Origin: an uncultured Bacteriovorax sp. | Lineage (GTDB): Bacteria; Bdellovibrionota; Bacteriovoracia; Bacteriovoracales; Bacteriovoracaceae | Length of the DNA: 64,000 nucleotides | Direction: 5' to 3' | NCBI GenBank assembly: GCA_964456675.1 | Contig: CAYWBR010000002.1 | Location: 19,215-83,214 of the forward strand | Shown: piece after piece, positions 1 through 64,000 of the stretch | Position numbering within the stretch: position 1 is the stretch's first letter | Layout of the letters: every line of letters starts with the position of its first letter | Translations under genes and position numbers: made by a program | The notes under the pieces: generated by a model | Told to the model about the DNA's origin: nothing | The model's input: only the letters and a program-made list of their open reading frames with translations | The model's database searches: none

Positions 1-5
1 GGGCC

Positions 6-1088
6 ATGGGTGATACTGACCATGAAGCAGAAGTTGTTGTAGAAGATATTGTTCAACATCAAGCTCAAGGTGGACACCTCGGAGATATTGCTGTTCTTTA
101 TCGCTCCAATACTCAAGCTCCTCCGATAGAAGATCAATTACGCATGAGTCAAGTTCCATATACCATTATTGGTGGGCAAAAATTTTATGATAAAAAAGAA
201 GTAAAAGATTTAATGAGCTATCTTTTTACGATTTTAAACCCTAGCGATCAGATGGCCATACGAAGAATTTTAAATATTCCTCATCGAGGTATTGGTACTG
301 CTACACTAGAAAAATACCTACAAAAAAGTGCCGAAATAAATTCATCGCTCTTTGAGACTATGAAGCTTCATCCTGATTTAGACCCTCAACGAAAAGCGAG
401 CATTGAATCCTTTGTTAATTTAATAATGAAATTTCAAACTGAGTTTAAAAATCACACGCTAGCTGAAGCAATAGCAAAACTAGTCGAGGATATTGAATAT
501 TTAAATTTTATTGATAAACAATATGACAACGCTAAACAAGTAGAGCGCCGACGACTCGATGTAATGAATTTTATCGAATCAGCAAATAGATTTTCAAATT
601 ACTACAAAGATGGGGCAAGCCTTCAAACCTTTGTTGAGCGATTACTATTACAAGACTCACAGGATAAAGAAGAAGGAGAAGATGAAGATCAAGATGTTCG
701 TAAAAATGAAATAACTCTTATGACTTTTCACTCTTCTAAAGGATTAGAATTTAAATACGTTTATATGATTGGAGTTGAAGAAGAAACACTACCCCATAAA
801 AAAACAATATCCCAAGGTGAAGACATCTCCGAAGAGAGACGTCTGTGTTATGTCGGCGTAACTCGTGCACAAGAAAAACTGATTATGACTTACTGTAAAA
901 ATAGAAAAATCTATGGAAAAGAAACTCCACGCCATCCTTCTAGGTTTTTAAATGATATTCGAAACCAAAACTTGTTCATAGAGCAAGATCGTACACAATT
1001 TGGTCATTTAACAAAAGATGAAGCTGAATCTTATAAGAAGAACTTTTTTGCTAACTTATTGGCCAATCTAGACGATGAAAAAAAATAA
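6..1088 (+). CDS. rep: UvrD/Rep/PcrA-family SF1 DNA helicase, C-terminal part (5'-truncated by window), Rep-like
   Basis: Motifs IAVLYRSNTQ, LMTFHSSKGLEF and EERRLCYVGVTRA. The frame is open to the window edge. The short tail (EQDR...FANLLANL) resembles Rep rather than the UvrD/PcrA Tudor tail. Confidence 0.8.
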   Translation: MGDTDHEAEVVVEDIVQHQAQGGHLGDIAVLYRSNTQAPPIEDQLRMSQVPYTIIGGQKFYDKKEVKDLMSYLFTILNPSDQMAIRRILNIPHRGIGTATLEKYLQKSAEINSSLFETMKLHPDLDPQRKASIESFVNLIMKFQTEFKNHTLAEAIAKLVEDIEYLNFIDKQYDNAKQVERRRLDVMNFIESANRFSNYYKDGASLQTFVERLLLQDSQDKEEGEDEDQDVRKNEITLMTFHSSKGLEFKYVYMIGVEEETLPHKKTISQGEDISEERRLCYVGVTRAQEKLIMTYCKNRKIYGKETPRHPSRFLNDIRNQNLFIEQDRTQFGHLTKDEAESYKKNFFANLLANLDDEKK

Positions 1089-1147
1089 TCTGATTATGTA
1101 TTATAGACAGGCCATCCATGGCCCAAAAAATATCTGAATCCTTGATA

Positions 1148-1453
1148 TTAAAATCGTAAGATGATTTTGTTAAAAAGACCAAAGCTTTCTTTAATTTCTA
1201 TCTCTACTTTTTTCAAATCATCACATTTTATCCCATTTTCTAAAATGAGTTTGTTTAATTTAACTGACCTTGGGTATAAAAAACTAAAATACTCTGCAGA
1301 AACTTGCCGATTCGTTCTTTTATCAATTTTATCTAAATCATTTGCCTGTAATTGATCGAAATATATATCATTTTTGCATCTATCCATAGAGATTCTTGTC
1401 GCGGAACAACCGCATAAAATCAATGTACTAAAAACTAAAACAACATAATTCAT
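1148..1453 (-). CDS. Small lipoprotein, possibly Bor/Iss-like
   Basis: Lipobox-like LCGC signal. Start overlaps the stop of the upstream ORF (ATGA) and the size matches its neighbour. Confidence 0.6.
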   Translation of the reverse strand: MNYVVLVFSTLILCGCSATRISMDRCKNDIYFDQLQANDLDKIDKRTNRQVSAEYFSFLYPRSVKLNKLILENGIKCDDLKKVEIEIKESFGLFNKIILRF

Positions 1454-1863
1454 GGCAAATTCTCCTCAGTCTCAAGAATTGGATGAGAGAACTGATGCAA
1501 AAGAGAATCTGATTTTTTTGTATAAAGAGATATCTCAATATCAACGGGGTAATACACCCCCAGGGTTGTTACTGCTAAAAAATATGAAAAAAAACGTCGC
1601 TGCATACTTACTTCAATGCTTGATGCATTTTTAATTCCATCTCCATGAAAGTAATCCTCCAAATAAACAACTCTCTCACCTGGAAGCAGACCAAAAAGAT
1701 AAAAATCTAATCGTATAGGTTTTTTTAACTGTACATCATCTCCCGAACGATGATTTAAATAGAATTTTTTTTGATCCGTATTTGCTGATTGAATTTTAAC
1801 ATTGGCACAGCCACAAAATAATAAAAAAAATGAAGCAATTATAATTAACGATTGATTTCTCAT
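1450..1863 (-). CDS. Bor/Iss-like lipoprotein
   Basis: Lipobox FCGC plus FYLFGLLP and LAVTTLGVYYP segments resembling Bor (FF..G.. / ITLGIYTP). Confidence 0.65.
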   Translation of the reverse strand: MRNQSLIIIASFFLLFCGCANVKIQSANTDQKKFYLNHRSGDDVQLKKPIRLDFYLFGLLPGERVVYLEDYFHGDGIKNASSIEVSMQRRFFSYFLAVTTLGVYYPVDIEISLYTKKSDSLLHQFSHPILETEENLP

Positions 1864-1864
1864 T

Positions 1865-2695
1865 TTATGAGTCTGTAAAATTTGGTGAACGTTTATCTAT
1901 AAAAGCTGTAATGGCTTCCTTGTGATCATCTGTTCTTTGAGTAATTGATTGATAAGTAGCTAATGCCTCTAGAGAGGCATCTAGATTTGATAAATAAGAC
2001 AGCTTCATCGCCCTTTTAGTGTATCGAACCGCGATAGGCGCAGAAGACGCAATTGATTTTGCAACATCAAGGCAAAGATTCTCAATTTCTTTCTCTTTAT
2101 CGGTATCAAGATAATAGTCAAGTAATCCATATTCAAAAGCTGCCCTACCTCGTAAGAATTCTGCAGTTAAAAACATTCGCATAGCTTTTGTGTAACCCAC
2201 GGCTCTTTGAAGAAAAAACGTTCCACCATCCCCTGGAACTAAGCCTAATCTATTAAATGTTTCTGCAAAACTAGACCGATTGTCACCAAAGCGCAGGTCA
2301 CACATCATGGCCAAATCACAACCGGCTCCGACTGCAGGGCCATTTACCAGAGCGAGTATTGGTTTTTGAAACGATTCAATAGCTCGGGGAATTCGCTGAA
2401 TCCCATGAATGTATAAATCGCGAAGTTGTGGGCTCTCACCTGCAAACATTCCGCTGCGATCTTTCATTGCTTTAACATCTCCTCCTGCGGAAAAAGCCGA
2501 TTCCGCGCCTGTCAAAATAACTACTCTACACTTTGAATCTGTATCTAGTTTTTTTAAAAGTGACTCAAGCTCGTCAATCATTTTGGCCGTGATTGCATTT
2601 TTTTGAGTTGGATTATTTAATGTAATTCGTATGATATATGGAGAGATTTCATCTACTAATATGTGATCCATCTTATCCTCGTTTAGTTTTGGCAA
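1865..2695 (-). CDS. Enoyl-CoA hydratase/isomerase (crotonase family)
   Basis: AFSAGGD, NGPAVGAGCDLA and GLVPGDGG crotonase motifs. Confidence 0.9.
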   Translation of the reverse strand: MPKLNEDKMDHILVDEISPYIIRITLNNPTQKNAITAKMIDELESLLKKLDTDSKCRVVILTGAESAFSAGGDVKAMKDRSGMFAGESPQLRDLYIHGIQRIPRAIESFQKPILALVNGPAVGAGCDLAMMCDLRFGDNRSSFAETFNRLGLVPGDGGTFFLQRAVGYTKAMRMFLTAEFLRGRAAFEYGLLDYYLDTDKEKEIENLCLDVAKSIASSAPIAVRYTKRAMKLSYLSNLDASLEALATYQSITQRTDDHKEAITAFIDKRSPNFTDS

Positions 2696-3600
2696 GTTGA
2701 AGCATATGCCCTATGCATTTTTGAACTTGATTCTTTTCCTAGTAATTTCAAAATGAATTGTGACGCTTTAAAAAGTTTGTCAAAATGAATACCTGTTTCA
2801 TATCCCATCGAATGAAGCATATAGAGGACGTCTTCAGTTGCCACATTACCACTAGAACCAATTGCGTAGGGACAACCCCCGAGTCCACCAGCAGAAGCAT
2901 CAAAATTTACAATTCCTTCATTTAAAGAAGCAAGAATATTTGCCAGAGCAGTTCCACGTGTATCATGAAAATGCATACTGAAATAATTTAAATCGTGGTG
3001 TGCCTTAAGGCGAGAAATTACTTCAACCACTTGATCGGGATGCCCTACCCCAATAGTATCTCCTAACGAAATTTCCATGCAATTTAATTTTTTCAACTCA
3101 TCGACTAAATAAAGCATTTTATCTAAGCTAGTTTTTCCTTCGTAGGGGCAACCAAAAACCGTTGAGATATAACCTCTGGTCTTTAATCCAAGTGTATTTG
3201 CTTTGTTTACCACAGGTCGTATTCTATCAAGTGATTCTTCAATGGTTGCATTAATGTTTTTTTTATTAAAAGTTTCAGAAGTAGCAGTAAAAACTGCAAT
3301 ATGCTTTAGGCTACATTCGCAAGCTTTTTCCAATCCATACATATTTGGAACCAGAGAAAATAGTTCTATTTCCTTATTACTTAAAAATGTGTGTAACAAT
3401 CTTGAAAGCTCTACTCCGTCACTCATTTGAGGAATTTTTTCAGCACGAACAAAACTAGTAGTCTCAAGAGATCTCACTCCTGAGTTGATTAACATTTCAA
3501 TAAATGTAAATTTATCCTGAGTATTGATAATAGTTTTTTCATTTTGTAATCCATCTCTGGGACCAACCTCAATAAGACGGATTTTCTTTTTAATAACCAT
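2683..3600 (-). CDS. liuE: Hydroxymethylglutaryl-CoA lyase
   Basis: EVGPRDGLQNE, HFHDTRG, GLGGCPYA and GNVATED motifs, in a leucine-degradation gene context. Confidence 0.95.
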   Translation of the reverse strand: MVIKKKIRLIEVGPRDGLQNEKTIINTQDKFTFIEMLINSGVRSLETTSFVRAEKIPQMSDGVELSRLLHTFLSNKEIELFSLVPNMYGLEKACECSLKHIAVFTATSETFNKKNINATIEESLDRIRPVVNKANTLGLKTRGYISTVFGCPYEGKTSLDKMLYLVDELKKLNCMEISLGDTIGVGHPDQVVEVISRLKAHHDLNYFSMHFHDTRGTALANILASLNEGIVNFDASAGGLGGCPYAIGSSGNVATEDVLYMLHSMGYETGIHFDKLFKASQFILKLLGKESSSKMHRAYASTCQN

Positions 3601-3618
3601 AATACAAATTCCTTAGGT

Positions 3619-4098
3619 CTATTCTTTTATTTGAACTAACTCAACACCACCATTTACCTGATCGCCAATATTATATTTAATGTTTTCTACAACACCTTTT
3701 AAGTTAGCTTTTATCGTATGTTCCATTTTCATCGCCTCTAAAACTAACAAAGGAGTCCCTATCTCAATCGAATCGCCAATATTTACCATAATTTTTAAAA
3801 TCTTTCCCGGCATAGGTGAAAGCATCGAGCCTGGTATTTCTTTTTTCTTTCCTCTTCTACGGTTTTCCTCAGAAAACTTAAATTCTTCGCCATTAGAATA
3901 AATGCAATTTTCACTAGCGATGAACTTCAAGCTATTTTTGGTGTTTAAATTACTAACAAGATATTCATTTTGAGAATTAATTTTTTCTAATTGGAATTGA
4001 AATTTATGGCCATCATATTCGACTTCAATTTTTCCATTAGATAATTGATTGACGTCTGCAACTACTTTTTTATTATTAATAATATATTCTTTTTTCAT
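3619..4098 (-). CDS. Biotin carboxyl carrier protein with N-terminal BT-like region (split methylcrotonyl-CoA carboxylase alpha)
   Basis: SPMPGKI and the LEAMKMEH biotinylation motif. Confidence 0.9.
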   Translation of the reverse strand: MKKEYIINNKKVVADVNQLSNGKIEVEYDGHKFQFQLEKINSQNEYLVSNLNTKNSLKFIASENCIYSNGEEFKFSEENRRRGKKKEIPGSMLSPMPGKILKIMVNIGDSIEIGTPLLVLEAMKMEHTIKANLKGVVENIKYNIGDQVNGGVELVQIKE

Positions 4099-4115
4099 TT
4101 TGTATCCTTACACAC

Positions 4116-5609
4116 TTAAATTAACCTAAAACTTGTTAAGTTATCCCACGCTGATGATTTGTAAGAAGAATTTCCAACCTGACTTCTTAGATAATTACCT
4201 CTAAATTCATTTAAAGCGATCGCCATGCAAATAGACTCAATACTTTGCTCCCTAGGTAGAAGCTTGTCTTTGTAGGTTTTCACAAAATGGGTATAAGTCA
4301 ATCCGTTTGCAAATTCTTCAGTTTTAAAAATGCGTTTTAGGTAATCATGGTTTGTTTTGACTCCTAAAAATGGAGTTTCATCTAAAGCCTGCATGATTTT
4401 CATCGTAGCGTCTTGGCGGTTTTCACCCCAAACAATAAGCTTAGCGAGCATTGGATCGAATTGAATGGTAACTTCATTGCCGGCAACAAAGCCACACTCA
4501 AGCCTAGAGTTTCTAACTTTAGGAAAACCGATATAAGAAATCTTGCCGATTGAAGGCAAAAACTCATTATCTGGATCTTCTGCATATAATCTTACCTCAA
4601 TAGCATGTCCCTTTTGTACAATATCATTTTGAGTAATCTTTAATTTTTCACCACGGGCAACTTGAATCTGCATTTTTACTAAATCTAGCCCTGTTACCAT
4701 TTCTGTAACTGGATGCTCAACCTGTAGACGAGTATTCATTTCTAGAAAATAAAATTTACCATCTGTATCTAAAATAAACTCAACCGTTCCAGCTCCTAGG
4801 TAGTTTATTCCTCTAGTAATTTTCAAAGCGGCATCACACATCTCTTGTCGTAGTTTCTGGTCTAATGCAACAGAAGGTGATTCTTCAATGATTTTTTGAT
4901 AGCGCCTTTGAATCGAACACTCCCTTTCAAATAAATGAAAATGCCCACCATGTGAGTCTGACATGACTTGAATTTCTATGTGTCTAGGACTAACAATAAA
5001 TTTTTCAATAAGCACAGTATCATCACTAAATGCATTGAGTGCTTCTCGTTTTGCGCCTTCAAGCTCTGATTCAAAATCTTTATCATCAGAAACAATTCGC
5101 ATTCCCTTTCCTCCGCCACCAGCAGAAGCTTTAATCAATACGGGATAACCAATTTCACGGGCCTTTGTATGAAGAGTTTTTAGACTCTGGTCCTTACCAT
5201 GATAGCCTGGAATCGAAGGGACATCTAATTCTTGAATTTTTTCTTTTGAAGATTTTTTATCCCCCATCAGTTCAATATTTTCTACACTAGGACCTATAAA
5301 TATCAATCCAGCATCAGTTACGGCTTTTGCAAAAAAACTACGTTCTGACAAAAAACCATAGCCAGGGTGAATGGCATCTGCTTTGGCATTTTTTGCGATA
5401 TCTATAATTTTTTGGCAATCTAAATAAGTATCTTTAAGAGCACCACTTCCGAGCGAATAAGCCTCATCAGCATAAAAACGATGAGGATATTCTTTTTCGT
5501 CATCAGAATAGATTGCTACTGATTTAATCCCCATTTCACGACATGTATCAACAATTCGCTTTGAAATTTCTCCACGATTGGCAATCAATAATTTTTTAAT
5601 TTCTCTCAT
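4116..5609 (-). CDS. liuD: Biotin carboxylase subunit of methylcrotonyl-CoA carboxylase
   Basis: LLIANRGEI, HPGYGFLSE, KASAGGGGKGMR and EMNTRLQVEHPVTE motifs. No BCCP is fused. Confidence 0.9.
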   Translation of the reverse strand: MREIKKLLIANRGEISKRIVDTCREMGIKSVAIYSDDEKEYPHRFYADEAYSLGSGALKDTYLDCQKIIDIAKNAKADAIHPGYGFLSERSFFAKAVTDAGLIFIGPSVENIELMGDKKSSKEKIQELDVPSIPGYHGKDQSLKTLHTKAREIGYPVLIKASAGGGGKGMRIVSDDKDFESELEGAKREALNAFSDDTVLIEKFIVSPRHIEIQVMSDSHGGHFHLFERECSIQRRYQKIIEESPSVALDQKLRQEMCDAALKITRGINYLGAGTVEFILDTDGKFYFLEMNTRLQVEHPVTEMVTGLDLVKMQIQVARGEKLKITQNDIVQKGHAIEVRLYAEDPDNEFLPSIGKISYIGFPKVRNSRLECGFVAGNEVTIQFDPMLAKLIVWGENRQDATMKIMQALDETPFLGVKTNHDYLKRIFKTEEFANGLTYTHFVKTYKDKLLPREQSIESICMAIALNEFRGNYLRSQVGNSSYKSSAWDNLTSFRLI

Positions 5610-5622
5610 AAATATCCTTACC

Positions 5623-6417
5623 TTATTCTTTTATCCAATTTGGCTTTTGTTTTTCTAAAAGAGAATTCATTCCATTTTGGCCTTCTTGCGAAATTCTTAA
5701 TTCAGATATGAGCTCTGTAGTAAACTTCCGTCTTTCTCCCCTTGGCAACTCAACAATTTGTTTAATTAAATCTTTGGTTCTTCTTTGTGCCACAGGAGCG
5801 CATACTAGATACTCATTTATTCTTTTTTCAAATAAAGCATCCAGTTCTTCTGACCCTACCACGCTATGAACAAGCCCCATTCTCAGTGCTTCTTCGGCCT
5901 TTATCCTTCTACCTGATAAAAAAGTTGCTCGCGCATGACTCTCCCCAATTTTAGCGACGACAAAAGGCGAAATCACCGCGGGCGCAAGCCCTAAGCGCAC
6001 TTCTGTAAATCCAAGCTCGGCATTACTAGAAGCAACAACTTCATCAGCACAAGCAACAAGTCCAGCTCCTCCGCCAAGAGCGTGCCCATGGAGTTTTAAT
6101 AAGACTGGTGCTGAAAAAGAGTTTAGTTGATAAAAGAGCTCGGCAAGTTCATTTGAATCTTTTATATTTTCAGAAAAAGAATAAGTGGCCATTTTTTTCA
6201 TCCAATTAAGGTCTGCACCTGCACAAAAGGATTTTCCATTAGACTTTATTATCAATATTCTCAGGTCTGTTATTGAACGTGCTCTTTTAATTATTTCGAT
6301 AAACTCACTAATAAATACTTCGTTAAAGGCATTGTGAAGTTCAGGGCGATCGAGCGTTATTGTGGCCACACCTCGTGAATCAATATCAAAAAGTATGAAA
6401 TTATTTTCCTTTATCAT
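5623..6417 (-). CDS. liuC: Methylglutaconyl-CoA hydratase (crotonase family)
   Basis: FCAGADLNWMK and EVRLGLAPAVISPFV motifs. Lies between the MCC beta and alpha genes. Confidence 0.85.
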   Translation of the reverse strand: MIKENNFILFDIDSRGVATITLDRPELHNAFNEVFISEFIEIIKRARSITDLRILIIKSNGKSFCAGADLNWMKKMATYSFSENIKDSNELAELFYQLNSFSAPVLLKLHGHALGGGAGLVACADEVVASSNAELGFTEVRLGLAPAVISPFVVAKIGESHARATFLSGRRIKAEEALRMGLVHSVVGSEELDALFEKRINEYLVCAPVAQRRTKDLIKQIVELPRGERRKFTTELISELRISQEGQNGMNSLLEKQKPNWIKE

Positions 6418-6446
6418 TTTTTACCTTCAATTTAAATTAGTAAAAA

Positions 6447-8060
6447 TTACATTCTAAAAACACCAAACTTCGTCTCATTTATTGGTGCATTTTTTGAAGC
6501 TTCAAGTGCAAGCGCTAAAACATCGCGAGTTTTGGCAGGATCAATCACCCCATCGTCCCAAAGCCTAGCTGTTGAATAGTAACACGAACCTTCTCTTTCA
6601 TATTTCTCAAGTATTGGGCGCTCAAATTCTGCCACCTCTTCTTTGGTCATTTCATTTTTTTTCTGTGCCAAAAGCGATTGCTGTTTTACTGTAGATAAAA
6701 CTTTTGCTGCCTGCTCACCACCCATCACTGAAATACGCGCATTTGGCCACATCCACAAAAAACGAGGAGAATATGCTCTACCGCACATGCCGTAGTTTCC
6801 TGCGCCAAAAGAGCCTCCAATAATAACAGTGAACTTTGGAACATTTACTGTTGATACAGCTGTCACCATTTTAGCACCATGCTTGGCAATTCCTTCATTT
6901 TCATATTGGCGGCCAACCATAAAGCCTGTGATATTTTGTAAAAACAATAGTGGAATTTTTCTTTGTCCACATAGCTCGATGAAGTGAGCTCCTTTTTGCG
7001 CACTTTCAGAAAAAAGAATCCCATTATTTGCCACAATACCTACCTGATGTCCGTGGATGCGAGCAAATCCTGTCACCAACGTGCCTCCGTAGCGCTCCTT
7101 AAACTCATGAAATTCAGATCCATCGACCAAACGTGCAATGATTTCTCTAACGTCAAAAGGCTTTCTGGTATCTTCAGGAATAATTCCGTAGATATCTTTC
7201 ATCTCAAAGAGCGGATCTTTAACATCTTTGTCAGAGGCCAAATCCTTAACTTTTTTTGCATTTAAATTCTCAATGATATTTCTAGTTATAATAAAAGCTT
7301 CTTCTTCATCGTTTGCAAAATGATCACTAACGCCACTTATTCTTGTATGTACGTCAGCTCCGCCTAAATCTTCGGCCGTAACCTCTTCGCCCGTTGCAGC
7401 CTTGACAAGAGGTGGTCCTCCTAAAAATATTGTACCGTTGTTTTTTACAATAACCGTCTCATCACTCATTGCAGGAACATAAGCTCCTCCCGCAGTACAC
7501 GATCCCAAGACCACCGCAATTTGAGAGATGCCCTTAGCTGACATTTGAGCTTGATTATAAAAAATTCTTCCAAAATGATCACGGTCGGGAAATACTTCGT
7601 CTTGTTTTGGTAAAAATGCCCCACCACTATCGACTAAATATATACATGGTAGTTGATTTTCTAGCGCTACCTCTTGAGCGCGTAAATGCTTTTTAACTGT
7701 TATGGGATAATAAGTACCTCCTTTAACAGTTGCATCGTTGGCGACAAACATACAAAGTGTACCATGGACTTTACCAATACCTGTCACCATGGCACCTGAT
7801 GGAACTTCGTCGTCGTAAAGATCGATTCCGGCCAGAGCGGACAACTCTAAAAAAGGAGAACCTGGGTCTAGGATTTTTTCAATTCTTTCACGGGGAAGAA
7901 ATTTTTTTCTGGCGTGATGTCTTGATACTGCATCACGACCTCCACCCAATTTAACTTTTGCGTGTAATTCATTTAGTTTTTCAAGCAAAGATAAATGAAA
8001 AGAACTATTTTTTTGAAAATCATTTGATCGTGTATCGATCTCTGATGAGAGTGCGTCCAT
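6447..8060 (-). CDS. liuB: Methylcrotonyl-CoA carboxylase beta (carboxyltransferase) subunit
   Basis: [35 protein letters not shown] and [10 protein letters not shown] motifs. Confidence 0.95.
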
Positions 8061-8178
8061 GAAGTTTCCTCATACAAAATATGCTTATAAGATTAGAATT
8101 TTTAACGAATTTAATTGTAATGATAAGGCATCATACTGCCAAGAGATTTGCCTTTAACTAACGCTATGTGCGACCCAA

Positions 8179-8203
8179 AAAAGCCCTCAAAATGAGGGCT
8201 TTT
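8179..8203 (-). terminator. Intrinsic terminator
   Basis: AAAAGCCCTC-AAAAT-GAGGGCTTTT hairpin just after the stop of the large secreted ORF. Confidence 0.8.
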
Positions 8204-8214
8204 CAACGAAAATT

Positions 8215-10827
8215 TTATTTTTTTGTCTTTTTAAGCAATTCATCCAGTTCACGCTTGCGCGTGGCCGGATCTTTAAGCTCTTTTAACTCTCTTACCTTTG
8301 GAACATTTTTAAGCGACGCAACTCCTCGCGCCTTCACAGGAGACACCTTATCACTGGCCACTTTTTTAACCATGTATTTAGGCTTACCCTCTTCATCAAT
8401 TTGCGGTTTGCCATCCTTATCTAAATCTGCAACTACATAAGTAAATGATCCATCTGCATTTTGAATAAAGAAAGGCTTGCCACTTAATTCGAGTATTTTA
8501 TTTTCCACATCTTTTGTCGTTGCGGTTTGAGGTAAAACTACCATTGATTGGTTTTCATATTTTACCAAAGATAAGTTTTGTAACCCTCCGGTTGGTCCTG
8601 CTGGTTGAGGCAACGAATTAAGTGCCTTATTCCCAGAGTTGCTCACGCCATTGGAAACTGTACCTGAACTTGTATTATCACCAGAGATTGAGCGTGCACT
8701 TACTGAAGAACCTGCCACATTGCTCGCATCACTAGCAATTGATCTAGAACTTGTGCCACTAGGACGAGACCAAACAGAATCGTCAAATCCACTTACGCTA
8801 GCAGGTTTTATTTCTTTTGGTTTTGAGATTTCTTTTTCAAGTTCTGCAATTTTCCTTTTTAATTTTTCAGTTTCTAAAATATCGTTTATTGAGCGTGTTG
8901 AGTTTGCTTCATTTGAAATTTGTGCATTTTTGGGGGCTTCAACAAGTTTTTGCTGTTGAATTTGCTGTTGTTGTGCCAGTTGCCCTTTTAAATTTTCTAA
9001 TTCTTTTTGCACTGATTCGTAGTTATCGCGACCTTTATCAATACTGGCCGCTCGATTAATATTCGCATCATCGTTTGATTTTTTATCGTTAGAATCGATT
9101 TCAGTTGTTGGCACCATTGAACCTTGGCCAGTAGAAAAGTTTGTTCCGAAAGCATCAAAACGATCATTACCGATTTCAGATGCAGGTGAAAATGCATTAG
9201 CGATCTGACTCGAAATCATCGTATCTTCAGCATCTCCACTATTTTCTGTTACAGTAGAGGTTTTTGACTCTACTGCTGCTGAACCAGGACCAAACGTAAT
9301 AGCAGTTCTGCGCCGATCGGTATCAAGATCATCATCTGATTCACCTGTTGAAGTGTTAAAATTACGTTTTGCTGACGAATGACGTGTAAACGTTTGCTGC
9401 ATCTCTGTGTTTTCACAGGCCCTAATAAAAAATGCTGATTTTGCTCTTTCTTTATCAAGCATAAAGTCCAGTGCGTTTCCAGTAAACATTCCTTTGTGTT
9501 TATTGACATCAAATTTATACTGTTTACTTCTATTTGACTTTGCGTTTTTGGACTCTAAAACTTCACAAGCGGCTTTCAAATTTAACTGGTCTGAAAATTC
9601 ACATTGATCACTTACAATTTTGGTAAAATCTGCTTTAATCATTTGCTCAAAATGGCTACTTAGTTTTTCATAGTCATTTTGTTTTACTTTCTGGTTTTTT
9701 TTAAAAACTTCAATAAAATGTTTTAAATTTTCTTGTTTATTACTTAGATATAAACTGGTAATTGAACTTTCATATTCGGAAAAATACACGTCTTCATTAT
9801 CCCTAATATCTGTCGTTATCATTTTAGTAATTTCTGCAACTGATTTATTTCCTGAAGTCGTTAAAATGCTGAATAATTTATCCAAAAAATTCCTGGTACG
9901 CTTCTCTTCAACAACGATACTTTCTGTCTTAAAAGAGTTTAATTCTCTTATTCTATTTATTGAATCTAAGACGCTATTATTTTTATTTTTTAGTATAGGA
10001 TCATCGGAAATTATTTTCGATAATTCACCATTCGATGATTTTACGTAAGTAAGATAGTCCTCATATGACTTGGATAAATCGTCTAAATTACTCTTTGAGC
10101 ATCCACTTAACTCTGCTTTTTGATGGGCTTGACAGGATTTAGGCGAGTCAAGATTCCACAACTTTTTACTAAGCGACAGCTCTTTTTGAATTTTCTCAGC
10201 ATCTTCGCTTATTGATAGATTTCTAAGTATGGCATGATTGATTGTTTGATTATATTCATCTACAGGAATAGCTAAATCTAGCTCTGTTCTATCTGGTACG
10301 CATGCACCGGCAACACTGCCACCACGTGATGCTCCATTCGTGGCACAGTTTAAGCGACTCTCACAAGTTGAAGCATCTAACTTATTTCTGATATCAAACC
10401 AATTAAACTCACTGCAATTAAAACTCATCGCTAGTTCTAACAATTCATTATTTTTTCCAACCAACGAGTAATGGCTTATTTCTTTATCACATTGACCCAT
10501 GCGAATTTCAGAATCACAACTAATAACAAATCTTGATAATGAACCATAACTCATACTGGAAGAAAAATTTGAAGGTTTTCTATATTTGAGTCCATAATCT
10601 ATTGGCGCATCTAAACGCTGAAAATTATCCAGCTTTAAATAGTTACCATTGTAATTTAATTGCCTAAGACCAGTGATCCCATCTGTTGCCGCCTCGGTAC
10701 TTGGCATAACTTGTTCTGGTTTCGCTTCAATATTTGATTGCCCTTTTGCCCATTGGGCGTTAATCGAACTGATATAAGCAAAATTACCAATAAGTAGAAA
10801 CATTTTTATTTGCTTAACATCCAACAT
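8215..10827 (-). CDS. Large secreted hypothetical protein (Cys-rich N-terminus, coiled coils, Ser-rich C-terminal half)
   Basis: ORF track gives 8215..10902. I moved the start to ATG 10827, which has a GGAG SD, lies downstream of a sigma28-like promoter and gives a signal-peptide-like N-terminus. Confidence 0.8.
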   Translation of the reverse strand: MLDVKQIKMFLLIGNFAYISSINAQWAKGQSNIEAKPEQVMPSTEAATDGITGLRQLNYNGNYLKLDNFQRLDAPIDYGLKYRKPSNFSSSMSYGSLSRFVISCDSEIRMGQCDKEISHYSLVGKNNELLELAMSFNCSEFNWFDIRNKLDASTCESRLNCATNGASRGGSVAGACVPDRTELDLAIPVDEYNQTINHAILRNLSISEDAEKIQKELSLSKKLWNLDSPKSCQAHQKAELSGCSKSNLDDLSKSYEDYLTYVKSSNGELSKIISDDPILKNKNNSVLDSINRIRELNSFKTESIVVEEKRTRNFLDKLFSILTTSGNKSVAEITKMITTDIRDNEDVYFSEYESSITSLYLSNKQENLKHFIEVFKKNQKVKQNDYEKLSSHFEQMIKADFTKIVSDQCEFSDQLNLKAACEVLESKNAKSNRSKQYKFDVNKHKGMFTGNALDFMLDKERAKSAFFIRACENTEMQQTFTRHSSAKRNFNTSTGESDDDLDTDRRRTAITFGPGSAAVESKTSTVTENSGDAEDTMISSQIANAFSPASEIGNDRFDAFGTNFSTGQGSMVPTTEIDSNDKKSNDDANINRAASIDKGRDNYESVQKELENLKGQLAQQQQIQQQKLVEAPKNAQISNEANSTRSINDILETEKLKRKIAELEKEISKPKEIKPASVSGFDDSVWSRPSGTSSRSIASDASNVAGSSVSARSISGDNTSSGTVSNGVSNSGNKALNSLPQPAGPTGGLQNLSLVKYENQSMVVLPQTATTKDVENKILELSGKPFFIQNADGSFTYVVADLDKDGKPQIDEEGKPKYMVKKVASDKVSPVKARGVASLKNVPKVRELKELKDPATRKRELDELLKKTKK

Positions 10828-10883
10828 ACTAAATACTCCATTAAATCTAAATAGACCTGGGCTTTTAAAATTTCCACAAACTA

Positions 10884-10910
10884 GTATCGGCAAAAACAGC
10901 ACAATCTTGA
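10884..10910 (-). promoter_or_regulatory. sigma28 (FliA)-like promoter
   Basis: TCAA-N15-GCCGATAC on the minus strand; consensus is TAAA-N15-GCCGATAA. Confidence 0.65.
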
Positions 10911-11171
10911 ATGTTTTAGTACGAGATCTTGATTCTTAATAAGAATTAACGGCACAGAAGTATAATGTGAAGCCATTAATCAATTATCCAATTGAATTTA
11001 TATAGGCAAAATCAAAAGTTAAAAACTAACAAATTTAAGGCTTAATAATCATGGTGCCAATTTATCTTGGCAATTTCCAAGGATTCTCATCTATCACAGC
11101 TTGACTTGACGAATGGCCGTATTAATTAAATCATCTTTATATATCGTCAATTTTACTACTAAGGAATATCT

Positions 11172-13037
11172 GTGAATTTTCAATTACCCGAAAATATACA
11201 ATCCCATTGGGATACTATTGCTAAAAAATACCTGTGGACTACACCCTACCAAACGATTCTTAGCGGCAGCTTTGATAAAGACGTCAAAGTTGAATGGTTT
11301 AAAGAAGGTTCTACAAATCTGACTTTAAATGCAATAGATCGACATGCTGCTGACAAGCCTAATAACGTTGCTATCATTTTTGAGCCCAACTCACCAGATG
11401 AAATAAGTTCTAAAATCACCTATGCTGATTTAAAGAAACGAGTCTGCCTAGTAAGTAACATCTATAAAAAATTAGGAATCAAAAAAGGGGATGTCATTTG
11501 TTTTTATATGGGCATGACACCCGATCTCTTTATTTCCGTTCTTGCAGCTGCTCGCATTGGTGCAGTTCATTGCGTAGTTTTTGCAGGATTTTCTGCTCAG
11601 AGCTTGGCACAGAGGATTGATGATTCAAGAGCAAAACTAATCATTACTCATGATGGAATATTCAGGGGAGAAAAAACAATTGCCCTAAAAAATATTGTGG
11701 ACGAAGCGATTACAGCTTCCAGTGGAAGCATAAAAAATGTACTGGTTTTTAAACGCACCAATTCTGCTCATTCTATGCTATCAAATCGCGATTATTATTT
11801 TGAGGATATGTCCTTTGAAGTTGAAAATGATTGTCCATATGAACCAATGAAAGCAGAAGACCCACTCTTCATTCTTTATACATCTGGCTCAACTGGAAAA
11901 CCAAAAGGACTCTTGCATACTACTGCAGGCTATATGGTTCATACTGGGTATAGTTTTAATGAAGTATTCGATTATCGTGACAACGATATATTTTGGTGTA
12001 CTGCTGACTTAGGATGGATCACTGGGCATAGTTATACGATGTACGGCCCTCTTTTAAATGGTGGTACAACACTTCTTTATGAAGGAATTCCGACCTTTCC
12101 TAATGGCGAAAGAATGTGGCAAATTATTGAAAAACACCATGTCACTCATCTTTATACTGCGCCAACTGCCATAAGATCTCTCGAAGCACTTGGTGAAGAT
12201 CTTCCGAATAAATATCAAATGCAATCCCTTAAAGTTCTTGGCTCTGTTGGCGAACCAATAAACGAAGAAGCTTGGGAGTGGTACCATAAAAATATTGGTA
12301 AAGGAAAATGTCCAATCGTAGATACTTGGTGGCAAACGGAAACTGGTGGAATAATGATTTCCACAATTGCCAACAAAACTGAATGCATCCCAGGATATGC
12401 CACTTACCCACTAAAAGGTATTTCACCTGTGCTTTTAGATCAAAACGGAAAAAGAATTGAACAGACGGTTGCAAGTGGAAATCTTTGCATTGAATTCCCA
12501 TGGCCATCAATGGCCAGAACAATTTGGGGAGACCACGATCGATTTCTTCAGACTTATTTTACAACTTTTAAGGGTTACTATTTTACCGGCGACGGGGCCA
12601 GACGTGATGAATCCAGTCGCTATCGCATCACAGGTAGAGTAGATGATGTTATAAATGTTTCTGGCCATCGTTTTGGAACTGCTGAAATAGAAGAGGCCAT
12701 CGATGAACATGATGATATTGTTGAAAGTGCAATAGTTGGCTACCCCCACCCCATAAAAGGTCAGGGCATATATGCTTTTGTTGTTTGCCATCACAAACGA
12801 TTTGACCTGGATGTTCTTGAAAAAGAAATACGGGAGCTGGTAACTAAATTAATTGGACCGATTGCTAAGCCTGATATTATTCAGTTTGTAGATGCCCTAC
12901 CAAAAACAAGATCCGGTAAAATTATGCGGCGAATATTGAGAAAAATTGGAGAAAACGATTTAAGTAATCTAGGTGATACATCAACTTTACTTGATCCCGA
13001 TGTTGTTAAAAGAATAATCGATGGTAAAAAAAATTAA
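11172..13037 (+). CDS. acs: Acetyl-CoA synthetase (AMP-forming)
   Basis: ILYTSGSTGKPKG, DTWWQTETGG and LPKTRSGKIMRR motifs. Confidence 0.97.
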   Translation: MNFQLPENIQSHWDTIAKKYLWTTPYQTILSGSFDKDVKVEWFKEGSTNLTLNAIDRHAADKPNNVAIIFEPNSPDEISSKITYADLKKRVCLVSNIYKKLGIKKGDVICFYMGMTPDLFISVLAAARIGAVHCVVFAGFSAQSLAQRIDDSRAKLIITHDGIFRGEKTIALKNIVDEAITASSGSIKNVLVFKRTNSAHSMLSNRDYYFEDMSFEVENDCPYEPMKAEDPLFILYTSGSTGKPKGLLHTTAGYMVHTGYSFNEVFDYRDNDIFWCTADLGWITGHSYTMYGPLLNGGTTLLYEGIPTFPNGERMWQIIEKHHVTHLYTAPTAIRSLEALGEDLPNKYQMQSLKVLGSVGEPINEEAWEWYHKNIGKGKCPIVDTWWQTETGGIMISTIANKTECIPGYATYPLKGISPVLLDQNGKRIEQTVASGNLCIEFPWPSMARTIWGDHDRFLQTYFTTFKGYYFTGDGARRDESSRYRITGRVDDVINVSGHRFGTAEIEEAIDEHDDIVESAIVGYPHPIKGQGIYAFVVCHHKRFDLDVLEKEIRELVTKLIGPIAKPDIIQFVDALPKTRSGKIMRRILRKIGENDLSNLGDTSTLLDPDVVKRIIDGKKN

Positions 13038-14410
13038 TTAAGTTTTAAACGAGAAATTTTTTTTTCATGGTAGAGCTTATCAAGATGAGCTACTACCGTT
13101 TTTTTGGCATAAGGAAGTAATCGCTCTTCGAGTCCTTGGTAAATGATGGCAACCATTTCGTCTAAATTTTTTCCAGACTCTGCCAAAGTTAAAATTTCGT
13201 TTTCTCTTAATTGCCGATGGTTAAGAGTTTCTGTCAATTTATTAGTTCCACCGATAATAATTCCATGACTTGGTATTATGAATTTGGGGTTAATTTCAAT
13301 GACACGTTTTAATGTGTTAAAATAATCTAACATATTCCCTTCTTCACCGCCAATGACAACTGTACCAATTGTTTGAATTAAATCTCCGACCAAAAACCAA
13401 TTCAAACTCTGCGGCGCCAGGGCCAATTGCCCATCATCATGCCCAGGCACCTCATAAACCAATACCTTTTGCCCCAAGGACGTGGTAATAAAATCTTTCT
13501 CTTTAAAAATTCGTACATCTATCCCATTAAAAAAATTTTCTCCCCTATGCTTTTCAATTCTTTTTTTTGTAGTCTGACTCATTCCCATAGGCACGTTGAA
13601 TTTTCGAGCAATAAAATCTGCAAATTCATAATGATCTGGGTGATGGTGAGTAATAAAAATTAAATTAAAATTAAACTGATCTATTTTATCTAAATATTTT
13701 TCTAATTCACTTGCCTTAGGGGATGGATCGACAAGCAAGACAACAGAGTCTTTATCGCCAATAATAAATGAATTTGTTCTATTGGCGGGAGGAAATGTAT
13801 TTGATAGCGGCAACAACTGAATGACGCCTTTTACTGATTCAATTATGGGCACGTCATTTTCTTTGGGCATAAATTGCATGAAATCAATAACACCGCTGAA
13901 ATCATATTGATTTTTTAGTGTCTCTAAAATCTTTATTGCCACAGGAACTGCCAACATCTCACCTGAATTAAATAATTCTAAATATTCGTCGGATGTTGCC
14001 CACATTCCCATTTCCACTTCGTTGCTATCATAAATAAACTGAGGCTTGGCCAAGAGTTCTATTTTAATATAGCTATTTCTAAAACGATAGGGGTTAAAAT
14101 CTGGCGTAATTGCTTCACCTAAAAATGAAACACTTGCAATTTTATTCTCAGAATAAAAAACCAGGGCATCAAAATCTAATTCTTCTTTTAATTCTCTTAA
14201 ACAAGCTCGAACGACATGATCCTCGGTAACTTGAAATATTTTTGGTAAAAAACTAGCTAAATAATCGCTTTTATCTACTTTTCCTCCAGGGGTAGCATAA
14301 TATCCTGGAAAAACCTTTAAATGATTGGGACGCTTAATCATAAAAATCTGATTTTCATACACCAAAACTGCAGAGACTGATTGTTTTAAGTTGTTTATTT
14401 CCATTAGCAA
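13034..14410 (-). CDS. NUDIX hydrolase + metallo-beta-lactamase-fold (LACTB2-like) fusion
   Basis: N-terminal PGGKVD...RELKEEL Nudix box and GEAITP. C-terminal THHHPDH, PGH, GD and PSHG MBL motifs. Confidence 0.85.
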   Translation of the reverse strand: MLMEINNLKQSVSAVLVYENQIFMIKRPNHLKVFPGYYATPGGKVDKSDYLASFLPKIFQVTEDHVVRACLRELKEELDFDALVFYSENKIASVSFLGEAITPDFNPYRFRNSYIKIELLAKPQFIYDSNEVEMGMWATSDEYLELFNSGEMLAVPVAIKILETLKNQYDFSGVIDFMQFMPKENDVPIIESVKGVIQLLPLSNTFPPANRTNSFIIGDKDSVVLLVDPSPKASELEKYLDKIDQFNFNLIFITHHHPDHYEFADFIARKFNVPMGMSQTTKKRIEKHRGENFFNGIDVRIFKEKDFITTSLGQKVLVYEVPGHDDGQLALAPQSLNWFLVGDLIQTIGTVVIGGEEGNMLDYFNTLKRVIEINPKFIIPSHGIIIGGTNKLTETLNHRQLRENEILTLAESGKNLDEMVAIIYQGLEERLLPYAKKTVVAHLDKLYHEKKISRLKLN

Positions 14411-14544
14411 ATAATGCCTTCAAAAATACTTAAAATCTAGCGACGATTATGCAATCAATTCTTTTTTTTTCTCAATGTTTTTGTTAGGGTATTATTGATA
14501 AACAAATTTACCTGTACACAAATAATCTTAACGAAGGATTACTT

Positions 14545-15627
14545 ATGACAATTCAATGGGACAAAAACCCTTTAGGAATTCATGCCATTGACCACTTAGA
14601 GTTTTGCACAGATACTCTATCGACAAAAACCATTAGCACATTTTACCAATTTGGTTTTGAAAAAACGGGCTTTGCTGAAACATTAAACGCGGAGCTCTAC
14701 ACCCAAGGACAAATTCGTTTTGTCGTAATTGCACCAAAAGATTCTAGCTCACATGCAGCTCGCTACTTCAAACTTCACGGTGAAGGTGTTTCAAAAATAT
14801 CTTTTCTTGTTGAAGATGCCAAAATAGCACTCGAAACTGCAATAAAAAGAGGCGCTTCATTGGTATGCCCTCTGCAAGTTGAAGAAGACGAGCATGGTGT
14901 ATATCGCTATGGTTCCATCCAAGGTTTCGGGGATGTTTTAAATGAGTTTGTAGAAAGACCCAATACTCACTTTAGAGCAAGCTTTAAAAAAATTGAAAAC
15001 GACCCACAAAGAAAACCATTACAACAAAGATTTTCAAGAATTGATCACTTAACAAATAATGTTCCCTACGGGCAAATGCGAAAATGGGTGGATTTTTACA
15101 AACAAATTTTTGGATTTGAAGTAACAAGATATTTTGACATCAAGGGGGTAAAAACTGGCTTAGAATCTGAAGTGGTTCAACTCCACAATGGCGCAATAAT
15201 AATTCCGATTAACGGGCCAGATGGCCAAAATACAAAATCACAAATTCAGGAGTTTCTTGATTTGCACAAGGGTCCAGGTGTTCAACATATTGCTCTAATG
15301 ACGGCCAATATTATTCCAACGGTTGAAGACCTTCAAAAACGTGGAGTTAAATTTTTAAATATTCCATCAACCTATTACGAAAATATTCCCAAAAGATCTT
15401 TTCGGGTAGACGAAGATATTAACGTTCTTGAAGAGCGCCAATTACTAGTTGACGGCGACAGTGATGGCTATTTATTGCAAAATTTTACAGAAACATATGT
15501 AGGTCCACTTTTTTTTGAAGTAATTCAAAGAAAAAATCACTGGGGTTTTGGGGAAGGAAACTTCCAAGCGCTATTTGACTCAATTGAATTAGACCAAATA
15601 AGAAGAGGATATTTAAAAAATGAATAA
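14545..15627 (+). CDS. hppD: 4-hydroxyphenylpyruvate dioxygenase
   Basis: IDHL, GPGVQHIAL, FFEVIQRKN and GFGEGNFQALF motifs. Confidence 0.95.
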   Translation: MTIQWDKNPLGIHAIDHLEFCTDTLSTKTISTFYQFGFEKTGFAETLNAELYTQGQIRFVVIAPKDSSSHAARYFKLHGEGVSKISFLVEDAKIALETAIKRGASLVCPLQVEEDEHGVYRYGSIQGFGDVLNEFVERPNTHFRASFKKIENDPQRKPLQQRFSRIDHLTNNVPYGQMRKWVDFYKQIFGFEVTRYFDIKGVKTGLESEVVQLHNGAIIIPINGPDGQNTKSQIQEFLDLHKGPGVQHIALMTANIIPTVEDLQKRGVKFLNIPSTYYENIPKRSFRVDEDINVLEERQLLVDGDSDGYLLQNFTETYVGPLFFEVIQRKNHWGFGEGNFQALFDSIELDQIRRGYLKNE

Positions 15628-16816
15628 CGTATATATAACCTATGCTAAACGAACCCCCATAGGAAAACTTATGGGGTCGCTGAAAAACATTCGCCCAGAT
15701 GATTTACTTTCCCATCTTTTAAAAGATCTTGCCGGGGAAATTAATTTTGACTTAACTGAAATAGATGACGTCATCATTGGATGCGCAAACCAAGCTGGTG
15801 AAGATAATCGCAACATAGCACGGATGTCTCTTTTATTGGCCAATTATCCTTTTGATGTGCCCGGTGTAACCATTAATAGGCTTTGTGCTTCTTCACTTGA
15901 AGCGCTCGTAGATGCTTATGCGAAAATTCAATGTGGCCTCAGTGACTGCTTAGTTGTTGGTGGTGTTGAAAGCATGACGAGAGCTCCCTATGTCCTATCT
16001 AAGCCTGAAACCGAATTTGACCGCTCTCAAAAAATGTACGACACAACTTTTGGTTGGAGATTTCCTAACCCTCTCATGGAAAAGCGATTTCCACTTTTAG
16101 GTATGGGAGAAACAGCTGAAGAGGTAGCACTCCTTCACGGTATTGGTCGTTTAGAGCAAGATCAATTTGCACTAAACTCACATCAAAAAGCTATTCAAGC
16201 ACGCAATGCTGGTTTCACTGAAAAAGAAATTATACCGGTGAGTTTTAATTCTAAAAAACAGAATATTACTATATCTATTGATGAATGCCCACGCGAATCG
16301 ACTACTTTAGAAGCTCTAGCAAAACTTCCAGCTGCATTTAGAAAGGATGGAACAGTTAGTGCAGGTAACTCTTCTCCGATGAACGATGGCGCGGCCCTGC
16401 TAATGGTTGTCAGTGAGGCATTTTTAAAACGTCATAATTTAACTCCGGTAATGAGAATCACTGGTGCTGCAGCAAGAGGAACTAATCCTTCAACTATGGG
16501 GCTAGGTCCAGTACATGCAGTTAATAAATTATGCTCAAAATACAAAATTCGATGTTCTGAATTTGATTCTATCGAGCTAAATGAAGCATTTTCCGCTCAA
16601 GTACTAGGGTGTGTAAAAGAGCTCGATTTAGATTTATCGAAAATTAATCGAAGGGGTGGATCTATTGCCTTAGGTCATCCACTCGGTGCAAGTGGTGCAC
16701 GAATTGTAACGACACTTTTCCACCAAATGAAGAGTGAGCCGACAATAAAAAAAGGATTGGCAACAATGTGCATAGGTGTCGGTCAAGGATTGGCAGTTAG
16801 TTTTGAAAGAACATAA
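15620..16816 (+). CDS. Acetyl-CoA C-acyltransferase (thiolase, PcaF/PaaJ-like)
   Basis: NRLCASS, GHPLGASG and MCIGVGQG thiolase motifs. RPDDL and AGEDNRNIARM resemble PcaF/PaaJ. Confidence 0.9.
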   Translation: MNNVYITYAKRTPIGKLMGSLKNIRPDDLLSHLLKDLAGEINFDLTEIDDVIIGCANQAGEDNRNIARMSLLLANYPFDVPGVTINRLCASSLEALVDAYAKIQCGLSDCLVVGGVESMTRAPYVLSKPETEFDRSQKMYDTTFGWRFPNPLMEKRFPLLGMGETAEEVALLHGIGRLEQDQFALNSHQKAIQARNAGFTEKEIIPVSFNSKKQNITISIDECPRESTTLEALAKLPAAFRKDGTVSAGNSSPMNDGAALLMVVSEAFLKRHNLTPVMRITGAAARGTNPSTMGLGPVHAVNKLCSKYKIRCSEFDSIELNEAFSAQVLGCVKELDLDLSKINRRGGSIALGHPLGASGARIVTTLFHQMKSEPTIKKGLATMCIGVGQGLAVSFERT

Positions 16817-16846
16817 AAAAAGGTGCTTCTAGTAAGCACCTTTTCA
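16817..16846. terminator. Bidirectional intrinsic terminator, copy 1 of an identical 30-bp repeat
   Basis: AAAAGGTGCTT-CTAGT-AAGCACCTTTT immediately after the thiolase stop. Confidence 0.85.
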
Positions 16847-17002
16847 AATTTTGCCTTAATGTTTTCGATGAAGCCTTTTTATTAATTTTTTTTTAAGCTG
16901 CGTTTGCAATCGCGTAAGACATTTGGATACTCTTGTTCCACCCAATCCCCACTTCATCCTAATCTTTTGATCTCGCCATTGGACTCACTAAAATTCTTTA
17001 CT

Positions 17003-17638
17003 TTAATTGCTTAAATTTTTTTCTAGCTCTAAACATTCGTCAATATTTTTTGAATTACGCCCGTAAAGCCATACACTCTTGTTCCCCAGTGGTGATGCGC
17101 TAACCAATTCACGATTATGAAGTTTTAATTTTTCAGATATTTTCTCAATGATTGAAAGTCTCGCCTTAGTAGTTTGATTAAAAAATACAATATCTAAATC
17201 ACCTAAATCTTCTATTATTACTTTTGTTTTATGTGTTTCATCTTTGTGCCATCTAAATTCGATCCATTTATCTTCCCAGATCTCAGAACTGGTTCCAGAG
17301 GGAATATTATTATACTCTTTTTGCTTAACTTGAATTTTAGCAACCCCGTTTTCTTTAAGATATAAATTTAATTGAATCTCACCGTGGTCATAGTATTCAC
17401 TGGGCTTATATTTGATTCGATTAAATTCCAATGTTTGGAATTCAAAGTTCCCATATCGACAGCTCCCCTTACTTTGAAACATAAAATCACTGAACAGGTC
17501 TACGTCATTATCTGTGTCTTTTTTATCGGATTGCGCTGTTTTATTACCCACTTCGGTGCTTGGTTGATTTTGTCTATCGTTGTTTTTTCCACAAGAAACT
17601 ATCTGTAAAAAAATAAATACATAAATTATTAACTTCAT
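17003..17638 (-). CDS. Hypothetical lipoprotein
   Basis: IVSC lipobox followed by a polar tether. 211-aa ORF. Confidence 0.7.
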   Translation of the reverse strand: MKLIIYVFIFLQIVSCGKNNDRQNQPSTEVGNKTAQSDKKDTDNDVDLFSDFMFQSKGSCRYGNFEFQTLEFNRIKYKPSEYYDHGEIQLNLYLKENGVAKIQVKQKEYNNIPSGTSSEIWEDKWIEFRWHKDETHKTKVIIEDLGDLDIVFFNQTTKARLSIIEKISEKLKLHNRELVSASPLGNKSVWLYGRNSKNIDECLELEKNLSN

Positions 17639-17868
17639 AAATATCCCATGAATAAGTAAAAAAACTAGAGGAACCTATTGCATACAACAGTTAAAGTAAA
17701 TAATTTGGCGATGTTCGTGTAAAATTTACTATATTGTCTCTTTTGTCGCCAATAAGAGATAAGGCGGTCTGCGAGGTAAGGGGGCCCTACTTTATAGGTC
17801 TACCTGATTATTTAAACTGCAGAATTTATTGTTACCTATTAAGAAAATTGAAAAAAAATACAGCAAAG

Positions 17869-17898
17869 AAAAAGGTGCTTCTAGTAAGCACCTTTTCA
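17869..17898. terminator. Bidirectional intrinsic terminator, copy 2 of the 30-bp repeat
   Basis: Identical to 16817-16846. Directly after the CBS gene stop. Confidence 0.85.
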
Positions 17899-17900
17899 TA

Positions 17901-18368
17901 TTATTTTTCGGCATTTAATAGATGAAAAATTGTCACTTGATCTTTGTGCTTATCGACCTCTAAAATTGTAACTAAGTAAGCCAGCAAATCATCCGTTGTC
18001 ACAATTCCACAAACTTTAAGTTCTCGATCTAAAACCATAAACGCAGAGACCTTATCTGCCAGCATTTTTTTTGCTACATTTTCGATAGGCTCGATTCCTT
18101 GAACAAATTTAACAGGACGACTCATATAATCTTCAACTTTTTCATCAGTTTCAAATTGATAATAAACATCATCGTCACAATCAACTAATTTAGACATTGC
18201 CAATTTTAAATCGCGATCAGAGATGAGACCAACTATTTTTCCCGTCGCTCCCATAACCGGTAAATGACGTATCCCTTTTTCTCGCATAATCTTATAGGCA
18301 TTTTTTAAATAATCACTGGCTTCAATTGTAATTAATCTATCTGTCATAATTTCATAAGTTGTAGTCAT
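17901..18368 (-). CDS. Tandem CBS-domain protein
   Basis: IRHLPV...GLISDRDL and CGIVTTDDLL motifs. Start moved to ATG 18368, which follows a GGAGG SD. Confidence 0.88.
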   Translation of the reverse strand: MTTTYEIMTDRLITIEASDYLKNAYKIMREKGIRHLPVMGATGKIVGLISDRDLKLAMSKLVDCDDDVYYQFETDEKVEDYMSRPVKFVQGIEPIENVAKKMLADKVSAFMVLDRELKVCGIVTTDDLLAYLVTILEVDKHKDQVTIFHLLNAEK

Positions 18369-18452
18369 ATAACCTCCACAACCCAAATATTACTCTTTTT
18401 ACTAGATGGTTTAATGAGTTAAATCAGCTAATAAAAGAAGACTAATCAAAAC

Positions 18453-18480
18453 AAAAAAGCCCAAGGGTTTCCCCCTGGGC
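18453..18480 (-). terminator. Intrinsic terminator of flagellin
   Basis: Minus strand reads GCCCAGGGG-GAAA-CCCTTGGGC-TTTTTT. Confidence 0.85.
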
Positions 18481-18517
18481 CGTATTCTAGGATTAAATCG
18501 CCTAAAACTTTTAAATA

Positions 18518-19351
18518 TCAACCTAAAAGTTTTAGTGCAGCTTGACCTTGAGCATTTGCTTGAGAAAGTACTGAAGTACCAGCATTCGTTAAGATGTTCA
18601 TCTTAGTATTCTTTGCCGATTCCATTGCAAAATCTGTGTCGCGAATTCGAGAGTTTGCAGCAGACAAGTTTTCAGATGAAATCTGTAAATTGTTTATTGT
18701 CGATGACAATCTGTTTTGAATCGCACCAAGCTCTGCTCTTTGTCCTGAAACATTTTGAAGAGCTGTATCAATAGTGGCCAGTGATGCCTGAGATCCATCT
18801 TTTGAACCTACTGTTAGCTCTTGAATTCCAAGTGCAGACATTCCGGCATTTGTTCTAGCGGCATCGTACTTAATTCTATCTTGGAAATCGTCATTATTGA
18901 TACCAACTTGGAAATCAAATTTATCCCCAGCACCATTTAAAAGTTTTTTACCGTTAAACTCTGTTGAAGATGAAATTCTTTCAATCTCTTGCTTTAAGTT
19001 CTGAAACTCAAGATCAGTAAACTTTCTTTCGTCATCACCTACTGTATCAGAAGCAGATTGTACTGATAATTCTCTTAATCTTACTAAAATGTTAGAAACC
19101 TCATTCAAACCACCTTCTGCTGTTTGAATCAATGAAATACCATCATTCGCGTTTCTTTCAGCTTGGTTAACACCACGAATTTGTGCTTTTAACTTTTCTG
19201 AAATCGCAAGTCCTGCAGCATCGTCTGCCGCACGTACAATTCTTGTACCAGATGATAATTTCCCTAGTGAGTTGGCTTGCTCAGTGTTGTTTGCGCTTAA
19301 TGTTCTCTGAGCTGCTAAAGACGTGACGTTGGTGTTGATACGTAATCCCAT
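18518..19351 (-). CDS. fliC: Flagellin (minimal, D0-D1 only)
   Basis: RINTN, LSSGTRI..AADDAAGLAI and SRIRDTDFA motifs. 277 aa with a GGAGG SD. Confidence 0.97.
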   Translation of the reverse strand: MGLRINTNVTSLAAQRTLSANNTEQANSLGKLSSGTRIVRAADDAAGLAISEKLKAQIRGVNQAERNANDGISLIQTAEGGLNEVSNILVRLRELSVQSASDTVGDDERKFTDLEFQNLKQEIERISSSTEFNGKKLLNGAGDKFDFQVGINNDDFQDRIKYDAARTNAGMSALGIQELTVGSKDGSQASLATIDTALQNVSGQRAELGAIQNRLSSTINNLQISSENLSAANSRIRDTDFAMESAKNTKMNILTNAGTSVLSQANAQGQAALKLLG

Positions 19352-19490
19352 GTGAATCCTCCCTGCATTTTTAACTGCTCCGAATCCATGGAACTTACCT
19401 TCAAACCGTTGAAGACAATAGGCATCTTGCCCAAATTGTTTTTTGTTTTGTTAACCTGGTCAGACACCTTTCCAACCGAGGTTGCATACC

Positions 19491-19517
19491 TAATCGGTGG
19501 AGTGTTTAAACACTTTA
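19491..19517 (-). promoter_or_regulatory. sigma28 promoter of fliC
   Basis: TAAA-N15-ACCGATTA about 140 nt upstream of the flagellin ATG. Confidence 0.8.
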
Positions 19518-19652
19518 GGAAAAAATTGCTTTTTTTTAAAAAAATTAGTCAGTCATCCTGATTAAAATGATCAAATTCTAAACAAGCTTTTTCCTTATAT
19601 ACGTCGATAAAAAATGATCACATTTTTAGATTAATTTCCGATAAGAAATCTA

Positions 19653-22442
19653 ATGGAAAACAAAAAAGCGCTCGTCATTATCCCTCCCTACTCTGAACCT
19701 CTTAAAAAACTAGGGGAAATACTTTCAACTCCTGAAGAAGCTGAGTCAATTGATATATATGTTCTAGAAGATTTGAAAGAAGCTGGTCAATTGATCCCAA
19801 CATTAGGACAGTGTCTTATTGTCATCGCGAACGCAAAAAAATGCGCGCTATTCTTACAAGAAAACAGATGGGCAATATCTAAAAATCACTCAAAAGTAAT
19901 TTTGATGACCCCAAAAGAAATTCCCCAAAAAACCTTAATGAAATTTCTAAAAATTGGGCTTACTGAGGTAATTTTAGAAACACTTCCTCCTAAAAGCTTA
20001 CTTTACAAAATCAAACTACTTCTGCGCTCTGTAAAAGGACAAGAAAGTAAAAAAGAAGAAAATATCAACGTTAAAAGTATGCTTGACATGAGTCAGCAGA
20101 AAAATGACGACGAACAACAACGAGTTGAAAAAGGAATTATTGCAGACACAGAAGTAAGTGCCCCCTCAGAAGACAAAGAAAAAAAAATGATCATTGAAGA
20201 AGATACTGATTCATTTGATTATCTAAAAGCAAAAAAGAAAAACCAGCAAGAAGACAATGTCATTGACACTCACTGGAAATCAAAAAGAAACGACACTCAA
20301 ATCTCGTTAGAAGATGGCGAAGAAATTGAAAAGAAAAAATCATCTGCAGAAGAGATATCAACTTATTACAAAAATGAGCGTAAAGCTAATCTAGATCTTG
20401 ACTTCATAGCAGACGAAAACATGTCAGGGAAAGCTTCAGGAACTGAGGATGAGTCTACGTTTAGCATCGAAAAACTTAAGCAAGCAATGCTAACAGAGAT
20501 TGAACTTGAGGATAGTTTAAAAGATAAGAAAAAAAACAACTCCCTCGAAGAAGACGATGAAGATATTTATCATAGAGAACAAAAAGAAACAGAGATCAAT
20601 CTAGAAAAAGAAGATACAAAAAAAAGCGATACCTTCGAAGATGAATCTGACAACGAAAGAAAAAGAAAAAATGAAGACGTCACAGAGCTTAGTTTAGAGA
20701 AAGAAGAAAAAGCTAAATCTGACGAAAATCTAAACCTAATCGACAATTACCTCAAGGGTAAAATCAACAACGACAAATCCATCATGGAAGTTGACGAAGA
20801 AGAATTTGTTGATAAAAAAATCAATGAAATAAATGAGGATGATAAGGACGACTCGACTCAAAACAATCTATCGCTAGATGAAAATGAAGAAAGCGAAATG
20901 AGTCATGCTTCTAACTTAAAAGAAGAAATAAATAACACCGATCAAGAAAACGAAAAAGGTTTTCAACGTGAAGAAAGCGCAGAAGATGGCTTTATGCGCG
21001 GAAAAATTTCAAAAAACACCGATCTAAATCTACAAGAAGAAAAAAAAGATTCAAAGACGCAACAAGAAGAATCTAACAATAAAGAACGTGAAAATAGTCA
21101 CAAAAACTCACTAGACGATCTTGATGATTCATTAAATGATATTAACAAGAAAACTAAAACCAATGAAGCTGATGAAGAAATTGATAACTCAGATAAAAAT
21201 GCCGAAGTTGACCTGACTGATGAATCAGATGATCTACGAAAAAAATTACAAAACGAACTAGACCTAGAATTAGAAATGTCATCTGATGATGACACCCCTG
21301 AGAATCAAGATCAAAATAAAAAAAATGGTGTAAACAAACTTCAACGTTTAACTGTCGATGATGAAAATGAAAATAATAATAAATTAGAAAAATTAAATGA
21401 AGATGATGCTCGGTCTCAAAATCTTAAAAAATTAGCAAATACACAATTAGAATTTGAAAAGGAACATGATCTTGACTCAACTAATGCCTCAGTAGAACAT
21501 CTAGATAAATATATGCGAAGTCGATCTTTAAAATCTGAAGATCAAGACTGGAATATTGGCACAAAGAAAAAAGATACAGCGATAGCGCTACAAAAAGGTA
21601 AAAAAGACGACGTAAATTTAAATTTGTTGCCTGACTTCAAAGATGCGGGTGAACAAACAATCGATTATCGCAAATTAAAAGAAGAATTTGAACTTCTAAA
21701 AGATGGTGCCAATCTTCCTCCTGACGAAATAGAAAAAATTCGAAAAATGATTCGTGGTGAAAGTGAAGATAGTGAGGATCTATATCAAGTATTCTCGCCA
21801 AGCCCTAACGGTGTAGACTTTCTTGTTGAAATTGCCATTGATTTGTACGACACAAGCATAAAACCTCGCGATATTTTTGAAAAAATAGCAAAAAAAATTC
21901 ATGAACAAAAAGGATTTGCTACTTTTTTACAATACTCAAAACCAACCGAAATAAAAGAAATATACTCAGTATTTCAAATAACTGAAAACGGATTTATCAG
22001 CGATGAAACTCGTAATGCTTTTTCTGAAATAAAAAAAGAAAATGATTTATTTAAGACACAAGCAACCTACTCACTGGCAAATTGGAAATGCACTGAAATA
22101 CTCGACAAAAACAATCGCCCCTGGGAAGACACTGAACTTCCAACTTGGGCACAAAATGAACTTCAAAACAAGAAAGTTGAATATATATATCCAATGTTTG
22201 ATGGACTAGATCGAATGGGTCATATCTACATATGGTTTCCTGACGGAATCGTCGCTAATGAAGCCCGAAATATCGATATTATTATAGAGGCCTCAAGACC
22301 TTTGTTTCTTGATCAAATAATTAGATCATCAAAAAATACCAAGATTAATGATGCTGATGAAAATGAAGATAACCAAAATAATCAAAAAACGGGAATATTT
22401 AGCGGAATCACATCTCTTTTTGGCAAAAAAAAAGTGGGATAG
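19653..22442 (+). CDS. Pseudo-receiver domain + long acidic disordered region + C-terminal globular (GAF-like?) domain
   Basis: Residues 1-125 follow the REC pattern (VILMTP, FLKIGLTEVI, SLLYKIKLLLR) but lack the acidic pocket and conserved Lys. About 550 aa are D/E/K/N-rich. Confidence 0.75.
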   Translation: MENKKALVIIPPYSEPLKKLGEILSTPEEAESIDIYVLEDLKEAGQLIPTLGQCLIVIANAKKCALFLQENRWAISKNHSKVILMTPKEIPQKTLMKFLKIGLTEVILETLPPKSLLYKIKLLLRSVKGQESKKEENINVKSMLDMSQQKNDDEQQRVEKGIIADTEVSAPSEDKEKKMIIEEDTDSFDYLKAKKKNQQEDNVIDTHWKSKRNDTQISLEDGEEIEKKKSSAEEISTYYKNERKANLDLDFIADENMSGKASGTEDESTFSIEKLKQAMLTEIELEDSLKDKKKNNSLEEDDEDIYHREQKETEINLEKEDTKKSDTFEDESDNERKRKNEDVTELSLEKEEKAKSDENLNLIDNYLKGKINNDKSIMEVDEEEFVDKKINEINEDDKDDSTQNNLSLDENEESEMSHASNLKEEINNTDQENEKGFQREESAEDGFMRGKISKNTDLNLQEEKKDSKTQQEESNNKERENSHKNSLDDLDDSLNDINKKTKTNEADEEIDNSDKNAEVDLTDESDDLRKKLQNELDLELEMSSDDDTPENQDQNKKNGVNKLQRLTVDDENENNNKLEKLNEDDARSQNLKKLANTQLEFEKEHDLDSTNASVEHLDKYMRSRSLKSEDQDWNIGTKKKDTAIALQKGKKDDVNLNLLPDFKDAGEQTIDYRKLKEEFELLKDGANLPPDEIEKIRKMIRGESEDSEDLYQVFSPSPNGVDFLVEIAIDLYDTSIKPRDIFEKIAKKIHEQKGFATFLQYSKPTEIKEIYSVFQITENGFISDETRNAFSEIKKENDLFKTQATYSLANWKCTEILDKNNRPWEDTELPTWAQNELQNKKVEYIYPMFDGLDRMGHIYIWFPDGIVANEARNIDIIIEASRPLFLDQIIRSSKNTKINDADENEDNQNNQKTGIFSGITSLFGKKKVG

Positions 22443-22451
22443 GTAAATAAA

Positions 22452-23504
22452 ATGAAAGCAGAAATTGACTTCTTTTTAATTGATAAAGAACACTTGAAAG
22501 GTCAACGAACTTTTCCATTTCAACTATTCATCATGAATCCTATTCATAAAAAATTTACTCTTTTTTTAAATGCCAATCGACCAATGTCTAAAGAACTAGA
22601 TAATTTTTTAGACTATATAGTTTCTAAAGGTGGCTTTTTGGCCGTTTTAAGAAAACAAAAAAAGACTTTCTTAAAGGCCCTCGAATTAAACGAAGATGAT
22701 GTGCCTACCCTTAAAAAGCGAGAATTACACGATTTAGAAAAAGAACAGATCATGTATAGCAAATTGAAAGAAATATGGATTGAAAAACATGGTGTTTTTG
22801 GCTTTTTAACAGAGTTTGAAAAGGCCGCAAAAACAGACAACTTTGATAGAATAATTGAATACACACGAGTAGAGATATTAGCATTTAGTGTTAATCGAAA
22901 TAGCACAAATACATTTGCAATAGAATTGGCCAAAAAATTTCTTATTAAAGATAATTTTATCAATCGAATTGTAGCTACCGCATATTATGTTGCTAAAAAC
23001 TTAAATATATTAGACGAAGATTCGTTATCAGACATTATAGTAGGAAGCTATCTCATTCATCTTGCAAATACTCAAATGTCACTTTCCATAAGTAGAAAAG
23101 CACAGCAAGAATATTTTGACGCTGAAAAAAAGTTCTACCAAAAACATCCACTACTGGCTTTTCACTTATTAAAACGCAGTCAAATCAATGTGAATGAACG
23201 AGTAAAACGCATTGTTAATGAGCATCACGAGCGAAACGGAGGACGTGGTTTTCCAATGGAAAAAGCAGGAGACGCAATTGAGCCACTGGCCTTATTAGTA
23301 GGAGCTGTCGCTCACCTATTCGAATATTCCACTGGAAAAGTGAACGGCAGTAAGCAATCCCTTCGCTCCGTTATTTTTCATATAAAAAATCGTTCAATTA
23401 TGCCTGGACTAGAATTTGATTTCGGCGATACTATATATAACGCAATTACAACTTTAATTGATACAGAGAAAAAAGAAGAAGATAATTTAAACTTAGCTGC
23501 TTAG
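22452..23504 (+). CDS. Degenerate HD-GYP-domain protein
   Basis: KHP..AFHLL and HHERNGGRGFP match the HD-GYP core. The HD dyad reads IHLAN. Confidence 0.75.
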   Translation: MKAEIDFFLIDKEHLKGQRTFPFQLFIMNPIHKKFTLFLNANRPMSKELDNFLDYIVSKGGFLAVLRKQKKTFLKALELNEDDVPTLKKRELHDLEKEQIMYSKLKEIWIEKHGVFGFLTEFEKAAKTDNFDRIIEYTRVEILAFSVNRNSTNTFAIELAKKFLIKDNFINRIVATAYYVAKNLNILDEDSLSDIIVGSYLIHLANTQMSLSISRKAQQEYFDAEKKFYQKHPLLAFHLLKRSQINVNERVKRIVNEHHERNGGRGFPMEKAGDAIEPLALLVGAVAHLFEYSTGKVNGSKQSLRSVIFHIKNRSIMPGLEFDFGDTIYNAITTLIDTEKKEEDNLNLAA

Positions 23505-23538
23505 ATTGTTATTCATAATATATTTTCGGGAGAGTAAC

Positions 23539-23934
23539 ATGGCTTTGAAAGCTGACATTAAAATTCTTGTTGTGGACGATATGGCGACAATGAGAAAAAT
23601 TATTAAAAACATGCTTACACAAATTGGATTTACCAACATTACAGAAGCTGATGACGGTGCAACTGCATGGCCTTTAATGGAAAGTGCAATTAAAGAGGGA
23701 AAGCCATTTGAATTTATCGTTTCTGACTGGAACATGCCTCAAATGAGTGGTCTCGATTTATTAAAAAAAGTAAGAGAAACTAAAGGTCTTGAAAAACTTC
23801 CGTTTCTAATGATTACGGCAGAAGCCGAGCAAGGAAACGTTGTTATAGCTGTTAAGGCAGGTGTAAGTAACTTTATTGTAAAACCATTTTCTGCCCAAGT
23901 TCTAAAAGAAAAAATTGATAAAATATTCAAATAG
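23539..23934 (+). CDS. cheY: Chemotaxis response regulator CheY
   Basis: VVDD, SDWNMP, MITAE and VKPF are all intact. Start moved to ATG 23539, which follows a GGGAGAG SD. Confidence 0.93.
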   Translation: MALKADIKILVVDDMATMRKIIKNMLTQIGFTNITEADDGATAWPLMESAIKEGKPFEFIVSDWNMPQMSGLDLLKKVRETKGLEKLPFLMITAEAEQGNVVIAVKAGVSNFIVKPFSAQVLKEKIDKIFK

Positions 23935-23945
23935 GTCCGTTTAGC

Positions 23946-24443
23946 ATGACGTTTATAAATGATCCCATGATGAAAGAGATTGTTGATGATTTTTGCATCG
24001 AAGCTGAAGGTTTATTCGACCAGATGGATGAGTGCATTCGAAAATTAGAAGACAACCCTCTAGATACTAAAGAGTTAGAAAAGTATGGGCAAATGATTGA
24101 TCGGATTATGGGTGCTGCGAAATCAATTGGCGCCTCTGAAATTGCTACTTTTTGCGAGCTTGGGAAAGTTATTGGATATAAATCGTCACAAACAAGAGAA
24201 GTCCCACTTCTTGAAGTAGTTATCGCAATTTTAGGCGATACGGTAGATATGTTAAGAAAAATGATTAAAGCGCTAAAAGTGGGAGATGCTACTTGTCTTA
24301 ATAAATTGAATACCAAAGCGTTTGTAACTAGATTGCAATGGCTTTCGGCCAAATTTAAAGACATTGAAAGATCTTCTTGCAAGATTGATGGTAACTTAAA
24401 CCAGAATTCAATCGATGATTTATTACAAAGTTTAGGATTATAA
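23946..24443 (+). CDS. Hpt-like helical protein lacking histidine, with a CheZ-like C-terminal peptide
   Basis: CheA-P1/Hpt-like pattern (F..EAE.L...L..LE.NP). The H-box reads IDRIMGAA and the protein ends SIDDLLQSLGL. Confidence 0.7.
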   Translation: MTFINDPMMKEIVDDFCIEAEGLFDQMDECIRKLEDNPLDTKELEKYGQMIDRIMGAAKSIGASEIATFCELGKVIGYKSSQTREVPLLEVVIAILGDTVDMLRKMIKALKVGDATCLNKLNTKAFVTRLQWLSAKFKDIERSSCKIDGNLNQNSIDDLLQSLGL

Positions 24444-24458
24444 AATATTGGAGTCTAT

Positions 24459-24968
24459 ATGGCAGGTGAGTCGCGGTTCATTGAGTTTTCTAAACCATTT
24501 ATTGATGCAGCTAAAAACGTTTTTGAAACAATGGTTTTTACTAAATTAGATACGTCTAAGCCCACAATAAAAAATGACAATATTTCTAAGGGGGACATTT
24601 CTGCAGTATTAGGACTTTCTGGAGAAGTAGAAAAAAATGGTTCAAAAGTTCCCTATAAAGCCATGCTTGTCATATCATTTCCATATGAAACATATTTCAA
24701 GGTTGCAGGTGCAATGCTGTCAGAAACCTATACATCTTATTGTCCTGAAATTCATGATGTGGGTGGAGAAATTGCCAATATGATTATGGGAAATGCTAAG
24801 CGAGATTTAAAAACTATGGGATATTCATCAAATATGGCGATTCCATCTATGATCGAAGGTAAAAATCATACAATTAAATATCCCAATGGGACAACCGTAG
24901 TGTTAATTCCATTTCTAAGCGCCCATGGTGAAATGTATATGGAACTTTGCTATACAGAATCTGAATAA
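24459..24968 (+). CDS. cheX: Chemotaxis phosphatase CheX
   Basis: ISAVLGLSG, GEIANMIMGN (ExxN) and MAIPSMIEG motifs. Confidence 0.9.
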   Translation: MAGESRFIEFSKPFIDAAKNVFETMVFTKLDTSKPTIKNDNISKGDISAVLGLSGEVEKNGSKVPYKAMLVISFPYETYFKVAGAMLSETYTSYCPEIHDVGGEIANMIMGNAKRDLKTMGYSSNMAIPSMIEGKNHTIKYPNGTTVVLIPFLSAHGEMYMELCYTESE

Positions 24969-24970
24969 AA

Positions 24971-25462
24971 TTATTTCACCTTTAAAGATAGTGTTAAAAT
25001 AAATTTGGCCACGGGTTCCGTGGTCGAATATTTTGGAGTGAATGCTAAAATCTCAAGCGGCATATTCATTCTTTCTCCAGACCTTACAACTTCATCGACA
25101 AATTTTTTAATTTCTTGGCCTTGAGAATTAATAAAAATTGTGTCTCCTTCAGCTCGCTTTAAAAAATCAGCATGAAAATCTTTAAAAGATAATGCTACTT
25201 TTTTATGTGAATCTTCAATACATTTCATGGCAATTAAACCACCAGCAATATCTGCGCCAGCGCTTAAGACACCAAAGTACATAGAATTTAGATGATTTTT
25301 TGTCCGACGATTTAACTTAATTTCTATGTGGCATTCAGATTCATCTAAACGAATTACTTTGGGACCAATCCAGAAAATCATTGGCACTTGAAAAAATCCA
25401 AATAAATTAATCATTGCTTGATCGCGATACTTTAGTGGCACATATTTAAGAATTTTTTTCAT
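24971..25462 (-). CDS. Hot-dog fold thioesterase-like protein (PaaI/YiiD/DUF4442-like)
   Basis: NHLNSMYFG..AGAD and ADFLKRAEG motifs. Confidence 0.75.
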   Translation of the reverse strand: MKKILKYVPLKYRDQAMINLFGFFQVPMIFWIGPKVIRLDESECHIEIKLNRRTKNHLNSMYFGVLSAGADIAGGLIAMKCIEDSHKKVALSFKDFHADFLKRAEGDTIFINSQGQEIKKFVDEVVRSGERMNMPLEILAFTPKYSTTEPVAKFILTLSLKVK

Positions 25463-26282
25463 AAATAATTCCTTTATTAAGATTTTTTTGAATTTCTATA
25501 CTTTTAGATATCGCCATATCCATAGAGGTGCGAATTAATTTTTCGACTCCCCCATCTTTCATCGATTGAATTGCCTTCTCTGTTAAACCACCTTTTGAGG
25601 TTACTTGAGAACAAAGTTCATTTAGTGTTAATCGATTATTAAAATAGAGTTCTACAGATCCTTTAATTACATCCATCATTATGCGTTCTAAATCCATCTC
25701 CGCGAGCGCCGGAATTTTTCTTTCTTTTAAATCAAGTGCGAGATCATTAAAAAAAGAATATAGCATACCTGGCAAGCACCCAGTATAGGGTGTGAGTAAT
25801 TCTAATTCATTATCGCTTTGAAGCTCAATAATGGTTCCAAAATGTTGACCTAAAATTTTAAATTGAGCGGCCAGAGGGTCAAAGAGCACTGACTGGTGAA
25901 TTACAATCGGAATCACTCCCAAGCCAATCTCTGAAGGAGTATTTGGCATTATCCTAATTAGTCGATTTGTTTTGAATTTTTTTTCTAAAGTATCAAGACT
26001 AATTGCTGCTAGCATCGATACTAGAATTGCTTCTTTTTTAAGTTTTGGAATTAATACTGTTTCCAATGATTGAGGCTTCATGGCCAAAAATAAAAAATCT
26101 AAATCTTCTGGGAATTCATTTAAATCATGAACGAATTCACCACAAGTTTCAACTGCCAATTGCCGGGCCTTAGTAGCACTTGGCGAGTAAAAATAAAGCT
26201 GCACTCCGGTTCTTCCACAGGCTTTAAGTCTTAAACCTAAAGCCCTTGCCATATTTCCTGCGCCTAAAAATCCAATTTTCAT
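25446..26282 (-). CDS. proC: Pyrroline-5-carboxylate reductase
   Basis: IGFLGAGNMA, LAMKPQ, RIMPNTP and VTSKGGLT motifs. Confidence 0.92.
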   Translation of the reverse strand: MKIGFLGAGNMARALGLRLKACGRTGVQLYFYSPSATKARQLAVETCGEFVHDLNEFPEDLDFLFLAMKPQSLETVLIPKLKKEAILVSMLAAISLDTLEKKFKTNRLIRIMPNTPSEIGLGVIPIVIHQSVLFDPLAAQFKILGQHFGTIIELQSDNELELLTPYTGCLPGMLYSFFNDLALDLKERKIPALAEMDLERIMMDVIKGSVELYFNNRLTLNELCSQVTSKGGLTEKAIQSMKDGGVEKLIRTSMDMAISKSIEIQKNLNKGIIYEKNS

Positions 26283-29200
26283 TATAATTCCAAATCTAGT
26301 GGTGCTCCGTGCCTCATAGTATTTATGGCCAGTGATCTGACATTAACAAATTTTAAGTAAATTTGGTAAAAATCATTAAGGTCAAAAGAGTCCTGAATTG
26401 TTAAAATGTGTACCAAACGTTTTCTTACGATATCTCCATAAAGATAAGTTGTGAGCTCGTTAGGCACAGACTCGATTGGTCCGTCATATAATACGTGAGT
26501 TAGTTTTTCATCTCTTAATGCTTTTTTGAAACTTTCTTCAGTCACAAAAAAAGCATCTAGATTTTCTTTAGAAAATCCTGATTTATAAAACAAGTCTAAA
26601 ATATGCGACCAAAATTGATAGCTTTTTTCGTTTCGACAAAGAACACTCACTCCAACACCTGTTGATACAGCAGCAAAAAATTGAAGAAGTGTTTTAATAT
26701 GAGGCCTAGGATTTACGCTCACGACAAGCATATGATCGACATGCATGCGATGATTGTTAACACTAATTTGACCAGGGATCTTTCTATTTGCGTGGTCCTT
26801 TTCAAAGAAGTTTATATAATTTTTACTCATCCACTTTAAGTAATTTCTCACAACTTCTTTTTCACCGGGACGAACGTCGCCCATAAAAGATTCAAATGAA
26901 GATAACAATTGATTTGAAAATTTTTCCATGCGCTCTAATTTTGAACTAAAGCTTAATCGAGATGGTTTAGCGCGCACAATTTCATAGTCACTGCCTTTTT
27001 CGATCAAACAGCGAACTCCTTCAATTACATTAAAAGAAGTTTGATGAAGTGCCTGAATATAATGACGTCCACCTGCTTTTGGGCCTGTTCCAGAAAATTT
27101 AAATCCTCCAAAAGGCTCAATGCCAACTCTTGCTCCAGTGATCGTTCTATTGATATATAAATTCCCACATTCTAGACGATCAACTAAATAATCAATATCG
27201 TCTTGAGATTGAGAAAAAATTCCACCAGTAAGTGCATAATCGGTTGCATTGAATAATTTAATTGCATCATCTAGTTCTTTAAAGCCAATGATGTGTAGTA
27301 CTGGTCCAAAAATTTCTTGCTGGGAAACACTTTCGCTATTTAGAGCTCGATCCATTGGCAATTCAATAATACTTGGCCCAATATCAAATCCTCGACTTTC
27401 ATGGTTGGCACGAGAAAGAACCATTGATCCTTTAAACTCATTCGCTTCAAGTTCTGAAGCCTTCACCATTCGGCGTACTCTTTCTTTGTCTTCTTTCGAA
27501 ATTAGTGGATTTATGCTGGTTTTAAAATCAAGCGCAGACCCCACTGCAATATCAATAGAAGCGGCTTTTAATCTCTCAATTAATTTAGGTTTTAATGATT
27601 CATGAACAATGACTCGTGAACAAGCTGAACATTTCTGGCCAGCATGACCAAATGCAGATGCTAGAATACCAGAGACTGTTTCATCTAATTCGGCATTTTG
27701 AGCGACAATTATGGCATTTTTTCCACCCATTTCCGTAATGGCTTTTACTGGATAAATCTTTTTAAATCGTTTATTTTCGTACACACGTTTTTGAGCTTCA
27801 CGGTGAATATAGGTTCCAACAGCTTTAGATCCAGTAAAAATTATTCCTGAGATGCGTGGGTCCTTCACTAAATAATCCCCTACTACTTCACCAAGACCCG
27901 GTAGGTGAACAAAAGCTCCTTTGGGTACACCGGCCATAAAGAAAATTTTTGCTAGTTCTTCGGCAATTAGCGGAGTTTGCTCAGCAGATTTTAAAATGAC
28001 AGTGTTACCTGCTACTAATGCACCCGCGGCCATACCACATGGGATAGCGAGAGGAAAATTCCAAGGTGCGATTACGGCAATTGGACCTCTTGCAATTAAA
28101 TTATCAAAATTTGTCTGTAAGTAACCTTCTGTACGCGCATAAAAAGTTAAAAAATCGATAGCCTCATCTACGTCTGCCAGGGCTTCATTAACTGTTTTTC
28201 CAGCTTCGTACATGATAAGGGCCGATAGCTCTAATCTTTTTGAAAGCATAATTTCGCTTGCTCTCAAAAGAATTTTTGCTCGAACAATCCACGAAACAAT
28301 AGGCCAGTCTCCTTCATTAAATTCTCTATCGACTATTTTCAGGGCATCTTCTGTGTCATTTGCATCAGCAAAGGCAATCTTTCCCACCGTTATCGCAGAG
28401 TCTGAACTAGAAATAATCTCAACTAGATTATTAGATCTTATATGCGAAAGTTCATAAGTTTTTCCTAATTTATTTGACTCAAAGCTTTTTATTGCCTGAT
28501 TTATTTCACGCAAGTGATCCGCTAAATAAAGCCTTGCAGGACCTACGTTAAAAAATTCTTCGCTCAGTTTTGTTTGGCTTAAGTCTCTATCGATATTACC
28601 CTTTTCTTTTTTCTCTTTATGGGCATCGAGAGGAGATACTAATGATGTCTGCTTTTTATGGGATCTCATTATGGTTAAAACTCCAACCTGCGAAGAGTTT
28701 TCCATAATTCTTCTAACCAAATATGCCATCCCAACTAATAACGAACCTACCGGAACATAATTTCTTACAACCCAACCTTCTTTGGCCAGTGCCGTTGAAA
28801 GCGCTTCATAGGTCATGTGCAAACATTGGTGTTCGATTTTAAAAGATTCAGGGTACATTTTTTCTCTGAGAGCTTCTGCAAATGCATGATCTGAAAAATT
28901 ATGAGATGCCAGACACAGCTTAATATGTTTATGGTTTTTTAACATTTCATGTACAAGTTGGCGAAAATGAATGTCTGTTTCTTCTTTGTTTAAAAACTGA
29001 GGAGCATTAAAGCCATGGGCATCTCCCTCAACGGTTTCAGCATCCCAATAAGCACCTTTGACAATACGAACAGGCATAGAAAAACCGCGTATCTTTGCCA
29101 GCTCTAAAATATCTTTAAAGTGCTTTGCTCCATCTCGTAAGTAAGCCTGAAGAACAATCCCGGTATTACTAAAATCTTTTAACTCTGGTGTTTCTAATAA

Positions 29201-30460
29201 AATGCGCTTCCAAATATCAAAAACTATATCGCGATAATGGTAGTGTTCTGCATCGATATTAATAAACACACAATGCTCTTTCGCCGTTAATAATATTTTT
29301 TTTAAACGAGGAGCAACTAAATGATAGGTATATTCTGGAGCATGGGGCTTAAAATCTGATGCTAGTGCAGATACTTTTATAGATACATGGGCCCTTAAAA
29401 TTCCGGCTGCATTTTCTTCTGCATGCTTTACATGCCGTGAAAATCCTCGAACTAACTTGAGGACTTCTTCCATATAGTGATCGGCTTCACTCTCAGAAAC
29501 AACTAATTCTCCCAATTGGTCTAGAGTTACGTCTCTTCCGGTAACTCTTAAAGCTTTAAGAGACTCGTCTGCAAGCTCAATGCTTTCACCGGCAATAAAT
29601 CTTTTGGCCATAAATCGAACCATAGATCTAACGATTGATGCCAACATTCCTGCAGGTAGAATCTTGCTTGCTTGATAAGATAAATGAATGATCAACGTAA
29701 AATTATTTGGCAATGGTCTTTCTTGACCTTTCTTTTTTAAAATACGTGCTTTTTTATTATCACCTAGAAATCGTTTTAGTGATTCTAATAAAATTCTCTT
29801 TACCTCAACTCCCCTTTTATCGTGGTCAAGAGAAGGTAGAATCGCTAAAAATTTTAAGAGGTGAATTCTCAATAATGCATATTGCGCAGTTAACCCCAGC
29901 GCATAGTCTGAAATCATTTCAAACCAACTTGGTGAGTAGCTATTAACGTGGACAAGTAAGGATTTAACAATTTCTTCGGCCCGACGATCAACTTCTTTTA
30001 AAGTCACAAGATCAATTAAATCTAAAATTTTTGTAATGACTTCACTTTCAGTGGGAAAGTCTTTTACTTTTAGTTTTAATACTGGGTCTACATGGTTTTT
30101 TAATTCTTGGAAAACTGCACTGGATAAGATTTTTCCACTGGAATCTTGATTCGCATGTTGAAGCAAAAATAATTCATTATGCAATCTTGGCGAATAAAAA
30201 CGTATGGCTTTAGCGTTTGGAAAAAAAGCTACCAAATAAGGAACTGTTAAAAAATTAAATTCTTTTCTAAAATCACTATCTAAATTTAAAATATATGTTT
30301 TTAATGTAGAAGCAATATCGGCATGAAGCTCTCTATCCATAAACATATTGTCATGGTAATCAGCATAATAACTTAAACTCCATCCTTCGAATTGCACAGT
30401 TTTTATTGGTGAAAAAATTTTCAAAATAGTTTCAGATGTTACGTTGGTGGTCATGGCCAT
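26282..30460 (-). CDS. putA: Bifunctional proline dehydrogenase / glutamate-semialdehyde dehydrogenase, extended
   Basis: PRODH motifs INIDAE, VLQAYLR, RIVKGAYWD and ASHN. ALDH motifs APWNFPLAI, EMGGKN, GQKCSACSR, QEIFGPV and FGGFKFSG. Confidence 0.95.
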   Translation of the reverse strand: MAMTTNVTSETILKIFSPIKTVQFEGWSLSYYADYHDNMFMDRELHADIASTLKTYILNLDSDFRKEFNFLTVPYLVAFFPNAKAIRFYSPRLHNELFLLQHANQDSSGKILSSAVFQELKNHVDPVLKLKVKDFPTESEVITKILDLIDLVTLKEVDRRAEEIVKSLLVHVNSYSPSWFEMISDYALGLTAQYALLRIHLLKFLAILPSLDHDKRGVEVKRILLESLKRFLGDNKKARILKKKGQERPLPNNFTLIIHLSYQASKILPAGMLASIVRSMVRFMAKRFIAGESIELADESLKALRVTGRDVTLDQLGELVVSESEADHYMEEVLKLVRGFSRHVKHAEENAAGILRAHVSIKVSALASDFKPHAPEYTYHLVAPRLKKILLTAKEHCVFINIDAEHYHYRDIVFDIWKRILLETPELKDFSNTGIVLQAYLRDGAKHFKDILELAKIRGFSMPVRIVKGAYWDAETVEGDAHGFNAPQFLNKEETDIHFRQLVHEMLKNHKHIKLCLASHNFSDHAFAEALREKMYPESFKIEHQCLHMTYEALSTALAKEGWVVRNYVPVGSLLVGMAYLVRRIMENSSQVGVLTIMRSHKKQTSLVSPLDAHKEKKEKGNIDRDLSQTKLSEEFFNVGPARLYLADHLREINQAIKSFESNKLGKTYELSHIRSNNLVEIISSSDSAITVGKIAFADANDTEDALKIVDREFNEGDWPIVSWIVRAKILLRASEIMLSKRLELSALIMYEAGKTVNEALADVDEAIDFLTFYARTEGYLQTNFDNLIARGPIAVIAPWNFPLAIPCGMAAGALVAGNTVILKSAEQTPLIAEELAKIFFMAGVPKGAFVHLPGLGEVVGDYLVKDPRISGIIFTGSKAVGTYIHREAQKRVYENKRFKKIYPVKAITEMGGKNAIIVAQNAELDETVSGILASAFGHAGQKCSACSRVIVHESLKPKLIERLKAASIDIAVGSALDFKTSINPLISKEDKERVRRMVKASELEANEFKGSMVLSRANHESRGFDIGPSIIELPMDRALNSESVSQQEIFGPVLHIIGFKELDDAIKLFNATDYALTGGIFSQSQDDIDYLVDRLECGNLYINRTITGARVGIEPFGGFKFSGTGPKAGGRHYIQALHQTSFNVIEGVRCLIEKGSDYEIVRAKPSRLSFSSKLERMEKFSNQLLSSFESFMGDVRPGEKEVVRNYLKWMSKNYINFFEKDHANRKIPGQISVNNHRMHVDHMLVVSVNPRPHIKTLLQFFAAVSTGVGVSVLCRNEKSYQFWSHILDLFYKSGFSKENLDAFFVTEESFKKALRDEKLTHVLYDGPIESVPNELTTYLYGDIVRKRLVHILTIQDSFDLNDFYQIYLKFVNVRSLAINTMRHGAPLDLEL

Positions 30461-30557
30461 CTCCTAAAAGCTCGTTCAAAATCTAAACGATTTAAGCTAC
30501 CTCAAAAGGGCCAACTTGACAGCAAAATTTAGGAAAAGTTTATGTTTTCTCTGCGAA

Positions 30558-31190
30558 TTAACTATGGATTCGAGTACGAAGTTTTAAGGCCAATTTCATT
30601 AATTCTTTTTGAAAATTTTCTTGCGTCACAACAAGTGTGGCAGATTTTTTAGAAGGCTCAACAAATTGATCGTGCATAGGCTTAACTTGATTATGAAATT
30701 GCTTAAAAACGCCTAAAGGAGTACGCCCTCGCTCTACTACGTCCCGATTTAATCTTCGCTCATAACGTAAATTTTCATCACAATCGATAAAAATCGCTTC
30801 ATCCAACTCACTTCTTACGCTTGGTATTGATAAGATGAGAATGCCATCAACCAAAATGACAGGCTTAGGCTTAAAGGTTATGGTCTTTTCAAGTCGCTTA
30901 TGGGTGGCAAAATCATAAATAGGAACTTCAATCGATTCGCTGCATTTTAATGCTTTCAGGTGTGATGACATTAAATCAAACTCTAAGGATGCTGGATGAT
31001 CAAAATTAACTGTTCCACCATCACCATCAAATTTATGACTTTGATCAATATAATAACTATCTTGTCCTAAAATAGCACACAAATCCTCACCTAGTTGTTC
31101 TGCCAACTTTTTTGCAAAAGTTGTTTTACCAGAACCGCTCCCACCTGCGATACCAACGATAATGCTCGAATGATTATTTTCTAATGTCAT
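30558..31190 (-). CDS. udk: Uridine kinase
   Basis: GIAGGSGSGKTT, NFDHPAS, RRLNRDVVERGR and MHDQFVEPSK motifs. Confidence 0.95.
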   Translation of the reverse strand: MTLENNHSSIIVGIAGGSGSGKTTFAKKLAEQLGEDLCAILGQDSYYIDQSHKFDGDGGTVNFDHPASLEFDLMSSHLKALKCSESIEVPIYDFATHKRLEKTITFKPKPVILVDGILILSIPSVRSELDEAIFIDCDENLRYERRLNRDVVERGRTPLGVFKQFHNQVKPMHDQFVEPSKKSATLVVTQENFQKELMKLALKLRTRIHS

Positions 31191-31258
31191 AGTTAAAAGG
31201 CTAACATCACTTTGTAAATTTGACTATAGGGCCAACTATTACTAAAATTTTATCTTGT

Positions 31259-32431
31259 ATGAATAAAAAACTCTCCTCTTTTGCGCCATTATTTTTAACA
31301 TGTACTTTGTTAGTATCTCCAATATGCAAACGCACTGACGCGCAATTAAAAAGCTACACATTAACCGACTTACTTGCTTTAGAAAGTGAGAAGAACACTG
31401 AGGAATTTTTTTTACACTACCGGGACCTTAGGCCCTCTGAGCGACAGAAACAGTGGCGTGAAATTACTTTAAACATGGGTAATATTTGGCTTACCAAATT
31501 AGTTGACGGCAAAAAATACGATCGAGGCACCTTTCAAGTGCTTGAAGAAAGAAGTGATCTTTTCCCTTTTAAAGACGATGAATTATTTCAATTTAATAAG
31601 CGAAAATACTTAACAGGATACTTTGATAATTGTTATTTAAGAAACTCCCCGTTATGTAGTGAAGACTTGGCCAAAAGTTTAAAATCAACAACTCTTGAAA
31701 GTGAATGGAGTTTTAATTTTTTAATTAAACACTTAAGAAATTTAAAAATTGGAGAAATACAAATTCTAAATAAAAACATAATAAATAGCTCAGATGCTAT
31801 TATTTTTTGTCAAAAAAAAGAATTCTTAAACCCCATTCTTCAGCAATATATCGAAGAAAAATTGAATGTTCATATTGATGGCCAAAACTCAAAGCTTAGT
31901 TTATCTAAATCTTGTCAATTAAAGCTCAAGCCTTTTTTCACAGACTTTATGCTAACAGGTCCTCGACAAAAACGGCTAGACGCTTTTATGTTTCTTGAAG
32001 AAAACAAGCTCATTTCTAGTAACGAGCGCGAGTTATTTTATGTTTCTTACGTTTTAGAAAATGCAGAAATTGGGGAAACTCTTAATCTCGCATGGAACTT
32101 TATTCAAAGCCTTTCAGAAAACTATAATAAAAGAAAAGAAATTCTCAACGAGATATCAAAACAAAGTAAGCTTCCTGGCCAAACAATTTTTAGAACTCCA
32201 AACTATGAAAAACACACTGCCATTATTTCGCTAATGAATAAAAGTTTTCCAGAATACATTGATTTATATGCTGACACTTGTTTAAAAAGCTTAAAAGGCG
32301 AACTACTGCCACCAAAGGTGTCTTCCTGTCATGAGTTTTTCAGCTATAAAAACCTCGATACAAAATGGAAAAATAGCTACCTTGAATTAAAAAGAAAAAT
32401 AGAGGGTAGTAAAACAATAAATCAGTTATAA
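31259..32431 (+). CDS. Exported hypothetical protein
   Basis: ORF 31220..32431. The probable ATG is 31259, followed by a hydrophobic N-terminal segment. No family recognised. Confidence 0.7.
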   Translation: MNKKLSSFAPLFLTCTLLVSPICKRTDAQLKSYTLTDLLALESEKNTEEFFLHYRDLRPSERQKQWREITLNMGNIWLTKLVDGKKYDRGTFQVLEERSDLFPFKDDELFQFNKRKYLTGYFDNCYLRNSPLCSEDLAKSLKSTTLESEWSFNFLIKHLRNLKIGEIQILNKNIINSSDAIIFCQKKEFLNPILQQYIEEKLNVHIDGQNSKLSLSKSCQLKLKPFFTDFMLTGPRQKRLDAFMFLEENKLISSNERELFYVSYVLENAEIGETLNLAWNFIQSLSENYNKRKEILNEISKQSKLPGQTIFRTPNYEKHTAIISLMNKSFPEYIDLYADTCLKSLKGELLPPKVSSCHEFFSYKNLDTKWKNSYLELKRKIEGSKTINQL

Positions 32432-32439
32432 GACAAAAA

Positions 32440-32463
32440 AAAACCCGCCGTGAAGCGGGTTTC
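32440..32463. terminator. Bidirectional intrinsic terminator
   Basis: AAAACCCGC-CGTGAA-GCGGGTTT between convergent genes. Confidence 0.8.
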
Positions 32464-32488
32464 TTATTTCAGTCGTTACAGCTTGAAA

Positions 32489-32941
32489 TTATGATAAGTG
32501 CTTACCAACGATTCCTGCAAGTTCGAACATAGTAACTTCTTTCTTTCCGAAAAGTTTTTGTAACTTATCGTCAGCAAGAATGTTTCTTTTGTTTTTTGGG
32601 TTTTGAAGATTATTTTTCTTAATATAATCCCAAACTTTTTTAACAACTTGTGTTCTTGGAAGTGGCTTGTTTCCTACGATTTCAGCTAAAAGAGCTGATG
32701 GAGTAAGAGCTTTCATGAAAGCTTCATTTGGCTTTCTAGCTTTTTTAACTTTTGGAGCTGCTACTTTTTTAGTAGCTTTTGCTGCTTTTGGAGCTGCTGC
32801 TTTCTTAGTAGCTTTTGGAGCTGCTGCTTTTTTAGTAGCTTTTGGAGCTGCCTTTTTAGTAGCTTTTGGAGCTGCTTTTTTTGTAGCTTTTGGAGCTGCT
32901 TTTTTAGTAGCTTTTGGAGCTGCTTTCTTCTTTACTGCCAT
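32489..32941 (-). CDS. SWIB/MDM2-domain protein with histone-H1-like Lys/Ala N-terminal repeats
   Basis: About seven KKAA(A)PKAT-type repeats, then the SWIB pattern LAEIVG...PRTQVVKKVWDYIKKNNLQNP.NKRNI.AD.KL..LFG. Confidence 0.92.
   Translation of the reverse strand: MAVKKKAAPKATKKAAPKATKKAAPKATKKAAPKATKKAAAPKATKKAAAPKAAKATKKVAAPKVKKARKPNEAFMKALTPSALLAEIVGNKPLPRTQVVKKVWDYIKKNNLQNPKNKRNILADDKLQKLFGKKEVTMFELAGIVGKHLS
32755..32935 (-). repeat. In-frame 24/27-nt tandem repeats encoding KKAAPKAT
   Basis: Repeating TAGTAGCTTTTGGAGCTGC(TGC)TTTTT units inside the CDS. Confidence 0.9.
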
Positions 32942-33192
32942 GATGGACCTCCGTTAAAGTCGACAGCTAATCCGACGTTGTGTTGTTAGTATCTCTTCTA
33001 TTTTCAAAATTTCATATGAAATTTTTATTTTTACTAGGAGAAAAAATCTTCTTCTATTTATTATTGATCGAGAAATTTCAGCTTGTCTATAGGTGAATTT
33101 CTTTTTTTTGCACTTTTTTTTAATTATTCACCAAAAAACTTAATAATTATCTCTCGAACATCTAATACACGAGGAACTTTTCCCTCGAAAAC

Positions 33193-33633
33193 CTACACTA
33201 AATCCTTAACCCACTCCACTACCTGGCCATCTCCAAGCTTCTTCTGAGTCTTTTTATAGCCATGGGATTCATTAAGCGAGTACATTCGAAAATTATCAAT
33301 TCGACAAAAATGGGAAATATGCTTCAACCCTTTTTCTCGTGCAACTTTTTCAAAATATTCTTTTATTTTGTGAGAAAAACCACTCCCCTGATAATTAACT
33401 TTAATCGCAGTGTTCTTAGTATAAAGAGTGTCCTGATCAACCATAAAAAATAGAGCTGCGATAATCTCTTCGTCAACCATTACTGAATAAAGCTCCCAGC
33501 CCTCAGCAACCTCATTGCGAATCTCATCCATGTTCCAATTAAAATCAGGAGAATCAGAAAACGCGTCTATATTGTAGTCGCAAATACTCTGGATATCTTT
33601 TGTTGACTTAGCTTTTTGAAATTTTAGTTTCAC
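33193..33633 (-). CDS. GNAT-family acetyltransferase
   Basis: AIKVNYQGSGFS acetyl-CoA motif and N...GY at the C-terminus. Confidence 0.75.
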   Translation of the reverse strand: MKLKFQKAKSTKDIQSICDYNIDAFSDSPDFNWNMDEIRNEVAEGWELYSVMVDEEIIAALFFMVDQDTLYTKNTAIKVNYQGSGFSHKIKEYFEKVAREKGLKHISHFCRIDNFRMYSLNESHGYKKTQKKLGDGQVVEWVKDLV

Positions 33634-33650
33634 GAATGGCCATCCCTTGC

Positions 33651-33680
33651 AAAAAAACAGGGGCTCCTTGCCCCTTTTTT
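33651..33680. terminator. Probable intrinsic terminator
   Basis: AGGGGC-TCCTT-GCCCCT flanked by A and T tracts, after the cytochrome c stop. Confidence 0.6.
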
Positions 33681-33701
33681 AAATATAGATCTATCTATAG
33701 C

Positions 33702-33998
33702 TTAAAGCTGACTGATGTATGCTGCAAGATCTTTCATATCTTGCGGTGAAAGTTTTGATACAAAGGGAATCATAACCGGATTTTTACGTAAATTACCGTC
33801 TTTGATATCTTGTATTTGTTTTTCTATATACCAATCATACTGTCCACTAAGCTTTGGGGCCTTTTGGGATATATTTCCCTCCCCATTAACTCCGTGGCAC
33901 GCAACACATTGCTTGTACAAGCTTGCCCCTTTTGTTGCATCTTGTGTGTATGCCGTAACTGATAAAGCTAAGAGAAACATTGAAATAACATATTTCAT
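33702..33998 (-). CDS. Monoheme class I cytochrome c (c553/c4-like)
   Basis: Signal peptide, CVACH heme motif, APKLSGQ and distal Met in NPVM. Confidence 0.93.
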   Translation of the reverse strand: MKYVISMFLLALSVTAYTQDATKGASLYKQCVACHGVNGEGNISQKAPKLSGQYDWYIEKQIQDIKDGNLRKNPVMIPFVSKLSPQDMKDLAAYISQL

Positions 33999-34045
33999 AA
34001 CAAAAGACCTCGATGATTAAGTTTCCTTGATTTTACTTCAAAAAA

Positions 34046-34819
34046 TTATTCTACGGCAACCAAATTGATTGGTATTAAAAGTGAATTATCTAACTTATTC
34101 TCAATGATAAACTGAAAAAAAAGCTCTTTGTCTGTAGAAATTCCAATATTGCGCTTAACTAAAAACTCCCATCCATGCTCATTTTTAATTGCTTCAACTG
34201 GAGTAAACACCATTGAATCATTTCCTAAAATCTGACTCCAATCCTTTGCCCAGCTTAAGAAAGCTTCATTTTGAAGCTGGTAATTATTGTTACTAAATCC
34301 CAAGTTCACGTTCTTAAAATGCTTTAAATATATATAAAACTTCTCCATAATCTCTAGCAATAACGTATATTTAAACTCTCTAAGAACGTTATTCAATTCG
34401 AAATTCTTTGAACTATTCGCACAGAAACTATCTTGTTTTTTTAAGTACTCAGCTAATGATTCACTATTTTTTCTTCTCAAAAATGCTTCCCACTCCCTTG
34501 GGTCCAGATCAATAATTGATCTCAATGGCTTTTGCCTTAAAAGATAAAGTAGCGGCCCCATTAGTCGACAAGCACATTTCAGATCTTCATTTTTATCAAC
34601 TTTTCCAGCGGGAAAGCTAAAAAAATCAAAATATACTGCCCTCGGTACAATATCCAAAAAACCTTGCTTACCGTTTGAACTAATACTTTCTTCTATATTT
34701 TTCTTTTCATACCAAAAGACAATTTTTACATTTCCACCAGGACCTGGAAGTTGCACATATATAGGCAATAGTTCCTCTTTTTTTAAAGAAGACTCCATCA
34801 AAGGCTTGCCCAAATCCAA
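34046..34819 (-). CDS. Hypothetical protein, probably with a disrupted 5' end (upstream ATG 34930)
   Basis: 257-aa ORF from a TTG without SD. ATG 34930 is in the same frame, separated by a single TGA at 34831-34829. Confidence 0.65.
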   Translation of the reverse strand: MDLGKPLMESSLKKEELLPIYVQLPGPGGNVKIVFWYEKKNIEESISSNGKQGFLDIVPRAVYFDFFSFPAGKVDKNEDLKCACRLMGPLLYLLRQKPLRSIIDLDPREWEAFLRRKNSESLAEYLKKQDSFCANSSKNFELNNVLREFKYTLLLEIMEKFYIYLKHFKNVNLGFSNNNYQLQNEAFLSWAKDWSQILGNDSMVFTPVEAIKNEHGWEFLVKRNIGISTDKELFFQFIIENKLDNSLLIPINLVAVE

Positions 34820-35005
34820 GCTTCGAAATCAAAATCCCCCCAGTGGTTGGGCCGATATGGGTAAATCGTCGAGGTAGTCTAGTAAATTAAAAATTGAATA
34901 TATAGAGAAGTTTATATTTGCATCTTTCATTGTGAGTTACTATATATGAGAATAAATACATACAAAAGCATATAAACAAAAAATCTAAAAATTAAGTAAA
35001 GATAA

Positions 35006-35728
35006 ATGCAAAAAAAACTTATAACCAAATCCGCCCTATTAGAGCAAAAATTAGACAACCTAAACAATGCCGCCGACATTGTAGTCTTTGGGCCACTTTT
35101 AGATCGTCTCACCAATGAAAAAATCCCAGATAACTGCTTTAGAGTTTTCATTGATGGCGCAGCAAAGTTTGTTTATGATAATTGGCAACTCGTTGAAGAT
35201 GCAAATGTATTAATTATAGGTGATGGTGATTCATTACAAGAAAAAATGACAGAGACCGTGTCATTAGAAAGTTTCGATATTCTCTTGAATAGATCAAAAG
35301 ACTTCAGCGATTTGGCTTACTTCTTAAAACTTCCAATGAACAATGTAAAAACTTTGACACTTTTTGGTTTTTCTGGAGGAGAGCTAGACCATGAACTTAG
35401 TAATATTGGCGAAATTTTTAATTACTTAGAAAATAAAAAATTAATAAACAGTGGCGCTTCTCAAAATGACCTTAGGGTAGTCGTGGATAAAGCCCGCATC
35501 TTTTTGGCCGCTGATGTAGGAATTGACAATTGCGCCGTTCTTGATTTTAAAAGCGGTTTTTCACTTTTTGGCCCTAAAGCCCAAATGATCACGCTAACAG
35601 GTGCAGTTGAATATGCTGGAAATTTTAGCTTAACCCCTTTCTCTTCCCAAGGTCTTAGCAATAAAGCTTTTGGGCAATTCAAGATTACTTACCATCGCCC
35701 GTTACTTGTTATTTTAAATTCCAGATAA
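35006..35728 (+). CDS. thiN: Thiamine pyrophosphokinase-like protein
   Basis: IDGAA, IIGDGDS, KDFSDL and FSGGELDHELSN motifs. Confidence 0.8.
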   Translation: MQKKLITKSALLEQKLDNLNNAADIVVFGPLLDRLTNEKIPDNCFRVFIDGAAKFVYDNWQLVEDANVLIIGDGDSLQEKMTETVSLESFDILLNRSKDFSDLAYFLKLPMNNVKTLTLFGFSGGELDHELSNIGEIFNYLENKKLINSGASQNDLRVVVDKARIFLAADVGIDNCAVLDFKSGFSLFGPKAQMITLTGAVEYAGNFSLTPFSSQGLSNKAFGQFKITYHRPLLVILNSR

Positions 35729-35730
35729 AC

Positions 35731-36345
35731 CTAGTGGCAAATTCCACTAAAACGAATATTCATTTTTACTAAGCCAGGAGGGCATGGTGGACTATTTTCC
35801 ATAGAAAAAGCAGAATCATCTAGGCAGATATAGCTATTAACTTCAGCACCATCAAAATCGCAACTTCGCTCATTATGATAAAGTCCCAACGTGCCAGTGG
35901 TATAAAAATTTGGGGCAAGTAAGTCTTTTGTTACAAACTTTTTTTCGGGCATATCATCGTTAAAGGCACAAAGATAAATGGTGGCAAATAAGGACTCGCC
36001 ACTAAGACCTTTGACCTTACTTATAACCAATATATCGTTATCAGAACTTTTTCCCACATAGATACTCTTTATCCCTCCCCCCATAGTACTGACAATTGAC
36101 CAAGGATTAACATAGTGGGAAGAGCGCGAGGCATCTCCCGTGAATCGATAGGTTGTAATATTATTAACTCTGTCAAATTTACAGGAATACTTTTCTAAAG
36201 CCTTATTAACAAGCCCTCGCTCTTTGCTCTCTGCTATTCCAGAAAAAACTGAAAACGGATCAAAACTCGGTGCCACGGAACGTCTTCTAGCAAAATCACA
36301 ACTACTGATAAAAACTAAAATTAAAACGATTAAAGATTTTATCAT
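35731..36345 (-). CDS. Hypothetical lipoprotein
   Basis: FISSC lipobox and several Cys. Confidence 0.7.
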   Translation of the reverse strand: MIKSLIVLILVFISSCDFARRRSVAPSFDPFSVFSGIAESKERGLVNKALEKYSCKFDRVNNITTYRFTGDASRSSHYVNPWSIVSTMGGGIKSIYVGKSSDNDILVISKVKGLSGESLFATIYLCAFNDDMPEKKFVTKDLLAPNFYTTGTLGLYHNERSCDFDGAEVNSYICLDDSAFSMENSPPCPPGLVKMNIRFSGICH

Positions 36346-36372
36346 AAACCATGCCTTTCGTTATCTTCGATA

Positions 36373-38721
36373 TTAATATGCCTCTAAATCTAGTCTATAC
36401 AAGCTATTATCTTCAAAGATTTTTTTATCCATCCTTACTTCACGATACTGCCCTTTTAAAAATAATGAAAGTTGATTTTTCCTAAAGACCGATAGCCCAT
36501 GCCCCGATATCCCAAGAGGCAAAACCCCACGAGTCTTATCAATCGCTCCAAAATCAACAATTCGTCTAACTGATGGGCCGGCCTTAACCGCAAAGCCTTC
36601 ATTAAATTGCCCCCATTTCATATTATTAATTTCGTTGAAAGCCCCACTAACAGGATGGGGTCCCTCATTGAAAAAATAATTTAGTGGAAACACCAACCCA
36701 AGAGGATGAACGAACTCTAGAGTATGCAGTTTTCCCCATACCCATTTTTCGCGATTTTCACCGAGAGTATTAATCAATTCCTCCAATGCTTGGTTAAACG
36801 AAGCTATCACCAGTTCGCGATCTTTAGAATTGGCGGGACTTAAATTCTTTAATACCCTAGCTAATCTAAACCATTCTGCTGGAAATTGAGAAAACGTATT
36901 TTTCTCATCGCTGCTAAACCCTGTTAGCGAATTCATTGAAATAAACTTTAACCAGGTATAAAAAAACAAGGGAGAGCGATCCTCGGCATCGGAAATTCCA
37001 TCCCACTGGAACAGCTCATCCTTAAAACTACTTCCAAGAAAAGTTAGCTCTTTATCAGTTAAAAATTCCAAAAGGAAACTCAATCTACTTTTTGAATTAA
37101 TATTTACATTGAGTGTTTGTAACTCTTCAATTTCCTCTACTGACCATTGCTCTTTTTGATTTAAAAGAGTAAATATTGTTTCAAACCTTTCACTTGGTTG
37201 AAACTCTCCGCGAATATTTTTGGGAAAATCTTTAGGTCTTGAATTAGCCGATACAATTATTCCGCTTTCAGGGTTTTCAGCGTGAGGTAAGTCAGAAAAT
37301 GCTACTTTTTCACTTGGTAAATTCGACAAACTCTCACCAATCAAAATCTGATCCGTTTTAGTTCCCATGGGCTTTATTTCGACTTCACCAAAAAGCCACC
37401 AACCTATATTATTTTCATTATCAGCATAAAGAATATTTAACCCCGGAGCCACTCCTGTTGCCACGGCATTTTTAAATTCTTGCATGTTTTTTGCTTCTCG
37501 CATTTTATAAAGTGAAGTTAATGGATCATTGTGTATTTTAAACACTGACCAGTGAAGAGCGATATTTTGAAATCGTTTTTCTGATTGATCTAAAACATGG
37601 TTCAATATAGGTCCAAAAATTGATTTTTTTACTTCAAGCTCAATATTTTTCTGCCCTTTTACTGGAAGACTTACAATACTTTTTTGAAAAGGAATAAATT
37701 TATTATCTAATAAATAATTATTGCCACTTTCATCAACTTTTAAACGATATAAATCCATATCATCTGTTAAACTCATGGTTAACCCCCATGCCTTGTCATG
37801 GGAATGATACAATACCGGTAGCGCAATCAAGGGTAAAAAATGGCCATAGTCATTTTTTAAAATTTGTTTTTGTTCATTTTCTACAAATAAATGTGCTTCC
37901 ATCCATAAATTGGGCTTAGAAAACGTAATATGGGGATCGTTCGCAAGAATTGCCTTACCACTTTTTGAACGATTAGGGCCAATTAACCACCCATTGGAAC
38001 CTTCAAGAGGCGAGAAAGCACGAATGAGAAAATGGTGTAATTCCTCTACCTGGGAAACTTTTTGAAAAATATTTTCCGGCTCACTTCTAATTTCTTGATA
38101 AAAATCTTTATCGAGTTTTTCTTGCATTAAAGATAAGAATGAATCTTGCCGTAAACCAATGCCAAAACTATAAGACATATACCCAATAAATGCATAGCCA
38201 TCATCGATTGAAAAACTTCTTACGGGAATGCCTGCGAGCCAAAACTCCAGAGGTCGAGGATGAGTGGCAACATATTCGTTAACCCCTTCGTAAAACCAGT
38301 TTAGTTCATTTTCTAAATCTTTTGGTAAGGGATGATTTTTTCTTACGTTTTTAAAATGATCGACAAAATTAAGCGTACGGTAGAGTTTATCTACTTTTAG
38401 TGCTTTCTCTCCAAAAATTTCGGCCAACTCTCCTCTGGCCACTCGACGATGAATTTCCATTTGAAACCATCGCTCACTAACCATCAAGTAGCCGAGTGCT
38501 CTAATAACATCTTTTCGATTCGCTCCCTTTATATGAGGAACCCCCCAAGTATCACGCACGATAGTTACTTTATTTTCTAGACCTTTAAATTGCACCACCC
38601 CTGACATTTTAGGCTTTGTAAGTAATAAATAACCATAGATCGATGCACACACAATAATGCCAAAAAAGCTCAAACCCACTAGAGAATATTTTAAAAATTT
38701 ACTTTTTATGATTTTTTTCAT
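36373..38721 (-). CDS. Penicillin/AHL acylase family Ntn-hydrolase
   Basis: N-terminal anchor, RDTWGVPHI, GSNGW nucleophile, LANDPH and GPSVRRIVD motifs. Confidence 0.92.
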   Translation of the reverse strand: MKKIIKSKFLKYSLVGLSFFGIIVCASIYGYLLLTKPKMSGVVQFKGLENKVTIVRDTWGVPHIKGANRKDVIRALGYLMVSERWFQMEIHRRVARGELAEIFGEKALKVDKLYRTLNFVDHFKNVRKNHPLPKDLENELNWFYEGVNEYVATHPRPLEFWLAGIPVRSFSIDDGYAFIGYMSYSFGIGLRQDSFLSLMQEKLDKDFYQEIRSEPENIFQKVSQVEELHHFLIRAFSPLEGSNGWLIGPNRSKSGKAILANDPHITFSKPNLWMEAHLFVENEQKQILKNDYGHFLPLIALPVLYHSHDKAWGLTMSLTDDMDLYRLKVDESGNNYLLDNKFIPFQKSIVSLPVKGQKNIELEVKKSIFGPILNHVLDQSEKRFQNIALHWSVFKIHNDPLTSLYKMREAKNMQEFKNAVATGVAPGLNILYADNENNIGWWLFGEVEIKPMGTKTDQILIGESLSNLPSEKVAFSDLPHAENPESGIIVSANSRPKDFPKNIRGEFQPSERFETIFTLLNQKEQWSVEEIEELQTLNVNINSKSRLSFLLEFLTDKELTFLGSSFKDELFQWDGISDAEDRSPLFFYTWLKFISMNSLTGFSSDEKNTFSQFPAEWFRLARVLKNLSPANSKDRELVIASFNQALEELINTLGENREKWVWGKLHTLEFVHPLGLVFPLNYFFNEGPHPVSGAFNEINNMKWGQFNEGFAVKAGPSVRRIVDFGAIDKTRGVLPLGISGHGLSVFRKNQLSLFLKGQYREVRMDKKIFEDNSLYRLDLEAY

Positions 38722-38813
38722 TATTTACCTTATTAGTTATTTTTTAATTAATTAGAACAATAGATTAATAAAGTGACTAGAAAAATTGTTGATTTTATGA
38801 AACCATTAATCAT

Positions 38814-39539
38814 ATGAATCAAGCTCAAAATACTAGATTAATCTTACCTGATCTGTTGCGTTTAATCGCAATTGCACTAATGGTTTTTTATCATTTCTCT
38901 TACGATTTAGTGTTCTTTAAAATTCTAAACTTTGACATTATGGCACATCCTTTTTGGTGGTTTTTGCCTAGATTAATAGTTTTTTTATTTCTATTTACAG
39001 CAGGTTTTTCTCTTGCAATTGCCCATCAAAAAAAACTGAATATTAAAAAATTTTTTAAGCGCTTTCTGCAAATCACGCTTAGTGCACTTTTAATTTCAAT
39101 AGTCACTTATAAAATATTTCCATCGCGTTGGATTTATTTTGGTACACTCCATTGCATCGCTCTATCAAGTCTAATAACCGTTTACCTATTAACGTATCCT
39201 AAAATTTTAGGTGCTATTGGTTTTCTCTTATTTTCCTTTTCAATAGCAGGATACGATATACCTTGGATAAATTTAGGCCATAGCTCATTAGACTATGTGG
39301 AATTATTCCCATGGATCGGCGCGTCTTTTTTAGGTGTTTTCGCCTATAACACCTACCTCACTTCACATTTCTGTCGTAAATTTGAAGATTTTAATGTCTT
39401 CAAAACTAAATTCTTTAAGTATCTTCAAAAAATCTCTGAACACTCGCTTTTAATTTATCTTACTCACCAGCCAATTTTGTTTGGCCTTTTCTTTATCATC
39501 AATTGGCTTTTTCAATTAAATATCGAATTCCTAAGCTAG
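38814..39539 (+). CDS. DUF1624 / HGSNAT-like membrane protein
   Basis: DLLR.IAI.LMV.YH, FGTLHCI and HSL.IYL.HQP motifs, with multiple TM helices. Confidence 0.8.
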   Translation: MNQAQNTRLILPDLLRLIAIALMVFYHFSYDLVFFKILNFDIMAHPFWWFLPRLIVFLFLFTAGFSLAIAHQKKLNIKKFFKRFLQITLSALLISIVTYKIFPSRWIYFGTLHCIALSSLITVYLLTYPKILGAIGFLLFSFSIAGYDIPWINLGHSSLDYVELFPWIGASFLGVFAYNTYLTSHFCRKFEDFNVFKTKFFKYLQKISEHSLLIYLTHQPILFGLFFIINWLFQLNIEFLS

Positions 39540-39591
39540 AGAATTAGTGCTACAGTAACCTCCAAATTAACCAATCCGAGTAAAGGCAACT

Positions 39592-41235
39592 ATGAATTAT
39601 AAAAATCTCAACTGGGATAAATTAGAACGTACTATTGGTGGATTAAAATTCGCAGTAGTAATTGTACTCATTTTTACCGTATTCATGATAGCTGGAACTT
39701 TTATTGAGAGCTATTACGGAACGGACTTCGCCAATCGTGCTGTATATAAAACCACTCCATTTATGTTGGTTCAGTTTTTCATGATGCTTTCAATAATATT
39801 CGCAGCATTTTTAAGACTACCACCCAAAAAAAGGCTTTACGGATTTTACACTATACATACTGGTTTAGTTATTATCGGCATGGGCTCGTTTATCACATAT
39901 GTTGCAGGAGTCGATGGCTCCATCACCCTGGCCCCAAACTCCCCAAATCAAACAGTTGTTCTAAATAGAGATGTATTAAAAATAATTTATCCAGAGGAAG
40001 GAAAGCAAGTTACGCAATTTCTTCCGAATGCTGCTTTTAAAACAACTATTAATGAAACTTATGATGGTTTCTCATTTAATGATTACTATCCATTCGCTGA
40101 ACCCGAATTTTCTTGGCAAGAACCAATCGGTAAATATCCGGCTGAAGCTTTCTACCATTCCTCTACATATTTTTTAAAAAATGCATTTGCTACTCAAGAA
40201 TTCACTTTATCCCTTCATCCTGAAGCCACAGAATTTGAAAGTACCATGACCATGGGCCCGTTAAGTGTCTCATATCTTCCCTATGGAATGGCGCCATGTT
40301 TTGCCAAAAATAACCCAACCAAACTCATATTGTGGAATGGAACCACTCACACTTGCACAACGCCAGAAGATAACAAAGTTAAAATCAATACAACATCAGA
40401 AGGAAAAAGGTTTTTAGTAATAGAAGAAAATGGTGAATTACTTACCTATTTTCCAGATGTATCTCCTTTTCCTCTCGATCAAAATATGCAAATCAAAAAA
40501 GGCTCTGAGTCTAGGGTTTTTTCAAAAAAAATTTTCGAAGAGAAACCTCATCTTTTTTTGTTTGGAAAAGCTCTTGCATTCTATAATAAAGAAGAAAAAG
40601 TGTGGGTAACTAATCAGCTCAATGAACTTGGAAAAGCAGAAATTCTTCCTTGGATGGGTTCCGAAATTACACTTATGAAGCACGTTGATGATAAGGTGCC
40701 AACCAACTCTCCAACTCCGGTTGTTCCCATTCAACAAAATGGTCAACTTGTAAAAGGCAATATTCGCGCACTATCACTTGTTGCCGATGGAAAAAAATAT
40801 TGGATCACCAATTCTGCTCCTTTATCATTAAATGTCGGAGGAAAAAGGGTGAATTTTTATGTCACCAAAGAAACTCTGACAATGCCCTTTGAATTAGTTT
40901 TGACTAAATTTAAAATGGATAAAGATCCAGGAACGAATAACCCCGCTAGTTATGAATCATTTGTTCGCTTGTTTACAAACTCCGGCAGTGAAAATCACCA
41001 TATTTATATGAATCACCCATTGAAGTTTAGCGGCTTTACTTTTTATCAAGCAAGCTATGGGCAAGATGCTTCTGGAAATTACCAATCGACTCTTTCGGTC
41101 AATGTTGATCAAGGAAGGCCTTTAAAATATTTAGGAAGTTTAATGTTAGTTTTTGGTTCTTGGTGGCATTTCACACTTAACCGAAAAAAAAATAAAAATT
41201 CAAAAGACGAAAATCAATCAGGAGTAAAGGCATGA
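39592..41235 (+). CDS. resB: Cytochrome c biogenesis System II ResB/CcsB protein
   Basis: GTFIESYYG, IHTGLVII, YMNHPL and FYQASY motifs. Three N-terminal TMs plus one C-terminal TM. Confidence 0.88.
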   Translation: MNYKNLNWDKLERTIGGLKFAVVIVLIFTVFMIAGTFIESYYGTDFANRAVYKTTPFMLVQFFMMLSIIFAAFLRLPPKKRLYGFYTIHTGLVIIGMGSFITYVAGVDGSITLAPNSPNQTVVLNRDVLKIIYPEEGKQVTQFLPNAAFKTTINETYDGFSFNDYYPFAEPEFSWQEPIGKYPAEAFYHSSTYFLKNAFATQEFTLSLHPEATEFESTMTMGPLSVSYLPYGMAPCFAKNNPTKLILWNGTTHTCTTPEDNKVKINTTSEGKRFLVIEENGELLTYFPDVSPFPLDQNMQIKKGSESRVFSKKIFEEKPHLFLFGKALAFYNKEEKVWVTNQLNELGKAEILPWMGSEITLMKHVDDKVPTNSPTPVVPIQQNGQLVKGNIRALSLVADGKKYWITNSAPLSLNVGGKRVNFYVTKETLTMPFELVLTKFKMDKDPGTNNPASYESFVRLFTNSGSENHHIYMNHPLKFSGFTFYQASYGQDASGNYQSTLSVNVDQGRPLKYLGSLMLVFGSWWHFTLNRKKNKNSKDENQSGVKA

Positions 41236-42851
41236 AAGCCTCAATTTTATCAATTATATTCTTTGGCCTATTTATTCTCGGATGGCAAAATCCCGCTACC
41301 GCCAATGACTTTTCAAAAAGCTATTTTTGTAAAAATGAGTTAGAGTCGCTCCCCATTTTACAGGGGGGAAGAATAAAACCACTTTTTGTTCACGCTAATG
41401 AATCGATAAAACAACTCACAGGTAAAACTAAAGTGGGTCAATACTCGGCAACAGAGGCTTATTGTCTATTGTCTACCGAGGGCCTAGGTATTCCAAGTGA
41501 AATTAATTTGCTAGCTAGAATAGACCATGTGGATGTTCAAAAACTTTTAAATTTAAAAAATGATGTCCACGAAATTTCCTATAAGGAGCTACTTCATTTT
41601 GAAGAACTATTGCGCATTGAAATTCAGAAACAAAAAGTAGATTCATCTTATAAAAAATCACTTGTGGCACTATTTAATGGAATATTTTTATATAAAGAAA
41701 TTAAAAATGGTGAAAATTGGCAACTGGCCGAGCCAAATCCCGAAAGCGCAACAGAATCTCAAAAAATTCAAAATGATAACCGCCACCATGGAGTCTTATG
41801 GGTTCCCTTAGTTGTTTATTTAACTGAACAAAAAATTATCGAGCAAAAAAATAAAGAACCAGGAATTGATCCCTTCCTTCCAGTTTTAATGCAATCGAAA
41901 AAAACATATATTGATGCCAATGGCGAAAAATTTTTAATGGAGCTTACTTATGTTAAGGCCCATCTTCCAGAAATTGCCTTATTTCTATCACTTTTAGGTT
42001 TAGCACTTTTAGTTTTAGTTAAAAATCCACTTGTTGCTATAAGCATGGCCGGCCTAACAGTTGTTATTCAAACTGCAATTCTTGCTTTTAGGATAATGAT
42101 CTCTGGTCGTGCACCAATCACTAATATGTATGAAACAGTCCTTTTCTCCGGGCACGGCGCTTTAGTATTGGCCATGGCCATTGGGCATTTTAAAAAACAA
42201 ACTCTCTATATTTATATGGGACTTGCATACAACGTTTGCGCATTGATGATGCTTAACTTTGCCGGCGGCATGCTTTCAGCTTCGATCTCTCCCTTAGTAC
42301 CTGTATTACGCGATAATTTTTGGCTAGCAACTCATGTTACTACAATTATTCTTTCCTACGGAGCACTTGCTCTTAGTTGGATCCTTGCCAACACAGCTCT
42401 TGTAAAAAGAAAATTAGGAAAATTTACAGTCAAAGATGATTTAGTCTACGCTGATGTGATCTACACGACTCTCAAGTGGGGAACTACGCTTCTTGCCGCA
42501 GGGATTATTCTAGGTGGTGTGTGGGCCGACTATTCTTGGGGACGCTTCTGGGGCTGGGACCCAAAAGAGACATGGTCGCTCATCGTACTATGTTTTTACA
42601 TGGCAATTCTTCATGGGCGCTATACTTCATGGATAAAACCAGATCGCTTCATTACTGTCACGGCCCTGGCATTTATGTCTGTTATGATGGCATGGTTTGG
42701 TGTGAACTACATATTGGCTTCAGGTCTCCATTCGTACGGTTTTAGCCAGGGGGGGGCATTTTTCTTAGCTACATTTTTCACGCTACAAATACTACTAGTC
42801 CTCTTTACGTATAAATCTAAAAGTTTAGCAACGGTGCCAGGCACACTTTAG
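41232..42851 (+). CDS. ccsA: Cytochrome c biogenesis System II heme synthetase CcsA/ResC
   Basis: WADYSWGRFWGWDPKETW (WWD), APITNMYE and GLHSYG motifs. Confidence 0.95.
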   Translation: MKASILSIIFFGLFILGWQNPATANDFSKSYFCKNELESLPILQGGRIKPLFVHANESIKQLTGKTKVGQYSATEAYCLLSTEGLGIPSEINLLARIDHVDVQKLLNLKNDVHEISYKELLHFEELLRIEIQKQKVDSSYKKSLVALFNGIFLYKEIKNGENWQLAEPNPESATESQKIQNDNRHHGVLWVPLVVYLTEQKIIEQKNKEPGIDPFLPVLMQSKKTYIDANGEKFLMELTYVKAHLPEIALFLSLLGLALLVLVKNPLVAISMAGLTVVIQTAILAFRIMISGRAPITNMYETVLFSGHGALVLAMAIGHFKKQTLYIYMGLAYNVCALMMLNFAGGMLSASISPLVPVLRDNFWLATHVTTIILSYGALALSWILANTALVKRKLGKFTVKDDLVYADVIYTTLKWGTTLLAAGIILGGVWADYSWGRFWGWDPKETWSLIVLCFYMAILHGRYTSWIKPDRFITVTALAFMSVMMAWFGVNYILASGLHSYGFSQGGAFFLATFFTLQILLVLFTYKSKSLATVPGTL

Positions 42852-42857
42852 ATAAAA

Positions 42858-42874
42858 TTGACGTTTATTTGACA
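42858..42874 (+). promoter_or_regulatory. 11-bp-phased direct repeat (TTGACG-N5-TTGACA), candidate OmpR/PhoB-type box
   Basis: Two repeats exactly 11 bp apart, 32 nt upstream of the HK start. Confidence 0.5.
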
Positions 42875-42905
42875 ATAGTTTGGAATAATAAGGATAAAAT
42901 AAATT

Positions 42906-44516
42906 ATGCGAAGTTTTATCTTTTTAATGTTTCTTGCCATTGCTTTGTCTATATCGACAACAATTTTAACATTAAGGTTAACAAGTTTTGATATAGCAAA
43001 GCCTCATCATAAAAGAGAAATTCACCACACTTTAACAAAATTTATAAATGAAACGCCCCCGCTTGCAGAGTTAAACCTAACAATACTATACCCTAAACAG
43101 ACGCTCTACCAATTGCTCCCAATGGCAAGTGGGATAAATTCAAACGAAGACAGCGTGCCGTTTACCAATAAAACTAATTGTGAGAAATATTATCTTCCAG
43201 AAAATAAATCACTTAATTACAACTTACTACTTAGTACATTAAGCGACAAAGAAGAAGTGCTAAACCTATTTTTGTGTCGAGTGATCAAAACAATCCCAGA
43301 TGAATTTATAAAAACCCCTCCTTTTATAAGCCAGAATGGAAAAAGCTTTGCCTATCGATTATACAATTCTCAATTTGAGGTTTTTCACAATTCCGATTGG
43401 ATTAAAAATCAAATCTCTTATTTCTCCATAGATGAATTAAAAGAAATTCCTAATGAGCACCTAGATACTCCTTTTCACTATATCAAAGAAATAGATCCCA
43501 AATTAATTTTAGAACTATTAGGAAATACTAAATACATCATAACTAATAAATTTTTTATATCCAAAGATCTCATAAATTCAAATTTACGGTTTTATTCACT
43601 TGATCGCCTTGAAGATCATTTCCAAGAAAAAAACTACATGCTTAAACCCATGGCAATGGGAGCTAAATGCTTTTTTCAAGTATCTAATTTATGCCTAGAC
43701 CGAACCGCCGGATTTGCTAATGAAATTTTTTCTTATCCATTTTACTTTGTCATAAGTTTATCAATTATCATTTTATTAGTTATTTTTGTTTTAACTTTTA
43801 AAAAATTTAAAACTGAAGCTTTGGAAAACGAGCAGAAACGTACAGCTTTTAGAATTTTAACTCACGAACTAAGAACTCCTGTTACCAACATGGTTCTTTT
43901 AAACGGCGAAGCTCAAAAAATACTAAATGAAACGAGCATACCACTAGAAAGTTTGGAAAACATACAATTGAAAATGGAAAATGAAATATACCGACTTAAA
44001 AGATTAGCAGAAAAAAGCTCAAACTATTTAAATGCCACGGAAAAAGGAAATAGATTAAAACTAAATTTAACACCAATATCGAACTTTAGCGAATACATCA
44101 TCGACCTAGTAAATGAGCATTATCCAACTAGTGACTTTGAGTTTTCCGAAGGTTTTTCTAAATCTCATGCTGTAACAATTGACCCCTATTGGTTTCAAAT
44201 TATTTTTAAAAATCTTATCGATAATGCTCAAAAGTATGGGAAGGGAAAAATTAAATTAAATATAGAATGCAAAAATAGTAAACTTGCCATAAGCATTGGC
44301 GACCAAGGAATTTTTCCATATAAAAACTTAAATGAAGCTATTAAAAACGCAACTCCCTCGGATAAAGGCTTAGGAATTGGATTGAGCATTGTTAAAACAA
44401 TTGTCGAATCGATGCAAGGGAGCCTAGAATTAATTAATTCGCCAACCACATTTATTATCTGGTTAAAAACGTGTAACGAAAGTGAAAATTATGGCAAACA
44501 AAATTTTGATCATTGA
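42906..44516 (+). CDS. Membrane sensor histidine kinase
   Basis: Two TMs, the H-box LTHELRTP, NLIDNA..Y, DQG and GLGIGLSIV. Confidence 0.93.
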   Translation: MRSFIFLMFLAIALSISTTILTLRLTSFDIAKPHHKREIHHTLTKFINETPPLAELNLTILYPKQTLYQLLPMASGINSNEDSVPFTNKTNCEKYYLPENKSLNYNLLLSTLSDKEEVLNLFLCRVIKTIPDEFIKTPPFISQNGKSFAYRLYNSQFEVFHNSDWIKNQISYFSIDELKEIPNEHLDTPFHYIKEIDPKLILELLGNTKYIITNKFFISKDLINSNLRFYSLDRLEDHFQEKNYMLKPMAMGAKCFFQVSNLCLDRTAGFANEIFSYPFYFVISLSIIILLVIFVLTFKKFKTEALENEQKRTAFRILTHELRTPVTNMVLLNGEAQKILNETSIPLESLENIQLKMENEIYRLKRLAEKSSNYLNATEKGNRLKLNLTPISNFSEYIIDLVNEHYPTSDFEFSEGFSKSHAVTIDPYWFQIIFKNLIDNAQKYGKGKIKLNIECKNSKLAISIGDQGIFPYKNLNEAIKNATPSDKGLGIGLSIVKTIVESMQGSLELINSPTTFIIWLKTCNESENYGKQNFDH

Positions 44517-45258
44517 AGATGATCCAACTCTAAATGAATCACTAAAAAAAATTCTTAATGAAGAAAACTATGAAGTAATTAATTTTTTTGACGTCAAAAC
44601 AGCAAAAAAATTTCTTACGGAATCAATTTCAGATAAATCTCAACCAAGTTTTGATTTAGGTATAATTGATTGGATGTTGCCCGACGGACAAGGGATTGAT
44701 GTAATTAAAGAGATTCGCCATATAACCCCAACCATACCACTTATCTTATTGACAGCACGAAATGATTTAATTGATAAAATAATTGGGTTAGAGTCAGGGG
44801 CCAATGATTATCTTACAAAGCCATTTGAATCAAGAGAATTAATTGCAAGGATCAGGGCCCAACTTCGTACAAAAAATGCTATTGAAAAAGAAGCAAGCAA
44901 ATTTCCAATTAAAAACCAAGAATACTCACATGAAGAAGCCACAATTATTTCGAAAACAAACATCATAAAACATAATTCTCTTTCTTTTGATAGCTTTAAC
45001 AGAGAATTTTTTTATAACGATAATCCAATAGTTCTAACAAAAATGGAGTTCGAATTTTTGAAATTATTGATTGAAAACCCTAAAAAAACATTCTCAAGGG
45101 AGCATTTGCTTGATTTGGTTTGGGGTTACGATAATTTTCCGACAACTAGAACAATTGATACTCACGTTTTACAACTTCGACAAAAAATATCTGATGACGT
45201 AATCGAAACTATTCGAGGATTAGGTTATCGTTTGGGAACATGTCTAAACAAATCATAA
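44491..45258 (+). CDS. OmpR/PhoB-family response regulator
   Basis: IIEDD, IDWMLPD, LLTAR and KPF, plus a wHTH with RTIDTHV..LRQK and TIRGLGY. Start moved to MANK. Confidence 0.95.
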   Translation: MANKILIIEDDPTLNESLKKILNEENYEVINFFDVKTAKKFLTESISDKSQPSFDLGIIDWMLPDGQGIDVIKEIRHITPTIPLILLTARNDLIDKIIGLESGANDYLTKPFESRELIARIRAQLRTKNAIEKEASKFPIKNQEYSHEEATIISKTNIIKHNSLSFDSFNREFFYNDNPIVLTKMEFEFLKLLIENPKKTFSREHLLDLVWGYDNFPTTRTIDTHVLQLRQKISDDVIETIRGLGYRLGTCLNKS

Positions 45259-45260
45259 AA

Positions 45261-45288
45261 TTGACAAACAATTGACTTTCAACTGACT
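45261..45288 (+). promoter_or_regulatory. Three 11-bp-phased repeats (TTGACA/TTGACT/CTGACT), candidate OmpR/PhoB-type box
   Basis: Copies start at 45261, 45272 and 45283, upstream of dsbA. Confidence 0.6.
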
Positions 45289-45367
45289 GATATAAAAATT
45301 AACTCTGCTAGGATTAATTCATAGATAATCATAACGATTGATCTATTACTGCTTTGGAGTGTTTTAT

Positions 45368-46201
45368 ATGCAACTGTCAAAAATCGCCGTTACTTCGATT
45401 CCTCTCTCCGTATCGAAAATGGTATCCATCTCTGTACTTGCAGTTATTGCAAGTTCTTGTCAAACTTCGACCATTAATAAGGATGAACTCACACGCACAC
45501 TAAAAGAAAACCCTGAAATAATAAATCAGGCGATTCTTGCTCATCCTGCACAGTACATCGAAACACTCCAATCTGCAGCTAAATTGGCACAAGAAGACAT
45601 TAAAAAGAAACAGGAATTAGAAGAAAAAAACAAACTTGAAGAATCATTTAAAAATCCTCTGGTAGCATCTATTCGACCAGACGAAGCCATCCGTGGAACA
45701 AAAGGGGCACCCATTACTTTGGTAGAGTATTCAGATTTTGAGTGCCCTTTTTGCTCTCGCTCTTATGAAACAGTGAAAAGTTTATTAAAAAAATATGATG
45801 GAAAAATTCAATTTGTCTATAAACACTTACCATTAAATTTTCATGAACAGGCGATGGTTTCCGCTGAATACTATGAAGCAATTCGCTTACAGAACACTGA
45901 AAAAGCATTCAAATTTCATGATGAAATTTTTCAAAACCAAAGAAGTCTAAAAAATGGTAAGAAATTTTTGGATGAAACTGCAAAAAAAATAGGCGTCGAT
46001 ATGAGTCGATTGAATAAAGATTTAAATTCTTCAACCGTAAAAACACGTATAGCTGAAGACATGGCCGAAGCTCAAAAATTTGGAATGCAAGGAACTCCGG
46101 GCTTTCTTTTAAATGGAGTACCAATAAAAGGTGCTTATCCGGAAGAATATTTTGAAGAGATTCTTTCGGAGCTCAAGAAAAGAGGAAAGCTTGCCATATA
46201 G
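45368..46201 (+). CDS. dsbA: DsbA-family thiol-disulfide oxidoreductase (lipoprotein)
   Basis: YSDFECPFC, KHLPL and GTPGF motifs with an ASSC lipobox. Start moved to ATG 45368, which follows a GGAG SD. Confidence 0.85.
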   Translation: MQLSKIAVTSIPLSVSKMVSISVLAVIASSCQTSTINKDELTRTLKENPEIINQAILAHPAQYIETLQSAAKLAQEDIKKKQELEEKNKLEESFKNPLVASIRPDEAIRGTKGAPITLVEYSDFECPFCSRSYETVKSLLKKYDGKIQFVYKHLPLNFHEQAMVSAEYYEAIRLQNTEKAFKFHDEIFQNQRSLKNGKKFLDETAKKIGVDMSRLNKDLNSSTVKTRIAEDMAEAQKFGMQGTPGFLLNGVPIKGAYPEEYFEEILSELKKRGKLAI

Positions 46202-46204
46202 AAA

Positions 46205-46244
46205 AAGTCTTGAACTCTTGGTCCCTCCCATGAGTTCAAGACTT
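46205..46244. terminator. Bidirectional hairpin terminator
   Basis: 13-bp arms AAGTCTTGAACTC / GAGTTCAAGACTT between convergent genes. Confidence 0.75.
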
Positions 46245-46254
46245 GTTTTTAATT

Positions 46255-46764
46255 TTACTCTTTAATAAATTGTATTTTTTCAATTCCGATGGGACCTAAA
46301 ACCCTCGATCGTTTGGCAATGAAATGCATGCGATTAAATTCTCCGGGACGTGTCTCCATTACTACGCGATCTGCTTCTACTGTAACTTCGAATTCATATA
46401 CTCTGCGCTCGCCACTTAAGGCTGAATACAGTGTATCTAATTTAATAATACCACCTCGATCGCGATTAAAATTTGAAGACTGAATTTTGACAATTTGATA
46501 CCGATCTTTTTCCAGTAAGACAATTCCTCTACCAAGACCGTTTTCATCCAAGGCTTTTCTCTCCACTCGCTGCCCATTCTCGTAAGCATCAGCATACATT
46601 GCCACTACATCGTTAGTAACATCATCACGATCGTACACTAATAAAGCGTAATTCCCATCTATGTCACTGGTAATCCGCGCCAGAGTCACTTCTTTGGCAA
46701 AAATACTAGAGCTTAAAGCTAAGGCCATAAAAAAACCAGATACACCTAAAATCATTTGTCGCAT
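46255..46764 (-). CDS. Secreted hypothetical protein
   Basis: Signal peptide ending IFA, a GGAGG SD and a beta-rich mature part. Confidence 0.75.
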   Translation of the reverse strand: MRQMILGVSGFFMALALSSSIFAKEVTLARITSDIDGNYALLVYDRDDVTNDVVAMYADAYENGQRVERKALDENGLGRGIVLLEKDRYQIVKIQSSNFNRDRGGIIKLDTLYSALSGERRVYEFEVTVEADRVVMETRPGEFNRMHFIAKRSRVLGPIGIEKIQFIKE

Positions 46765-46830
46765 GAACGTCCTCCATCAATAAATCTTTCTGATGAAGGC
46801 TTCTCGGCAAATTTTTCCGCAAAATGAGAA

Positions 46831-48117
46831 CTAACTGATTAGTTCACTCAACTCTTCGACATATTTAGATTTTCTCATCCCAACTAATACAAAATCAACA
46901 CCATAGCTAAAGTACGCATTAACGGCCTTAATCGATAAAGGACTATTTGAATCAGGTAGCAATCCTAATTCAATTGCTTGTTTAGAAAAACTCTTTGCTT
47001 TATTAGTCATATGAAGTCGAGCAAATTTATGAGAGTAATCTAGAAGCTCGTAAAAGGGTTTTGCTTCTTCTTTATTCAACCCGCTCCCTCCCCATAAACT
47101 CGCAAGAAACGGAAAAATATGTGCAAAGTAAACTTGATCAACGGCATCGTTAGTGGGAAGTTTTGCATAGAGATTTTTAAATTGCGAAATGAGATCAACA
47201 TCTTCTAAATTTTCATCCTCTGATTCTCTTAAACTATTCCATTTCTCTTGGATGATATCCATACAATATTTAAAATGTTCATGAGCTTTATTTTCATCAA
47301 AATTGACCAGATCAAAATGGTCATACTCACACAACCTAACCAATTCCCCACTTTCTTTGATTACATTAAAGGGTCTATTTGAAATGACAACTAACCCATG
47401 TGCATGTGCCATCTCTATTAAATTCATATTATTTTCCTGATATCTCTCAAGAGCATCTATCTCTAGAAGATTCAGAGGAAATTGTATGACTTTAAAGTGA
47501 TTGTCTTCTCCGACCTTCCGAGCTGCATTTAAAAGCATAGATAAACTCGTGGGATTTTCACCATTGGGATTTTTAGCAAGGGTATTTGAACTTACACCGT
47601 AATTTTTAATTTTTCCATCTTTAACTTTTTCTTCTAAAAACTCAAAGGCTTTTTGAATTCGCCTTGAATATTCTACAATATTTCCCTCTTCTTGATGAAC
47701 TGAATAAAAATATTCTGGATTGTGAAGTAAAAACGTATCAATGCATTTTACTTGCAACCTCTTGAGTGACATTTCTAATTGCGAAGCTAAAAAATCTGGA
47801 TGAATTGAATGCATAAGATCAGGTGTCATTTGTACTAGGTCGTTATGGGCCAAGCCTTTTGCGTGTAGAGCTTCTAGTACTTCAATATTTTTTCCTTGAA
47901 TGTAGCCTGCTTTAGTAACAAGAATTGGTCTGTTTTGTGACTCTAATAAATTAAGTTCTTTTAAGACCTCACCAATTAAAATTTCAGACTCTCCATCTGT
48001 ATAGTTACTAGATGTATCGATTAATTTTATCCCTTTCTGGATTGCCAGAATCAGTGCCTGTTTATGTTCTTTGGATCTATTTGTTATTCTGTAGCCACCA
48101 AATCCTAGATTTCCCAT
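46831..48117 (-). CDS. Aldo/keto reductase family protein
   Basis: LGFGGYR, IDTSSNY.DGESE, LLHNPE and IQFPLNL motifs. Confidence 0.88.
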   Translation of the reverse strand: MGNLGFGGYRITNRSKEHKQALILAIQKGIKLIDTSSNYTDGESEILIGEVLKELNLLESQNRPILVTKAGYIQGKNIEVLEALHAKGLAHNDLVQMTPDLMHSIHPDFLASQLEMSLKRLQVKCIDTFLLHNPEYFYSVHQEEGNIVEYSRRIQKAFEFLEEKVKDGKIKNYGVSSNTLAKNPNGENPTSLSMLLNAARKVGEDNHFKVIQFPLNLLEIDALERYQENNMNLIEMAHAHGLVVISNRPFNVIKESGELVRLCEYDHFDLVNFDENKAHEHFKYCMDIIQEKWNSLRESEDENLEDVDLISQFKNLYAKLPTNDAVDQVYFAHIFPFLASLWGGSGLNKEEAKPFYELLDYSHKFARLHMTNKAKSFSKQAIELGLLPDSNSPLSIKAVNAYFSYGVDFVLVGMRKSKYVEELSELIS

Positions 48118-48234
48118 ACCATTTCCCTATTTTTTAAATAATAACAGTAAATTTATATCATATCCGAGACAAAAACTCAGTTTTTATTTACAGCAAGACC
48201 TCTTTCTTCTCAATCACAACTCATAGCAAACTAC

Positions 48235-48261
48235 TAAGGTTTCCAAATAAAATTCCGATTA
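48235..48261 (+). promoter_or_regulatory. sigma28-like promoter
   Basis: TAAG-N15-TCCGATTA upstream of the PLD gene. Confidence 0.55.
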
Positions 48262-48312
48262 AACATAGGATTATTAAACTTATAAATGCCACTAGTAGGT
48301 GGCGAGAATTAC

Positions 48313-50316
48313 ATGCTAAAAACAATAAAAATAAATATTTTTAACTTTGCCTCGGTACTTATATTAAGTTTATTGGTTTCATGCTCAAGCACTCAACTAA
48401 TCTCAGATTTACCGGGCCAAGAATATAGTGACCATGTAAGTGGCAAAAAATTAGAGCGCGAACTTGCTAGTGTCGAAGACCATTCCTGTCAATTTATCAT
48501 CAGAAAAATTATTACTTCCAACTCGATAGAAGTTCAAAGAAAGTACAGCTACAAAAATATATCTTACACAGGTTATCGATTCAAACTTTTAAATGAGCTT
48601 GAAGCAAAATATAAACAAGTCGACTCTGTACTAGATTTTCCACAAACAAAAGAGCTTCCCATTGATGATGCAATTAAGGTCGTACGAACTCCAGAGGAAG
48701 GTCTGTTGGCAAAAGTAATGATGATTAGAAATGCCAAAAAATCCATTGATCTTACTTATTTTTTATTTGATCAATCTGAAGCATCTAAAGTCTTACTTCA
48801 CGAAATAAAAGAAGCGGCTCTAAGAGGTGTGAAGGTTAGAGTTTTGTATGATCCAATTGGATCAAAAATGGGAACCCCTACTCCACGAGTCGGAATACCT
48901 GATGACTTATTAACTTTAGTATCTTTTAAAGGAAGACCTATCGTCGATGAGCAAGGACTTGATACTGGCAAGAATGCCCAAATTGAAGTGGTTCAATTCA
49001 ATCCATCATTTACAATTAGTGATATTTTTAAAAAATGGTTTCACGCTATTAGAAACTTTGGCGTGCCAAGTGATAAGCGAGTTGCATTAGATAAAATGGC
49101 TTGGAATAACAGGATTCACGACAAAATTTTACTCATTGATGCTGAATCTCCAAAAGATACTCTTCTCATCACTGGTGGACGAAATTTGTCCGATCCTTAT
49201 TATCACTTAAATCATGCTTACGACAAACCAGGTACGATGCCAGTTCTTGATATTGAAGTAATAATTAAAGGCACTAGTGGTATTGATGGCGAAGGAAAAC
49301 TGCAAAATCCTATACTCGATCAATTTAACCGTATCTATTATGCAAGAGCAAATATCCACCTACGCGATATTTTTATGAAAATGAATGATGAGATTCTACA
49401 AAAGCTAGAAAAAGATCCTGCACTCGGAAAAAAAGAACTAAAAGATAAAATTCGTCTAGCAAGACAAGAACTAAGACAATTAAGAGAAGCAAATCGCGCA
49501 GTGCTTGGAATAAAAAACTCCACCGAAATTAGTGGCAAATTTGAAGAAAAATTTAAAAAAATGATAGACGAAGACTATCTTAATGAAGGTTTTGAAAACG
49601 CCACAATCAACGTTTTACACGAAGTCCATAATCTCACACATAATCGAAATTTATTTCGCCCAATTCTAGCTGTGTCTAAAAAAGAAAATCCAAATTCCAT
49701 AAGAGATCATATATTTGAACAATTCGCTAATGCTACAAAAACTATAGATATAGTAAGCCCATACTTTTGGATCGATAGTAAGGAAACAAAACAATTGGCC
49801 CAATGGCTAAGTGAAGATCCCACACGTAAACTTAGAATCATCTCAAACTCCATTCTTTCCACCGATAATATTATATCTCAAACAGTAGTTGAAAATGCCT
49901 TTGAAAGAATAGAAAAAATAATGAAAGCTGCAGGCGTCTGGGAACAGGTCGACCTACGAGTAATCGGAAAAGAGGATCATGAACTGCTAGTTCCAAATGG
50001 ACAAGTTTATGGATTTCTTCATGGAAAAGTATACATCACTGATAGAAAAAATGTTGTTGTTTCAACATCAAACCTCGACCCCATTTCTAGAGATATTAAT
50101 TCCGAGATTGGTGTCTCATTTAAATTTAAAGAAGAGGATTCTAAAAATTTAAAAGAGATGCTTGAATTTGTTGAATTTGCTCAATCTATATCAACCAATA
50201 TAGGCTCGCAAGAATATCAGCGCATGATAAGTAACCCAAAAATCAAAAATATGGTCAGGAAAACAAAAGCGGCTAAATGGATTGTCGAAAAGTTAGGTCT
50301 TTTACATTTATTATAA
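48313..50316 (+). CDS. Phospholipase D-superfamily lipoprotein
   Basis: Two HKD motifs (HDKILLID, HGKVYITD), GGRN, SNLD and an LVSC lipobox. Probable start is ATG 48313. Confidence 0.9.
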   Translation: MLKTIKINIFNFASVLILSLLVSCSSTQLISDLPGQEYSDHVSGKKLERELASVEDHSCQFIIRKIITSNSIEVQRKYSYKNISYTGYRFKLLNELEAKYKQVDSVLDFPQTKELPIDDAIKVVRTPEEGLLAKVMMIRNAKKSIDLTYFLFDQSEASKVLLHEIKEAALRGVKVRVLYDPIGSKMGTPTPRVGIPDDLLTLVSFKGRPIVDEQGLDTGKNAQIEVVQFNPSFTISDIFKKWFHAIRNFGVPSDKRVALDKMAWNNRIHDKILLIDAESPKDTLLITGGRNLSDPYYHLNHAYDKPGTMPVLDIEVIIKGTSGIDGEGKLQNPILDQFNRIYYARANIHLRDIFMKMNDEILQKLEKDPALGKKELKDKIRLARQELRQLREANRAVLGIKNSTEISGKFEEKFKKMIDEDYLNEGFENATINVLHEVHNLTHNRNLFRPILAVSKKENPNSIRDHIFEQFANATKTIDIVSPYFWIDSKETKQLAQWLSEDPTRKLRIISNSILSTDNIISQTVVENAFERIEKIMKAAGVWEQVDLRVIGKEDHELLVPNGQVYGFLHGKVYITDRKNVVVSTSNLDPISRDINSEIGVSFKFKEEDSKNLKEMLEFVEFAQSISTNIGSQEYQRMISNPKIKNMVRKTKAAKWIVEKLGLLHLL

Positions 50317-50347
50317 AAAAAGCGAAGAATAAATCTTCGCTTTTTTT
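50315..50347. terminator. Bidirectional intrinsic terminator
   Basis: AAAAAAAGCGAAGA-ATAAA-TCTTCGCTTTTTTT between convergent genes. Confidence 0.85.
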
Positions 50348-50365
50348 AATCTTTAATTATTACAA

Positions 50366-51250
50366 TTATAGCTTTTGAAGCTCTACGATATTTGTAATTC
50401 TTGTCACATCTTCGCCACGACATGAAGACTCTGAGCAAACATTAGTCACATAACAACCTTTACGTGAATCATACTTATAATCTGTATCACCACGAACCAA
50501 AATTCCTTCAACTTCATTTGTATCATAGTTAAAAACTGCAGAACCCGAGTTTCCACCATAAGAATCAGTTGTTGCTTGGAAATAAATTGCATTCGAATTA
50601 TTTCTAATCGATCCACCGGCTTCAACTTTTGTTGGAAGACCTGATGGGTGACCAATCATAACAAGACGAGATTTATTAGCCACTTTTCCACTACGTCTAA
50701 ATTTTAAAGGCGCTATGCCTGCTACAACTCGATCTAGTTTAATAAAAGCGTAATCGTTTTGGTCCCCTCGCTCTAATTTTCTAGAAATAATTTGTGAGCA
50801 TCTATACACGTTTGATTTTGAAACTTTGTAGTCAGCTTGATCTTGTGATTTAACATTATAGTCAAAAACCCAGGCATTACTATTACAGTCTGATTGAGAC
50901 TGTATACAATGTCCCGCTGTAACCAAGTACTGATCCCCAACTAAAAATCCCGAGCACATTGCAGCTGTTCTTTGATTTGAAAAGCGCTCACTGGCACACA
51001 TTCCATCACCCTGCAGTGTTGAGCCTGTAATTGTCACAGAGTCATCTGTGTTATTAATTGAAAGAGCATTTCCTGGAATCATAGCAGCAGTTGCTGCAGC
51101 TAATTTTAAATGATTCTGATCAACAACTTGGTAAATATCTAAACGATCATCTTGACCGTAGACGACTTTTGATTGCAGTTTCGCATTTACAGAAAACAGT
51201 GTGGCAATCGAGGTAAGAGCTACTATAGATTTTAAAATATTTGATTTCAT
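50366..51250 (-). CDS. Secreted trypsin-like serine protease
   Basis: Signal peptide and the TAGHC, NDYAFIKL and GGNSGSAV catalytic triad motifs. Confidence 0.93.
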   Translation of the reverse strand: MKSNILKSIVALTSIATLFSVNAKLQSKVVYGQDDRLDIYQVVDQNHLKLAAATAAMIPGNALSINNTDDSVTITGSTLQGDGMCASERFSNQRTAAMCSGFLVGDQYLVTAGHCIQSQSDCNSNAWVFDYNVKSQDQADYKVSKSNVYRCSQIISRKLERGDQNDYAFIKLDRVVAGIAPLKFRRSGKVANKSRLVMIGHPSGLPTKVEAGGSIRNNSNAIYFQATTDSYGGNSGSAVFNYDTNEVEGILVRGDTDYKYDSRKGCYVTNVCSESSCRGEDVTRITNIVELQKL

Positions 51251-51400
51251 TACTACCCTCCATGGTTAGATCTATATATGGTGATCCTAGAAATACCAGC
51301 TTTCAAGAACGTTTTTTAAATGCAATTATTTGTTAGAAGTGTATTAAAAGTGTCAGAAAATTGAGGGCCATTAAAATAGACCCTCAATAAGATTGTTAAA

Positions 51401-52654
51401 CTATTCTAAAACAAGTTCACCTTCAAAGGGATTCATGTACTGCTGAAAAAGTCTATTTTGATGATCTTTCTCACCCATTGACTCCAAATATCCATACAAA
51501 GCGCCTTCTGTCAGTCTTTGCTTCTCATAAAATGATTTAATAAAATTCGATGCTGTATCTTTCAAGTAAGCACTAAGCGGAACAAAACTTAACCCCAATT
51601 GCGCTAAATTCAAAAGTACGCGTTTTCTAGCAACGAGAGTTGGCCGATCAAAATTATACGCTACGGCCGGAGTGTTAAAAAACATTCCCTCTTTATCAAA
51701 AAGATTGATAGCTACTTTTTCGCCATTAAGAATAACTTTTTGGAAGGCATAGTTAACTCTTTCATCAATACTAGAATATTTGCCAGCATGGTCGCGCAGA
51801 ATAGAAGAAGCTAGACGAAAATTTTGATAAAATTTATTTATCCCGTATTTTGACCAATTAGATTTTGCAGCATCTGACTCAAAAAAATTCCACCAAACAA
51901 TGCGCGACTCATATACAGATGACCAAATCAAATCGACCTCTGTCTTTGTTAAACCAAGCTCTTCTGGCTTGTACATTTCTAAGTAATGAAGAAGCATATT
52001 TTGGTGAAAAGTTCTTCTTTCTGTAATAAGTTTTTCAACTTGAACCATCACATAGCTTGCCGTATTTAACATTGGAATATTTGATAATCTTTTTCTAGCG
52101 AAATCCAATCCCCACTTTACTACTTGGTAAGTTACATTTCTTTTGTAAAAATAAGATGAATCATTTGTCACTGCTAACATTGTTGGGTCTAGCTTAATTA
52201 AGACGTCGCTCATTTTATTTTCATACAAGGATACAACTTCTTTCATCATCGAGTTTTGAAAGATCGCTTCTACATCTAGCTTTCCTACTTGTTTCAAAGA
52301 AGCAATGACAATTCTTTGCTGACGTTCTAACTCTGGGTTTTGCACTAATGCTTCTGGGTTTTCTGCATTTAAAACGCTTAAAATTTCATCATCATAGCTC
52401 TTACCTGCTAGGCCATTTTGCTCAATTAAAGCTTTTTCTGCTTTAATCTGCTCCATTACCATTGATACATAAGGAGCAACTTGAAATTTCACCGGAATCG
52501 TACGATCTTTAACCCCTAACAATTGTCCGTTTTGATCGCGGATGATTTTAAATCTTTTTTGAAAATTTGCAGTACTTTCGGCCATAGCATTTGTTGCTAA
52601 TAAACAAAGTACCAAAAGGATTCCTCTAAGTGAGGACTTAGCTTTGAAGTTCAT
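51401..52654 (-). CDS. Secreted hypothetical protein
   Basis: Probable ATG 52654 after a GGAGG SD. Signal peptide ending AMA. Confidence 0.75.
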   Translation of the reverse strand: MNFKAKSSLRGILLVLCLLATNAMAESTANFQKRFKIIRDQNGQLLGVKDRTIPVKFQVAPYVSMVMEQIKAEKALIEQNGLAGKSYDDEILSVLNAENPEALVQNPELERQQRIVIASLKQVGKLDVEAIFQNSMMKEVVSLYENKMSDVLIKLDPTMLAVTNDSSYFYKRNVTYQVVKWGLDFARKRLSNIPMLNTASYVMVQVEKLITERRTFHQNMLLHYLEMYKPEELGLTKTEVDLIWSSVYESRIVWWNFFESDAAKSNWSKYGINKFYQNFRLASSILRDHAGKYSSIDERVNYAFQKVILNGEKVAINLFDKEGMFFNTPAVAYNFDRPTLVARKRVLLNLAQLGLSFVPLSAYLKDTASNFIKSFYEKQRLTEGALYGYLESMGEKDHQNRLFQQYMNPFEGELVLE

Positions 52655-52794
52655 CTTTTCCTCCATGAAAAAATGTGAAGTAAGTTCCATTATAATGAAC
52701 TTCTTAAAAATTTATCATGTGTAAGAAAAGATAAGAACTTTAATGACCGAGACAATGCGAAGCAATCGATTAAGGTAATGTTTTCACAGCTGAC

Positions 52795-53226
52795 TTAGAT
52801 ATCAAAATCACTATAAGACTGCCCTAACTCTTCATCAAGTGCCTTTATAAAGTAGCGACGGACAAAATATTGCCCAGCGCGAATGGTTTTAATAAACTCA
52901 TGTTCTTCTAGTTTTCTAAGTGCTGAATAAACATCTTCAATGGCAAGATGTAAAACTTTGGCCATTTCTGTATGGGACATCATAGGAGAAATCCCATGAT
53001 CACGATGAAGATTTGGATAACACCAAACTCTTCTATAAATATACATCAAAACTAAAATTTCAATACGCGAAAGTTTGTAATCAACAATCACTTGATCGAA
53101 AAATAAGTCAGGAATTTCAGCTAATGTTGGTTTTGCTTTATAGGTCTCATCGCCACCTTCATGGTGTGCTTCTTTCTGATTTCCCTTCGATCTGTGACTG
53201 TGCAAGATTGACTGTAAATCGACCAT
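52795..53226 (-). CDS. Winged helix-turn-helix protein (DnaD-N/replication-initiator-like)
   Basis: IP..FFD...LS..E..VL.YI.R and S..E.A..L....V..AL..LE...FI pattern. Confidence 0.6.
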   Translation of the reverse strand: MVDLQSILHSHRSKGNQKEAHHEGGDETYKAKPTLAEIPDLFFDQVIVDYKLSRIEILVLMYIYRRVWCYPNLHRDHGISPMMSHTEMAKVLHLAIEDVYSALRKLEEHEFIKTIRAGQYFVRRYFIKALDEELGQSYSDFDI

Positions 53227-53361
53227 GCCGCTAACCTCTACCCTTCGGGATTTTTGAGCTAGTTCGACCTTGAACTACTCTTCTTAATTTAAGGCTAGCA
53301 CACAACTAAATAAAAATCTATAGGGCATGAATGCAATGCTATTTCTGTCAAGAAAAACAAT

Positions 53362-53958
53362 CTAGGAATTTAAATCCTTACCCATTAAACATAGTTGAGT
53401 ATTTGAGTATTCTTTTATAATGGCATCAGTGAATCCCTGACGTTTATAGAATTCAAAATTTCTGGCAACAGGCTCTGTAATTAAGTGTAATCCCTTAATT
53501 TTTTTCAATCTTAGATCTGCTTCCACAGCAGTTAGAATCATGGCCCCAAGACCAATACCACGATAGTTTTCATGGGTATTCATATGTAAATGGGCTGGAT
53601 AAATTTCATATTCGTCTTTAAATACGCTTAAGCTTTTCACTTTTAGACGGGAAAGATTTGCTGCGGTATCAGGACAAACGCATAGGTAACATAGAAGATT
53701 TGATGCTTCATCAACCATAAAATAAAAATACTCAGGAAACCATTCTAAATAATCCCCACACCACTTCATAAAAAATTCTTCACGATCTTCAGTGGTCTTA
53801 AATGTTTTTACAGATGAGCTTTGATAAAAAATTTCTTTTAACTGAGGAATTAAAATCTTTTTAGCTTCAGCACCAAGCTGTGAATAGCGAACAACTGTAG
53901 TATTTAATTTCGGTCCTTCTTCTAAGTATTGGCGTGGATCTGGATTATTGCTCTCCAT
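53362..53958 (-). CDS. GNAT-family acetyltransferase
   Basis: AHLHMN..YRGIGLG and FYKRQGF motifs. Confidence 0.85.
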   Translation of the reverse strand: MESNNPDPRQYLEEGPKLNTTVVRYSQLGAEAKKILIPQLKEIFYQSSSVKTFKTTEDREEFFMKWCGDYLEWFPEYFYFMVDEASNLLCYLCVCPDTAANLSRLKVKSLSVFKDEYEIYPAHLHMNTHENYRGIGLGAMILTAVEADLRLKKIKGLHLITEPVARNFEFYKRQGFTDAIIKEYSNTQLCLMGKDLNS

Positions 53959-53968
53959 ATGATTTCCT

Positions 53969-55204
53969 TTATTTTGGAAGTGAGCGATGTAGAGTAAATA
54001 AAGATCTCCACTTCGCTGGCACTTTTTCTCGCTCTTCTTTTAAGCTTGTTGTTATGTTTGTTTCAATTGCTTTGTTTCTATTAAAGACATCCCATTCAAA
54101 TTGAAAATTCTCTGGGTAAAATGTTTTAAAAAATTCTTCATGGGTGGCCAAAAAGACAAGCCGCTTTTGTAACATCTTTAAATAAAAATGATAGGTTTCA
54201 TTTTGACCAAAATCAGTATTATCAAATGATTTAATTTTCCAAAGTGCTCTTACATTTAAAAGCGCTTTCATTTCTTTTTCATTTAACTCAAACATCGTTC
54301 TCGCAAATTCGACTTCATTTTTTTCTTCTTCTATATCTTTAAATTCCAGTCGTGATGTAAAATAAAAAAATTGGCCAATTTTTTTAAAATCTAATTTTTT
54401 TAAGAGTGTACTATACTCTTTATGGGAGTTTAAATCTTCAAGTAAGATATTTATCCTTGAAACTTTTTCAAAAAAACTAGGCTTTTCTGGATTGTTTTTC
54501 ATTGAGTTTATTAGCTCAATACCAAAATGCATGCTGCCATTTTTTCTCCATTCCTCTTTAAAGTAATGAAAACTTAATTTTTGAAGAGGCATTTTTTCTA
54601 GAAGAGTTTTTAAATCATTATCAAATTCATATTGAAACTTTGACTTAAAACGATAGGCCCGCAAAAATCGCACTGGATCTATCGGGAACAATTCACTTGA
54701 GACTGCTTTTAAGATTTTATGTTTTGCATCTTCAAGCCCATTAAATGGATCAATAATTAATCCTTCGCTAAGACTAATAAGCTTTATTCCAATGGCATTA
54801 ACCGTAAAGTCCCTTCTGATAAATGCTTTCTCATATGTTAAGTCTTTTACTAATTGTGCCCTAAAATAATGGTGGTGGTAAGGATCAATAATTTCTTCAA
54901 TCCGTGGTAGTGAGAACTCAATGGTGTGCCCATCAATATTAGTTAAACGAAAAACACCAAAAGGAAATTCCGTTAATTTAATCTCAACATGGGAAGATAT
55001 ATAAGTTGTTAATAATTTTTTAAAATCTTGAAATTCGATATTTCTAATTTCTATATCTAGATCAAAATTTTTTAGATTAAAAATTAATAAATCTCTACTG
55101 GCTCCGCCAACCATAGTTAAATCAATATTTTGATTTAATAAAAAGCTAATAACTTCATTTTCAAACTTATTAAAATATAAAGTTAAATCAATTCTTGTAT
55201 TCAT
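53969..55204 (-). CDS. cca: Class II tRNA nucleotidyltransferase (CCA/PAP family)
   Basis: VGGASRD, DLDIE, RRDFTVNAI, DPFNG and DPVRFLRAYRF motifs. Confidence 0.85.
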   Translation of the reverse strand: MNTRIDLTLYFNKFENEVISFLLNQNIDLTMVGGASRDLLIFNLKNFDLDIEIRNIEFQDFKKLLTTYISSHVEIKLTEFPFGVFRLTNIDGHTIEFSLPRIEEIIDPYHHHYFRAQLVKDLTYEKAFIRRDFTVNAIGIKLISLSEGLIIDPFNGLEDAKHKILKAVSSELFPIDPVRFLRAYRFKSKFQYEFDNDLKTLLEKMPLQKLSFHYFKEEWRKNGSMHFGIELINSMKNNPEKPSFFEKVSRINILLEDLNSHKEYSTLLKKLDFKKIGQFFYFTSRLEFKDIEEEKNEVEFARTMFELNEKEMKALLNVRALWKIKSFDNTDFGQNETYHFYLKMLQKRLVFLATHEEFFKTFYPENFQFEWDVFNRNKAIETNITTSLKEEREKVPAKWRSLFTLHRSLPK

Positions 55205-55206
55205 TC

Positions 55207-56112
55207 TTATAAATATTTTTCATCCTTACCATGCTGTAACAAGCGCTCTAAGGTGAGTTTGATTCTTTTTAAATCCTCGCCCTCTTTATGATAAACAACT
55301 GAAAGTCGGCCACTAAATACATCGTGATCGACTCCAAGTGTTCCTACTTTATCCTTAAAGTACGATCGATTTAAAACGTGGTCTGGGATAACGGCTATAC
55401 CCAATCCTTCTTGAACAGCTTGCAGCATGTGCCCATGAGAATTAATTACAAAGCGAACATTTACTTTAGTTGGAATTTTTTTAAAGCGATTTCTAAAATA
55501 CTTATAATAAAGATGATCTTCATTCTCAAAAAGAATCGTTGGAATTTTTGACAACTCTTCTACTGTAGTTTTCTCCGTAATCCCAAATGGGTTATCTTTA
55601 GGAAAAACCAAAGTCGCTTTTTCATCTAAAAAAGGAATTCTTTCACCGTGAATAATACGGTCATCTTCTGGTAAAATAAGAATATCGATCAAATTATTTT
55701 CAAAACGCTGGATTAAATCTGTTTCTGATCCCATTTTGAGCGTTAAGATAAGATCTGGATTAACCTTTGCCCAATCCAAAATTTCTTTGGCAAGCCATGT
55801 TTTTCCAATACCAGTTAAAGTTCCAATGCGAACCTTTCCACGCATTTCAACTTTATTTGCTTCAAGATCACTTAAAGTCTCACGCATTTCTTCTAAAAAA
55901 TGTGAAGCAAGCTCATAGAGTTTTTCACCTTCAGGTGTGAGGACAATATTTTTACCTGTTCTCTTAAATAATTTTAGATCTAATTTAGTTTCAAGATTTT
56001 TTATACTTTGAGAAATTGCAGATTGAGTGACATTTAAATCTTCTGCTGCTTTAGAAAAACTTTTTGCATTACTTACGGCCACTAGTGTTTGTAACTGAGA
56101 AGTCTCGATCAT
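55207..56112 (-). CDS. LysR-family transcriptional regulator
   Basis: SFSKAAEDLNVTQSAISQ.IK.LE..L...LF.R...LT.EG HTH motif. Confidence 0.95.
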   Translation of the reverse strand: MIETSQLQTLVAVSNAKSFSKAAEDLNVTQSAISQSIKNLETKLDLKLFKRTGKNIVLTPEGEKLYELASHFLEEMRETLSDLEANKVEMRGKVRIGTLTGIGKTWLAKEILDWAKVNPDLILTLKMGSETDLIQRFENNLIDILILPEDDRIIHGERIPFLDEKATLVFPKDNPFGITEKTTVEELSKIPTILFENEDHLYYKYFRNRFKKIPTKVNVRFVINSHGHMLQAVQEGLGIAVIPDHVLNRSYFKDKVGTLGVDHDVFSGRLSVVYHKEGEDLKRIKLTLERLLQHGKDEKYL

Positions 56113-56121
56113 AATATTTTC

Positions 56122-58203
56122 CTATTTCTTTTTAGAATTCTTTTTTATTTTTTTTAAACTTTCCTGGGTCAATTTAAGAATGTAAGCATATTCTTCAGCA
56201 TATTCTACTAAGACTTGATAGCGTCCTGTATTGCCAAAATGTCCTGCTCCCATATTCACTTTAAAAACGATTGGTTTATCATCTTTTTTAAAATCGCGAA
56301 GCTTTAAAACCCATTTTGCAGGTTCCCAATAAGTAACTCGCGGATCATTTAATCCTGCTCGAACGATCATATAAGGGTACTCTTTATGATCGACATTATC
56401 GTATGGAGAATATGATTTCATATAATTGTAATATTTTTTATCATTGGGATTTCCCCATTCATCATATTCAATCTTTGTTAACATTAATGTATCATCAAGC
56501 ATGGTAGTTAAAACATCTACAAAAGGAACTGCTGCCGTAACTGATAAAAATAGATCCGGACGCATGTTCGCAACCGCCCCCATAAGCATCCCCCCCGCAC
56601 TTCCTCCCATGGTGGACATAAGCTCAGAGCGAGTATATTTTTTTGTTATTAAATGCTCGGCAATAGCAATAAAATCTAAAAAAGTATTTTTCTTCTTTAA
56701 AAATTTTCCATCGTAATACCAATTTTTTCCGCAATCTGAACTTCCGCGGATATGAGCGATGGCCAAGACAAAACCTCTTTCAATTAGTGGTAATAACCTT
56801 GTACTAAATGAAGTTGTTGTTGGGCTTCCATATGAACCATAACCATATAAATAGCAAGGATTCATCCCATTTTTCTTGAGTCCTTTTTTATACACTAGTG
56901 ATACTGGAATTTTTTCTCCATCATGAGACGTGGCAAAGATTCTTTCACAAGTATATTTTTCTTTTTTATAACCGCGAACAAATTGAGTTTTTAACACTTT
57001 CATTTTTTTTGTTTTCAACGAGTACTCTAAAACAGAATTAGGAGTAACTAAGCTTGAATAATAAAGACGAATTTGATCAGCATCATAATGAATATTTGCT
57101 TCTGATAACCCCACTTCGCGTACATCTTCTTTAAATGGAATTAGAACAGATTTATTGTTTTTTCCTTCCCACTTAAAAATTTCGATCTCGGAACGGGCCA
57201 AGGTTCTTGTTTCCAAAACTAAACACGACTTTAGAACTAAAAAATCTTCAATCATCACGCCTTTTCTGTGGGGGATAAAATTTTTTATTTTTTTAGTTTT
57301 AAGGTTATATAAATCAATTTTGTAATCTACAGCTTTTTCATTGGTATTTATGACAAAATATTCACCATTTTCACCTTTGTAGTGATCAAGCGAATAATCA
57401 ATTCCTTTTCTGCGTTTTTTAAAAAGTTTAAGTTTTGCTTTCGGATCATTTAAATCCAAATACCACACTTCGGTAGTTTCAATGGCCCCACTTGTGACAA
57501 AGAGATAATCCTCGGTCATCGAAATATTGATTCCTACCCAAAATTGATCATCTTTGTCTTCAAATAATAATTCTGGTTTTTTCTTAGAGCTTGGATCTAT
57601 TCTGTAAAGCTTTGAAGGACGCTGTTTTTTATCCGGCATCATATAATAGATTTCGCCGCGCTTACCCCATTCAAACTCTCCGGAAGTTTGCTTAATTGTA
57701 AGTGGTAAATCTTTAAGTGTTTCACGGTCGCGAATTTTTAAATCGTAAAGCTCAGCACCATTGGTATCAACACCATATAAAATAAACTTCCCATCAAAGG
57801 AAATCTCAGGCCCGGTTAAGTCGAAATACTTATGTCCTTTGCTTAATTTATTCTCATCTAAAATGATTGTTTCTTTTTTAGATTTATTATCAATCAGAAT
57901 ATGCTGAACATACTCTTTGCCTTTTAAGGTTTTAGTTTTATAAGAAAACTTTCCAAGATTTATTGGAATCGTTTCGTCACTTTCTTTAATCCTTCCTTTC
58001 ATTTCTTTAAAAATTTTTTGTGAAAGTTTTTTGGTTGGTGCCAAAATTTTATCCGCGTACTTATTTTCATTTTCTAAATGCTTAATTACTGCCGGATTTT
58101 TTTTATCTTTTAGCCAAAAATAAGGATCAATGCGTGTATCGTTATGCTTAATTATTTTTTTTAATTTTTGAGGTGCACTCGGTGCAAGAAGGGTTTTTTT
58201 CAT
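56122..58203 (-). CDS. ptrB: Oligopeptidase B (S9A)
   Basis: DPYFWLKD, YGYGSYG, GGSAGG, LNDPRV.YWEPAKW and GAGHFG motifs. Confidence 0.95.
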   Translation of the reverse strand: MKKTLLAPSAPQKLKKIIKHNDTRIDPYFWLKDKKNPAVIKHLENENKYADKILAPTKKLSQKIFKEMKGRIKESDETIPINLGKFSYKTKTLKGKEYVQHILIDNKSKKETIILDENKLSKGHKYFDLTGPEISFDGKFILYGVDTNGAELYDLKIRDRETLKDLPLTIKQTSGEFEWGKRGEIYYMMPDKKQRPSKLYRIDPSSKKKPELLFEDKDDQFWVGINISMTEDYLFVTSGAIETTEVWYLDLNDPKAKLKLFKKRRKGIDYSLDHYKGENGEYFVINTNEKAVDYKIDLYNLKTKKIKNFIPHRKGVMIEDFLVLKSCLVLETRTLARSEIEIFKWEGKNNKSVLIPFKEDVREVGLSEANIHYDADQIRLYYSSLVTPNSVLEYSLKTKKMKVLKTQFVRGYKKEKYTCERIFATSHDGEKIPVSLVYKKGLKKNGMNPCYLYGYGSYGSPTTTSFSTRLLPLIERGFVLAIAHIRGSSDCGKNWYYDGKFLKKKNTFLDFIAIAEHLITKKYTRSELMSTMGGSAGGMLMGAVANMRPDLFLSVTAAVPFVDVLTTMLDDTLMLTKIEYDEWGNPNDKKYYNYMKSYSPYDNVDHKEYPYMIVRAGLNDPRVTYWEPAKWVLKLRDFKKDDKPIVFKVNMGAGHFGNTGRYQVLVEYAEEYAYILKLTQESLKKIKKNSKKK

Positions 58204-58289
58204 TTTTAATCTTTTGAAGAAAGTTAAATAAATTTTAGTAGTATTAGTTTAACTTATAAAAGCTAGGAAAAAAACCCATTTTAAATAAT

Positions 58290-58314
58290 AAAAAAGGGAG
58301 TCCAAAGACTCCCT
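58290..58314 (-). terminator. Intrinsic terminator of fusA
   Basis: Minus strand reads AGGGAGTC-TTTG-GACTCCCT-TTTTT. Confidence 0.8.
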
Positions 58315-58340
58315 CATTTGAAAAATTTTTAAGTGAAAAC

Positions 58341-60500
58341 CTACTCTGCTTGAGCAGCAAGTTTTTCTTTTCTTTCTGCCATAACTTTTTCAGCAACGTT
58401 GTTTGGACATTCAGCATATTTTGCGAATTCCATAGTGTACGAAGCTTTACCAGCTGACATTGAACGAAGAACTGTTGAGTAACCGAACATTTCTGAAAGT
58501 GGAATAAGTGCGTTAATAATAACGTCACCTGTCTCATTTGATTCAGAAGCTTGGATGATACCACGACGAGAAGATAAATCTCCGATTACGCCCCCTTGGT
58601 ATTCATCTGGTGTCTCAACTTCAACTTTCATAATTGGTTCAAGGATAACTGGACTTGCGTTTTTAACCGCTTGTCTCATTGCCATACGAGCTGCAATACG
58701 GAATGCCATATCTGAAGAGTCTACATCGTGGTAGCGACCGTCTTGTAGGTAAACTTCAACGTTGATAAGTGGGAACGCTGCTAGAGGTCCTTTATCCATA
58801 ACGTCGTTGAATCCTTTCTCACATGAACCAATGAATTCGTTAGGGATCGCTCCACCTTTGATTTCATTGTAAAACTTAAAGACTTGGTCATCAGACTCTT
58901 TTTTATCTTCTTGAAGTGGCTTAATTTGCCCAATAACGTGACCGAATTGACCAGATCCACCAGTTTGCTTCTTATGAAGGTAATCAAACTTAGCTTCTGT
59001 TCTAATCGTCTCGCGGTAGTTAACCTGAGGTGCACCAACCTGTACGTCACAGTTATACTCACGCTTTAATCTTTCTACGTAAATTTCTAAGTGTAACTCA
59101 CCCATACCAGCGATACGCGTTTCACCTGATTCTTCATCAGTAAATACGTGGAAAGTTGGATCTTCTTTCATAAATCTTGATAGACCTTTTGAAAGACGAG
59201 TTTGTTGATCTTTATCTTTAACCGAGATTGAAAGTTCGATAACTGGTATTGGAACGTGCATACCTTCACAAGAAAGGTTTACTGGACCATCTTCAATTAC
59301 AAATGTATCCCCTGAAGCACAGTCGATACCGATAAGAGCGATAATATCTCCTGAACCAACATTTTCGATGTTTTCACGATCATTTGCGTTCATACGAACG
59401 ATACGCCCTACACGTGTCTTCTTCTTAGTACGAGTGTTAACAACCGTATCACCTTTATTTAATGAACCTTGGTAAATACGAGTATAAGTTAACTGTCCGA
59501 ATTGCTCGTCAGTAATCTTAAACGCCATACATACTAGAGGCTTAGTGTTATCTGGGATAAGGTCAACTTTTTCGTTAGTGTCGTTATCAATTGCTTTTGG
59601 ACGAGCAGCTGTAAGCGGAGATGGTAAATATCTCGCAACACCGTTAAGAAGTAATTGAACACCTTTATTTTTGAAAGCCGATCCCATAAATACTGGAGTA
59701 AGCTTAAGAGTTTGAACGCCTTTTTTGATTGCTGCATGAATTTCTTCTTCAGAAACTTCTTCACCACCAAGAATTTTTTCAATCATTGCATCGTCAAATT
59801 CAGAAGCGGCATCAAGAAGTTTCTCTCTGAATGCTTCAACATCATCTTTCATATCAGCTGGAACTGCTTCAACTCTGATTTTTTCTCCGTTTTCACCATC
59901 GAAGAAGTAAGCTTGTCTTGTAATCAGATCAACTACACCATTGAAGTTTTCCTCAGCACCAATTGGTAACTGCATTAAAACTGCATTGTGGTAAAGTTTT
60001 TCACGAAGAGCTGCCACACCTTTATGAGGGTTAGCACCCATACGGTCCATCTTATTTAAGAAAGCCATACGAGGAACGTTATAACGCTTCATTTGTCTAT
60101 CAACTGTGATTGACTGAGATTGAACACCAGCAACTGAACAAAGAACTAGAATAGCTCCGTCAAGAACGCGAAGTGAACGCTCAACTTCAACTGTAAAGTC
60201 AACGTGTCCCGGAGTATCGATGATATTGATACGACATTCCTTATCAATACCTTCAGCGAATTTGATACCTTCGCCATTAAGACCTTCCCACACTACTGTT
60301 GTTGCAGCAGAAGTGATCGTAATCCCTTTTTCTTTTTCAAGTTCCATGTGGTCCATCTTTGCTCCAGCACCACCACCTCTAACGTCTTCGATCTTGTGGA
60401 TCTTATTACAGTAGAAAAGGATACGCTCAGTAAGAGTCGTCTTACCAGAGTCGATGTGGGCAGAAATACCGATGTTTCTGGTCTTCGCCATTAATTTCAT
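58341..60500 (-). CDS. fusA: Elongation factor G (stand-alone, mtEF-G1/spirochete-delta type)
   Basis: [29 protein letters not shown] and GMGELHL motifs. Codon usage is typical of highly expressed genes. Confidence 0.97.
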
Positions 60501-60767
60501 AATTCACTCCTAAACCTATTGTTGGACAAATTGATCTAACTTAACTTTTAATAAATTAAATTCATTTTTTATTTTTTTTACAAATATCGCTGGATTCTAA
60601 AAAAAGATTAGCTCTGAGTCAACTGAAAGCTTAGATTTTCACAGGATATTGTACAAATTACTTCAAATTTTGCAGGGCTTTAGAAAGAAATTGACAAGAA
60701 AATCTTAAATCACTAAAAAATGATCCACTATAATTTACAGTATCTTAAGATAAAGGGCTTAAACAGC

Positions 60768-61379
60768 ATGAGCAATGATCTGAGCAAAACAGAATTGTAT
60801 GAGGGCGTTAAAACATTAGTAGAAACTCCTCACCAGCATATTCACTTAAACCAGCAAAAACTTTTCACCCTTTTTAGTCTCGGATTTCAGTACCTATTAT
60901 TCCAAAGCACAAAAAAACCAGGTGCATACATCATTAGAGTTGAAGATGCGGTTCTTGCGGACAAATTGGCCAAAAAGGCAAAAGATCCTTCCACTAGGAA
61001 ATTTATGCAATCAATACTCATTCCAAGAAAAATGAAATTTGATAAATCCATTTTCTTCTTAGACTATTTTAATGTGACAAGCTGGAACTTAACCAATGAC
61101 ATTCCAAAAGAAAAAATTCAAGGCGCACTTATTGTAAAAAACACACAAGCAAAACTGATGAACGAAGTAGATCCCGAAGATCAAGATCAAGAGATAATTA
61201 CCAATCTATCAAAAGATTATTTCCTCACGACTCTTTTAGAAAATGCACCGAAAACAATTACCATTGCATTTGAAGAAACTTTTGAGCAATTAAATCCAGT
61301 AATTTTTCCATTCATCAAAAAAGAAAAAGAAAGAACTCTCCAAGGTGTGACAATCACTGAAGAACTTGATTGGGAATAA
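60768..61379 (+). CDS. Hypothetical cytoplasmic protein
   Basis: ORF 60720..61379, probable ATG 60768. No family recognised. Confidence 0.65.
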   Translation: MSNDLSKTELYEGVKTLVETPHQHIHLNQQKLFTLFSLGFQYLLFQSTKKPGAYIIRVEDAVLADKLAKKAKDPSTRKFMQSILIPRKMKFDKSIFFLDYFNVTSWNLTNDIPKEKIQGALIVKNTQAKLMNEVDPEDQDQEIITNLSKDYFLTTLLENAPKTITIAFEETFEQLNPVIFPFIKKEKERTLQGVTITEELDWE

Positions 61380-61397
61380 TGTAAAAAAAGTTAAAAC

Positions 61398-61424
61398 TCA
61401 AACTAATTCAATTTATACCGATAA
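61398..61424 (+). promoter_or_regulatory. sigma28-like promoter
   Basis: TCAA-N15-ACCGATAA 41 nt upstream of ATG 61465. Confidence 0.6.
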
Positions 61425-61464
61425 AGTCTCTAGTAAGACGTAAAGTAAAAAGGTTGGTTTAGCT

Positions 61465-62814
61465 ATGGGGAAACTCACTATTTTCGTATCCACGATTGCA
61501 TTAACCCTAAACTCCTATGCTATGTTTCAAGCTGGTGAAATTATCGAATTAAGCCAAAGCTTAAACGCAAGAAGTTCATTAAATTTTTATAAAAATGCTA
61601 ACAACGTCAAAAAAGTATTAACTGCTGGAACGTTTGGATTAGTTGAAGAGTCGATTAAATTAAAATCTGGGAATTACGGTATAAAACTACGCTTAAATTC
61701 AGGAGATGCCTACTGGCTATACTATAACGTAAAAGATCCCGGCATGATTTTATCAGACAAAAAGTCAAAACCTACTGATGATTTAGACAATAGTTATTCG
61801 GCCACTTTAATAAAAGACAACGAAGCACTAAAAGATCAAAGCGACAAAGAAGCAATTAGTACAGTCATAAAAGGTCAGAAAGAAATAGATGAAGCGCTCA
61901 AACAAAAAATAGCAGAATGTTTGAAACTGGAAGAACAAAAACATCTGGCAAAAAATAATAGTGAAATAAAAAAAGACATACCATTCTCTACTCTCCAATT
62001 AACAACCGAACTCAATACTGGTGATCCTAGCGCTTTTGATATCTCAATGGATAGCCTACCTTATCGCTCGCTTCACGATCTCCCCCTAGAATCTACAATT
62101 CAAAGAAGTGTTGGTAAAAACATTGATGTTCGCTATTTGGAAAGAGAGGGCAAAAAAGAAATTCAAGAATTTACTCTCACAAATAAAGGGGGAAATAATA
62201 TCATAAAGAGCGATGATTACTATATCAGTCGAACTTATAATTTAAGTTTTGAAAATCTTGCTCGCTCGGATATGCACCTAATGGTTATCGACTCTCCGGA
62301 TAGCTATACCTCTAATTCAACCTATAATCTATTAATGTTTTTTCCGCGCACCAAGCTTCCGAGTGTAAAAACAGTTGGTGACGAAAATCACCTCACGCTA
62401 CCAACTGGCGAGGTGGTGGTATTTGATGCTAAAACAAATACTATTAAATCAGGTGTCCTATCTGAAAAACCAATGTCGCAACTACCAGTTCGCCCTGGCT
62501 GCAACTACGAAGAGAAAGCCTGCGGAAGAAAAGCTGTTGGCGACATCGTAAACTACACAGGAGAAGGTGTAGTCATTAAAATTCATAAAAGTGGAGATCT
62601 TCCTTATGGGGATCGTGAAGTTGGTGGTAAGCCACAAAAAAATACCGATATTGCTCTAATAAAAAAACAGGGTAAAACCTGTAAAGTTCCGGCCCATGAA
62701 CTGTGGTACACCGACTATCAGAAAAAAGGACAAGTCTTTTTCAAAAAAGAATACGCCACCGATGAAGCTTTTGATCAATTCTTAGTTAAGCGTTGTGGAT
62801 TTTCGATGAAGTAG
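61465..62814 (+). CDS. Secreted hypothetical protein
   Basis: Signal peptide ending SYA. 449 aa with C-terminal Cys. No family confidently recognised. Confidence 0.75.
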   Translation: MGKLTIFVSTIALTLNSYAMFQAGEIIELSQSLNARSSLNFYKNANNVKKVLTAGTFGLVEESIKLKSGNYGIKLRLNSGDAYWLYYNVKDPGMILSDKKSKPTDDLDNSYSATLIKDNEALKDQSDKEAISTVIKGQKEIDEALKQKIAECLKLEEQKHLAKNNSEIKKDIPFSTLQLTTELNTGDPSAFDISMDSLPYRSLHDLPLESTIQRSVGKNIDVRYLEREGKKEIQEFTLTNKGGNNIIKSDDYYISRTYNLSFENLARSDMHLMVIDSPDSYTSNSTYNLLMFFPRTKLPSVKTVGDENHLTLPTGEVVVFDAKTNTIKSGVLSEKPMSQLPVRPGCNYEEKACGRKAVGDIVNYTGEGVVIKIHKSGDLPYGDREVGGKPQKNTDIALIKKQGKTCKVPAHELWYTDYQKKGQVFFKKEYATDEAFDQFLVKRCGFSMK

Positions 62815-63040
62815 CGTTTGTGATTATTAGTAAAATCTAAAAATATTACAAAAGCTTTTACCTCGGACATTTAAGATTGTTACGAGCTTCTAAATCAAAC
62901 TCACTAAAAATACATTTACCCTAATGATTAACCGACAAACTCACTCCGGTACGAGGAAATATTTTGAAGTTTTCCCTTGAATTATTTTATTTATAAACAA
63001 AAATAGAAGCTTCTATTAACGTTTACATAAGGATGTAAAA

Positions 63041-63499
63041 ATGAAAAAAACTTTATTAGCAGTTGGTGTAGCCGCTCTAGTTTCAACATCTGCAATGGCA
63101 GCTCAATACGGAGCAGCTGGTTGTGGTCTTGGATCAATGGTTTGGGAAAACAAAAATGGAATGGTTAACCAAATTTTAGCTGCAACAACAAACGGTACTT
63201 CTGGATCACAAACTTTTGGTATCACTACTGGTACTTCTAACTGTGATACAAAAGGAACAATGGCAAACGTAAAAGCTTACGTAGAAGCTAACCGCGTTGC
63301 TCTTGCTAACGATATCGCTCGTGGACAAGGTGAAACTCTTACAGCTTTAACTGAAGTTTATGGCTGTTCATATGACTCAACTGTTGGTTCAACTCTACAA
63401 AAAAATTACAAATCAATTTTCCCATCTGAAGCAGTATCAGCTGAAGAAATTACTACTACTTTAAACAAAGTTATGCCAGCTGCTTGTGGAAATATCTAA
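63041..63499 (+). CDS. DUF3015-family exported protein
   Basis: Signal peptide, YG.AGCGLGS, TFGITTGTSNC and L..DIARG.GETL motifs. Confidence 0.88.
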   Translation: MKKTLLAVGVAALVSTSAMAAQYGAAGCGLGSMVWENKNGMVNQILAATTNGTSGSQTFGITTGTSNCDTKGTMANVKAYVEANRVALANDIARGQGETLTALTEVYGCSYDSTVGSTLQKNYKSIFPSEAVSAEEITTTLNKVMPAACGNI

Positions 63500-64000
63500 T
63501 TTTCTAACAAAACTCAGAAGAGGAGTCTTAGGACTCCTCTTTTTATTTTCTCCTTTATTAAGTTTTGCAACGATTCAATATACGGAAGAAAATCTACATA
63601 CTCATCCAAAATGGTTGAAGATGTATTACTATGACCAAAAGTTTTTTGGGATAGAAAGTAAAATTCAAAACGCTGAATTTTTTGTTGCCAGTGATCTAGA
63701 AAAAGCAAGAACGAATCCTCAATATGAAGCAAAAGAGTTTTTAAAACTCTACAAATTAAAAGATCCAATTCTTTGTAAATTTCCACTGCGTACAAAATTT
63801 GTAGCTAAAACTTTAAAACTTGAAGATTATCCCAGTGAAAAATGCGAAGAATGGAATAAATTTAAAACAAGAATTAATATGGGAAGCGCTAGTCTTGTTT
63901 TCTCCTCTTATTATGTCAATACTCCCGCATCAGCTTTTGGCCATACACTTTTAAAGCTAAATCAAAAAAAGACTCCGGGTGTTCCAAAAAGTGACCTATT
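63486..64000 (+). CDS. Lnb-like / DUF4105 protein, 3'-truncated by window (absent from the ORF track)
   Basis: I translated it from GTG 63486: MEISNFLTKLRRGVLGLLFLFSPLLSFA (signal peptide)...KWLKMYYY...CKFPLR...C...LVFSSYYVNTPASAFGHTLLKL. The frame is open to the window end. Confidence 0.85.
   Translation, partial: MEISNFLTKLRRGVLGLLFLFSPLLSFATIQYTEENLHTHPKWLKMYYYDQKFFGIESKIQNAEFFVASDLEKARTNPQYEAKEFLKLYKLKDPILCKFPLRTKFVAKTLKLEDYPSEKCEEWNKFKTRINMGSASLVFSSYYVNTPASAFGHTLLKLNQKKTPGVPKSDL
63518..63545 (+). terminator. Intrinsic terminator-like hairpin inside the start of the Lnb-like CDS
   Basis: AAGAGGAGTC-TTAG-GACTCCTCTT followed by a T-rich run. Confidence 0.75.

Follow-up and report, generated by a model that had tools for sequence, protein, structure and literature searches.

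Gene content and layout of the locus

The analysed DNA, here together referred to as the window, is a stretch of 64,000 nucleotides from an uncultured Bacteriovorax sp. We found a cluster of five co-oriented ORFs (g1–g5) on its + strand at 19653–24968, which are exactly the coordinates at which an earlier note had described five genes with short gaps. The intergenic gaps are 9, 34, 11 and 15 nt in order, and no terminator-like sites were found on the + strand within the cluster. A flagellin gene with a strong terminator at 18481–18458 is divergent from g1–g5. The genes and promoter-like elements are as follows.

18518–19351, − strand: flagellin gene, divergent from g1–g5, 277 aa (Flagellin_N 7e-42, Flagellin_C 3e-24)
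19492–19517, − strand: candidate σ28-like promoter of the flagellin gene, TAAAG-N15-CCGATT (pattern match)
19638–19644, + strand: σ28 −10-like element CCGATAA (read directly), 8 nt upstream of the g1 ATG
19653–22442, + strand: g1, 929 aa
22452–23504, + strand: g2, 350 aa, Bd1817/Bd1822-type with degenerate metal site (N-terminal domain, helical linker, HD-GYP domain)
23539–23934, + strand: g3, 131 aa counted from ATG
23946–24443, + strand: g4, 165 aa
24459–24968, + strand: g5, 169 aa

None of the proteins g1–g5 contains a transmembrane segment, and no GGDEF, EAL or PilZ gene lies within the cluster. As the earlier note had claimed, CheA, CheW, MCP, CheR and CheB were all absent among the scanned window ORFs of at least 130 aa from 1 to ~55 kb, a scan which excluded a 1392-aa ORF at 26282–30460 and the ORFs beyond ~55.2 kb.

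The flagellin promoter candidate was tentatively assigned to σ28 through the consensus TAAA-N15-GCCGATAA of E. coli/Salmonella, and sites like TAAAG-N15-CCGAAA[AT] are present in several orthologous intergenic regions. No Shine-Dalgarno sequence precedes the g1 ATG, and elements of the form CGA[TA]A[AT] ending 6–13 nt upstream of the g1 start occur at 21 of 31 orthologous loci, compared with 3.8% of random 35-nt windows. The σ28 −10-like element before g1 suggests a FliA-type operon transcript, which would be leaderless or have a very short leader.

Conservation of gene order and natural fusions

The arrangement of flagellin followed by g1–g5 on the opposite strand is kept across Bacteriovoracaceae and Halobacteriovoraceae, and the flagellin/operon pairing is kept in 28 related loci. 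Identical gene order recurs in dozens of species-level genomes with differing flanks, which places the cluster far beyond chance. In the set of 64 g4-like loci, all five families lie within 7 kb at 37, and a further 14 contain g2, g3, g4 and g5; co-conservation of g1–g5 across related loci, for which the earlier note had proposed a synteny check, was borne out. Among the neighbours of g4-like genes, conservation is widest for an HD-GYP-family gene, not for CheX: it lies beside or near the g4-like gene in 57 of the 64 loci, in Bacteriovoracia, Bdellovibrionia and Oligoflexia.

In Bdellovibrio the families of the cluster are present within ~5 kb in a different order, the g4 homologue being divergent from a Bd1817-type HD-GYP gene, with a CheY-CheX-HD-GYP operon 1–4 kb away. 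At locus L053 of an Oligoflexia MAG, a complete cheA in a cheB/cheY/cheR operon is immediately followed by the g4-like gene, which is convergent with a gene for an HD-GYP protein. At locus L056, the neighbour of the g4-like gene is a 660-aa REC-HD-GYP fusion. Moreover, a g1-type pseudo-receiver is naturally fused to a g4-type domain in four representative clusters (E 2e-7 to 3e-20).

These data bear on the trivial explanation that g1–g5 are neighbours by chance with no joint function. The RNA evidence consists of short metatranscriptome contigs, 100% identical, which match the flagellin gene and the interior of g5, and the failure to recover a junction-spanning transcript for g1–g5 may be counted for chance adjacency. 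However, this explanation is contradicted by synteny, the order being kept across families and classes despite unrelated flanks, and also by the natural fusions, the short gaps and the lack of internal terminators; we regard it as barely credible.

CheY and CheX are intact

The anatomy that the earlier note gave for the individual genes was right for g1 (pseudo-receiver and disordered region), g3 (intact CheY), g4 (His-less Hpt-like with CheZ-type tail) and g5 (intact CheX with ExxN). g3 matches Response_reg (3.6e-25) and the NCBIfam CheY family (7.6e-42), and shares 46% identity with E. coli CheY. Its residues D13, D14, D63, T93 and K115 (D12, D13, D57, T87 and K109 in E. coli) are kept in 48–49 of 49 orthologues, all of which are 130–133 aa long, and Phe stands at the position of Tyr106. 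A GGGAGAG ribosome-binding site lies upstream of the g3 ATG. Judged by these residues, g3 is an ordinary single-domain CheY with all catalytic residues and is predicted to be fully phosphorylatable. The description of the module as ‘kinase-less’ is apt for the local gene arrangement, but not beyond it: g3 is a phosphorylatable CheY and a g4-like gene follows a complete cheA in the Oligoflexia relative. g5 matches CheX (PF13690 5.5e-19; NCBIfam CheX 9.6e-13) with E104-x-x-N107 invariant in 47 sequences, and by its motif is an intact, predicted CheX-type CheY~P phosphatase.

g4 combines a P1-like body with a CheY-binding-type tail

Two parts were distinguished in g4.

23946–24395, + strand: residues 1–150, CheA-P1-like five-helix bundle (AF2 pLDDT 74.5, pTM 0.70)
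24396–24440, + strand: residues 151–165, predicted tethered CheZ/FliM-type CheY~P-binding peptide LNQNSIDDLLQSLGL (tail similarity)

The Pfam Hpt match of g4 is weak (6e-4, score 20.5 against a gathering cut-off of 24.6). Foldseek searches with the g4 model retrieved the CheA P1 domains 3kyj, 1i5n and 1tqg (TM 0.73–0.82 on target, probability 1.0), 3kyj, the CheA3-P1:CheY6 complex, being the best natural fold match. hhalign aligned g4 residues 10–61 with E. coli P1 residues 6–61 and g4 D52 with E. coli CheA His48, and phmmer likewise put D52 at the phospho-His column of T. maritima P1. The phospho-His position is therefore occupied by Asp52, followed by Arg53, with Gln49 one helical turn earlier. 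In a family set of 112 representatives below 50% identity, D52 is conserved in 109, R53 in 106, and Gln or Asn at position 49 in 95. Because the Asp-Arg pair is family-wide, it looks like a selected new surface and not the mere loss that the earlier note saw.

The g4 tail NQNSIDDLLQSLGL is similar to that of E. coli CheZ, SQDQVDDLLDSLGF, with 8 of 15 residues identical to the CheZ C-terminus, and 6 of 10 are identical to FliM LSQAEIDALL, whose EIDAL motif is an established CheY-binding site (PMC6946799). The motif [LM]xQxxIDxLLKKLG[LIV] is kept throughout the wide g4 family. In the model, the linker (143–153) has pLDDT <50 and a helix is predicted at 156–162. Pfam gave no CheZ match for g4, and the DxxxQ motif is absent from it.

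It is conceivable, though on balance unlikely, that g4 itself dephosphorylates CheY~P and so represents a third structural type of phosphatase besides CheZ and CheC/CheX/FliY. CheY~P would be tethered by the tail, as happens in CheZ, docking of the P1-like face would resemble that for phosphotransfer, and Gln/Asn49 and Asp52 with Arg53 might position the attacking water, by analogy with D143/Q147 of CheZ and ExxN of CheX. The conservation of these residues argues for it, as does the location of D52 at the phospho-His column, so that it should face CheY Asp57 in a P1:CheY-type complex, which is also the top natural fold match; the build of helical bundle, flexible linker and C-terminal CheY-binding peptide is CheZ-like as well. 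However, the amide-then-acid order is the reverse of ExxN and DxxxQ, most lineages have a gene for a canonical CheX beside g4, and D52 is missing from some fused relatives (P0289 has AGRISG).

g1 is a large acidic protein with a conserved tail

No Pfam match was obtained for g1, which was divided as follows.

19653–20042, + strand: residues 1–130, pseudo-receiver, (βα)5 fold (AF2 model)
20043–21647, + strand: residues 131–665, acidic disordered region (pLDDT <50 over most; composition)
20265–20285, 20358–20378, 20742–20762, 20985–21005 and 21504–21524, + strand: five short motifs (residue positions located)
21648–22352, + strand: residues ~666–900, conserved folded α/β domain (pLDDT 71–89)
22392–22439, + strand: C-terminal tail GIFSGITSLFGKKKVG, candidate amphipathic membrane-targeting sequence (conservation)

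The pseudo-receiver is modelled with pLDDT ~75–87 in the order β1-α1…β5-α5, the receiver fold covering residues 1–126, and lacks the acidic pocket (D12-D13 replaced by P11-P12, D57 by A59/N60). Foldseek matched it to receiver domains at E 6e-5 and above, among them pseudo-receivers of the CpaE/TadZ type. The disordered region (535 aa) contains 28.8% D+E and 13.6% K, with a net charge of −67. Five short motifs conserved in it, [ILV][DS]x[HYF][WYLM][KR][GSN][KRE], lie at aa 205, 236, 364, 445 and 618. They are visible in the consensus of 38 orthologues, where T206 and W208 are invariant and Y238 and K370 nearly so. The α/β domain (H-H-EE-HH-EE-H-EE-HH in the model, 20 invariant columns) has no profile match among PDB sequences or Pfam; with the GAF domain of CodY as one Foldseek match, at rank 41, it is possibly GAF-like. 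The tail is kept in 38 of 38 orthologues (consensus KKN[IV]LSxFSGLFGKKKAG) and, being basic/hydrophobic, resembles the E. coli MinD tail EEKKGFLKRLFGG, from which we infer membrane binding.

The EIDAL motif of FliM/FliY also binds the MinD-like ATPase FlhG. This counts for a reading in which the g4 tail targets another binder of that motif, and the module would govern how flagella are assembled, how many there are or where they sit, or would buffer CheY non-catalytically in competition with FliM instead of dephosphorylating it. The g4 tail is equally close to FliM LSQAEIDALL and to CheZ, the g1 tail is like that of the MinD/FlhG ATPase family, and the operon is paired with flagellin and has a σ28-like element. 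Nevertheless, signal handling accords better with the tight conserved adjacency to cheY/cheX and, in L053, to cheA, and the P1-like g4 body is a CheY-recognising fold; we consider this reading quite improbable.

g2 is a degenerate HD-GYP protein

g2 matches HD_5 (6.1e-11). When 43 orthologues and two proteins of Bdellovibrio are aligned with it, its first metal-binding His is seen to be replaced by N171 and HD by H203-L204, while H232 and H258-H259-E260 are kept; HHE...GFP spans residues 258–268, with GFP instead of the GYP of most orthologues. The metal site is indeed degenerate, but as H203 and HHE...GFP remain, g2 is better termed ‘Asp-less’ than fully ‘HD-less’ as first described. The closest Bdellovibrio relative is a 459-aa protein adjoining CheX (E 6e-8). 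Bd1817, the only characterised relative, showed neither c-di-GMP binding nor hydrolysis in vitro (PMC3188283), and the coupling to c-di-GMP proposed earlier gained no direct support.

In a ‘split RpfG’ arrangement, the HD-GYP protein would be the real output: g4 would bring CheY~P to g2 and control its activity or protein contacts, thereby linking chemosensory signals to a c-di-GMP-type pathway or to some other function of g2; in a variant of this idea, g2 would sense a nucleotide and gate the CheY~P lifetime. Consistent with this are the HD-GYP-family genes beside or near g4-like genes in three classes and the REC-HD-GYP fusion at L056, REC-HD-GYP (RpfG) being a common architecture whose inactive members act via protein contacts (bioRxiv 10.1101/2021.11.05.467447). 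However, g2 and its closest Bdellovibrio relative have lost further metal ligands besides the HD Asp, and this loss, the inactivity of purified Bd1817, the lack of GGDEF, EAL or PilZ genes in the cluster, and the flagellin pairing and σ28-like element, which point to a motility role, make this arrangement rather doubtful.

A proposed station for terminating the CheY~P signal

To the reading that g1–g5 are one flagellar-regulon operon building a membrane-tethered station that captures CheY~P and ends its signal, we give about an even chance. It builds directly on the domain identities, the residue states, the operon-like layout, the deep co-conservation, the g1N–g4 fusions and the conserved σ28-like element. 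CheY (g3) would receive its phosphoryl group from a CheA whose gene lies elsewhere in the genome. g4, as a non-phosphorylatable CheA P1 copy, would grip CheY~P at two places: its flexible C-terminal CheZ/FliM-type peptide would bind the α4-β5-α5 face of CheY in competition with FliM, and its P1-like helix A/B face would cover the CheY active site. CheX (g5) would supply the established ExxN phosphatase chemistry, and g2 would be a regulatory or binding subunit, not an enzyme. As scaffold, g1 would hold g4 by its pseudo-receiver and collect further partners by its acidic disordered region with the five motifs, and its basic/hydrophobic tail would anchor the assembly at the inner membrane, probably near the flagellated pole.

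The physical interactions, the membrane or polar location, the choice of hydrolysing protein and any c-di-GMP input are what we infer. The membrane-anchored hub suggested in the earlier note gains support from the MinD-like tail and ChePep-like build of g1 and from the g1–g4 fusions, while a role in stopping swimming at prey entry is speculation. Against the hub, a docking adaptor is not obviously needed next to an already competent CheX, and the short RNA contigs include none that crosses a gene junction. The strict conservation of D52-R53 suggests that g4 does more than dock, and the frequency of HD-GYP genes beside g4 (57/64) points to a role of g2 which the hub model leaves vague.

Comparison with known systems

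Literature searches found no publications describing g1, g4 or the whole module, in agreement with the earlier note, whose author knew of no described system of this composition; a functional analogue, the ChePep–CheZ complex of Campylobacterota, nevertheless exists. ChePep, with a REC-like N-terminus and a mean D+E content of 29.6%, is required for CheZ polar localisation and function, its loss leading to hyper-reversal (PMC3143842, PMC11237671). This complex of Helicobacter/Campylobacter is on our best reading a close functional analogue of the g1–g5 module: both contain a large, acidic, mostly disordered protein with a receiver-like N-terminus (28.8% vs 29.6% D+E) and a partner with a CheZ-type CheY-binding tail, and both would serve CheY~P termination apart from CheA/receptor genes. 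However, ChePep is reported from Campylobacterota only, and g1 is likened to it by build and composition, its pseudo-receiver lacking the Asp and KPF motif described for ChePep. Further differences are the C-terminal α/β domain, the five repeats of a short motif and the MinD-like tail that g1 has in addition, a P1-like protein together with CheX in place of the CheZ four-helix hairpin as partner, and the HD-GYP pseudoenzyme as an extra component.

E. coli CheZ and g4 both carry a C-terminal peptide of the CheY-binding type on a flexible linker and are both encoded directly downstream of cheY. Their bodies are unrelated, hhalign aligning the last 18 residues only, and g4 is a monomer-type five-helix P1 bundle without the CheZ DxxxQ motif. 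With CheA P1 (Hpt), including that of R. sphaeroides CheA3 bound to CheY6 (3kyj), g4 shares its modelled fold, but the phospho-accepting His is replaced by the invariant Asp-Arg pair, and g4 stands alone as a 165-aa protein that has gained a tail of the CheY-binding type. g5 shares PF13690 and ExxN with CheX of the Borrelia/Thermotoga type (CheC/CheX/FliY family) and is itself ordinary, the novelty being its conserved partners. Finally, g2 has its three-part build in common with the Bd1817/Bd1822 family (PDB 3tm8; PMC3188283) and is closest to the Bd1822-like protein adjoining CheX, and in Bdellovibrio the g4 homologue is next to the Bd1817 orthologue; g2 has lost the HD Asp and the first His ligand and keeps HHE and G[YF]P, whereas Bd1817 keeps HD and is missing the GYP Tyr.

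Organization and surroundings of the gene cluster

The five co-oriented ORFs on the + strand, here referred to as g1-g5, lie at 19653-24968, exactly where the earlier note had placed them, with intergenic gaps of 9, 34, 11 and 15 nt and no terminator-like site on the + strand within the cluster. They encode a 929-aa protein with a pseudo-receiver, a disordered region, an α/β domain and a tail (g1), a 350-aa protein of the HD-GYP type (g2), a CheY (g3), a 165-aa protein resembling the P1 domain of CheA with a tail of the CheZ/FliM type (g4) and a CheX (g5). In divergent orientation, a flagellin gene lies 300 bp upstream of the cluster. Ribosome-binding sites are recognisable 5' of g3 and g5, and two candidate promoter elements occupy the region around the divergent starts:

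19638-19644, + strand: σ28 −10-like element before g1, 8 nt from the ATG
19492-19517, − strand: σ28-type site of the flagellin gene, fuller than the g1 site

The hexamer CGA[TA]A[AT] ends 6-13 nt 5' of the g1 start in 21 of 31 loci, versus 3.8% of random windows. What is widely conserved before g1 is only the −10 part of the σ28 pattern; many loci have the full pattern (−35 plus −10) 5' of flagellin and a few have it 5' of g1, and the −35 element of the g1 copy in the window is a poor match to a σ28 promoter of the TAAA-N15-GCCGATAA type. Both divergent units may be served by σ28-type promoter elements. Because the −10-like element is so close to the ATG and a Shine-Dalgarno sequence is absent before g1, the data suggest that the g1 mRNA is leaderless. 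Short contigs from public metatranscriptomes, 100% identical to the window, fall inside flagellin, the 3' end of g4 and g5, and none of these short contigs crosses a gene junction of g1-g5.

The window is AT-rich (GC about 35%) and its sequence matches metagenomes of wastewater and freshwater. The homologues of its genes come exclusively from Bacteriovoracaceae, Halobacteriovoraceae, Bdellovibrio or Oligoflexia. Among the scanned ORFs of at least 130 aa, which lie between 1 and about 55.2 kb and are those other than the 1392-aa ORF at 26282-30460, no additional che or fla gene was found; the other scanned ORFs are metabolic or housekeeping. A cluster at 1865-8060 (−) resembles one for leucine or branched-chain catabolism, with genes for a carboxyltransferase, enoyl-CoA hydratases, a biotin carboxylase, a biotin carrier and an HMG-CoA lyase-like protein. 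At 39592-45258 (+), ResB-like and CcsA-like cytochrome c assembly genes precede those of a histidine kinase and an OmpR-type response regulator, a two-component pair with no relation to the CheY cluster. An 894-aa ORF at 8215-10902 (−) has no Pfam match at E ≤ 1e-5, and a 149-aa protein at 32489-32941 (−) carries a SWIB/MDM2 domain (9.5e-29), which is uncommon in bacteria.

Conservation of the cluster

Dozens of species-level genomes share the arrangement of flagellin (−) followed by g1-g2-g3-g4-g5 (+), in unrelated surroundings. According to HMM searches, 37 of the 64 loci with a g4-like gene contain all five families within 7 kb, and 14 more contain g2, g3, g4 and g5. That the five genes are adjacent by chance, the least credible explanation of all those considered, is contradicted by this synteny and was rejected. 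In Bdellovibrio bacteriovorus and its relatives, a g4 homologue with 33% identity and the orthologue of the HD-GYP protein Bd1817 (PDB 3tm8, E 5.8e-182) are transcribed divergently, and 1-4 kb away lies a CheY-CheX-HD-GYP operon, whose 459-aa HD-GYP protein is the closest Bdellovibrio relative of g2.

A different context was met in an Oligoflexia MAG (L053:1685-9433), where cheB, an unknown gene, cheY, cheR, a REC gene and cheA precede a g4-like gene. Here cheA is complete (REC-Hpt-HATPase-CheW, with the REC at the N-terminus), its stop is overlapped by the start of the g4-like gene, and a 310-aa HD-GYP gene faces the latter in convergent orientation. Possibly this arrangement reflects the ancestral setting of the g4 family. 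Since the g4-like gene lies directly behind cheA in a cheB-cheY-cheR operon, the term "kinase-less" used in the earlier note describes the local gene arrangement well and does not hold as a property of the system.

Intact CheY and CheX, degenerate HD-GYP

Judged by sequence, g3 and g5 are ordinary, intact members of known families. The g3 protein is 46% identical to E. coli CheY and was recognised by Pfam (3.6e-25) and by the NCBIfam CheY model (7.6e-42), with a score of 142.5 that is below the equivalog cut-off of 189. Its D13, D14, D63, T93 and K115 (E. coli D12, D13, D57, T87 and K109) are kept in 48-49 of 49 orthologues; its putative peptide-binding face (A96, F112, V114, K125, K128) resembles that of E. 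coli CheY, and Tyr106 of E. coli is Phe. In g5, PF13690 scores 68.5 against a cut-off of 27, and E104 and N107 of the CheX motif E-x-x-N are invariant in 47 sequences.

The g2 protein exceeds the cut-off of the Pfam family HD_5 (42.8 vs 27.2 bits) and has the three-part build of Bd1817 and Bd1822 of Bdellovibrio; Pfam found no DUF3391 in it, and the likeness of its N-terminal domain to that of Bd1817 is taken from a single multiple alignment. Its metal ligands are incomplete, with N171 in place of the first His, H203-L204 in place of HD and no clear final Asp, while H232 and H258-H259-E260 are retained. The same pattern is common to 43 orthologues, in which the Asp of HD is a hydrophobic residue, the first His is Asn, and HHE and G[YF]P are kept (GFP in the window, GYP in most orthologues). 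We assigned g2 to the Bd1817/Bd1822 group as a degenerate member. For Bd1817 itself, neither activity nor c-di-GMP binding was detected in vitro (PMC3188283). The 459-aa Bd1822-like protein beside CheX in a Bdellovibrio locus (L061:14089-15468) is degenerate too (HN for HD, HRE for HHE, GFP); its N-terminus is extended by about 130 aa, which by eye resemble a receiver.

An HD-GYP-family gene is near the g4-like gene in 57 of the 64 loci. One alternative reading is accordingly centred on this protein: the cluster would be a split RpfG-like device, in which the HD-GYP protein carries the output or input of the module. We consider such a device rather unlikely.

A P1-like protein with a tail of the CheZ/FliM type

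The Pfam Hpt score of g4 (20.5 bits) is below the gathering cut-off of 24.6. Its AlphaFold (AF2) model, with a pLDDT of 74.5, consists of a five-helix bundle (residues 7-36, 41-60, 64-81, 86-112 and 124-143), then a linker that is disordered and, at the C-terminus, a short helix. With this model, the best natural matches in Foldseek were the CheA P1 domains 3kyj (the CheA3-P1:CheY6 complex), 1i5n and 1tqg. Aligned with the P1 domains of T. maritima and E. coli, g4 has Asp52 in the column of the phospho-His, followed by Arg53.

The family is large, unnamed and uncharacterised, with 425 close homologues, 368 clusters at 50% identity and 923 matches with a broader profile. Stand-alone proteins of 160-180 aa make up most of it; they keep F16, E19, D52, R53, M55, G56, K74, Y78, D98, R129 and W132, the tail motif [LM]xQxxIDxLLKKLG[LIV] and, at position 49, either Gln or Asn. 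D52 is present in 109 of the 112 representatives. It is conceivable that g4 is itself a phosphatase acting through Q/N49-D52-R53, a proposal to which we give little weight.

The tail LNQNSIDDLLQSLGL is identical at 8 of 15 positions to ASQDQVDDLLDSLGF of the E. coli CheZ C-terminus, and the last 15 residues of g4 also match the N-terminal motif of FliM, so that the tail is a predicted CheY-binding peptide. A search of PDB sequences with the 32-residue tail gave no match, the peptide chains in the library being too short. Quite improbably, the tail could address another partner of EIDAL-type motifs, or g4 could only buffer CheY.

We also considered g4 as a CheZ homologue and rejected this: when the family profile was compared with E. 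coli CheZ in hhalign, only the last 18 residues aligned (probability 9.6%), Pfam and NCBIfam gave no CheZ hit for g4, and the CheZ hairpin body with D143/Q147 was not found in it.

Several variants of g4 were observed. A second paralogue, 62% identical to g4 (L027:7568-8486; locus L009 belongs to the same MAG), has a 123-aa receiver upstream and a 446-aa HD-domain protein near it, without g1 or CheX. Tail-less g4-like proteins of 139-144 aa are encoded at L060:7567-9276, L058:7971-8405 and L059:5210-5644; the first of these genes lies between cheY and the gene of a 286-aa REC-CheX fusion.

A pseudo-receiver protein and its natural fusions

No Pfam match was obtained for g1. A receiver fold was modelled at residues 1-126, with its acidic pocket lost (PP for DD, A/N for D57). 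It is followed by a disordered region of 535 residues with 28.8% D+E and a net charge of −67, in which a short motif has five conserved copies (DTHWKSK and DNYLKGK are examples). The α/β domain after it is confidently folded in the model and its family is unassigned; neither a search of PDB sequences with the profile of this C-terminal domain nor Pfam scans on 15 of its members gave more than noise, and the order of secondary structures together with one low-ranked Foldseek match indicates that it is possibly GAF-like. The C-terminal tail GIFSGITSLFGKKKVG resembles the membrane-targeting tail of MinD, in a pattern conserved in 38 of 38 orthologues. With a moderate hydrophobic moment (0.48 at most), it is a candidate for amphipathic membrane targeting of the MinD/FtsA type; none of the g1-g5 proteins has a transmembrane segment.

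Pfam scans gave no N-terminal domain in the long members of the g4 family. Our own profile of the g1 pseudo-receiver (g1-N HMM) showed four representative clusters among them to be fusions (P0260, P0262, P0289 and P0312; E 2e-7 to 3e-20), single polypeptides of 335-365 aa with a g1-type pseudo-receiver, a g4-type P1-like domain and the tail. The linkers of P0289 and P0260 bear a g1-like short motif, e.g. DEGFMRVGG, and P0289 has Gly at the D52 position. By the Rosetta-stone argument, these natural fusions point to g1 and g4 working together. The same profile gave no match among the Bdellovibrio proteins; the extended N-terminus of the 459-aa HD-GYP protein was one of the regions left unmatched.

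Proposed function and comparison with known systems

We classified the module as a probable auxiliary complex for termination of CheY~P signalling, with two uncharacterised protein families and an orphan HD-GYP family that is tied to chemotaxis by genome context. The most economical reading, which we hold with about even confidence, is a membrane-tethered station, part of the flagellar regulon, at which CheY~P is captured and its signal brought to an end. In this station, g4 would dock CheY~P via its tail and P1-like face, CheX (g5) would hydrolyse the phosphoryl group, g1 would be the scaffold and membrane anchor of the assembly, and g2 would be a regulatory subunit without catalysis; we infer all of these interactions, as well as where the station sits and which protein does the catalysis. 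A more speculative combination, which we put forward only tentatively, takes g4 as a new CheA-P1-derived class of CheY~P phosphatase or clamp, whose phospho-His site was rebuilt as an amide-acid-arginine surface (Q/N49, D52, R53), catalytic or for recognition, and joined to the CheZ/FliM-type tether. With an HD-GYP pseudoenzyme and a membrane scaffold like ChePep as its partners, g4 would form a Bdellovibrionota-wide device that adjusts the lifetime of CheY~P according to a second input, possibly a nucleotide messenger.

Literature searches for Bacteriovorax with CheY, for Bd1816/1818/1823-1825 and for Bdellovibrio with CheX and HD-GYP found no paper, and no published account of g1, g4 or the module came to light. 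For predators like Bdellovibrio, motility control is of importance in finding and entering prey, and the genome context with CheY signalling would offer a concrete, testable lead on the function of the orphan Bd1817/Bd1822 members.

Bacterial chemotaxis varies most in how the signal is terminated, a step with two well-established enzyme solutions, CheZ and the CheC/CheX/FliY family. CheZ and g4 share the tail alone. The P1-type helix bundle is common to CheA P1 and g4, whereas the phospho-accepting His on helix B is missing from g4; if our reading is true, a CheA phosphotransfer domain has been reused as a stand-alone, non-phosphorylatable protein that handles CheY. To our knowledge, ChePep, which forms a polar complex with CheZ in Helicobacter and Campylobacter, is reported from Campylobacterota only. 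ChePep and g1 are alike in having a receiver-like N-terminus and then a very acidic low-complexity region, as seen here in the sequence and model of g1, a likeness of build; D+E averages 29.6% in ChePep (PMC3143842), close to the value of the g1 disordered region. Reports on ChePep describe this acidic protein with its receiver-like N-terminus as required for localisation and function of the phosphatase, its loss leading to hyper-reversal (PMC3143842, PMC11237671). The ChePep-CheZ complex is the best precedent for the proposed g1-g5 station; if our reading is true, this unusual arrangement of Helicobacter would have a counterpart, probably independent, in predatory bacteria.

Follow-up and report, generated by a model that had tools for sequence, protein, structure and literature searches.

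What might a predatory bacterium gain from a 929-aa protein, annotated as "hypothetical" in every source, whose gene lies between a flagellin gene and a gene for a degenerate HD-GYP protein? Prey strikes by predatory bacteria of the Bacteriovorax and Bdellovibrio type depend on fast swimming with a polar flagellum, and little is known about the control of their motor. We analyzed a stretch of 64,000 nucleotides from an uncultured Bacteriovorax sp. (the window), in which the gene has the following surroundings:

18518..19351, - strand: flagellin gene, divergent (Pfam Flagellin_N, Flagellin_C)
19517-19491, - strand: sigma28 promoter of the flagellin gene, TAAAGTGT-N11-ACCGATTA (consensus)
19618..19644, + strand: sigma28-like promoter, -35-like TCAC(ATTT), then the -10 8-mer TCCGATAA (19637-19644)
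19653..22442, + strand: whole open reading frame (P0001), 929 aa
22452..23504, + strand: gene for the degenerate HD-GYP protein (Pfam HD_5, 6e-11), beginning 9 nt downstream of the 929-aa stop codon
23536-23934, + strand: CheY (Pfam)
23946-24443, + strand: Hpt-like protein of 165 aa, His-less (Pfam)
24459-24968, + strand: CheX (Pfam)

The 929-aa protein is a new, uncharacterized family assembled from known parts. Scans of the entire protein against Pfam and NCBIfam returned no family, no PDB sequence matched it, and a literature search did not find a paper on the family. Using a profile search, we identified 283 clusters at 50% identity, and the best 150 of these 283 matches are all family members or fragments with the same architecture: a pseudo-receiver, an acidic disordered region of ~520 aa, a GAF-like domain and, after a flexible linker, a C-terminal helix that is basic and amphipathic. 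The 33 homologs compared are 899–946 aa long (sd 11), and the MENKK N-terminus is a conserved start among them. A spurious low-complexity open reading frame was considered and rejected, because length, motifs and synteny are all kept in the family. All 28 named loci belong to Bacteriovoracaceae, Bacteriovoracales or "Oligoflexia" metagenome-assembled genomes. Since 27 aligned sequences of divergent members varied too much to seed the genome scan, a closer alignment and two N-terminal peptide patterns were used for it, and it under-samples the distribution outside Bacteriovoracaceae. The sequence was also found in DNA runs of metagenomes (wastewater, sludge and freshwater), and in no RNA runs.

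The gene keeps constant company. In every locus that reaches that far, it is adjoined by the divergent flagellin gene, and a sigma28-like promoter is located 2–24 nt upstream of its ATG in 32/32 loci. The pattern NNCGA[ATC]A[AT] occurs within 45 nt upstream of the start in all 32, as opposed to 2.3 on average, and 8 at most, in shuffles, and a T(C/T/A)A block stands at a constant distance upstream. The flagellin promoters of the same loci, TAAAG(C/T)TT-N11-NCCGA(A/T)A(A/T), resemble this promoter, which we call sigma28-like on the basis of a consensus match with a weak -35. Its -10 element ends 8 nt 5' of the ATG in the window, so that a leaderless or near-leaderless mRNA is predicted. The gene directly downstream encodes the degenerate HD-GYP protein in all loci examined, including divergent loci without CheY and CheX, and in locus L034 the stop of the 929-aa-type gene overlaps the HD-GYP start codon. 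In all 6 aligned members of this neighboring protein, the HD pair is found as H-(L/I)-(A/G), and another residue stands in place of the Asp in HHExxDGxGYP; a homolog search with it was filled up by close relatives, and a PDB sequence search gave no match. The genes for CheY, the Hpt-like protein and CheX (23536..24968, + strand) are co-oriented with gaps of 11–31 nt, and no terminator-like site was found on the + strand within 19653-24968. This trio occurs only in the Bacteriovorax clade; of the 33 related loci that were compared, 23 are syntenic for it, and most of the remaining ones end short of that point. It is absent from the loci of the members P0151 and P0090, and L018 and L032 have no Hpt-like or CheX match. 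CheY and CheX are not universal partners of the family.

The protein itself can be divided as follows:

19653..20036, + strand: pseudo-receiver domain, residues 1-128 (AlphaFold2 and Foldseek)
20037..21641, + strand: acidic disordered region, residues 129-663 (composition, pLDDT)
20259..20288, + strand: motif island VIDTHWKSKR (203-212), with T206, W208 and K209 invariant
20352..20378, + strand: motif copy EISTYYKNE (234-242), family consensus IDxYYRGK
20736..20762, + strand: motif copy LIDNYLKGK (362-370), family consensus LGGYLKGK
20979..21005, + strand: motif copy EDGFMRGKI (443-451), by motif pattern
21492..21563, + strand: motif island VEHLDKYMRSRS...DQDWNIGT (614-637), with R622, K627 and W633 invariant
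21645..21695, + strand: GEQTIDYRKLKEEF island (665-681), predicted helix (conservation; AlphaFold2 helix 672-687)
21804..22355, + strand: GAF-like domain, residues 718-901 (AlphaFold2 domain model and Foldseek)
22356..22388, + strand: variable polar linker, residues 902-912 (identity, pLDDT <50)
22389..22439, + strand: C-terminal tail TGIFSGITSLFGKKKVG (913-929), putative membrane-targeting sequence (hydrophobic moment, conservation)

For the N-terminal domain, AlphaFold2 predicts five beta-alpha units at residues 5-126, that is, a CheY-like (beta-alpha)5 fold, with pLDDT 70–86. Foldseek aligned this model with REC domains at TMt 0.60–0.74 and rmsd 3.0–4.0, including KdpE (1zh2; TMt 0.74, rmsd 3.1) and PmrA (7m0s; TMt 0.73), and the best match was 4dad (E 4.5e-5), deposited as a "putative pilus assembly-related protein". 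The REC assignment rests on this predicted fold: REC (PF00072) gave no Pfam match in the 929-aa protein at E<=0.1, the N-terminal pieces of 15 members gave scattered chance matches at E<=1 and none to REC, a profile search of PDB sequences with the domain returned no receiver and nothing meaningful, and hhalign of the N-terminal profile against the neighboring CheY gave a probability of 0.5%, i.e., no relation. A preliminary description of this DNA had proposed a REC-like N-terminus without the DD pair, the phospho-Asp and the Lys. Registration of the active-site positions on the predicted strands agrees with this, placing P11-P12 after beta1 where Asp-Asp would be, A59/N60 after beta3 at the position of the phospho-Asp, and E109 after beta5 at that of the Lys, all of them family-wide. 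The Thr/Ser at T86 is the sole receiver signature residue retained throughout the family. Beta5 is followed by the family motif E-(T/S/P)-x-(P/A)-P-K, and the alpha4-beta5-alpha5 segment (87-126) shows the highest conservation in the whole protein.

The same description had counted about 550 acidic low-complexity residues after this domain; their acidic and disordered character was borne out (28.6% D+E, pLDDT mostly <50, with a few low-confidence helices in the AlphaFold2 model), while the length had to be corrected to 535 aa. The region further contains 16.3% K+R and 3 Pro, and has a net charge of -66. It is 18% identical to that of distant members, yet the total length of the protein stays within 899–946 aa (sd 11), and it bears conserved motif islands. 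VIDTHWKSKR is the first among five copies of acidic-x-(I/L)-D-x-aromatic-aromatic/L/M-(K/R)-(G/S/N)-(K/R/E), a pattern that was defined post hoc and of which 0.04 copies are expected from shuffles. In the GEQTIDYRKLKEEF island, I670 and Y672 show no or almost no variation, and this is also true of the widest alignment. Short motifs are tandemly amplified in some family members, and that of the GEQTIDYRKLKEEF island has four tandem occurrences in member P0166.

The C-terminal domain was modeled with a core pLDDT of 86–93, and its Foldseek matches are almost all GAF domains, with probabilities of 0.95–1.0 and TMt 0.5–0.62 against isolated GAF domains (CodY 8c7u, E 6.9e-4; 5ey1_B, TMt 0.62; 2b18, TMt 0.58; 3k2n; 3eea; PDE6). 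The GAF-like strand pair YIYPMF...MGHIYI that had been read from the sequence was recovered as a predicted beta-hairpin, VEYIYPMF (842-849) / RMGHIYIWF (854-862). W811, W824, ELPxW (828-832), P847 and G856 are conserved, and the residues conserved in the widest alignment are mostly structural (Pro, Gly, Trp). Among the Pfam matches of the C-terminal pieces of 16 members at E<=1, which were scattered chance matches, the GAF families PF01590, PF13185 and PF13492 were absent, and a PDB profile search with the domain gave no match at E<=10. Like that of the receiver, the GAF assignment is one of fold, with TM-scores that are moderate (0.5–0.62).

Identity to distant members is 21% in the linker versus 41% in the tail that follows it. 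Within the tail, I915, F916, I919, L922 and F923 share one helical face (spacing i, i+1, i+4, i+7, i+8), followed by KKK. The best 11-mer hydrophobic moment is 0.57–0.70 on the Fauchere-Pliska scale (0.63 in the 929-aa protein, with a median of 0.61 over 146 members), and the net charge is +4/+5 (+4 for the tail TGIFSGITSLFGKKKVG). F923 and K927 are invariant among the 33 close members, 138 of the 146 full-length members have a hydrophobic-aromatic pair within the last 12 residues, and GFLGRLFGKKAS and KKGFLKGLFNKKAS are forms found in divergent members. The tail is in other words both amphipathic and conserved, which sustains the earlier comparison with the MinD/FlhG targeting sequence. A shuffle test over 14 residues was marginal (P about 0.02–0.16), the polar face consists of Ser/Gly/Thr versus Lys/Arg in MinD, and AlphaFold2 places a helix at 916-922 at low confidence, with a domain-only model showing no helix there. 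We consider the tail a putative MinD/FlhG-like membrane-targeting sequence by which the protein may bind the membrane. It has no transmembrane segment, the highest 19-residue Kyte-Doolittle mean (1.35) falling within the receiver fold.

With moderate confidence, we propose that the 929-aa protein belongs to the late flagellar regulon and works in the cytoplasm as a scaffold, peripherally tethered to the inner membrane. Because it is always encoded beside flagellin and the degenerate HD-GYP protein, and because of its domain architecture, it probably organizes flagellar signaling proteins at the membrane. We infer membrane binding, GAF-like self-association, a polar location and each of its partners, as follows. 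The tail would act as a targeting sequence of the MinD/FlhG type that binds weakly alone, so that stable membrane binding would need at least two copies, which self-association of the adjacent GAF-like domain could bring together. From this anchor, the acidic chain may extend into the cytoplasm as a flexible spacer, a role suggested by the conservation of length despite 18% identity. The aromatic-basic motifs of the chain, five or more in number, would together with the TIDY helix (the GEQTIDYRKLKEEF island) form multivalent docking sites, and the conserved alpha4-beta5-alpha5 face of the phosphorylation-dead receiver a constitutive docking surface. The main client would be the degenerate HD-GYP protein encoded alongside, which is probably a sensor of cyclic dinucleotides and not an enzyme; in Bacteriovorax, CheY, CheX and the His-less Hpt-like protein may be clients as well. 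In this way, the membrane, probably that of the flagellated pole, could become the site at which signal termination or second-messenger control of the motor is concentrated, comparable to ChePep with CheZ in Helicobacter. A bolder form of the proposal, possible but doubtful, is that the protein organizes a kinase-less, largely pseudo-enzyme hub at the base of a sheathed polar flagellum. There, GAF-like self-association would gate the weak tail, the acidic chain with its aromatic-basic motifs would bring the dead HD-GYP sensor together with CheY, CheX and the His-less Hpt-like protein at the membrane, and the assembly would be a sink for phosphorylated CheY or a second-messenger-gated brake, in a design independent of ChePep.

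Compared with known systems, the closest functional analog appears to be ChePep of Helicobacter, rather than RomR or HubP. ChePep (the poly-E-rich protein HP0322/HPG27_303 of Helicobacter pylori, also found in other Campylobacterota) has an N-terminal receiver-like domain followed by an acidic, presumably unfolded chain, as does the 929-aa protein; it is polar and regulates chemotaxis (PMC3143842). Its D+E content averages 29.6%, versus 28.6% in our acidic region, a likeness of architecture and composition. ChePep is also lineage-restricted, chemotaxis-linked and located at the flagellar pole, with a poorly conserved sequence whose composition is kept (PMC3143842). It differs in retaining KPFLPT with Lys109 (PMC3143842), where the 929-aa family has Glu109, and neither a GAF-like domain nor a C-terminal amphipathic tail has been described for it, whereas the 929-aa protein has both. 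The taxa differ as well (Campylobacterota versus Bacteriovoracales), and so do the partners, CheZ for ChePep and presumably the degenerate HD-GYP protein, with or without CheX, for the 929-aa protein.

Individual parts find their counterparts elsewhere. Escherichia coli MinD ends in ...KKGFLKRLFGG. The tails of MinD/FlhG and of the 929-aa family (cf. GFLGRLFGKKAS, KKGFLKGLFNKKAS) have in common the form hydrophobic-hydrophobic-x-x-hydrophobic-x-x-(L/F)-F-G with basic flanks. In each, a flexible linker leads into a short amphipathic helix at the very C-terminal end. The MinD tail binds membranes only at a valency of at least 2, and FlhG uses the same device (PMC6803595). We rejected membership of the ParA/MinD ATPase family: the protein has no deviant Walker A domain and no Pfam/NCBIfam match, and its folds are REC-like and GAF-like; lacking a ParA/MinD ATPase domain, it stands outside the MinD family. 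The switch in MinD is ATP, whereas any switch here would be GAF-mediated self-association. Phosphorylation-dead receivers serve as localization or docking modules in TadZ/CpaE and in FrzS of Myxococcus, a receiver fold without the phospho-acceptor Asp (PMC1974792), and the 929-aa protein has this fold in common with them. In FrzS, however, the receiver is followed by a coiled coil, and in TadZ by a MinD-like ATPase, and both lack the acidic disordered region, the GAF-like domain, the tail and any sequence similarity to our protein. HubP/FimV and RomR resemble it in having a long acidic or low-complexity cytoplasmic region that brings motility or chemotaxis clients to the pole, and RomR additionally in its N-terminal receiver domain. 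RomR can be phosphorylated on an Asp, and it has a Pro-rich linker and a C-terminus rich in Glu. We rejected it as an identification, as the 929-aa protein has no phospho-Asp, 3 Pro in 535 residues, and a C-terminus made up of the GAF-like domain and basic tail. HubP/FimV, which has a LysM domain and a transmembrane helix as its anchor and ends in a C-terminal FimV motif, was likewise rejected, for the 929-aa protein has none of these and matches no Pfam/NCBIfam family. The preliminary description had called the protein not clearly RomR or HubP; its idea of a polar hub we retain as conjecture. Finally, HD-GYP domains are typically preceded in the same chain by REC and GAF input domains, and in RpfG-type REC-HD-GYP and GAF-HD-GYP proteins the same folds occur that are here encoded directly upstream of an HD-GYP gene. 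Here, however, they reside on a separate polypeptide, 590 residues apart, with a dead REC and a degenerate HD-GYP. We counted 3eea, a GAF/HD protein among the Foldseek GAF matches, in favor of this domain logic.

In an alternative reading, the 929-aa protein is a ligand-sensing input module. Its GAF-like domain would recognize a small ligand, either a nucleotide (cyclic or dinucleotide) or, as in CodY, an amino acid, and the protein would then regulate in trans the degenerate HD-GYP protein encoded next to it, with a secondary part for the tail and the acidic region. The closest fold matches, i.e., the ligand-binding CodY and PDE6 GAF domains and the GAF/HD fusion 3eea, fit this reading, as do the invariant close pairing with the HD_5 gene (with stop/start overlap in L034) and the conserved Trp, Pro and Gly cluster at 811-856. 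We nevertheless think it unlikely, considering that the residues conserved in the widest alignment are mostly structural, that ligand-binding residues cannot be mapped because no GAF family matches in sequence, and that the conserved tail, conserved length and repeated motifs would be left unexplained. Ligand sensing is compatible with the scaffold reading.

The tail, in turn, could be a protein-binding or autoinhibitory peptide that inserts, for example, into a hydrophobic groove, whether of a partner or of the GAF-like domain itself, leaving the protein soluble and without an anchor. The equivalent helix of monomeric FlhG is indeed buried in a protein groove (PMC6803595), the polar face is rich in Gly/Ser, and helix confidence is low. 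On the other hand, the extreme C-terminal site, the i/i+1/i+4/i+7/i+8 face, the Lys/Arg flanks and the unconserved linker together form the signature of a peripheral membrane helix, divergent members have forms near-identical to MinD-type tails, and the occluded helix of FlhG remains a membrane anchor; we hold a non-anchoring tail to be decidedly improbable. A general pole-organizing condensate former of the PopZ/HubP type, in which the acidic chain with its stickers phase-separates and recruits many clients outside flagellar signaling, appears to us very improbable. Arguments for a flagellar role are the gene's constant place, with flagellin on one side and the HD-GYP gene on the other, its sigma28-like promoter and its CheY/CheX neighbors. 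In favor of a condensate former are the polyampholyte character of the chain (28.6% acidic, 16.3% basic) and the regular spacing of its aromatic-basic stickers, which are tandemly amplified in some members. Homology to PopZ, HubP or FimV was found neither with Pfam and NCBIfam nor among the best 150 of the 283 matches of the profile search.

Read as a membrane-tethered scaffold, the family, which is as constant beside flagellin as any flagellar gene, would be a second, independent regulator of the "dead receiver plus polyacidic chain" type besides ChePep, which would make it possible to test by comparison whether such chains serve as spacer, ruler or condensate. It would also provide a natural MinD-type tail behind a non-ATPase domain, and a way into the function of the neighboring degenerate HD-GYP, His-less Hpt-like and CheX genes. 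Were the protein only a passive tether, its interest would be limited to the Bacteriovorax-type lineage. The conserved repeated motifs of the acidic region, the invariant flagellin and degenerate HD-GYP partners and the conserved sigma28-like promoter are observations that go beyond the preliminary description.

The open reading frame occupies exactly 19653..22442 on the + strand, and its 929-residue product (P0001), no part of which was recognised by Pfam or NCBIfam, belongs to a real, conserved and uncharacterised family that brings known parts together in a new combination. Each of the four features given in the preliminary description was confirmed in this product. Using the C-terminal 260 residues as query, a word-seeded search returned 33 homologues whose full length is 899-946 aa; a single one is from Bacteriovorax sp. 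HI3, and all are annotated as unnamed or 'hypothetical'. When 1.84 billion representatives were searched exhaustively with a profile, 283 clusters at 50% identity were found; the best 150 of these all shared the architecture, either as full-length proteins (722-1107 aa) or as fragments of it, and no other families were found among them. We also scanned species-representative genomes with two N-terminal peptide patterns only, which yielded 28 loci that do not mark the family's outer limits, all in Bacteriovoracaceae, Bacteriovorax, Bacteriovoracales or 'Oligoflexia' MAGs. The window's organism itself is found in wastewater, sludge and freshwater metagenomes. The gene and its surroundings are laid out as follows.

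18518..19351, - strand: flagellin gene
19517-19491, - strand: flagellin promoter, TAAAGTGT-N11-ACCGATTA
19618-19644, + strand: predicted sigma28-like promoter of the 929-aa gene, TCAC...TCCGATAA
19653..22442, + strand: 929-aa gene
22452..23504, + strand: HD-GYP gene
23536..24968, + strand: CheY, Hpt-like and CheX genes

Wherever a related locus reaches far enough, the flagellin gene lies divergent from the 929-aa gene, and an HD_5 (HD-GYP-type) gene starts within a few bases 3' of it. This neighbour is degenerate in 6/6 aligned members (window 22452-23504 and the related loci L001, L003, L004, L005 and L034): H-(L/I)-(A/G) takes the place of the HD, and HHExxDGxGYP has lost its Asp. In members of the Bacteriovorax clade, the HD-GYP gene is followed by those for a canonical CheY (species differ, with identities of 78-93%), an Hpt-like protein of 165 aa and CheX. 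This cluster is also present in Bacteriovorax strain PP10 (L035). In the window, no terminator-like site was seen on the + strand within 19653-24968. The loci of two divergent members, P0151 (L034) and P0090, keep the flagellin and HD-GYP genes and miss CheY, Hpt-like and CheX at this site. This suggests that the trio was inserted or lost in a clade-specific way, and we take the 929-aa protein and the degenerate HD-GYP protein to be the core unit. In L034 (10276-11292) and the P0090 locus, no CheY, Hpt-like or CheX gene stands between the HD-GYP gene and a conserved Metallophos gene, and in L018 and L032 the Hpt-like and CheX genes likewise went undetected. The six aligned HD-GYP sequences also share an invariant C-terminal Ala-Ala (LAA, KAA or EAA), which recalls an ssrA-type degron. 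The mechanical CheY ORF begins at TTG 23506; its homologues are 131 aa long, starting at the equivalent of MALKADIK, so ATG 23536 is probably the true start.

Upstream of the 929-aa gene, the 8-mer G(A/C)CGA(A/T)AA was present in 32/32 loci, ending 2-24 nt (mostly 6-13 nt) before the ATG, with a T(C/T/A)A block about 16 nt further upstream. The flagellin promoters on the opposite strand read TAAAG(C/T)TT-N11-NCCGA(A/T)A(A/T). Sigma28 promoters have the consensus TAAA-N15-GCCGATAA, and the elements of both genes match this consensus. Judging from these motifs, we infer that the operon of the 929-aa gene belongs to the late flagellar regulon. At window 19618-19652 and the equivalent sites of L001-L035, the sigma28-like -10 element of most loci stops just 2-13 nt short of the ATG and no Shine-Dalgarno is visible, which makes a leaderless or nearly leaderless operon mRNA probable. 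L008, L027 and L029 differ: their leader is 24 nt long and contains a stretch resembling AGAGAG.

For the N-terminal domain, AlphaFold2 (33-sequence alignment) predicted a five-fold beta-alpha unit at residues 5-126, with pLDDT 70-86. The Foldseek matches of this domain were receiver domains, the lowest E-value being 4.5e-5; among them are 4dad ('putative pilus assembly-related protein'), KdpE (1zh2, TMt 0.74, rmsd 3.1), PmrA, ArcA, BfmR and CheY3. We assigned the key positions of the response regulator receiver domain (REC) by placing residues on the predicted strands: P11-P12 would then take the expected place of the acidic pair, A59/N60 that of the phospho-Asp and E109 that of the Lys, leaving Thr86 as the sole key residue kept. 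Divergent members likewise lack the key residues (...IFLxPLS..., ...SNPKKCA..., ...ECIVEPVxPK...). Since no sequence-level relation to REC was found and the likeness is confined to the predicted receiver fold, the domain is a pseudo-receiver at fold level, as the preliminary description had proposed from the missing acidic pair, phospho-Asp and Lys. No part of the protein is better conserved than the alpha4-beta5-alpha5 segment (87-126) of this domain. This face makes dimerisation and output contacts in true receivers, and here the segment may serve in constitutive docking.

The acidic stretch noted earlier was recovered at residues 129-663, which contain 28.6% D+E, 16.3% K+R and 3 prolines (net charge -66) and were modelled mostly at pLDDT <50, with a few low-confidence helices. 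Identity to distant members is 18% in this region, compared with 62% in the N-terminal and 36% in the C-terminal domain; despite this, total length varies little among the 33 close members (899-946 aa, sd 11), and in a wider set of 137 members the median region is 523 residues long with 28% acidic residues. Embedded in it are conserved islands (VIDTHWKSKR, IDxYYRGK, LGGYLKGK, (F/Y)MRGK, VDKIDTFYRSG...DQxW and GEQTIDYRKLKEEF). An aromatic-basic core occurs in five copies, versus 0.04 expected from composition; as this pattern was defined post hoc, after the data had been seen, conservation is the stronger argument for the motifs. In single members, short motifs are amplified in tandem and thus behave as independent modules: P0161 has a run of near-identical tandem copies of GPLKGKTSTDK(V/E)EQ, and P0166 has four copies of DLGEQTI(H/N)Y. 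Going by sequence, the motif set looks like a multivalent docking array. (L/V)xGKSNFKE is also repeated several times, alongside these two motifs, among P0161, P0175 and P0166.

Residues 655-929 were modelled separately from 16 sequences of the retrieved loci (core pLDDT 86-93), and nearly all Foldseek matches were GAF domains: CodY (8c7u, E 6.9e-4), 5ey1_B (TMt 0.62), 2b18 (TMt 0.58), PDE6 and cyanobacteriochrome GAFs, the sigma54-regulator GAF 3k2n and the GAF/HD protein 3eea. The VEYIYPMF / RMGHIYIWF strand pair, from which a GAF-like domain had been suggested (YIYPMF...MGHIYI), forms a hairpin in the AlphaFold2 model. The domain gave no GAF HMM match and no PDB sequence match, and 'GAF-like' holds at the level of the predicted fold only. 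After an unconserved linker (21% identity), the protein ends in TGIFSGITSLFGKKKVG, in which hydrophobic residues at i, i+1, i+4, i+7 and i+8 fall within a 120-degree helix arc and the net charge is about +4. For the best stretch of 11 residues, the hydrophobic moment reaches 0.57-0.70 among close members (median 0.61 over 146 members); the E. coli and B. subtilis MinD tails gave 0.41 and 0.33 in the same calculation. By a simple criterion, 138/146 members carry such a tail, likened to that of MinD in the preliminary description, divergent ones in the forms GFLGRLFGKKAS, KKGFLKGLFNKKAS or RGLLAKLFG. P0177, P0071 and P0073 end without it (...SQNKKKRL, ...KKREVDEE and ...KKKKDDEDEA), either through real losses or through truncated or extended gene calls. 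No transmembrane segment was found in the 929-aa protein.

Architecture, conservation, synteny and promoter motif, as the analysis shows them, are best read as those of a scaffold that is plausibly tethered peripherally to the membrane. Such a scaffold would bind the membrane and self-associate, gather partners and take a polar location. Self-association of the GAF-like domain would supply enough valency for the weak tail to hold the membrane; the MinD tail binds only when at least two copies act jointly, a device that FlhG also uses (PMC6803595). The acidic chain would act as a spacer of conserved length bearing docking motifs, and the dead receiver would add a docking surface. The scaffold would have the degenerate HD-GYP protein as a client, together with CheY, the Hpt-like protein and CheX in loci that encode them. 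Membership of RomR, HubP/FimV or MinD was considered, and each fails a defining feature. The nearest functional analogue of the proposed scaffold is ChePep, a polar protein that controls flagellar switching. Its N-terminal domain is receiver-like, its D+E content is 29.6%, and its composition matters more than its sequence (PMC3143842). However, ChePep keeps the Lys109 motif where the 929-aa protein has E109, and the GAF domain and tail present here do not appear in descriptions of ChePep. For the pseudo-receiver, FrzS provides a known case of a dead receiver in localisation.

Follow-up and report, generated by a model that had tools for sequence, protein, structure and literature searches.

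A gene in the 64,000-nucleotide stretch of DNA analyzed here (referred to as the window) raises the question of what a CheA-P1-like protein without a single histidine might do when it is encoded between cheY and cheX. We designated this gene hptL (Table 1). Its open reading frame starts with ATG, stops with TAA, begins 11 nt past the cheY stop codon, and ends 15 nt ahead of cheX; its G+C content is 35.3% versus 35.1% for the window. An earlier note on this DNA had described an Hpt-like protein with no histidine in its 165-amino-acid translation and a location between cheY and cheX. The translation and the coordinates of the three genes agreed with this description, and the Hpt likeness could be made more precise, as the protein is of the CheA-P1 type. 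A 151-amino-acid open reading frame at positions 23927 to 24382 on the strand opposite hptL was rejected as an unsupported mechanical open reading frame. The window also contains a flagellin gene at positions 18518 to 19351 on the minus strand.

Table 1. Positions of hptL, its parts, and neighboring genes in the window
Feature	Positions	Strand	Description and basis
929-aa open reading frame	19653..22442	+	N-terminal pseudo-receiver (approximately residues 1-125), then a long, acidic stretch of low complexity and a conserved C-terminal region
HD-GYP-type (HD_5) gene	22452..23504	+	350 aa; HHERNGGRGFP motif; N-terminal domain non-receiver; PF13487, E 6.1e-11
cheY	23539..23934	+	131 aa; presumed HptL target; NCBIfam CheY model and Pfam Response_reg
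hptL	23946..24443	+	CheA-P1-like protein of 165 aa without His and with a CheZ-type tail; positions include the stop codon; open reading frame and translation
P1/Hpt-like five-helix body, residues 7-137	23964..24356	+	Helices 7-36, 41-60, 64-80, 86-111, and 124-137 (AF2)
Helix-B motif E45-K-Y-G-Q49-M-I-D52-R53-I-M-G-A-A-K59	24078..24122	+	P1 alignments, conservation, helical wheel
D52 codon	24099..24101	+	Replaces the phospho-His; aligned by HMMER and hhalign with CheA P1 of T. maritima and E. coli
K74 codon	24165..24167	+	At the CheA P1 Glu70 position, the H-bond partner of the phospho-His; hhalign and HMMER
Flexible linker, residues 138-151	24357..24398	+	pLDDT < 50 at residues 143-153; length differs between relatives
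CheZ-type putative CheY-docking tail NQNSIDDLLQSLGL, residues 152-165	24399..24440	+	Short helix 156-162; BLAST, hhalign, Pfam, regex
cheX	24459..24968	+	169 aa; E104-x2-N107 catalytic motif; PF13690, E 5.5e-19

The CheY encoded upstream of hptL is 46% identical to E. coli CheY and scored 142.5 bits against the NCBIfam CheY model, under the 189-bit equivalog cut-off. In E. coli numbering it retains D57, T87, K109, K119, and K122, the last two of which belong to the peptide-binding face, and has F in place of Y106. The HD_5 protein of the window had no sequence match in the PDB.

Several lines of evidence indicated the nature of the HptL body. The Pfam Hpt model (PF01627) scored 20.5 bits on the window protein, below its 24.6-bit cut-off, and matched 56 of 127 diverse relatives (best E 2.3e-6); one paralogue (L067) cleared the cut-off with 30 bits. 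The best PDB match of HptL by phmmer was the P1 domain of T. maritima CheA (2LD6; E 0.0095). A profile built from the 127 relatives matched the CheA P1 domains of Thermotoga, E. coli, and Salmonella in the PDB, with CheZ absent from the matches, and its hhalign alignment with residues 1 to 140 of E. coli CheA covered 109 columns (probability 86%, E 4.9e-6). The AF2 model of HptL (pLDDT 85.3, pTM 0.80) had as its top Foldseek matches in the PDB the P1 domains of R. sphaeroides CheA3 (3KYJ/3KYI; TMt 0.80), Salmonella CheA (1I5N), and T. maritima CheA, and the CheA P1 fold matches reached a TMt of 0.82. Hpt domains are four-helix bundles to which CheA P1 adds a fifth helix, and the modeled body has five. 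From these results, the body of HptL is a CheA-P1-type Hpt domain.

The residues that define this domain have been replaced in HptL. The segment DRIMGAA aligned on the H-x-x-K-G-x-A of CheA P1, and in all alignments Asp52 fell on E. coli CheA His48, Met55 on Lys51, and Lys74 on Glu70, with Gly56, Ala58, and Gly62 as the conserved small residues that follow the active-site His. Thus, the His/Glu pair of CheA P1 is Asp/Lys in HptL, which supports the previous suggestion that the H-box reads DRIMGAA and that phosphate could not be relayed via His in the conventional way. The replacements were conserved throughout the 127 diverse members: D52 was present in 124 (the others had L, E, and Q, once each), K74 in 124, G56 in 119, R53 and M55 in 117 each, and A58 in 116. 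No aligned sequence, whether among the 120 close relatives or the 127 diverse members, had His at position 52. Relatives contained zero to five His in total, at scattered positions, and therefore the complete absence of His is incidental to the window sequence; the family trait is the absence of His from the phospho-site. As HptL belongs to the Hpt/P1 fold and has neither the phosphorylatable His on helix B, nor the Glu70 partner, nor the Lys at His+3 (Met55 stands there), it can be described as a pseudo-Hpt. Judged from these alignments, HptL is a stand-alone derivative of CheA P1 that is no longer phosphate-carrying.

A helical wheel placed E45, Q49, D52, G56, and K59 within 60 degrees on one face of helix B, with R53 beside them. 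This is the face that bears the His in real Hpt domains, and in the crystal structure of CheA3P1 with CheY6 the His-bearing face of P1 is directed at the receiver Asp (PMC2817712). Position 49 was Q in 95 and N in 15 of the 127 members, an amide in 110, leaving approximately 13% without one; position 45 was E in 91 and D in 7, an acid in 98. Both E45 and Q49 were present as an E-x3-Q pair in 76 of the 127, with the spacing of the CheZ pair and on the exposed face of the helix. The earlier note had drawn a parallel between EKYGQMI of HptL and the catalytic DLTGQVI of CheZ. The parallel is there in the letters, but its BLAST E value was 0.47 and hhalign did not recover it. It is therefore kept as an analogy only, and on this analysis any likeness of HptL to CheZ catalysis is analogy, not homology. 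The elements that the note had singled out also differed in conservation: DRIMG was conserved strongly and E..GQ more weakly, neither E45 nor Q49 being among the best-conserved positions, and the tail was kept in the members adjacent to cheY.

This tail lies at the extreme C terminus of HptL, after the disordered linker. Its sequence, NQNSIDDLLQSLGL, was identical at 8 of 14 positions to residues 201 to 214 of E. coli CheZ (NC_000913), SQDQVDDLLDSLGF, with an E value of 0.008 by BLAST and 0.0053 by hhalign. The likeness to the CheZ C-terminal peptide claimed previously is thus borne out; the binding to CheY that it implies is a prediction. A regular expression for the tail at the C terminus retrieved 71 of the 1,304 mechanical open reading frames from all fetched loci, all 71 of them family members, and 1 of the 275 in the window, and the CheZ-type tail is accordingly family-specific. 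Members adjacent to cheY retain the form Q-x-x-I-D-D-L-[LM]-x-x-L-G-L, whereas the CheA-adjacent paralogues end differently, in TTAELQKLISQFGKAS.

Beyond this tail, nothing in HptL matched CheZ. The Pfam CheZ model (PF04344) matched 6 of the 127 members, and in P0181, the single member for which match coordinates were examined, only the tail was covered, with residues 167 to 210 on profile positions 164 to 202 of 203. On HptL of the window the model gave no match at E values up to 1, so a plain CheZ-family hit that would explain the whole protein was absent. The CheZ hairpin (1KMI) appeared neither among the PDB sequence-profile matches nor among the best 50 of 268 fold matches, and HptL lacks both an HMM match over the helical CheZ body, including D143-x3-Q147, and, in its predicted compact P1-type fold, the long hairpin of the dimeric four-helix bundle. 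Since Pfam, BLAST, and hhalign all stopped at the 14-residue tail, HptL was rejected as a member of the CheZ family. It was rejected as a working Hpt phosphorelay protein as well, as HptL has no His and no aligned relative has one at the site. It is thus scarcely credible that a known family accounts for HptL, whether as a divergent CheZ or as a functional Hpt, despite the contact of the Pfam CheZ model with the tail and the names that relatives carry in databases. These names are "hypothetical protein," "Hpt domain-containing protein," "CheA" (some JGI entries), and, once, "Chemotaxis protein CheZ" (a Bdellovibrio UniRef entry).

A search of 5.8 billion proteins returned 425 matches to HptL, and a separate search of representatives at 50% identity gave 235 clusters at E values up to 1e-3 and 107 at E values up to 1e-10. 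The hptL family is therefore real and uncharacterized, with at least 235 clusters at 50% identity, and as far as seen it is confined to the Bdellovibrionota. In the best 80 of 230 genome loci the source organisms were labeled Bacteriovoracaceae, Halobacteriovoraceae, Bdellovibrio, or Oligoflexia, with one exception, a metagenome-assembled genome labeled Flavobacteriaceae. A subfamily whose B-C loop is longer was present in cultured Bdellovibrio, among them strain Tiberius (Bdt_1795) and B. bacteriovorus HD100 (CAE79677.1; UniProt Q6MM29). No paper on the family was found in a search of the literature on His-less or pseudo-Hpt proteins, CheZ, Bdellovibrio chemotaxis, and Q6MM29.

The genes that accompany hptL bear on the identity of its partners. 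In 86 loci, the most constant neighbor within 3 kb was an HD-GYP-type (HD_5) gene (75 loci), ahead of cheY (72 loci) and cheX (68 loci, adjacent or 2 kb off). When cheY was assessed as the immediately upstream gene on the same strand, it was found in 69 of 81 loci. Four arrangements were recognized, all of which include an HD-GYP-type gene. In the arrangement of the window, the order is the pseudo-receiver/acidic open reading frame, HD_5, cheY, hptL, and cheX. In the second, cheX is followed by a Bd1817-like HD-GYP gene on the minus strand, cheY, hptL, and then HD_5 and the pseudo-receiver open reading frame, both on the minus strand. In the third, a paralogue directly follows a gene for a REC-Hpt-HATPase_c-CheW CheA without P2 and precedes a Bd1817-like gene. 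In the fourth, found in Bdellovibrio, hptL is divergently paired with an orthologue of Bd1817 (PDB 3TM8; E 2.5e-98), and neither cheY nor cheX is adjacent; this was the only HD-type neighbor identified as a Bd1817 orthologue. The constant HD-GYP neighbor, the Asp/Lys swap, the pseudo-receiver fusions described below, and the members in cultured Bdellovibrio all go beyond the earlier note.

The third arrangement invites the suggestion that HptL is a decoy directed at the kinase, a P1 look-alike that would occupy the P4 domain of a P2-less CheA, or would bring CheY to it as a substitute for P2 in trans, and so tune CheA output. The homology of the HptL body to P1 is consistent with this. However, most members are not beside cheA and the CheZ-type tail points to CheY~P rather than to CheA, making a decoy very unlikely.

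Five relatives of HptL (P0140, P0143, P0164, P0170, and P0274; 335 to 378 amino acids) have an extra N-terminal domain of approximately 125 amino acids, which in the first four aligned over its full length with the N terminus of the 929-amino-acid open reading frame. Pfam gave no match on that open reading frame, its conserved C-terminal region included. In the AF2 model of the fusion P0140 (pLDDT 80.8), the N-terminal domain was a (beta-alpha)5 fold, and its Foldseek matches were the receivers KdpE, BfmR, XynC, and CheB (TMt 0.6 to 0.73). A sequence-profile search of the PDB found nothing for this domain, which was identified by fold search alone. We consider it a pseudo-receiver because the Mg2+-binding acidic pair of real receivers is absent from the alignment. 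With a pTM of 0.53 and a disordered linker, no confident docking of the domains was predicted in P0140. Some of the fusions have lost D52, R53, or K74 and retain the tail, so the tail can evidently work where the putative active site is lost.

The fusions and the HD-GYP-type neighbors allow for an adaptor role, in which the tail would capture CheY~P and the P1-like body would dock on one of two partners from the gene cluster, the pseudo-receiver or the DUF3391-HD-GYP protein. Chemotaxis would in this way be coupled to c-di-GMP or to some other activity of HD domains, in either direction. The presence of an HD-GYP-type gene in all four arrangements, the divergent pairing with Bd1817 in loci without adjacent cheY or cheX, and the natural joining of HptL to a homologue of the N terminus of a neighboring gene product all argue for such a role. 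Nevertheless, we consider it unlikely: the modeled fusion lacked confident docking, no partner was reported for Bd1817 (PMC3188283), and the invariant D52, R53, and K74 are explained no better by an adaptor.

The probable role of the hptL family is to terminate or capture the CheY~P signal for swimming. The earlier note had proposed a new CheY phosphatase or a sequestering adaptor, and both are plausible. The fold, residue replacements, conservation, tail similarity, and synteny observed for HptL suggest a mechanism in which CheY binding, docking geometry, and catalysis would be as follows. The CheZ-type C-terminal peptide would tether HptL to the alpha4-beta5-alpha5 face of the CheY encoded upstream; the peptides of CheZ and FliM bind CheY on the alpha4-beta5-alpha5 face. 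A linker of approximately 15 residues would then allow the P1-like body to reach the active site of CheY in the usual mode of Hpt-receiver docking, bringing the conserved face of helix B (E45, Q/N49, D52, and R53) and K74 over the Asp~P. Asp cannot take up a phosphoryl group and is shorter than His; Asp52, or the neighboring Gln/Asn49, would therefore keep water positioned in line with the acyl phosphate, and hydrolysis of CheY~P would be faster. Asp52 together with Gln/Asn49, Arg53, and Lys74 would thus position or activate water at the point from which the imidazole attacks, with hydrolysis rather than transfer as the outcome. To our knowledge, all known auxiliary receiver phosphatases (CheZ with Gln147/Asp143, CheX/CheC with Asn/Glu, Rap with Gln, and Spo0E with Asp) use an amide or acid on a helix to position the attacking water, and HptL would share this chemistry.

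It is quite possible, if short of probable, that HptL is such a phosphatase, acting on CheY~P from an Hpt scaffold as an analogue of CheZ beside CheX in a motility module with HD-GYP-type proteins. The phosphatase proposal draws on the P1 homology, which places D52 and K74 on the His and Glu of P1; on the lack of His at a site where D52, K74, R53, and an amide at position 49 are so well kept; on the family-specific tail, significant at the peptide level and of CheZ type in members adjacent to cheY; and on the position of cheY directly upstream, with K119 and K122 retained in the window CheY. In addition, His-less Hpt domains make up most of the R. sphaeroides CheA3 segment that has phosphatase activity on CheY6~P (PMC10542144, PMC6829392). 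Strict conservation at a site that faces the receiver Asp (PMC2817712) argues that HptL is more than a passive scaffold. Several observations weigh against a phosphatase, however. Q49 and E45 are not invariant, some fusions have dispensed with D52, R53, or K74, and the most constant neighbor is the HD-GYP-type gene rather than cheY, which, like cheX, is not adjacent in Bdellovibrio-type loci. With cheX, a gene for a working CheY~P phosphatase, next door, a second phosphatase is not obviously needed. Furthermore, Hpt binding can also protect a phospho-receiver, as YPD1 stabilizes SSK1~P.

The same observations lend themselves to an account in which HptL is a pseudo-Hpt that binds CheY without catalysis, clamping CheY or CheY~P with its tail and P1-like face as a buffering or sequestering protein. 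Such a protein would block phosphotransfer from CheA P1 to CheY, compete with FliM, or shield CheY~P from hydrolysis, in the manner of AHP6 or YPD1. Fold, tail, and synteny fit a binder as well as they fit a phosphatase; the candidate catalytic residues E45 and Q49 are merely 77 to 87% conserved; the tail outlasts D52, R53, or K74 in some fusions; and phosphatase activity is already supplied by the neighboring cheX. However, a near-invariant Asp at the His site, accompanied by Arg53 and Lys74, exceeds the usual needs of simple binding. A plain competitor could tolerate many residues at this site, and AHP6, a plant pseudo-HPt, has Asn there. We therefore regard a purely binding function as rather unlikely and retain the phosphatase as our working proposal.

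Of the steps of bacterial chemotaxis, signal termination is the least conserved. As far as we know, dephosphorylation of CheY~P is carried out only by CheZ, by the CheC/CheX/FliY group, and by a poorly defined region of CheA3. HptL might represent a fourth class of CheY~P phosphatase with a structure of its own, in which an Hpt domain was made into a hydrolase by the change of His/Glu to Asp/Lys, water took the place of the imidazole nucleophile, a CheZ-type peptide serves as the tether, and the whole is wired to HD-GYP (c-di-GMP-type) proteins in the Bdellovibrionota; this is possible, although we see it as on the doubtful side. If it were true, it would suggest a role for the His-less Hpt domains of ChpA and CheA3. 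If HptL merely sequesters CheY, it would still be the first pseudo-Hpt from bacteria that stands alone and has a defined docking peptide.

The hptL family offers an inexpensive case in which to study a phosphotransfer domain turned to another use, as HptL is a soluble protein of 165 amino acids whose presumed partner is encoded 11 nt upstream. A homologue is available in the genetically tractable B. bacteriovorus HD100 (Q6MM29), beside the gene for the crystallized Bd1817. The family therefore provides a new lead on the function of this "unconventional" HD-GYP protein and a possible link between chemotaxis and HD-GYP signaling in predatory bacteria. It also bears on the function of His-less Hpt domains, whose role is "yet to be determined" (PMC10542144).

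Among known systems, CheX, CheC, and FliY have an alpha/beta fold unrelated to the all-helical HptL model, and a CheC-like fold with E-x2-N was not found in HptL. The catalytic helix of CheX, G-G-E-I-x-N-M-I-M-G-N-A-K, nevertheless resembles F-G-Q-x-I-D-R-I-M-G-A-A-K of HptL, with an alike i/i+3 spacing of acid and amide in swapped order. In the window this resemblance is between GGE104-I-A-N107-MIMGNAK of the neighboring CheX, which is conserved in the loci, and FGQ49-M-I-D52-RIMGAAK. It was the only hhalign match between the two proteins and was not significant (12 residues, E 0.054); if it is meaningful, Asp52 would be the counterpart of the catalytic Asn.

The His-less Hpt domains of P. 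aeruginosa ChpA and of R. sphaeroides CheA3, in the latter located between P1 and P5, share with HptL an Hpt fold without a phosphorylatable His in a chemosensory protein. From their descriptions they differ in being internal domains of large kinases, whereas HptL stands alone. Neither a stand-alone form, nor a CheZ-type tail, nor a conserved Asp/Lys swap was described for such domains in the literature searched. Plant AHP6 is likewise an Hpt protein in which the His has been replaced and which acts by binding a partner, not by relaying phosphate. Unlike HptL it is eukaryotic, has Asn at the site and no tethering peptide, and inhibits a phosphorelay instead of partnering CheY. Thus, although His-less Hpts are known in ChpA, CheA3, and AHP6, a stand-alone bacterial Hpt that combines the Asp/Lys swap with a CheZ-type tether is undescribed in the literature searched.

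The closest relative of the HptL body is CheA P1 (E. coli CheA residues 1 to 134, T. maritima 2LD6/1TQG, and R. sphaeroides CheA3 P1 3KYJ), with which it has in common the five-helix fold, the F-x-x-E of helix A, the G-x-A-x-x-x-G after the active-site position, the chemotaxis gene context, and the expected docking on the active site of CheY. HptL differs in the replacement of His48 by Asp, Glu70 by Lys, and Lys51 by Met, which makes phosphorylation on His impossible, and in standing alone rather than forming part of a kinase, with a putative CheY-binding peptide at its C terminus in place of P2. With CheZ, the CheY~P phosphatase of beta- and gammaproteobacteria, it shares the terminal amphipathic Q-x-x-(I/V)-D-D-L-L-x-S-L-G-(L/F), a flexible linker from this peptide to a helical bundle, an acid-x3-Gln pair (E45/Q49 in HptL) on an exposed helix, and a gene location beside cheY. 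However, no homology beyond the tail could be detected, the body is modeled as a monomer-type P1 bundle where CheZ forms a long dimeric hairpin, and the best-conserved residues of HptL, D52, R53, and K74, have no counterpart in CheZ. By the features of body and fold examined, HptL is distinct from CheZ and can at most resemble it in the way it works.

A divergently oriented flagellin gene about 300 bp upstream supports a flagellar-motility context for the operon carrying hptL, the gene of the His-less, CheA-P1-like protein HptL. The convergent block that follows is ordinary metabolism, including a 1392-aa bifunctional proline dehydrogenase/aldehyde dehydrogenase of PutA type, and is the 3' boundary of the operon. 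The antisense ORF over hptL is purely mechanical, the plus-strand frame being the conserved one, with hundreds of homologues.

The 929-aa ORF, for which a Pfam search returned no match, begins with a pseudo-receiver of about 125 aa that lacks the acidic Mg2+ pair, continues through a very long low-complexity stretch rich in Glu, Asp, Lys, and Asn, and ends in a conserved region of about 230 aa. Its orthologue at genome locus L054 is 645 aa long, and HptL fusions in other organisms carry its N-terminal domain.

Features of the hptL neighborhood and of HptL relatives
Feature	Location	Strand	Description
Flagellin gene	window 18518-19351	-	Flagellin_N and Flagellin_C
929-aa ORF	window 19653-22442	+	N-terminal pseudo-receiver, low-complexity middle, conserved C-terminal region
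HD_5/HD-GYP-type protein	window 22452-23504	+	HHERNGGRGFP motif; N-terminal domain non-receiver
151-aa antisense ORF	window 23927-24382	-	overlaps nearly all of hptL
HptL helix B	window 24087-24122	+	YGQMIDRIMGAAK
CheX	window 24459-24968	+	catalytic helix GGEIANMIMGNAK
Convergent block	window 24971-30460	-	DUF4442 protein, proC (P5C reductase), PutA-type protein
HptL paralogue	L067 5558-6091		directly downstream of CheA without P2
Tail-less HptL	L068 5989-6435		148 aa; adjoins cheY and cheX
Tail-less HptL	L075 5989-6435		148 aa; adjoins cheY and cheX

Some HptL relatives have another tail or none. The paralogue at L067, and likewise those at L058, L070, L074, L077, L078, and L081, adjoins a CheA of REC-Hpt-HATPase_c-CheW architecture. 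At 30 bits it scores above the Pfam Hpt cutoff, and it retains GQ..DRIMG and K74, the lysine at the partner-Glu position, while TTAELQKLISQFGKAS replaces the CheZ-type tail. The L068 and L075 members, ending in ...KRASVGF(D/E)E, lack that tail wholly; these natural variants could be used as controls.

In Bdellovibrio-type contigs (L082 5025-5957, minus strand; L084; L085; L086) hptL is divergently paired with the orthologue of Bd1817, the crystallized "unconventional HD-GYP" (3TM8). This hptL neighbor goes unmentioned in the paper describing Bd1817. The HD_5 protein of the window, with GYP degenerated to GFP, is a second paralogue besides the gene of this Bd1817 type (DUF3391-HD-GYP) found with hptL in other lineages; a PDB sequence search with it returned no match.

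When HptL was aligned with CheX by hhalign, the sole match, which was not significant (E 0.054), paired helix B with the CheX catalytic helix. The two helices have I-M-G-x-A-K in common, and each places an acid and an amide three residues apart (i and i+3), the order in one being the reverse of that in the other.
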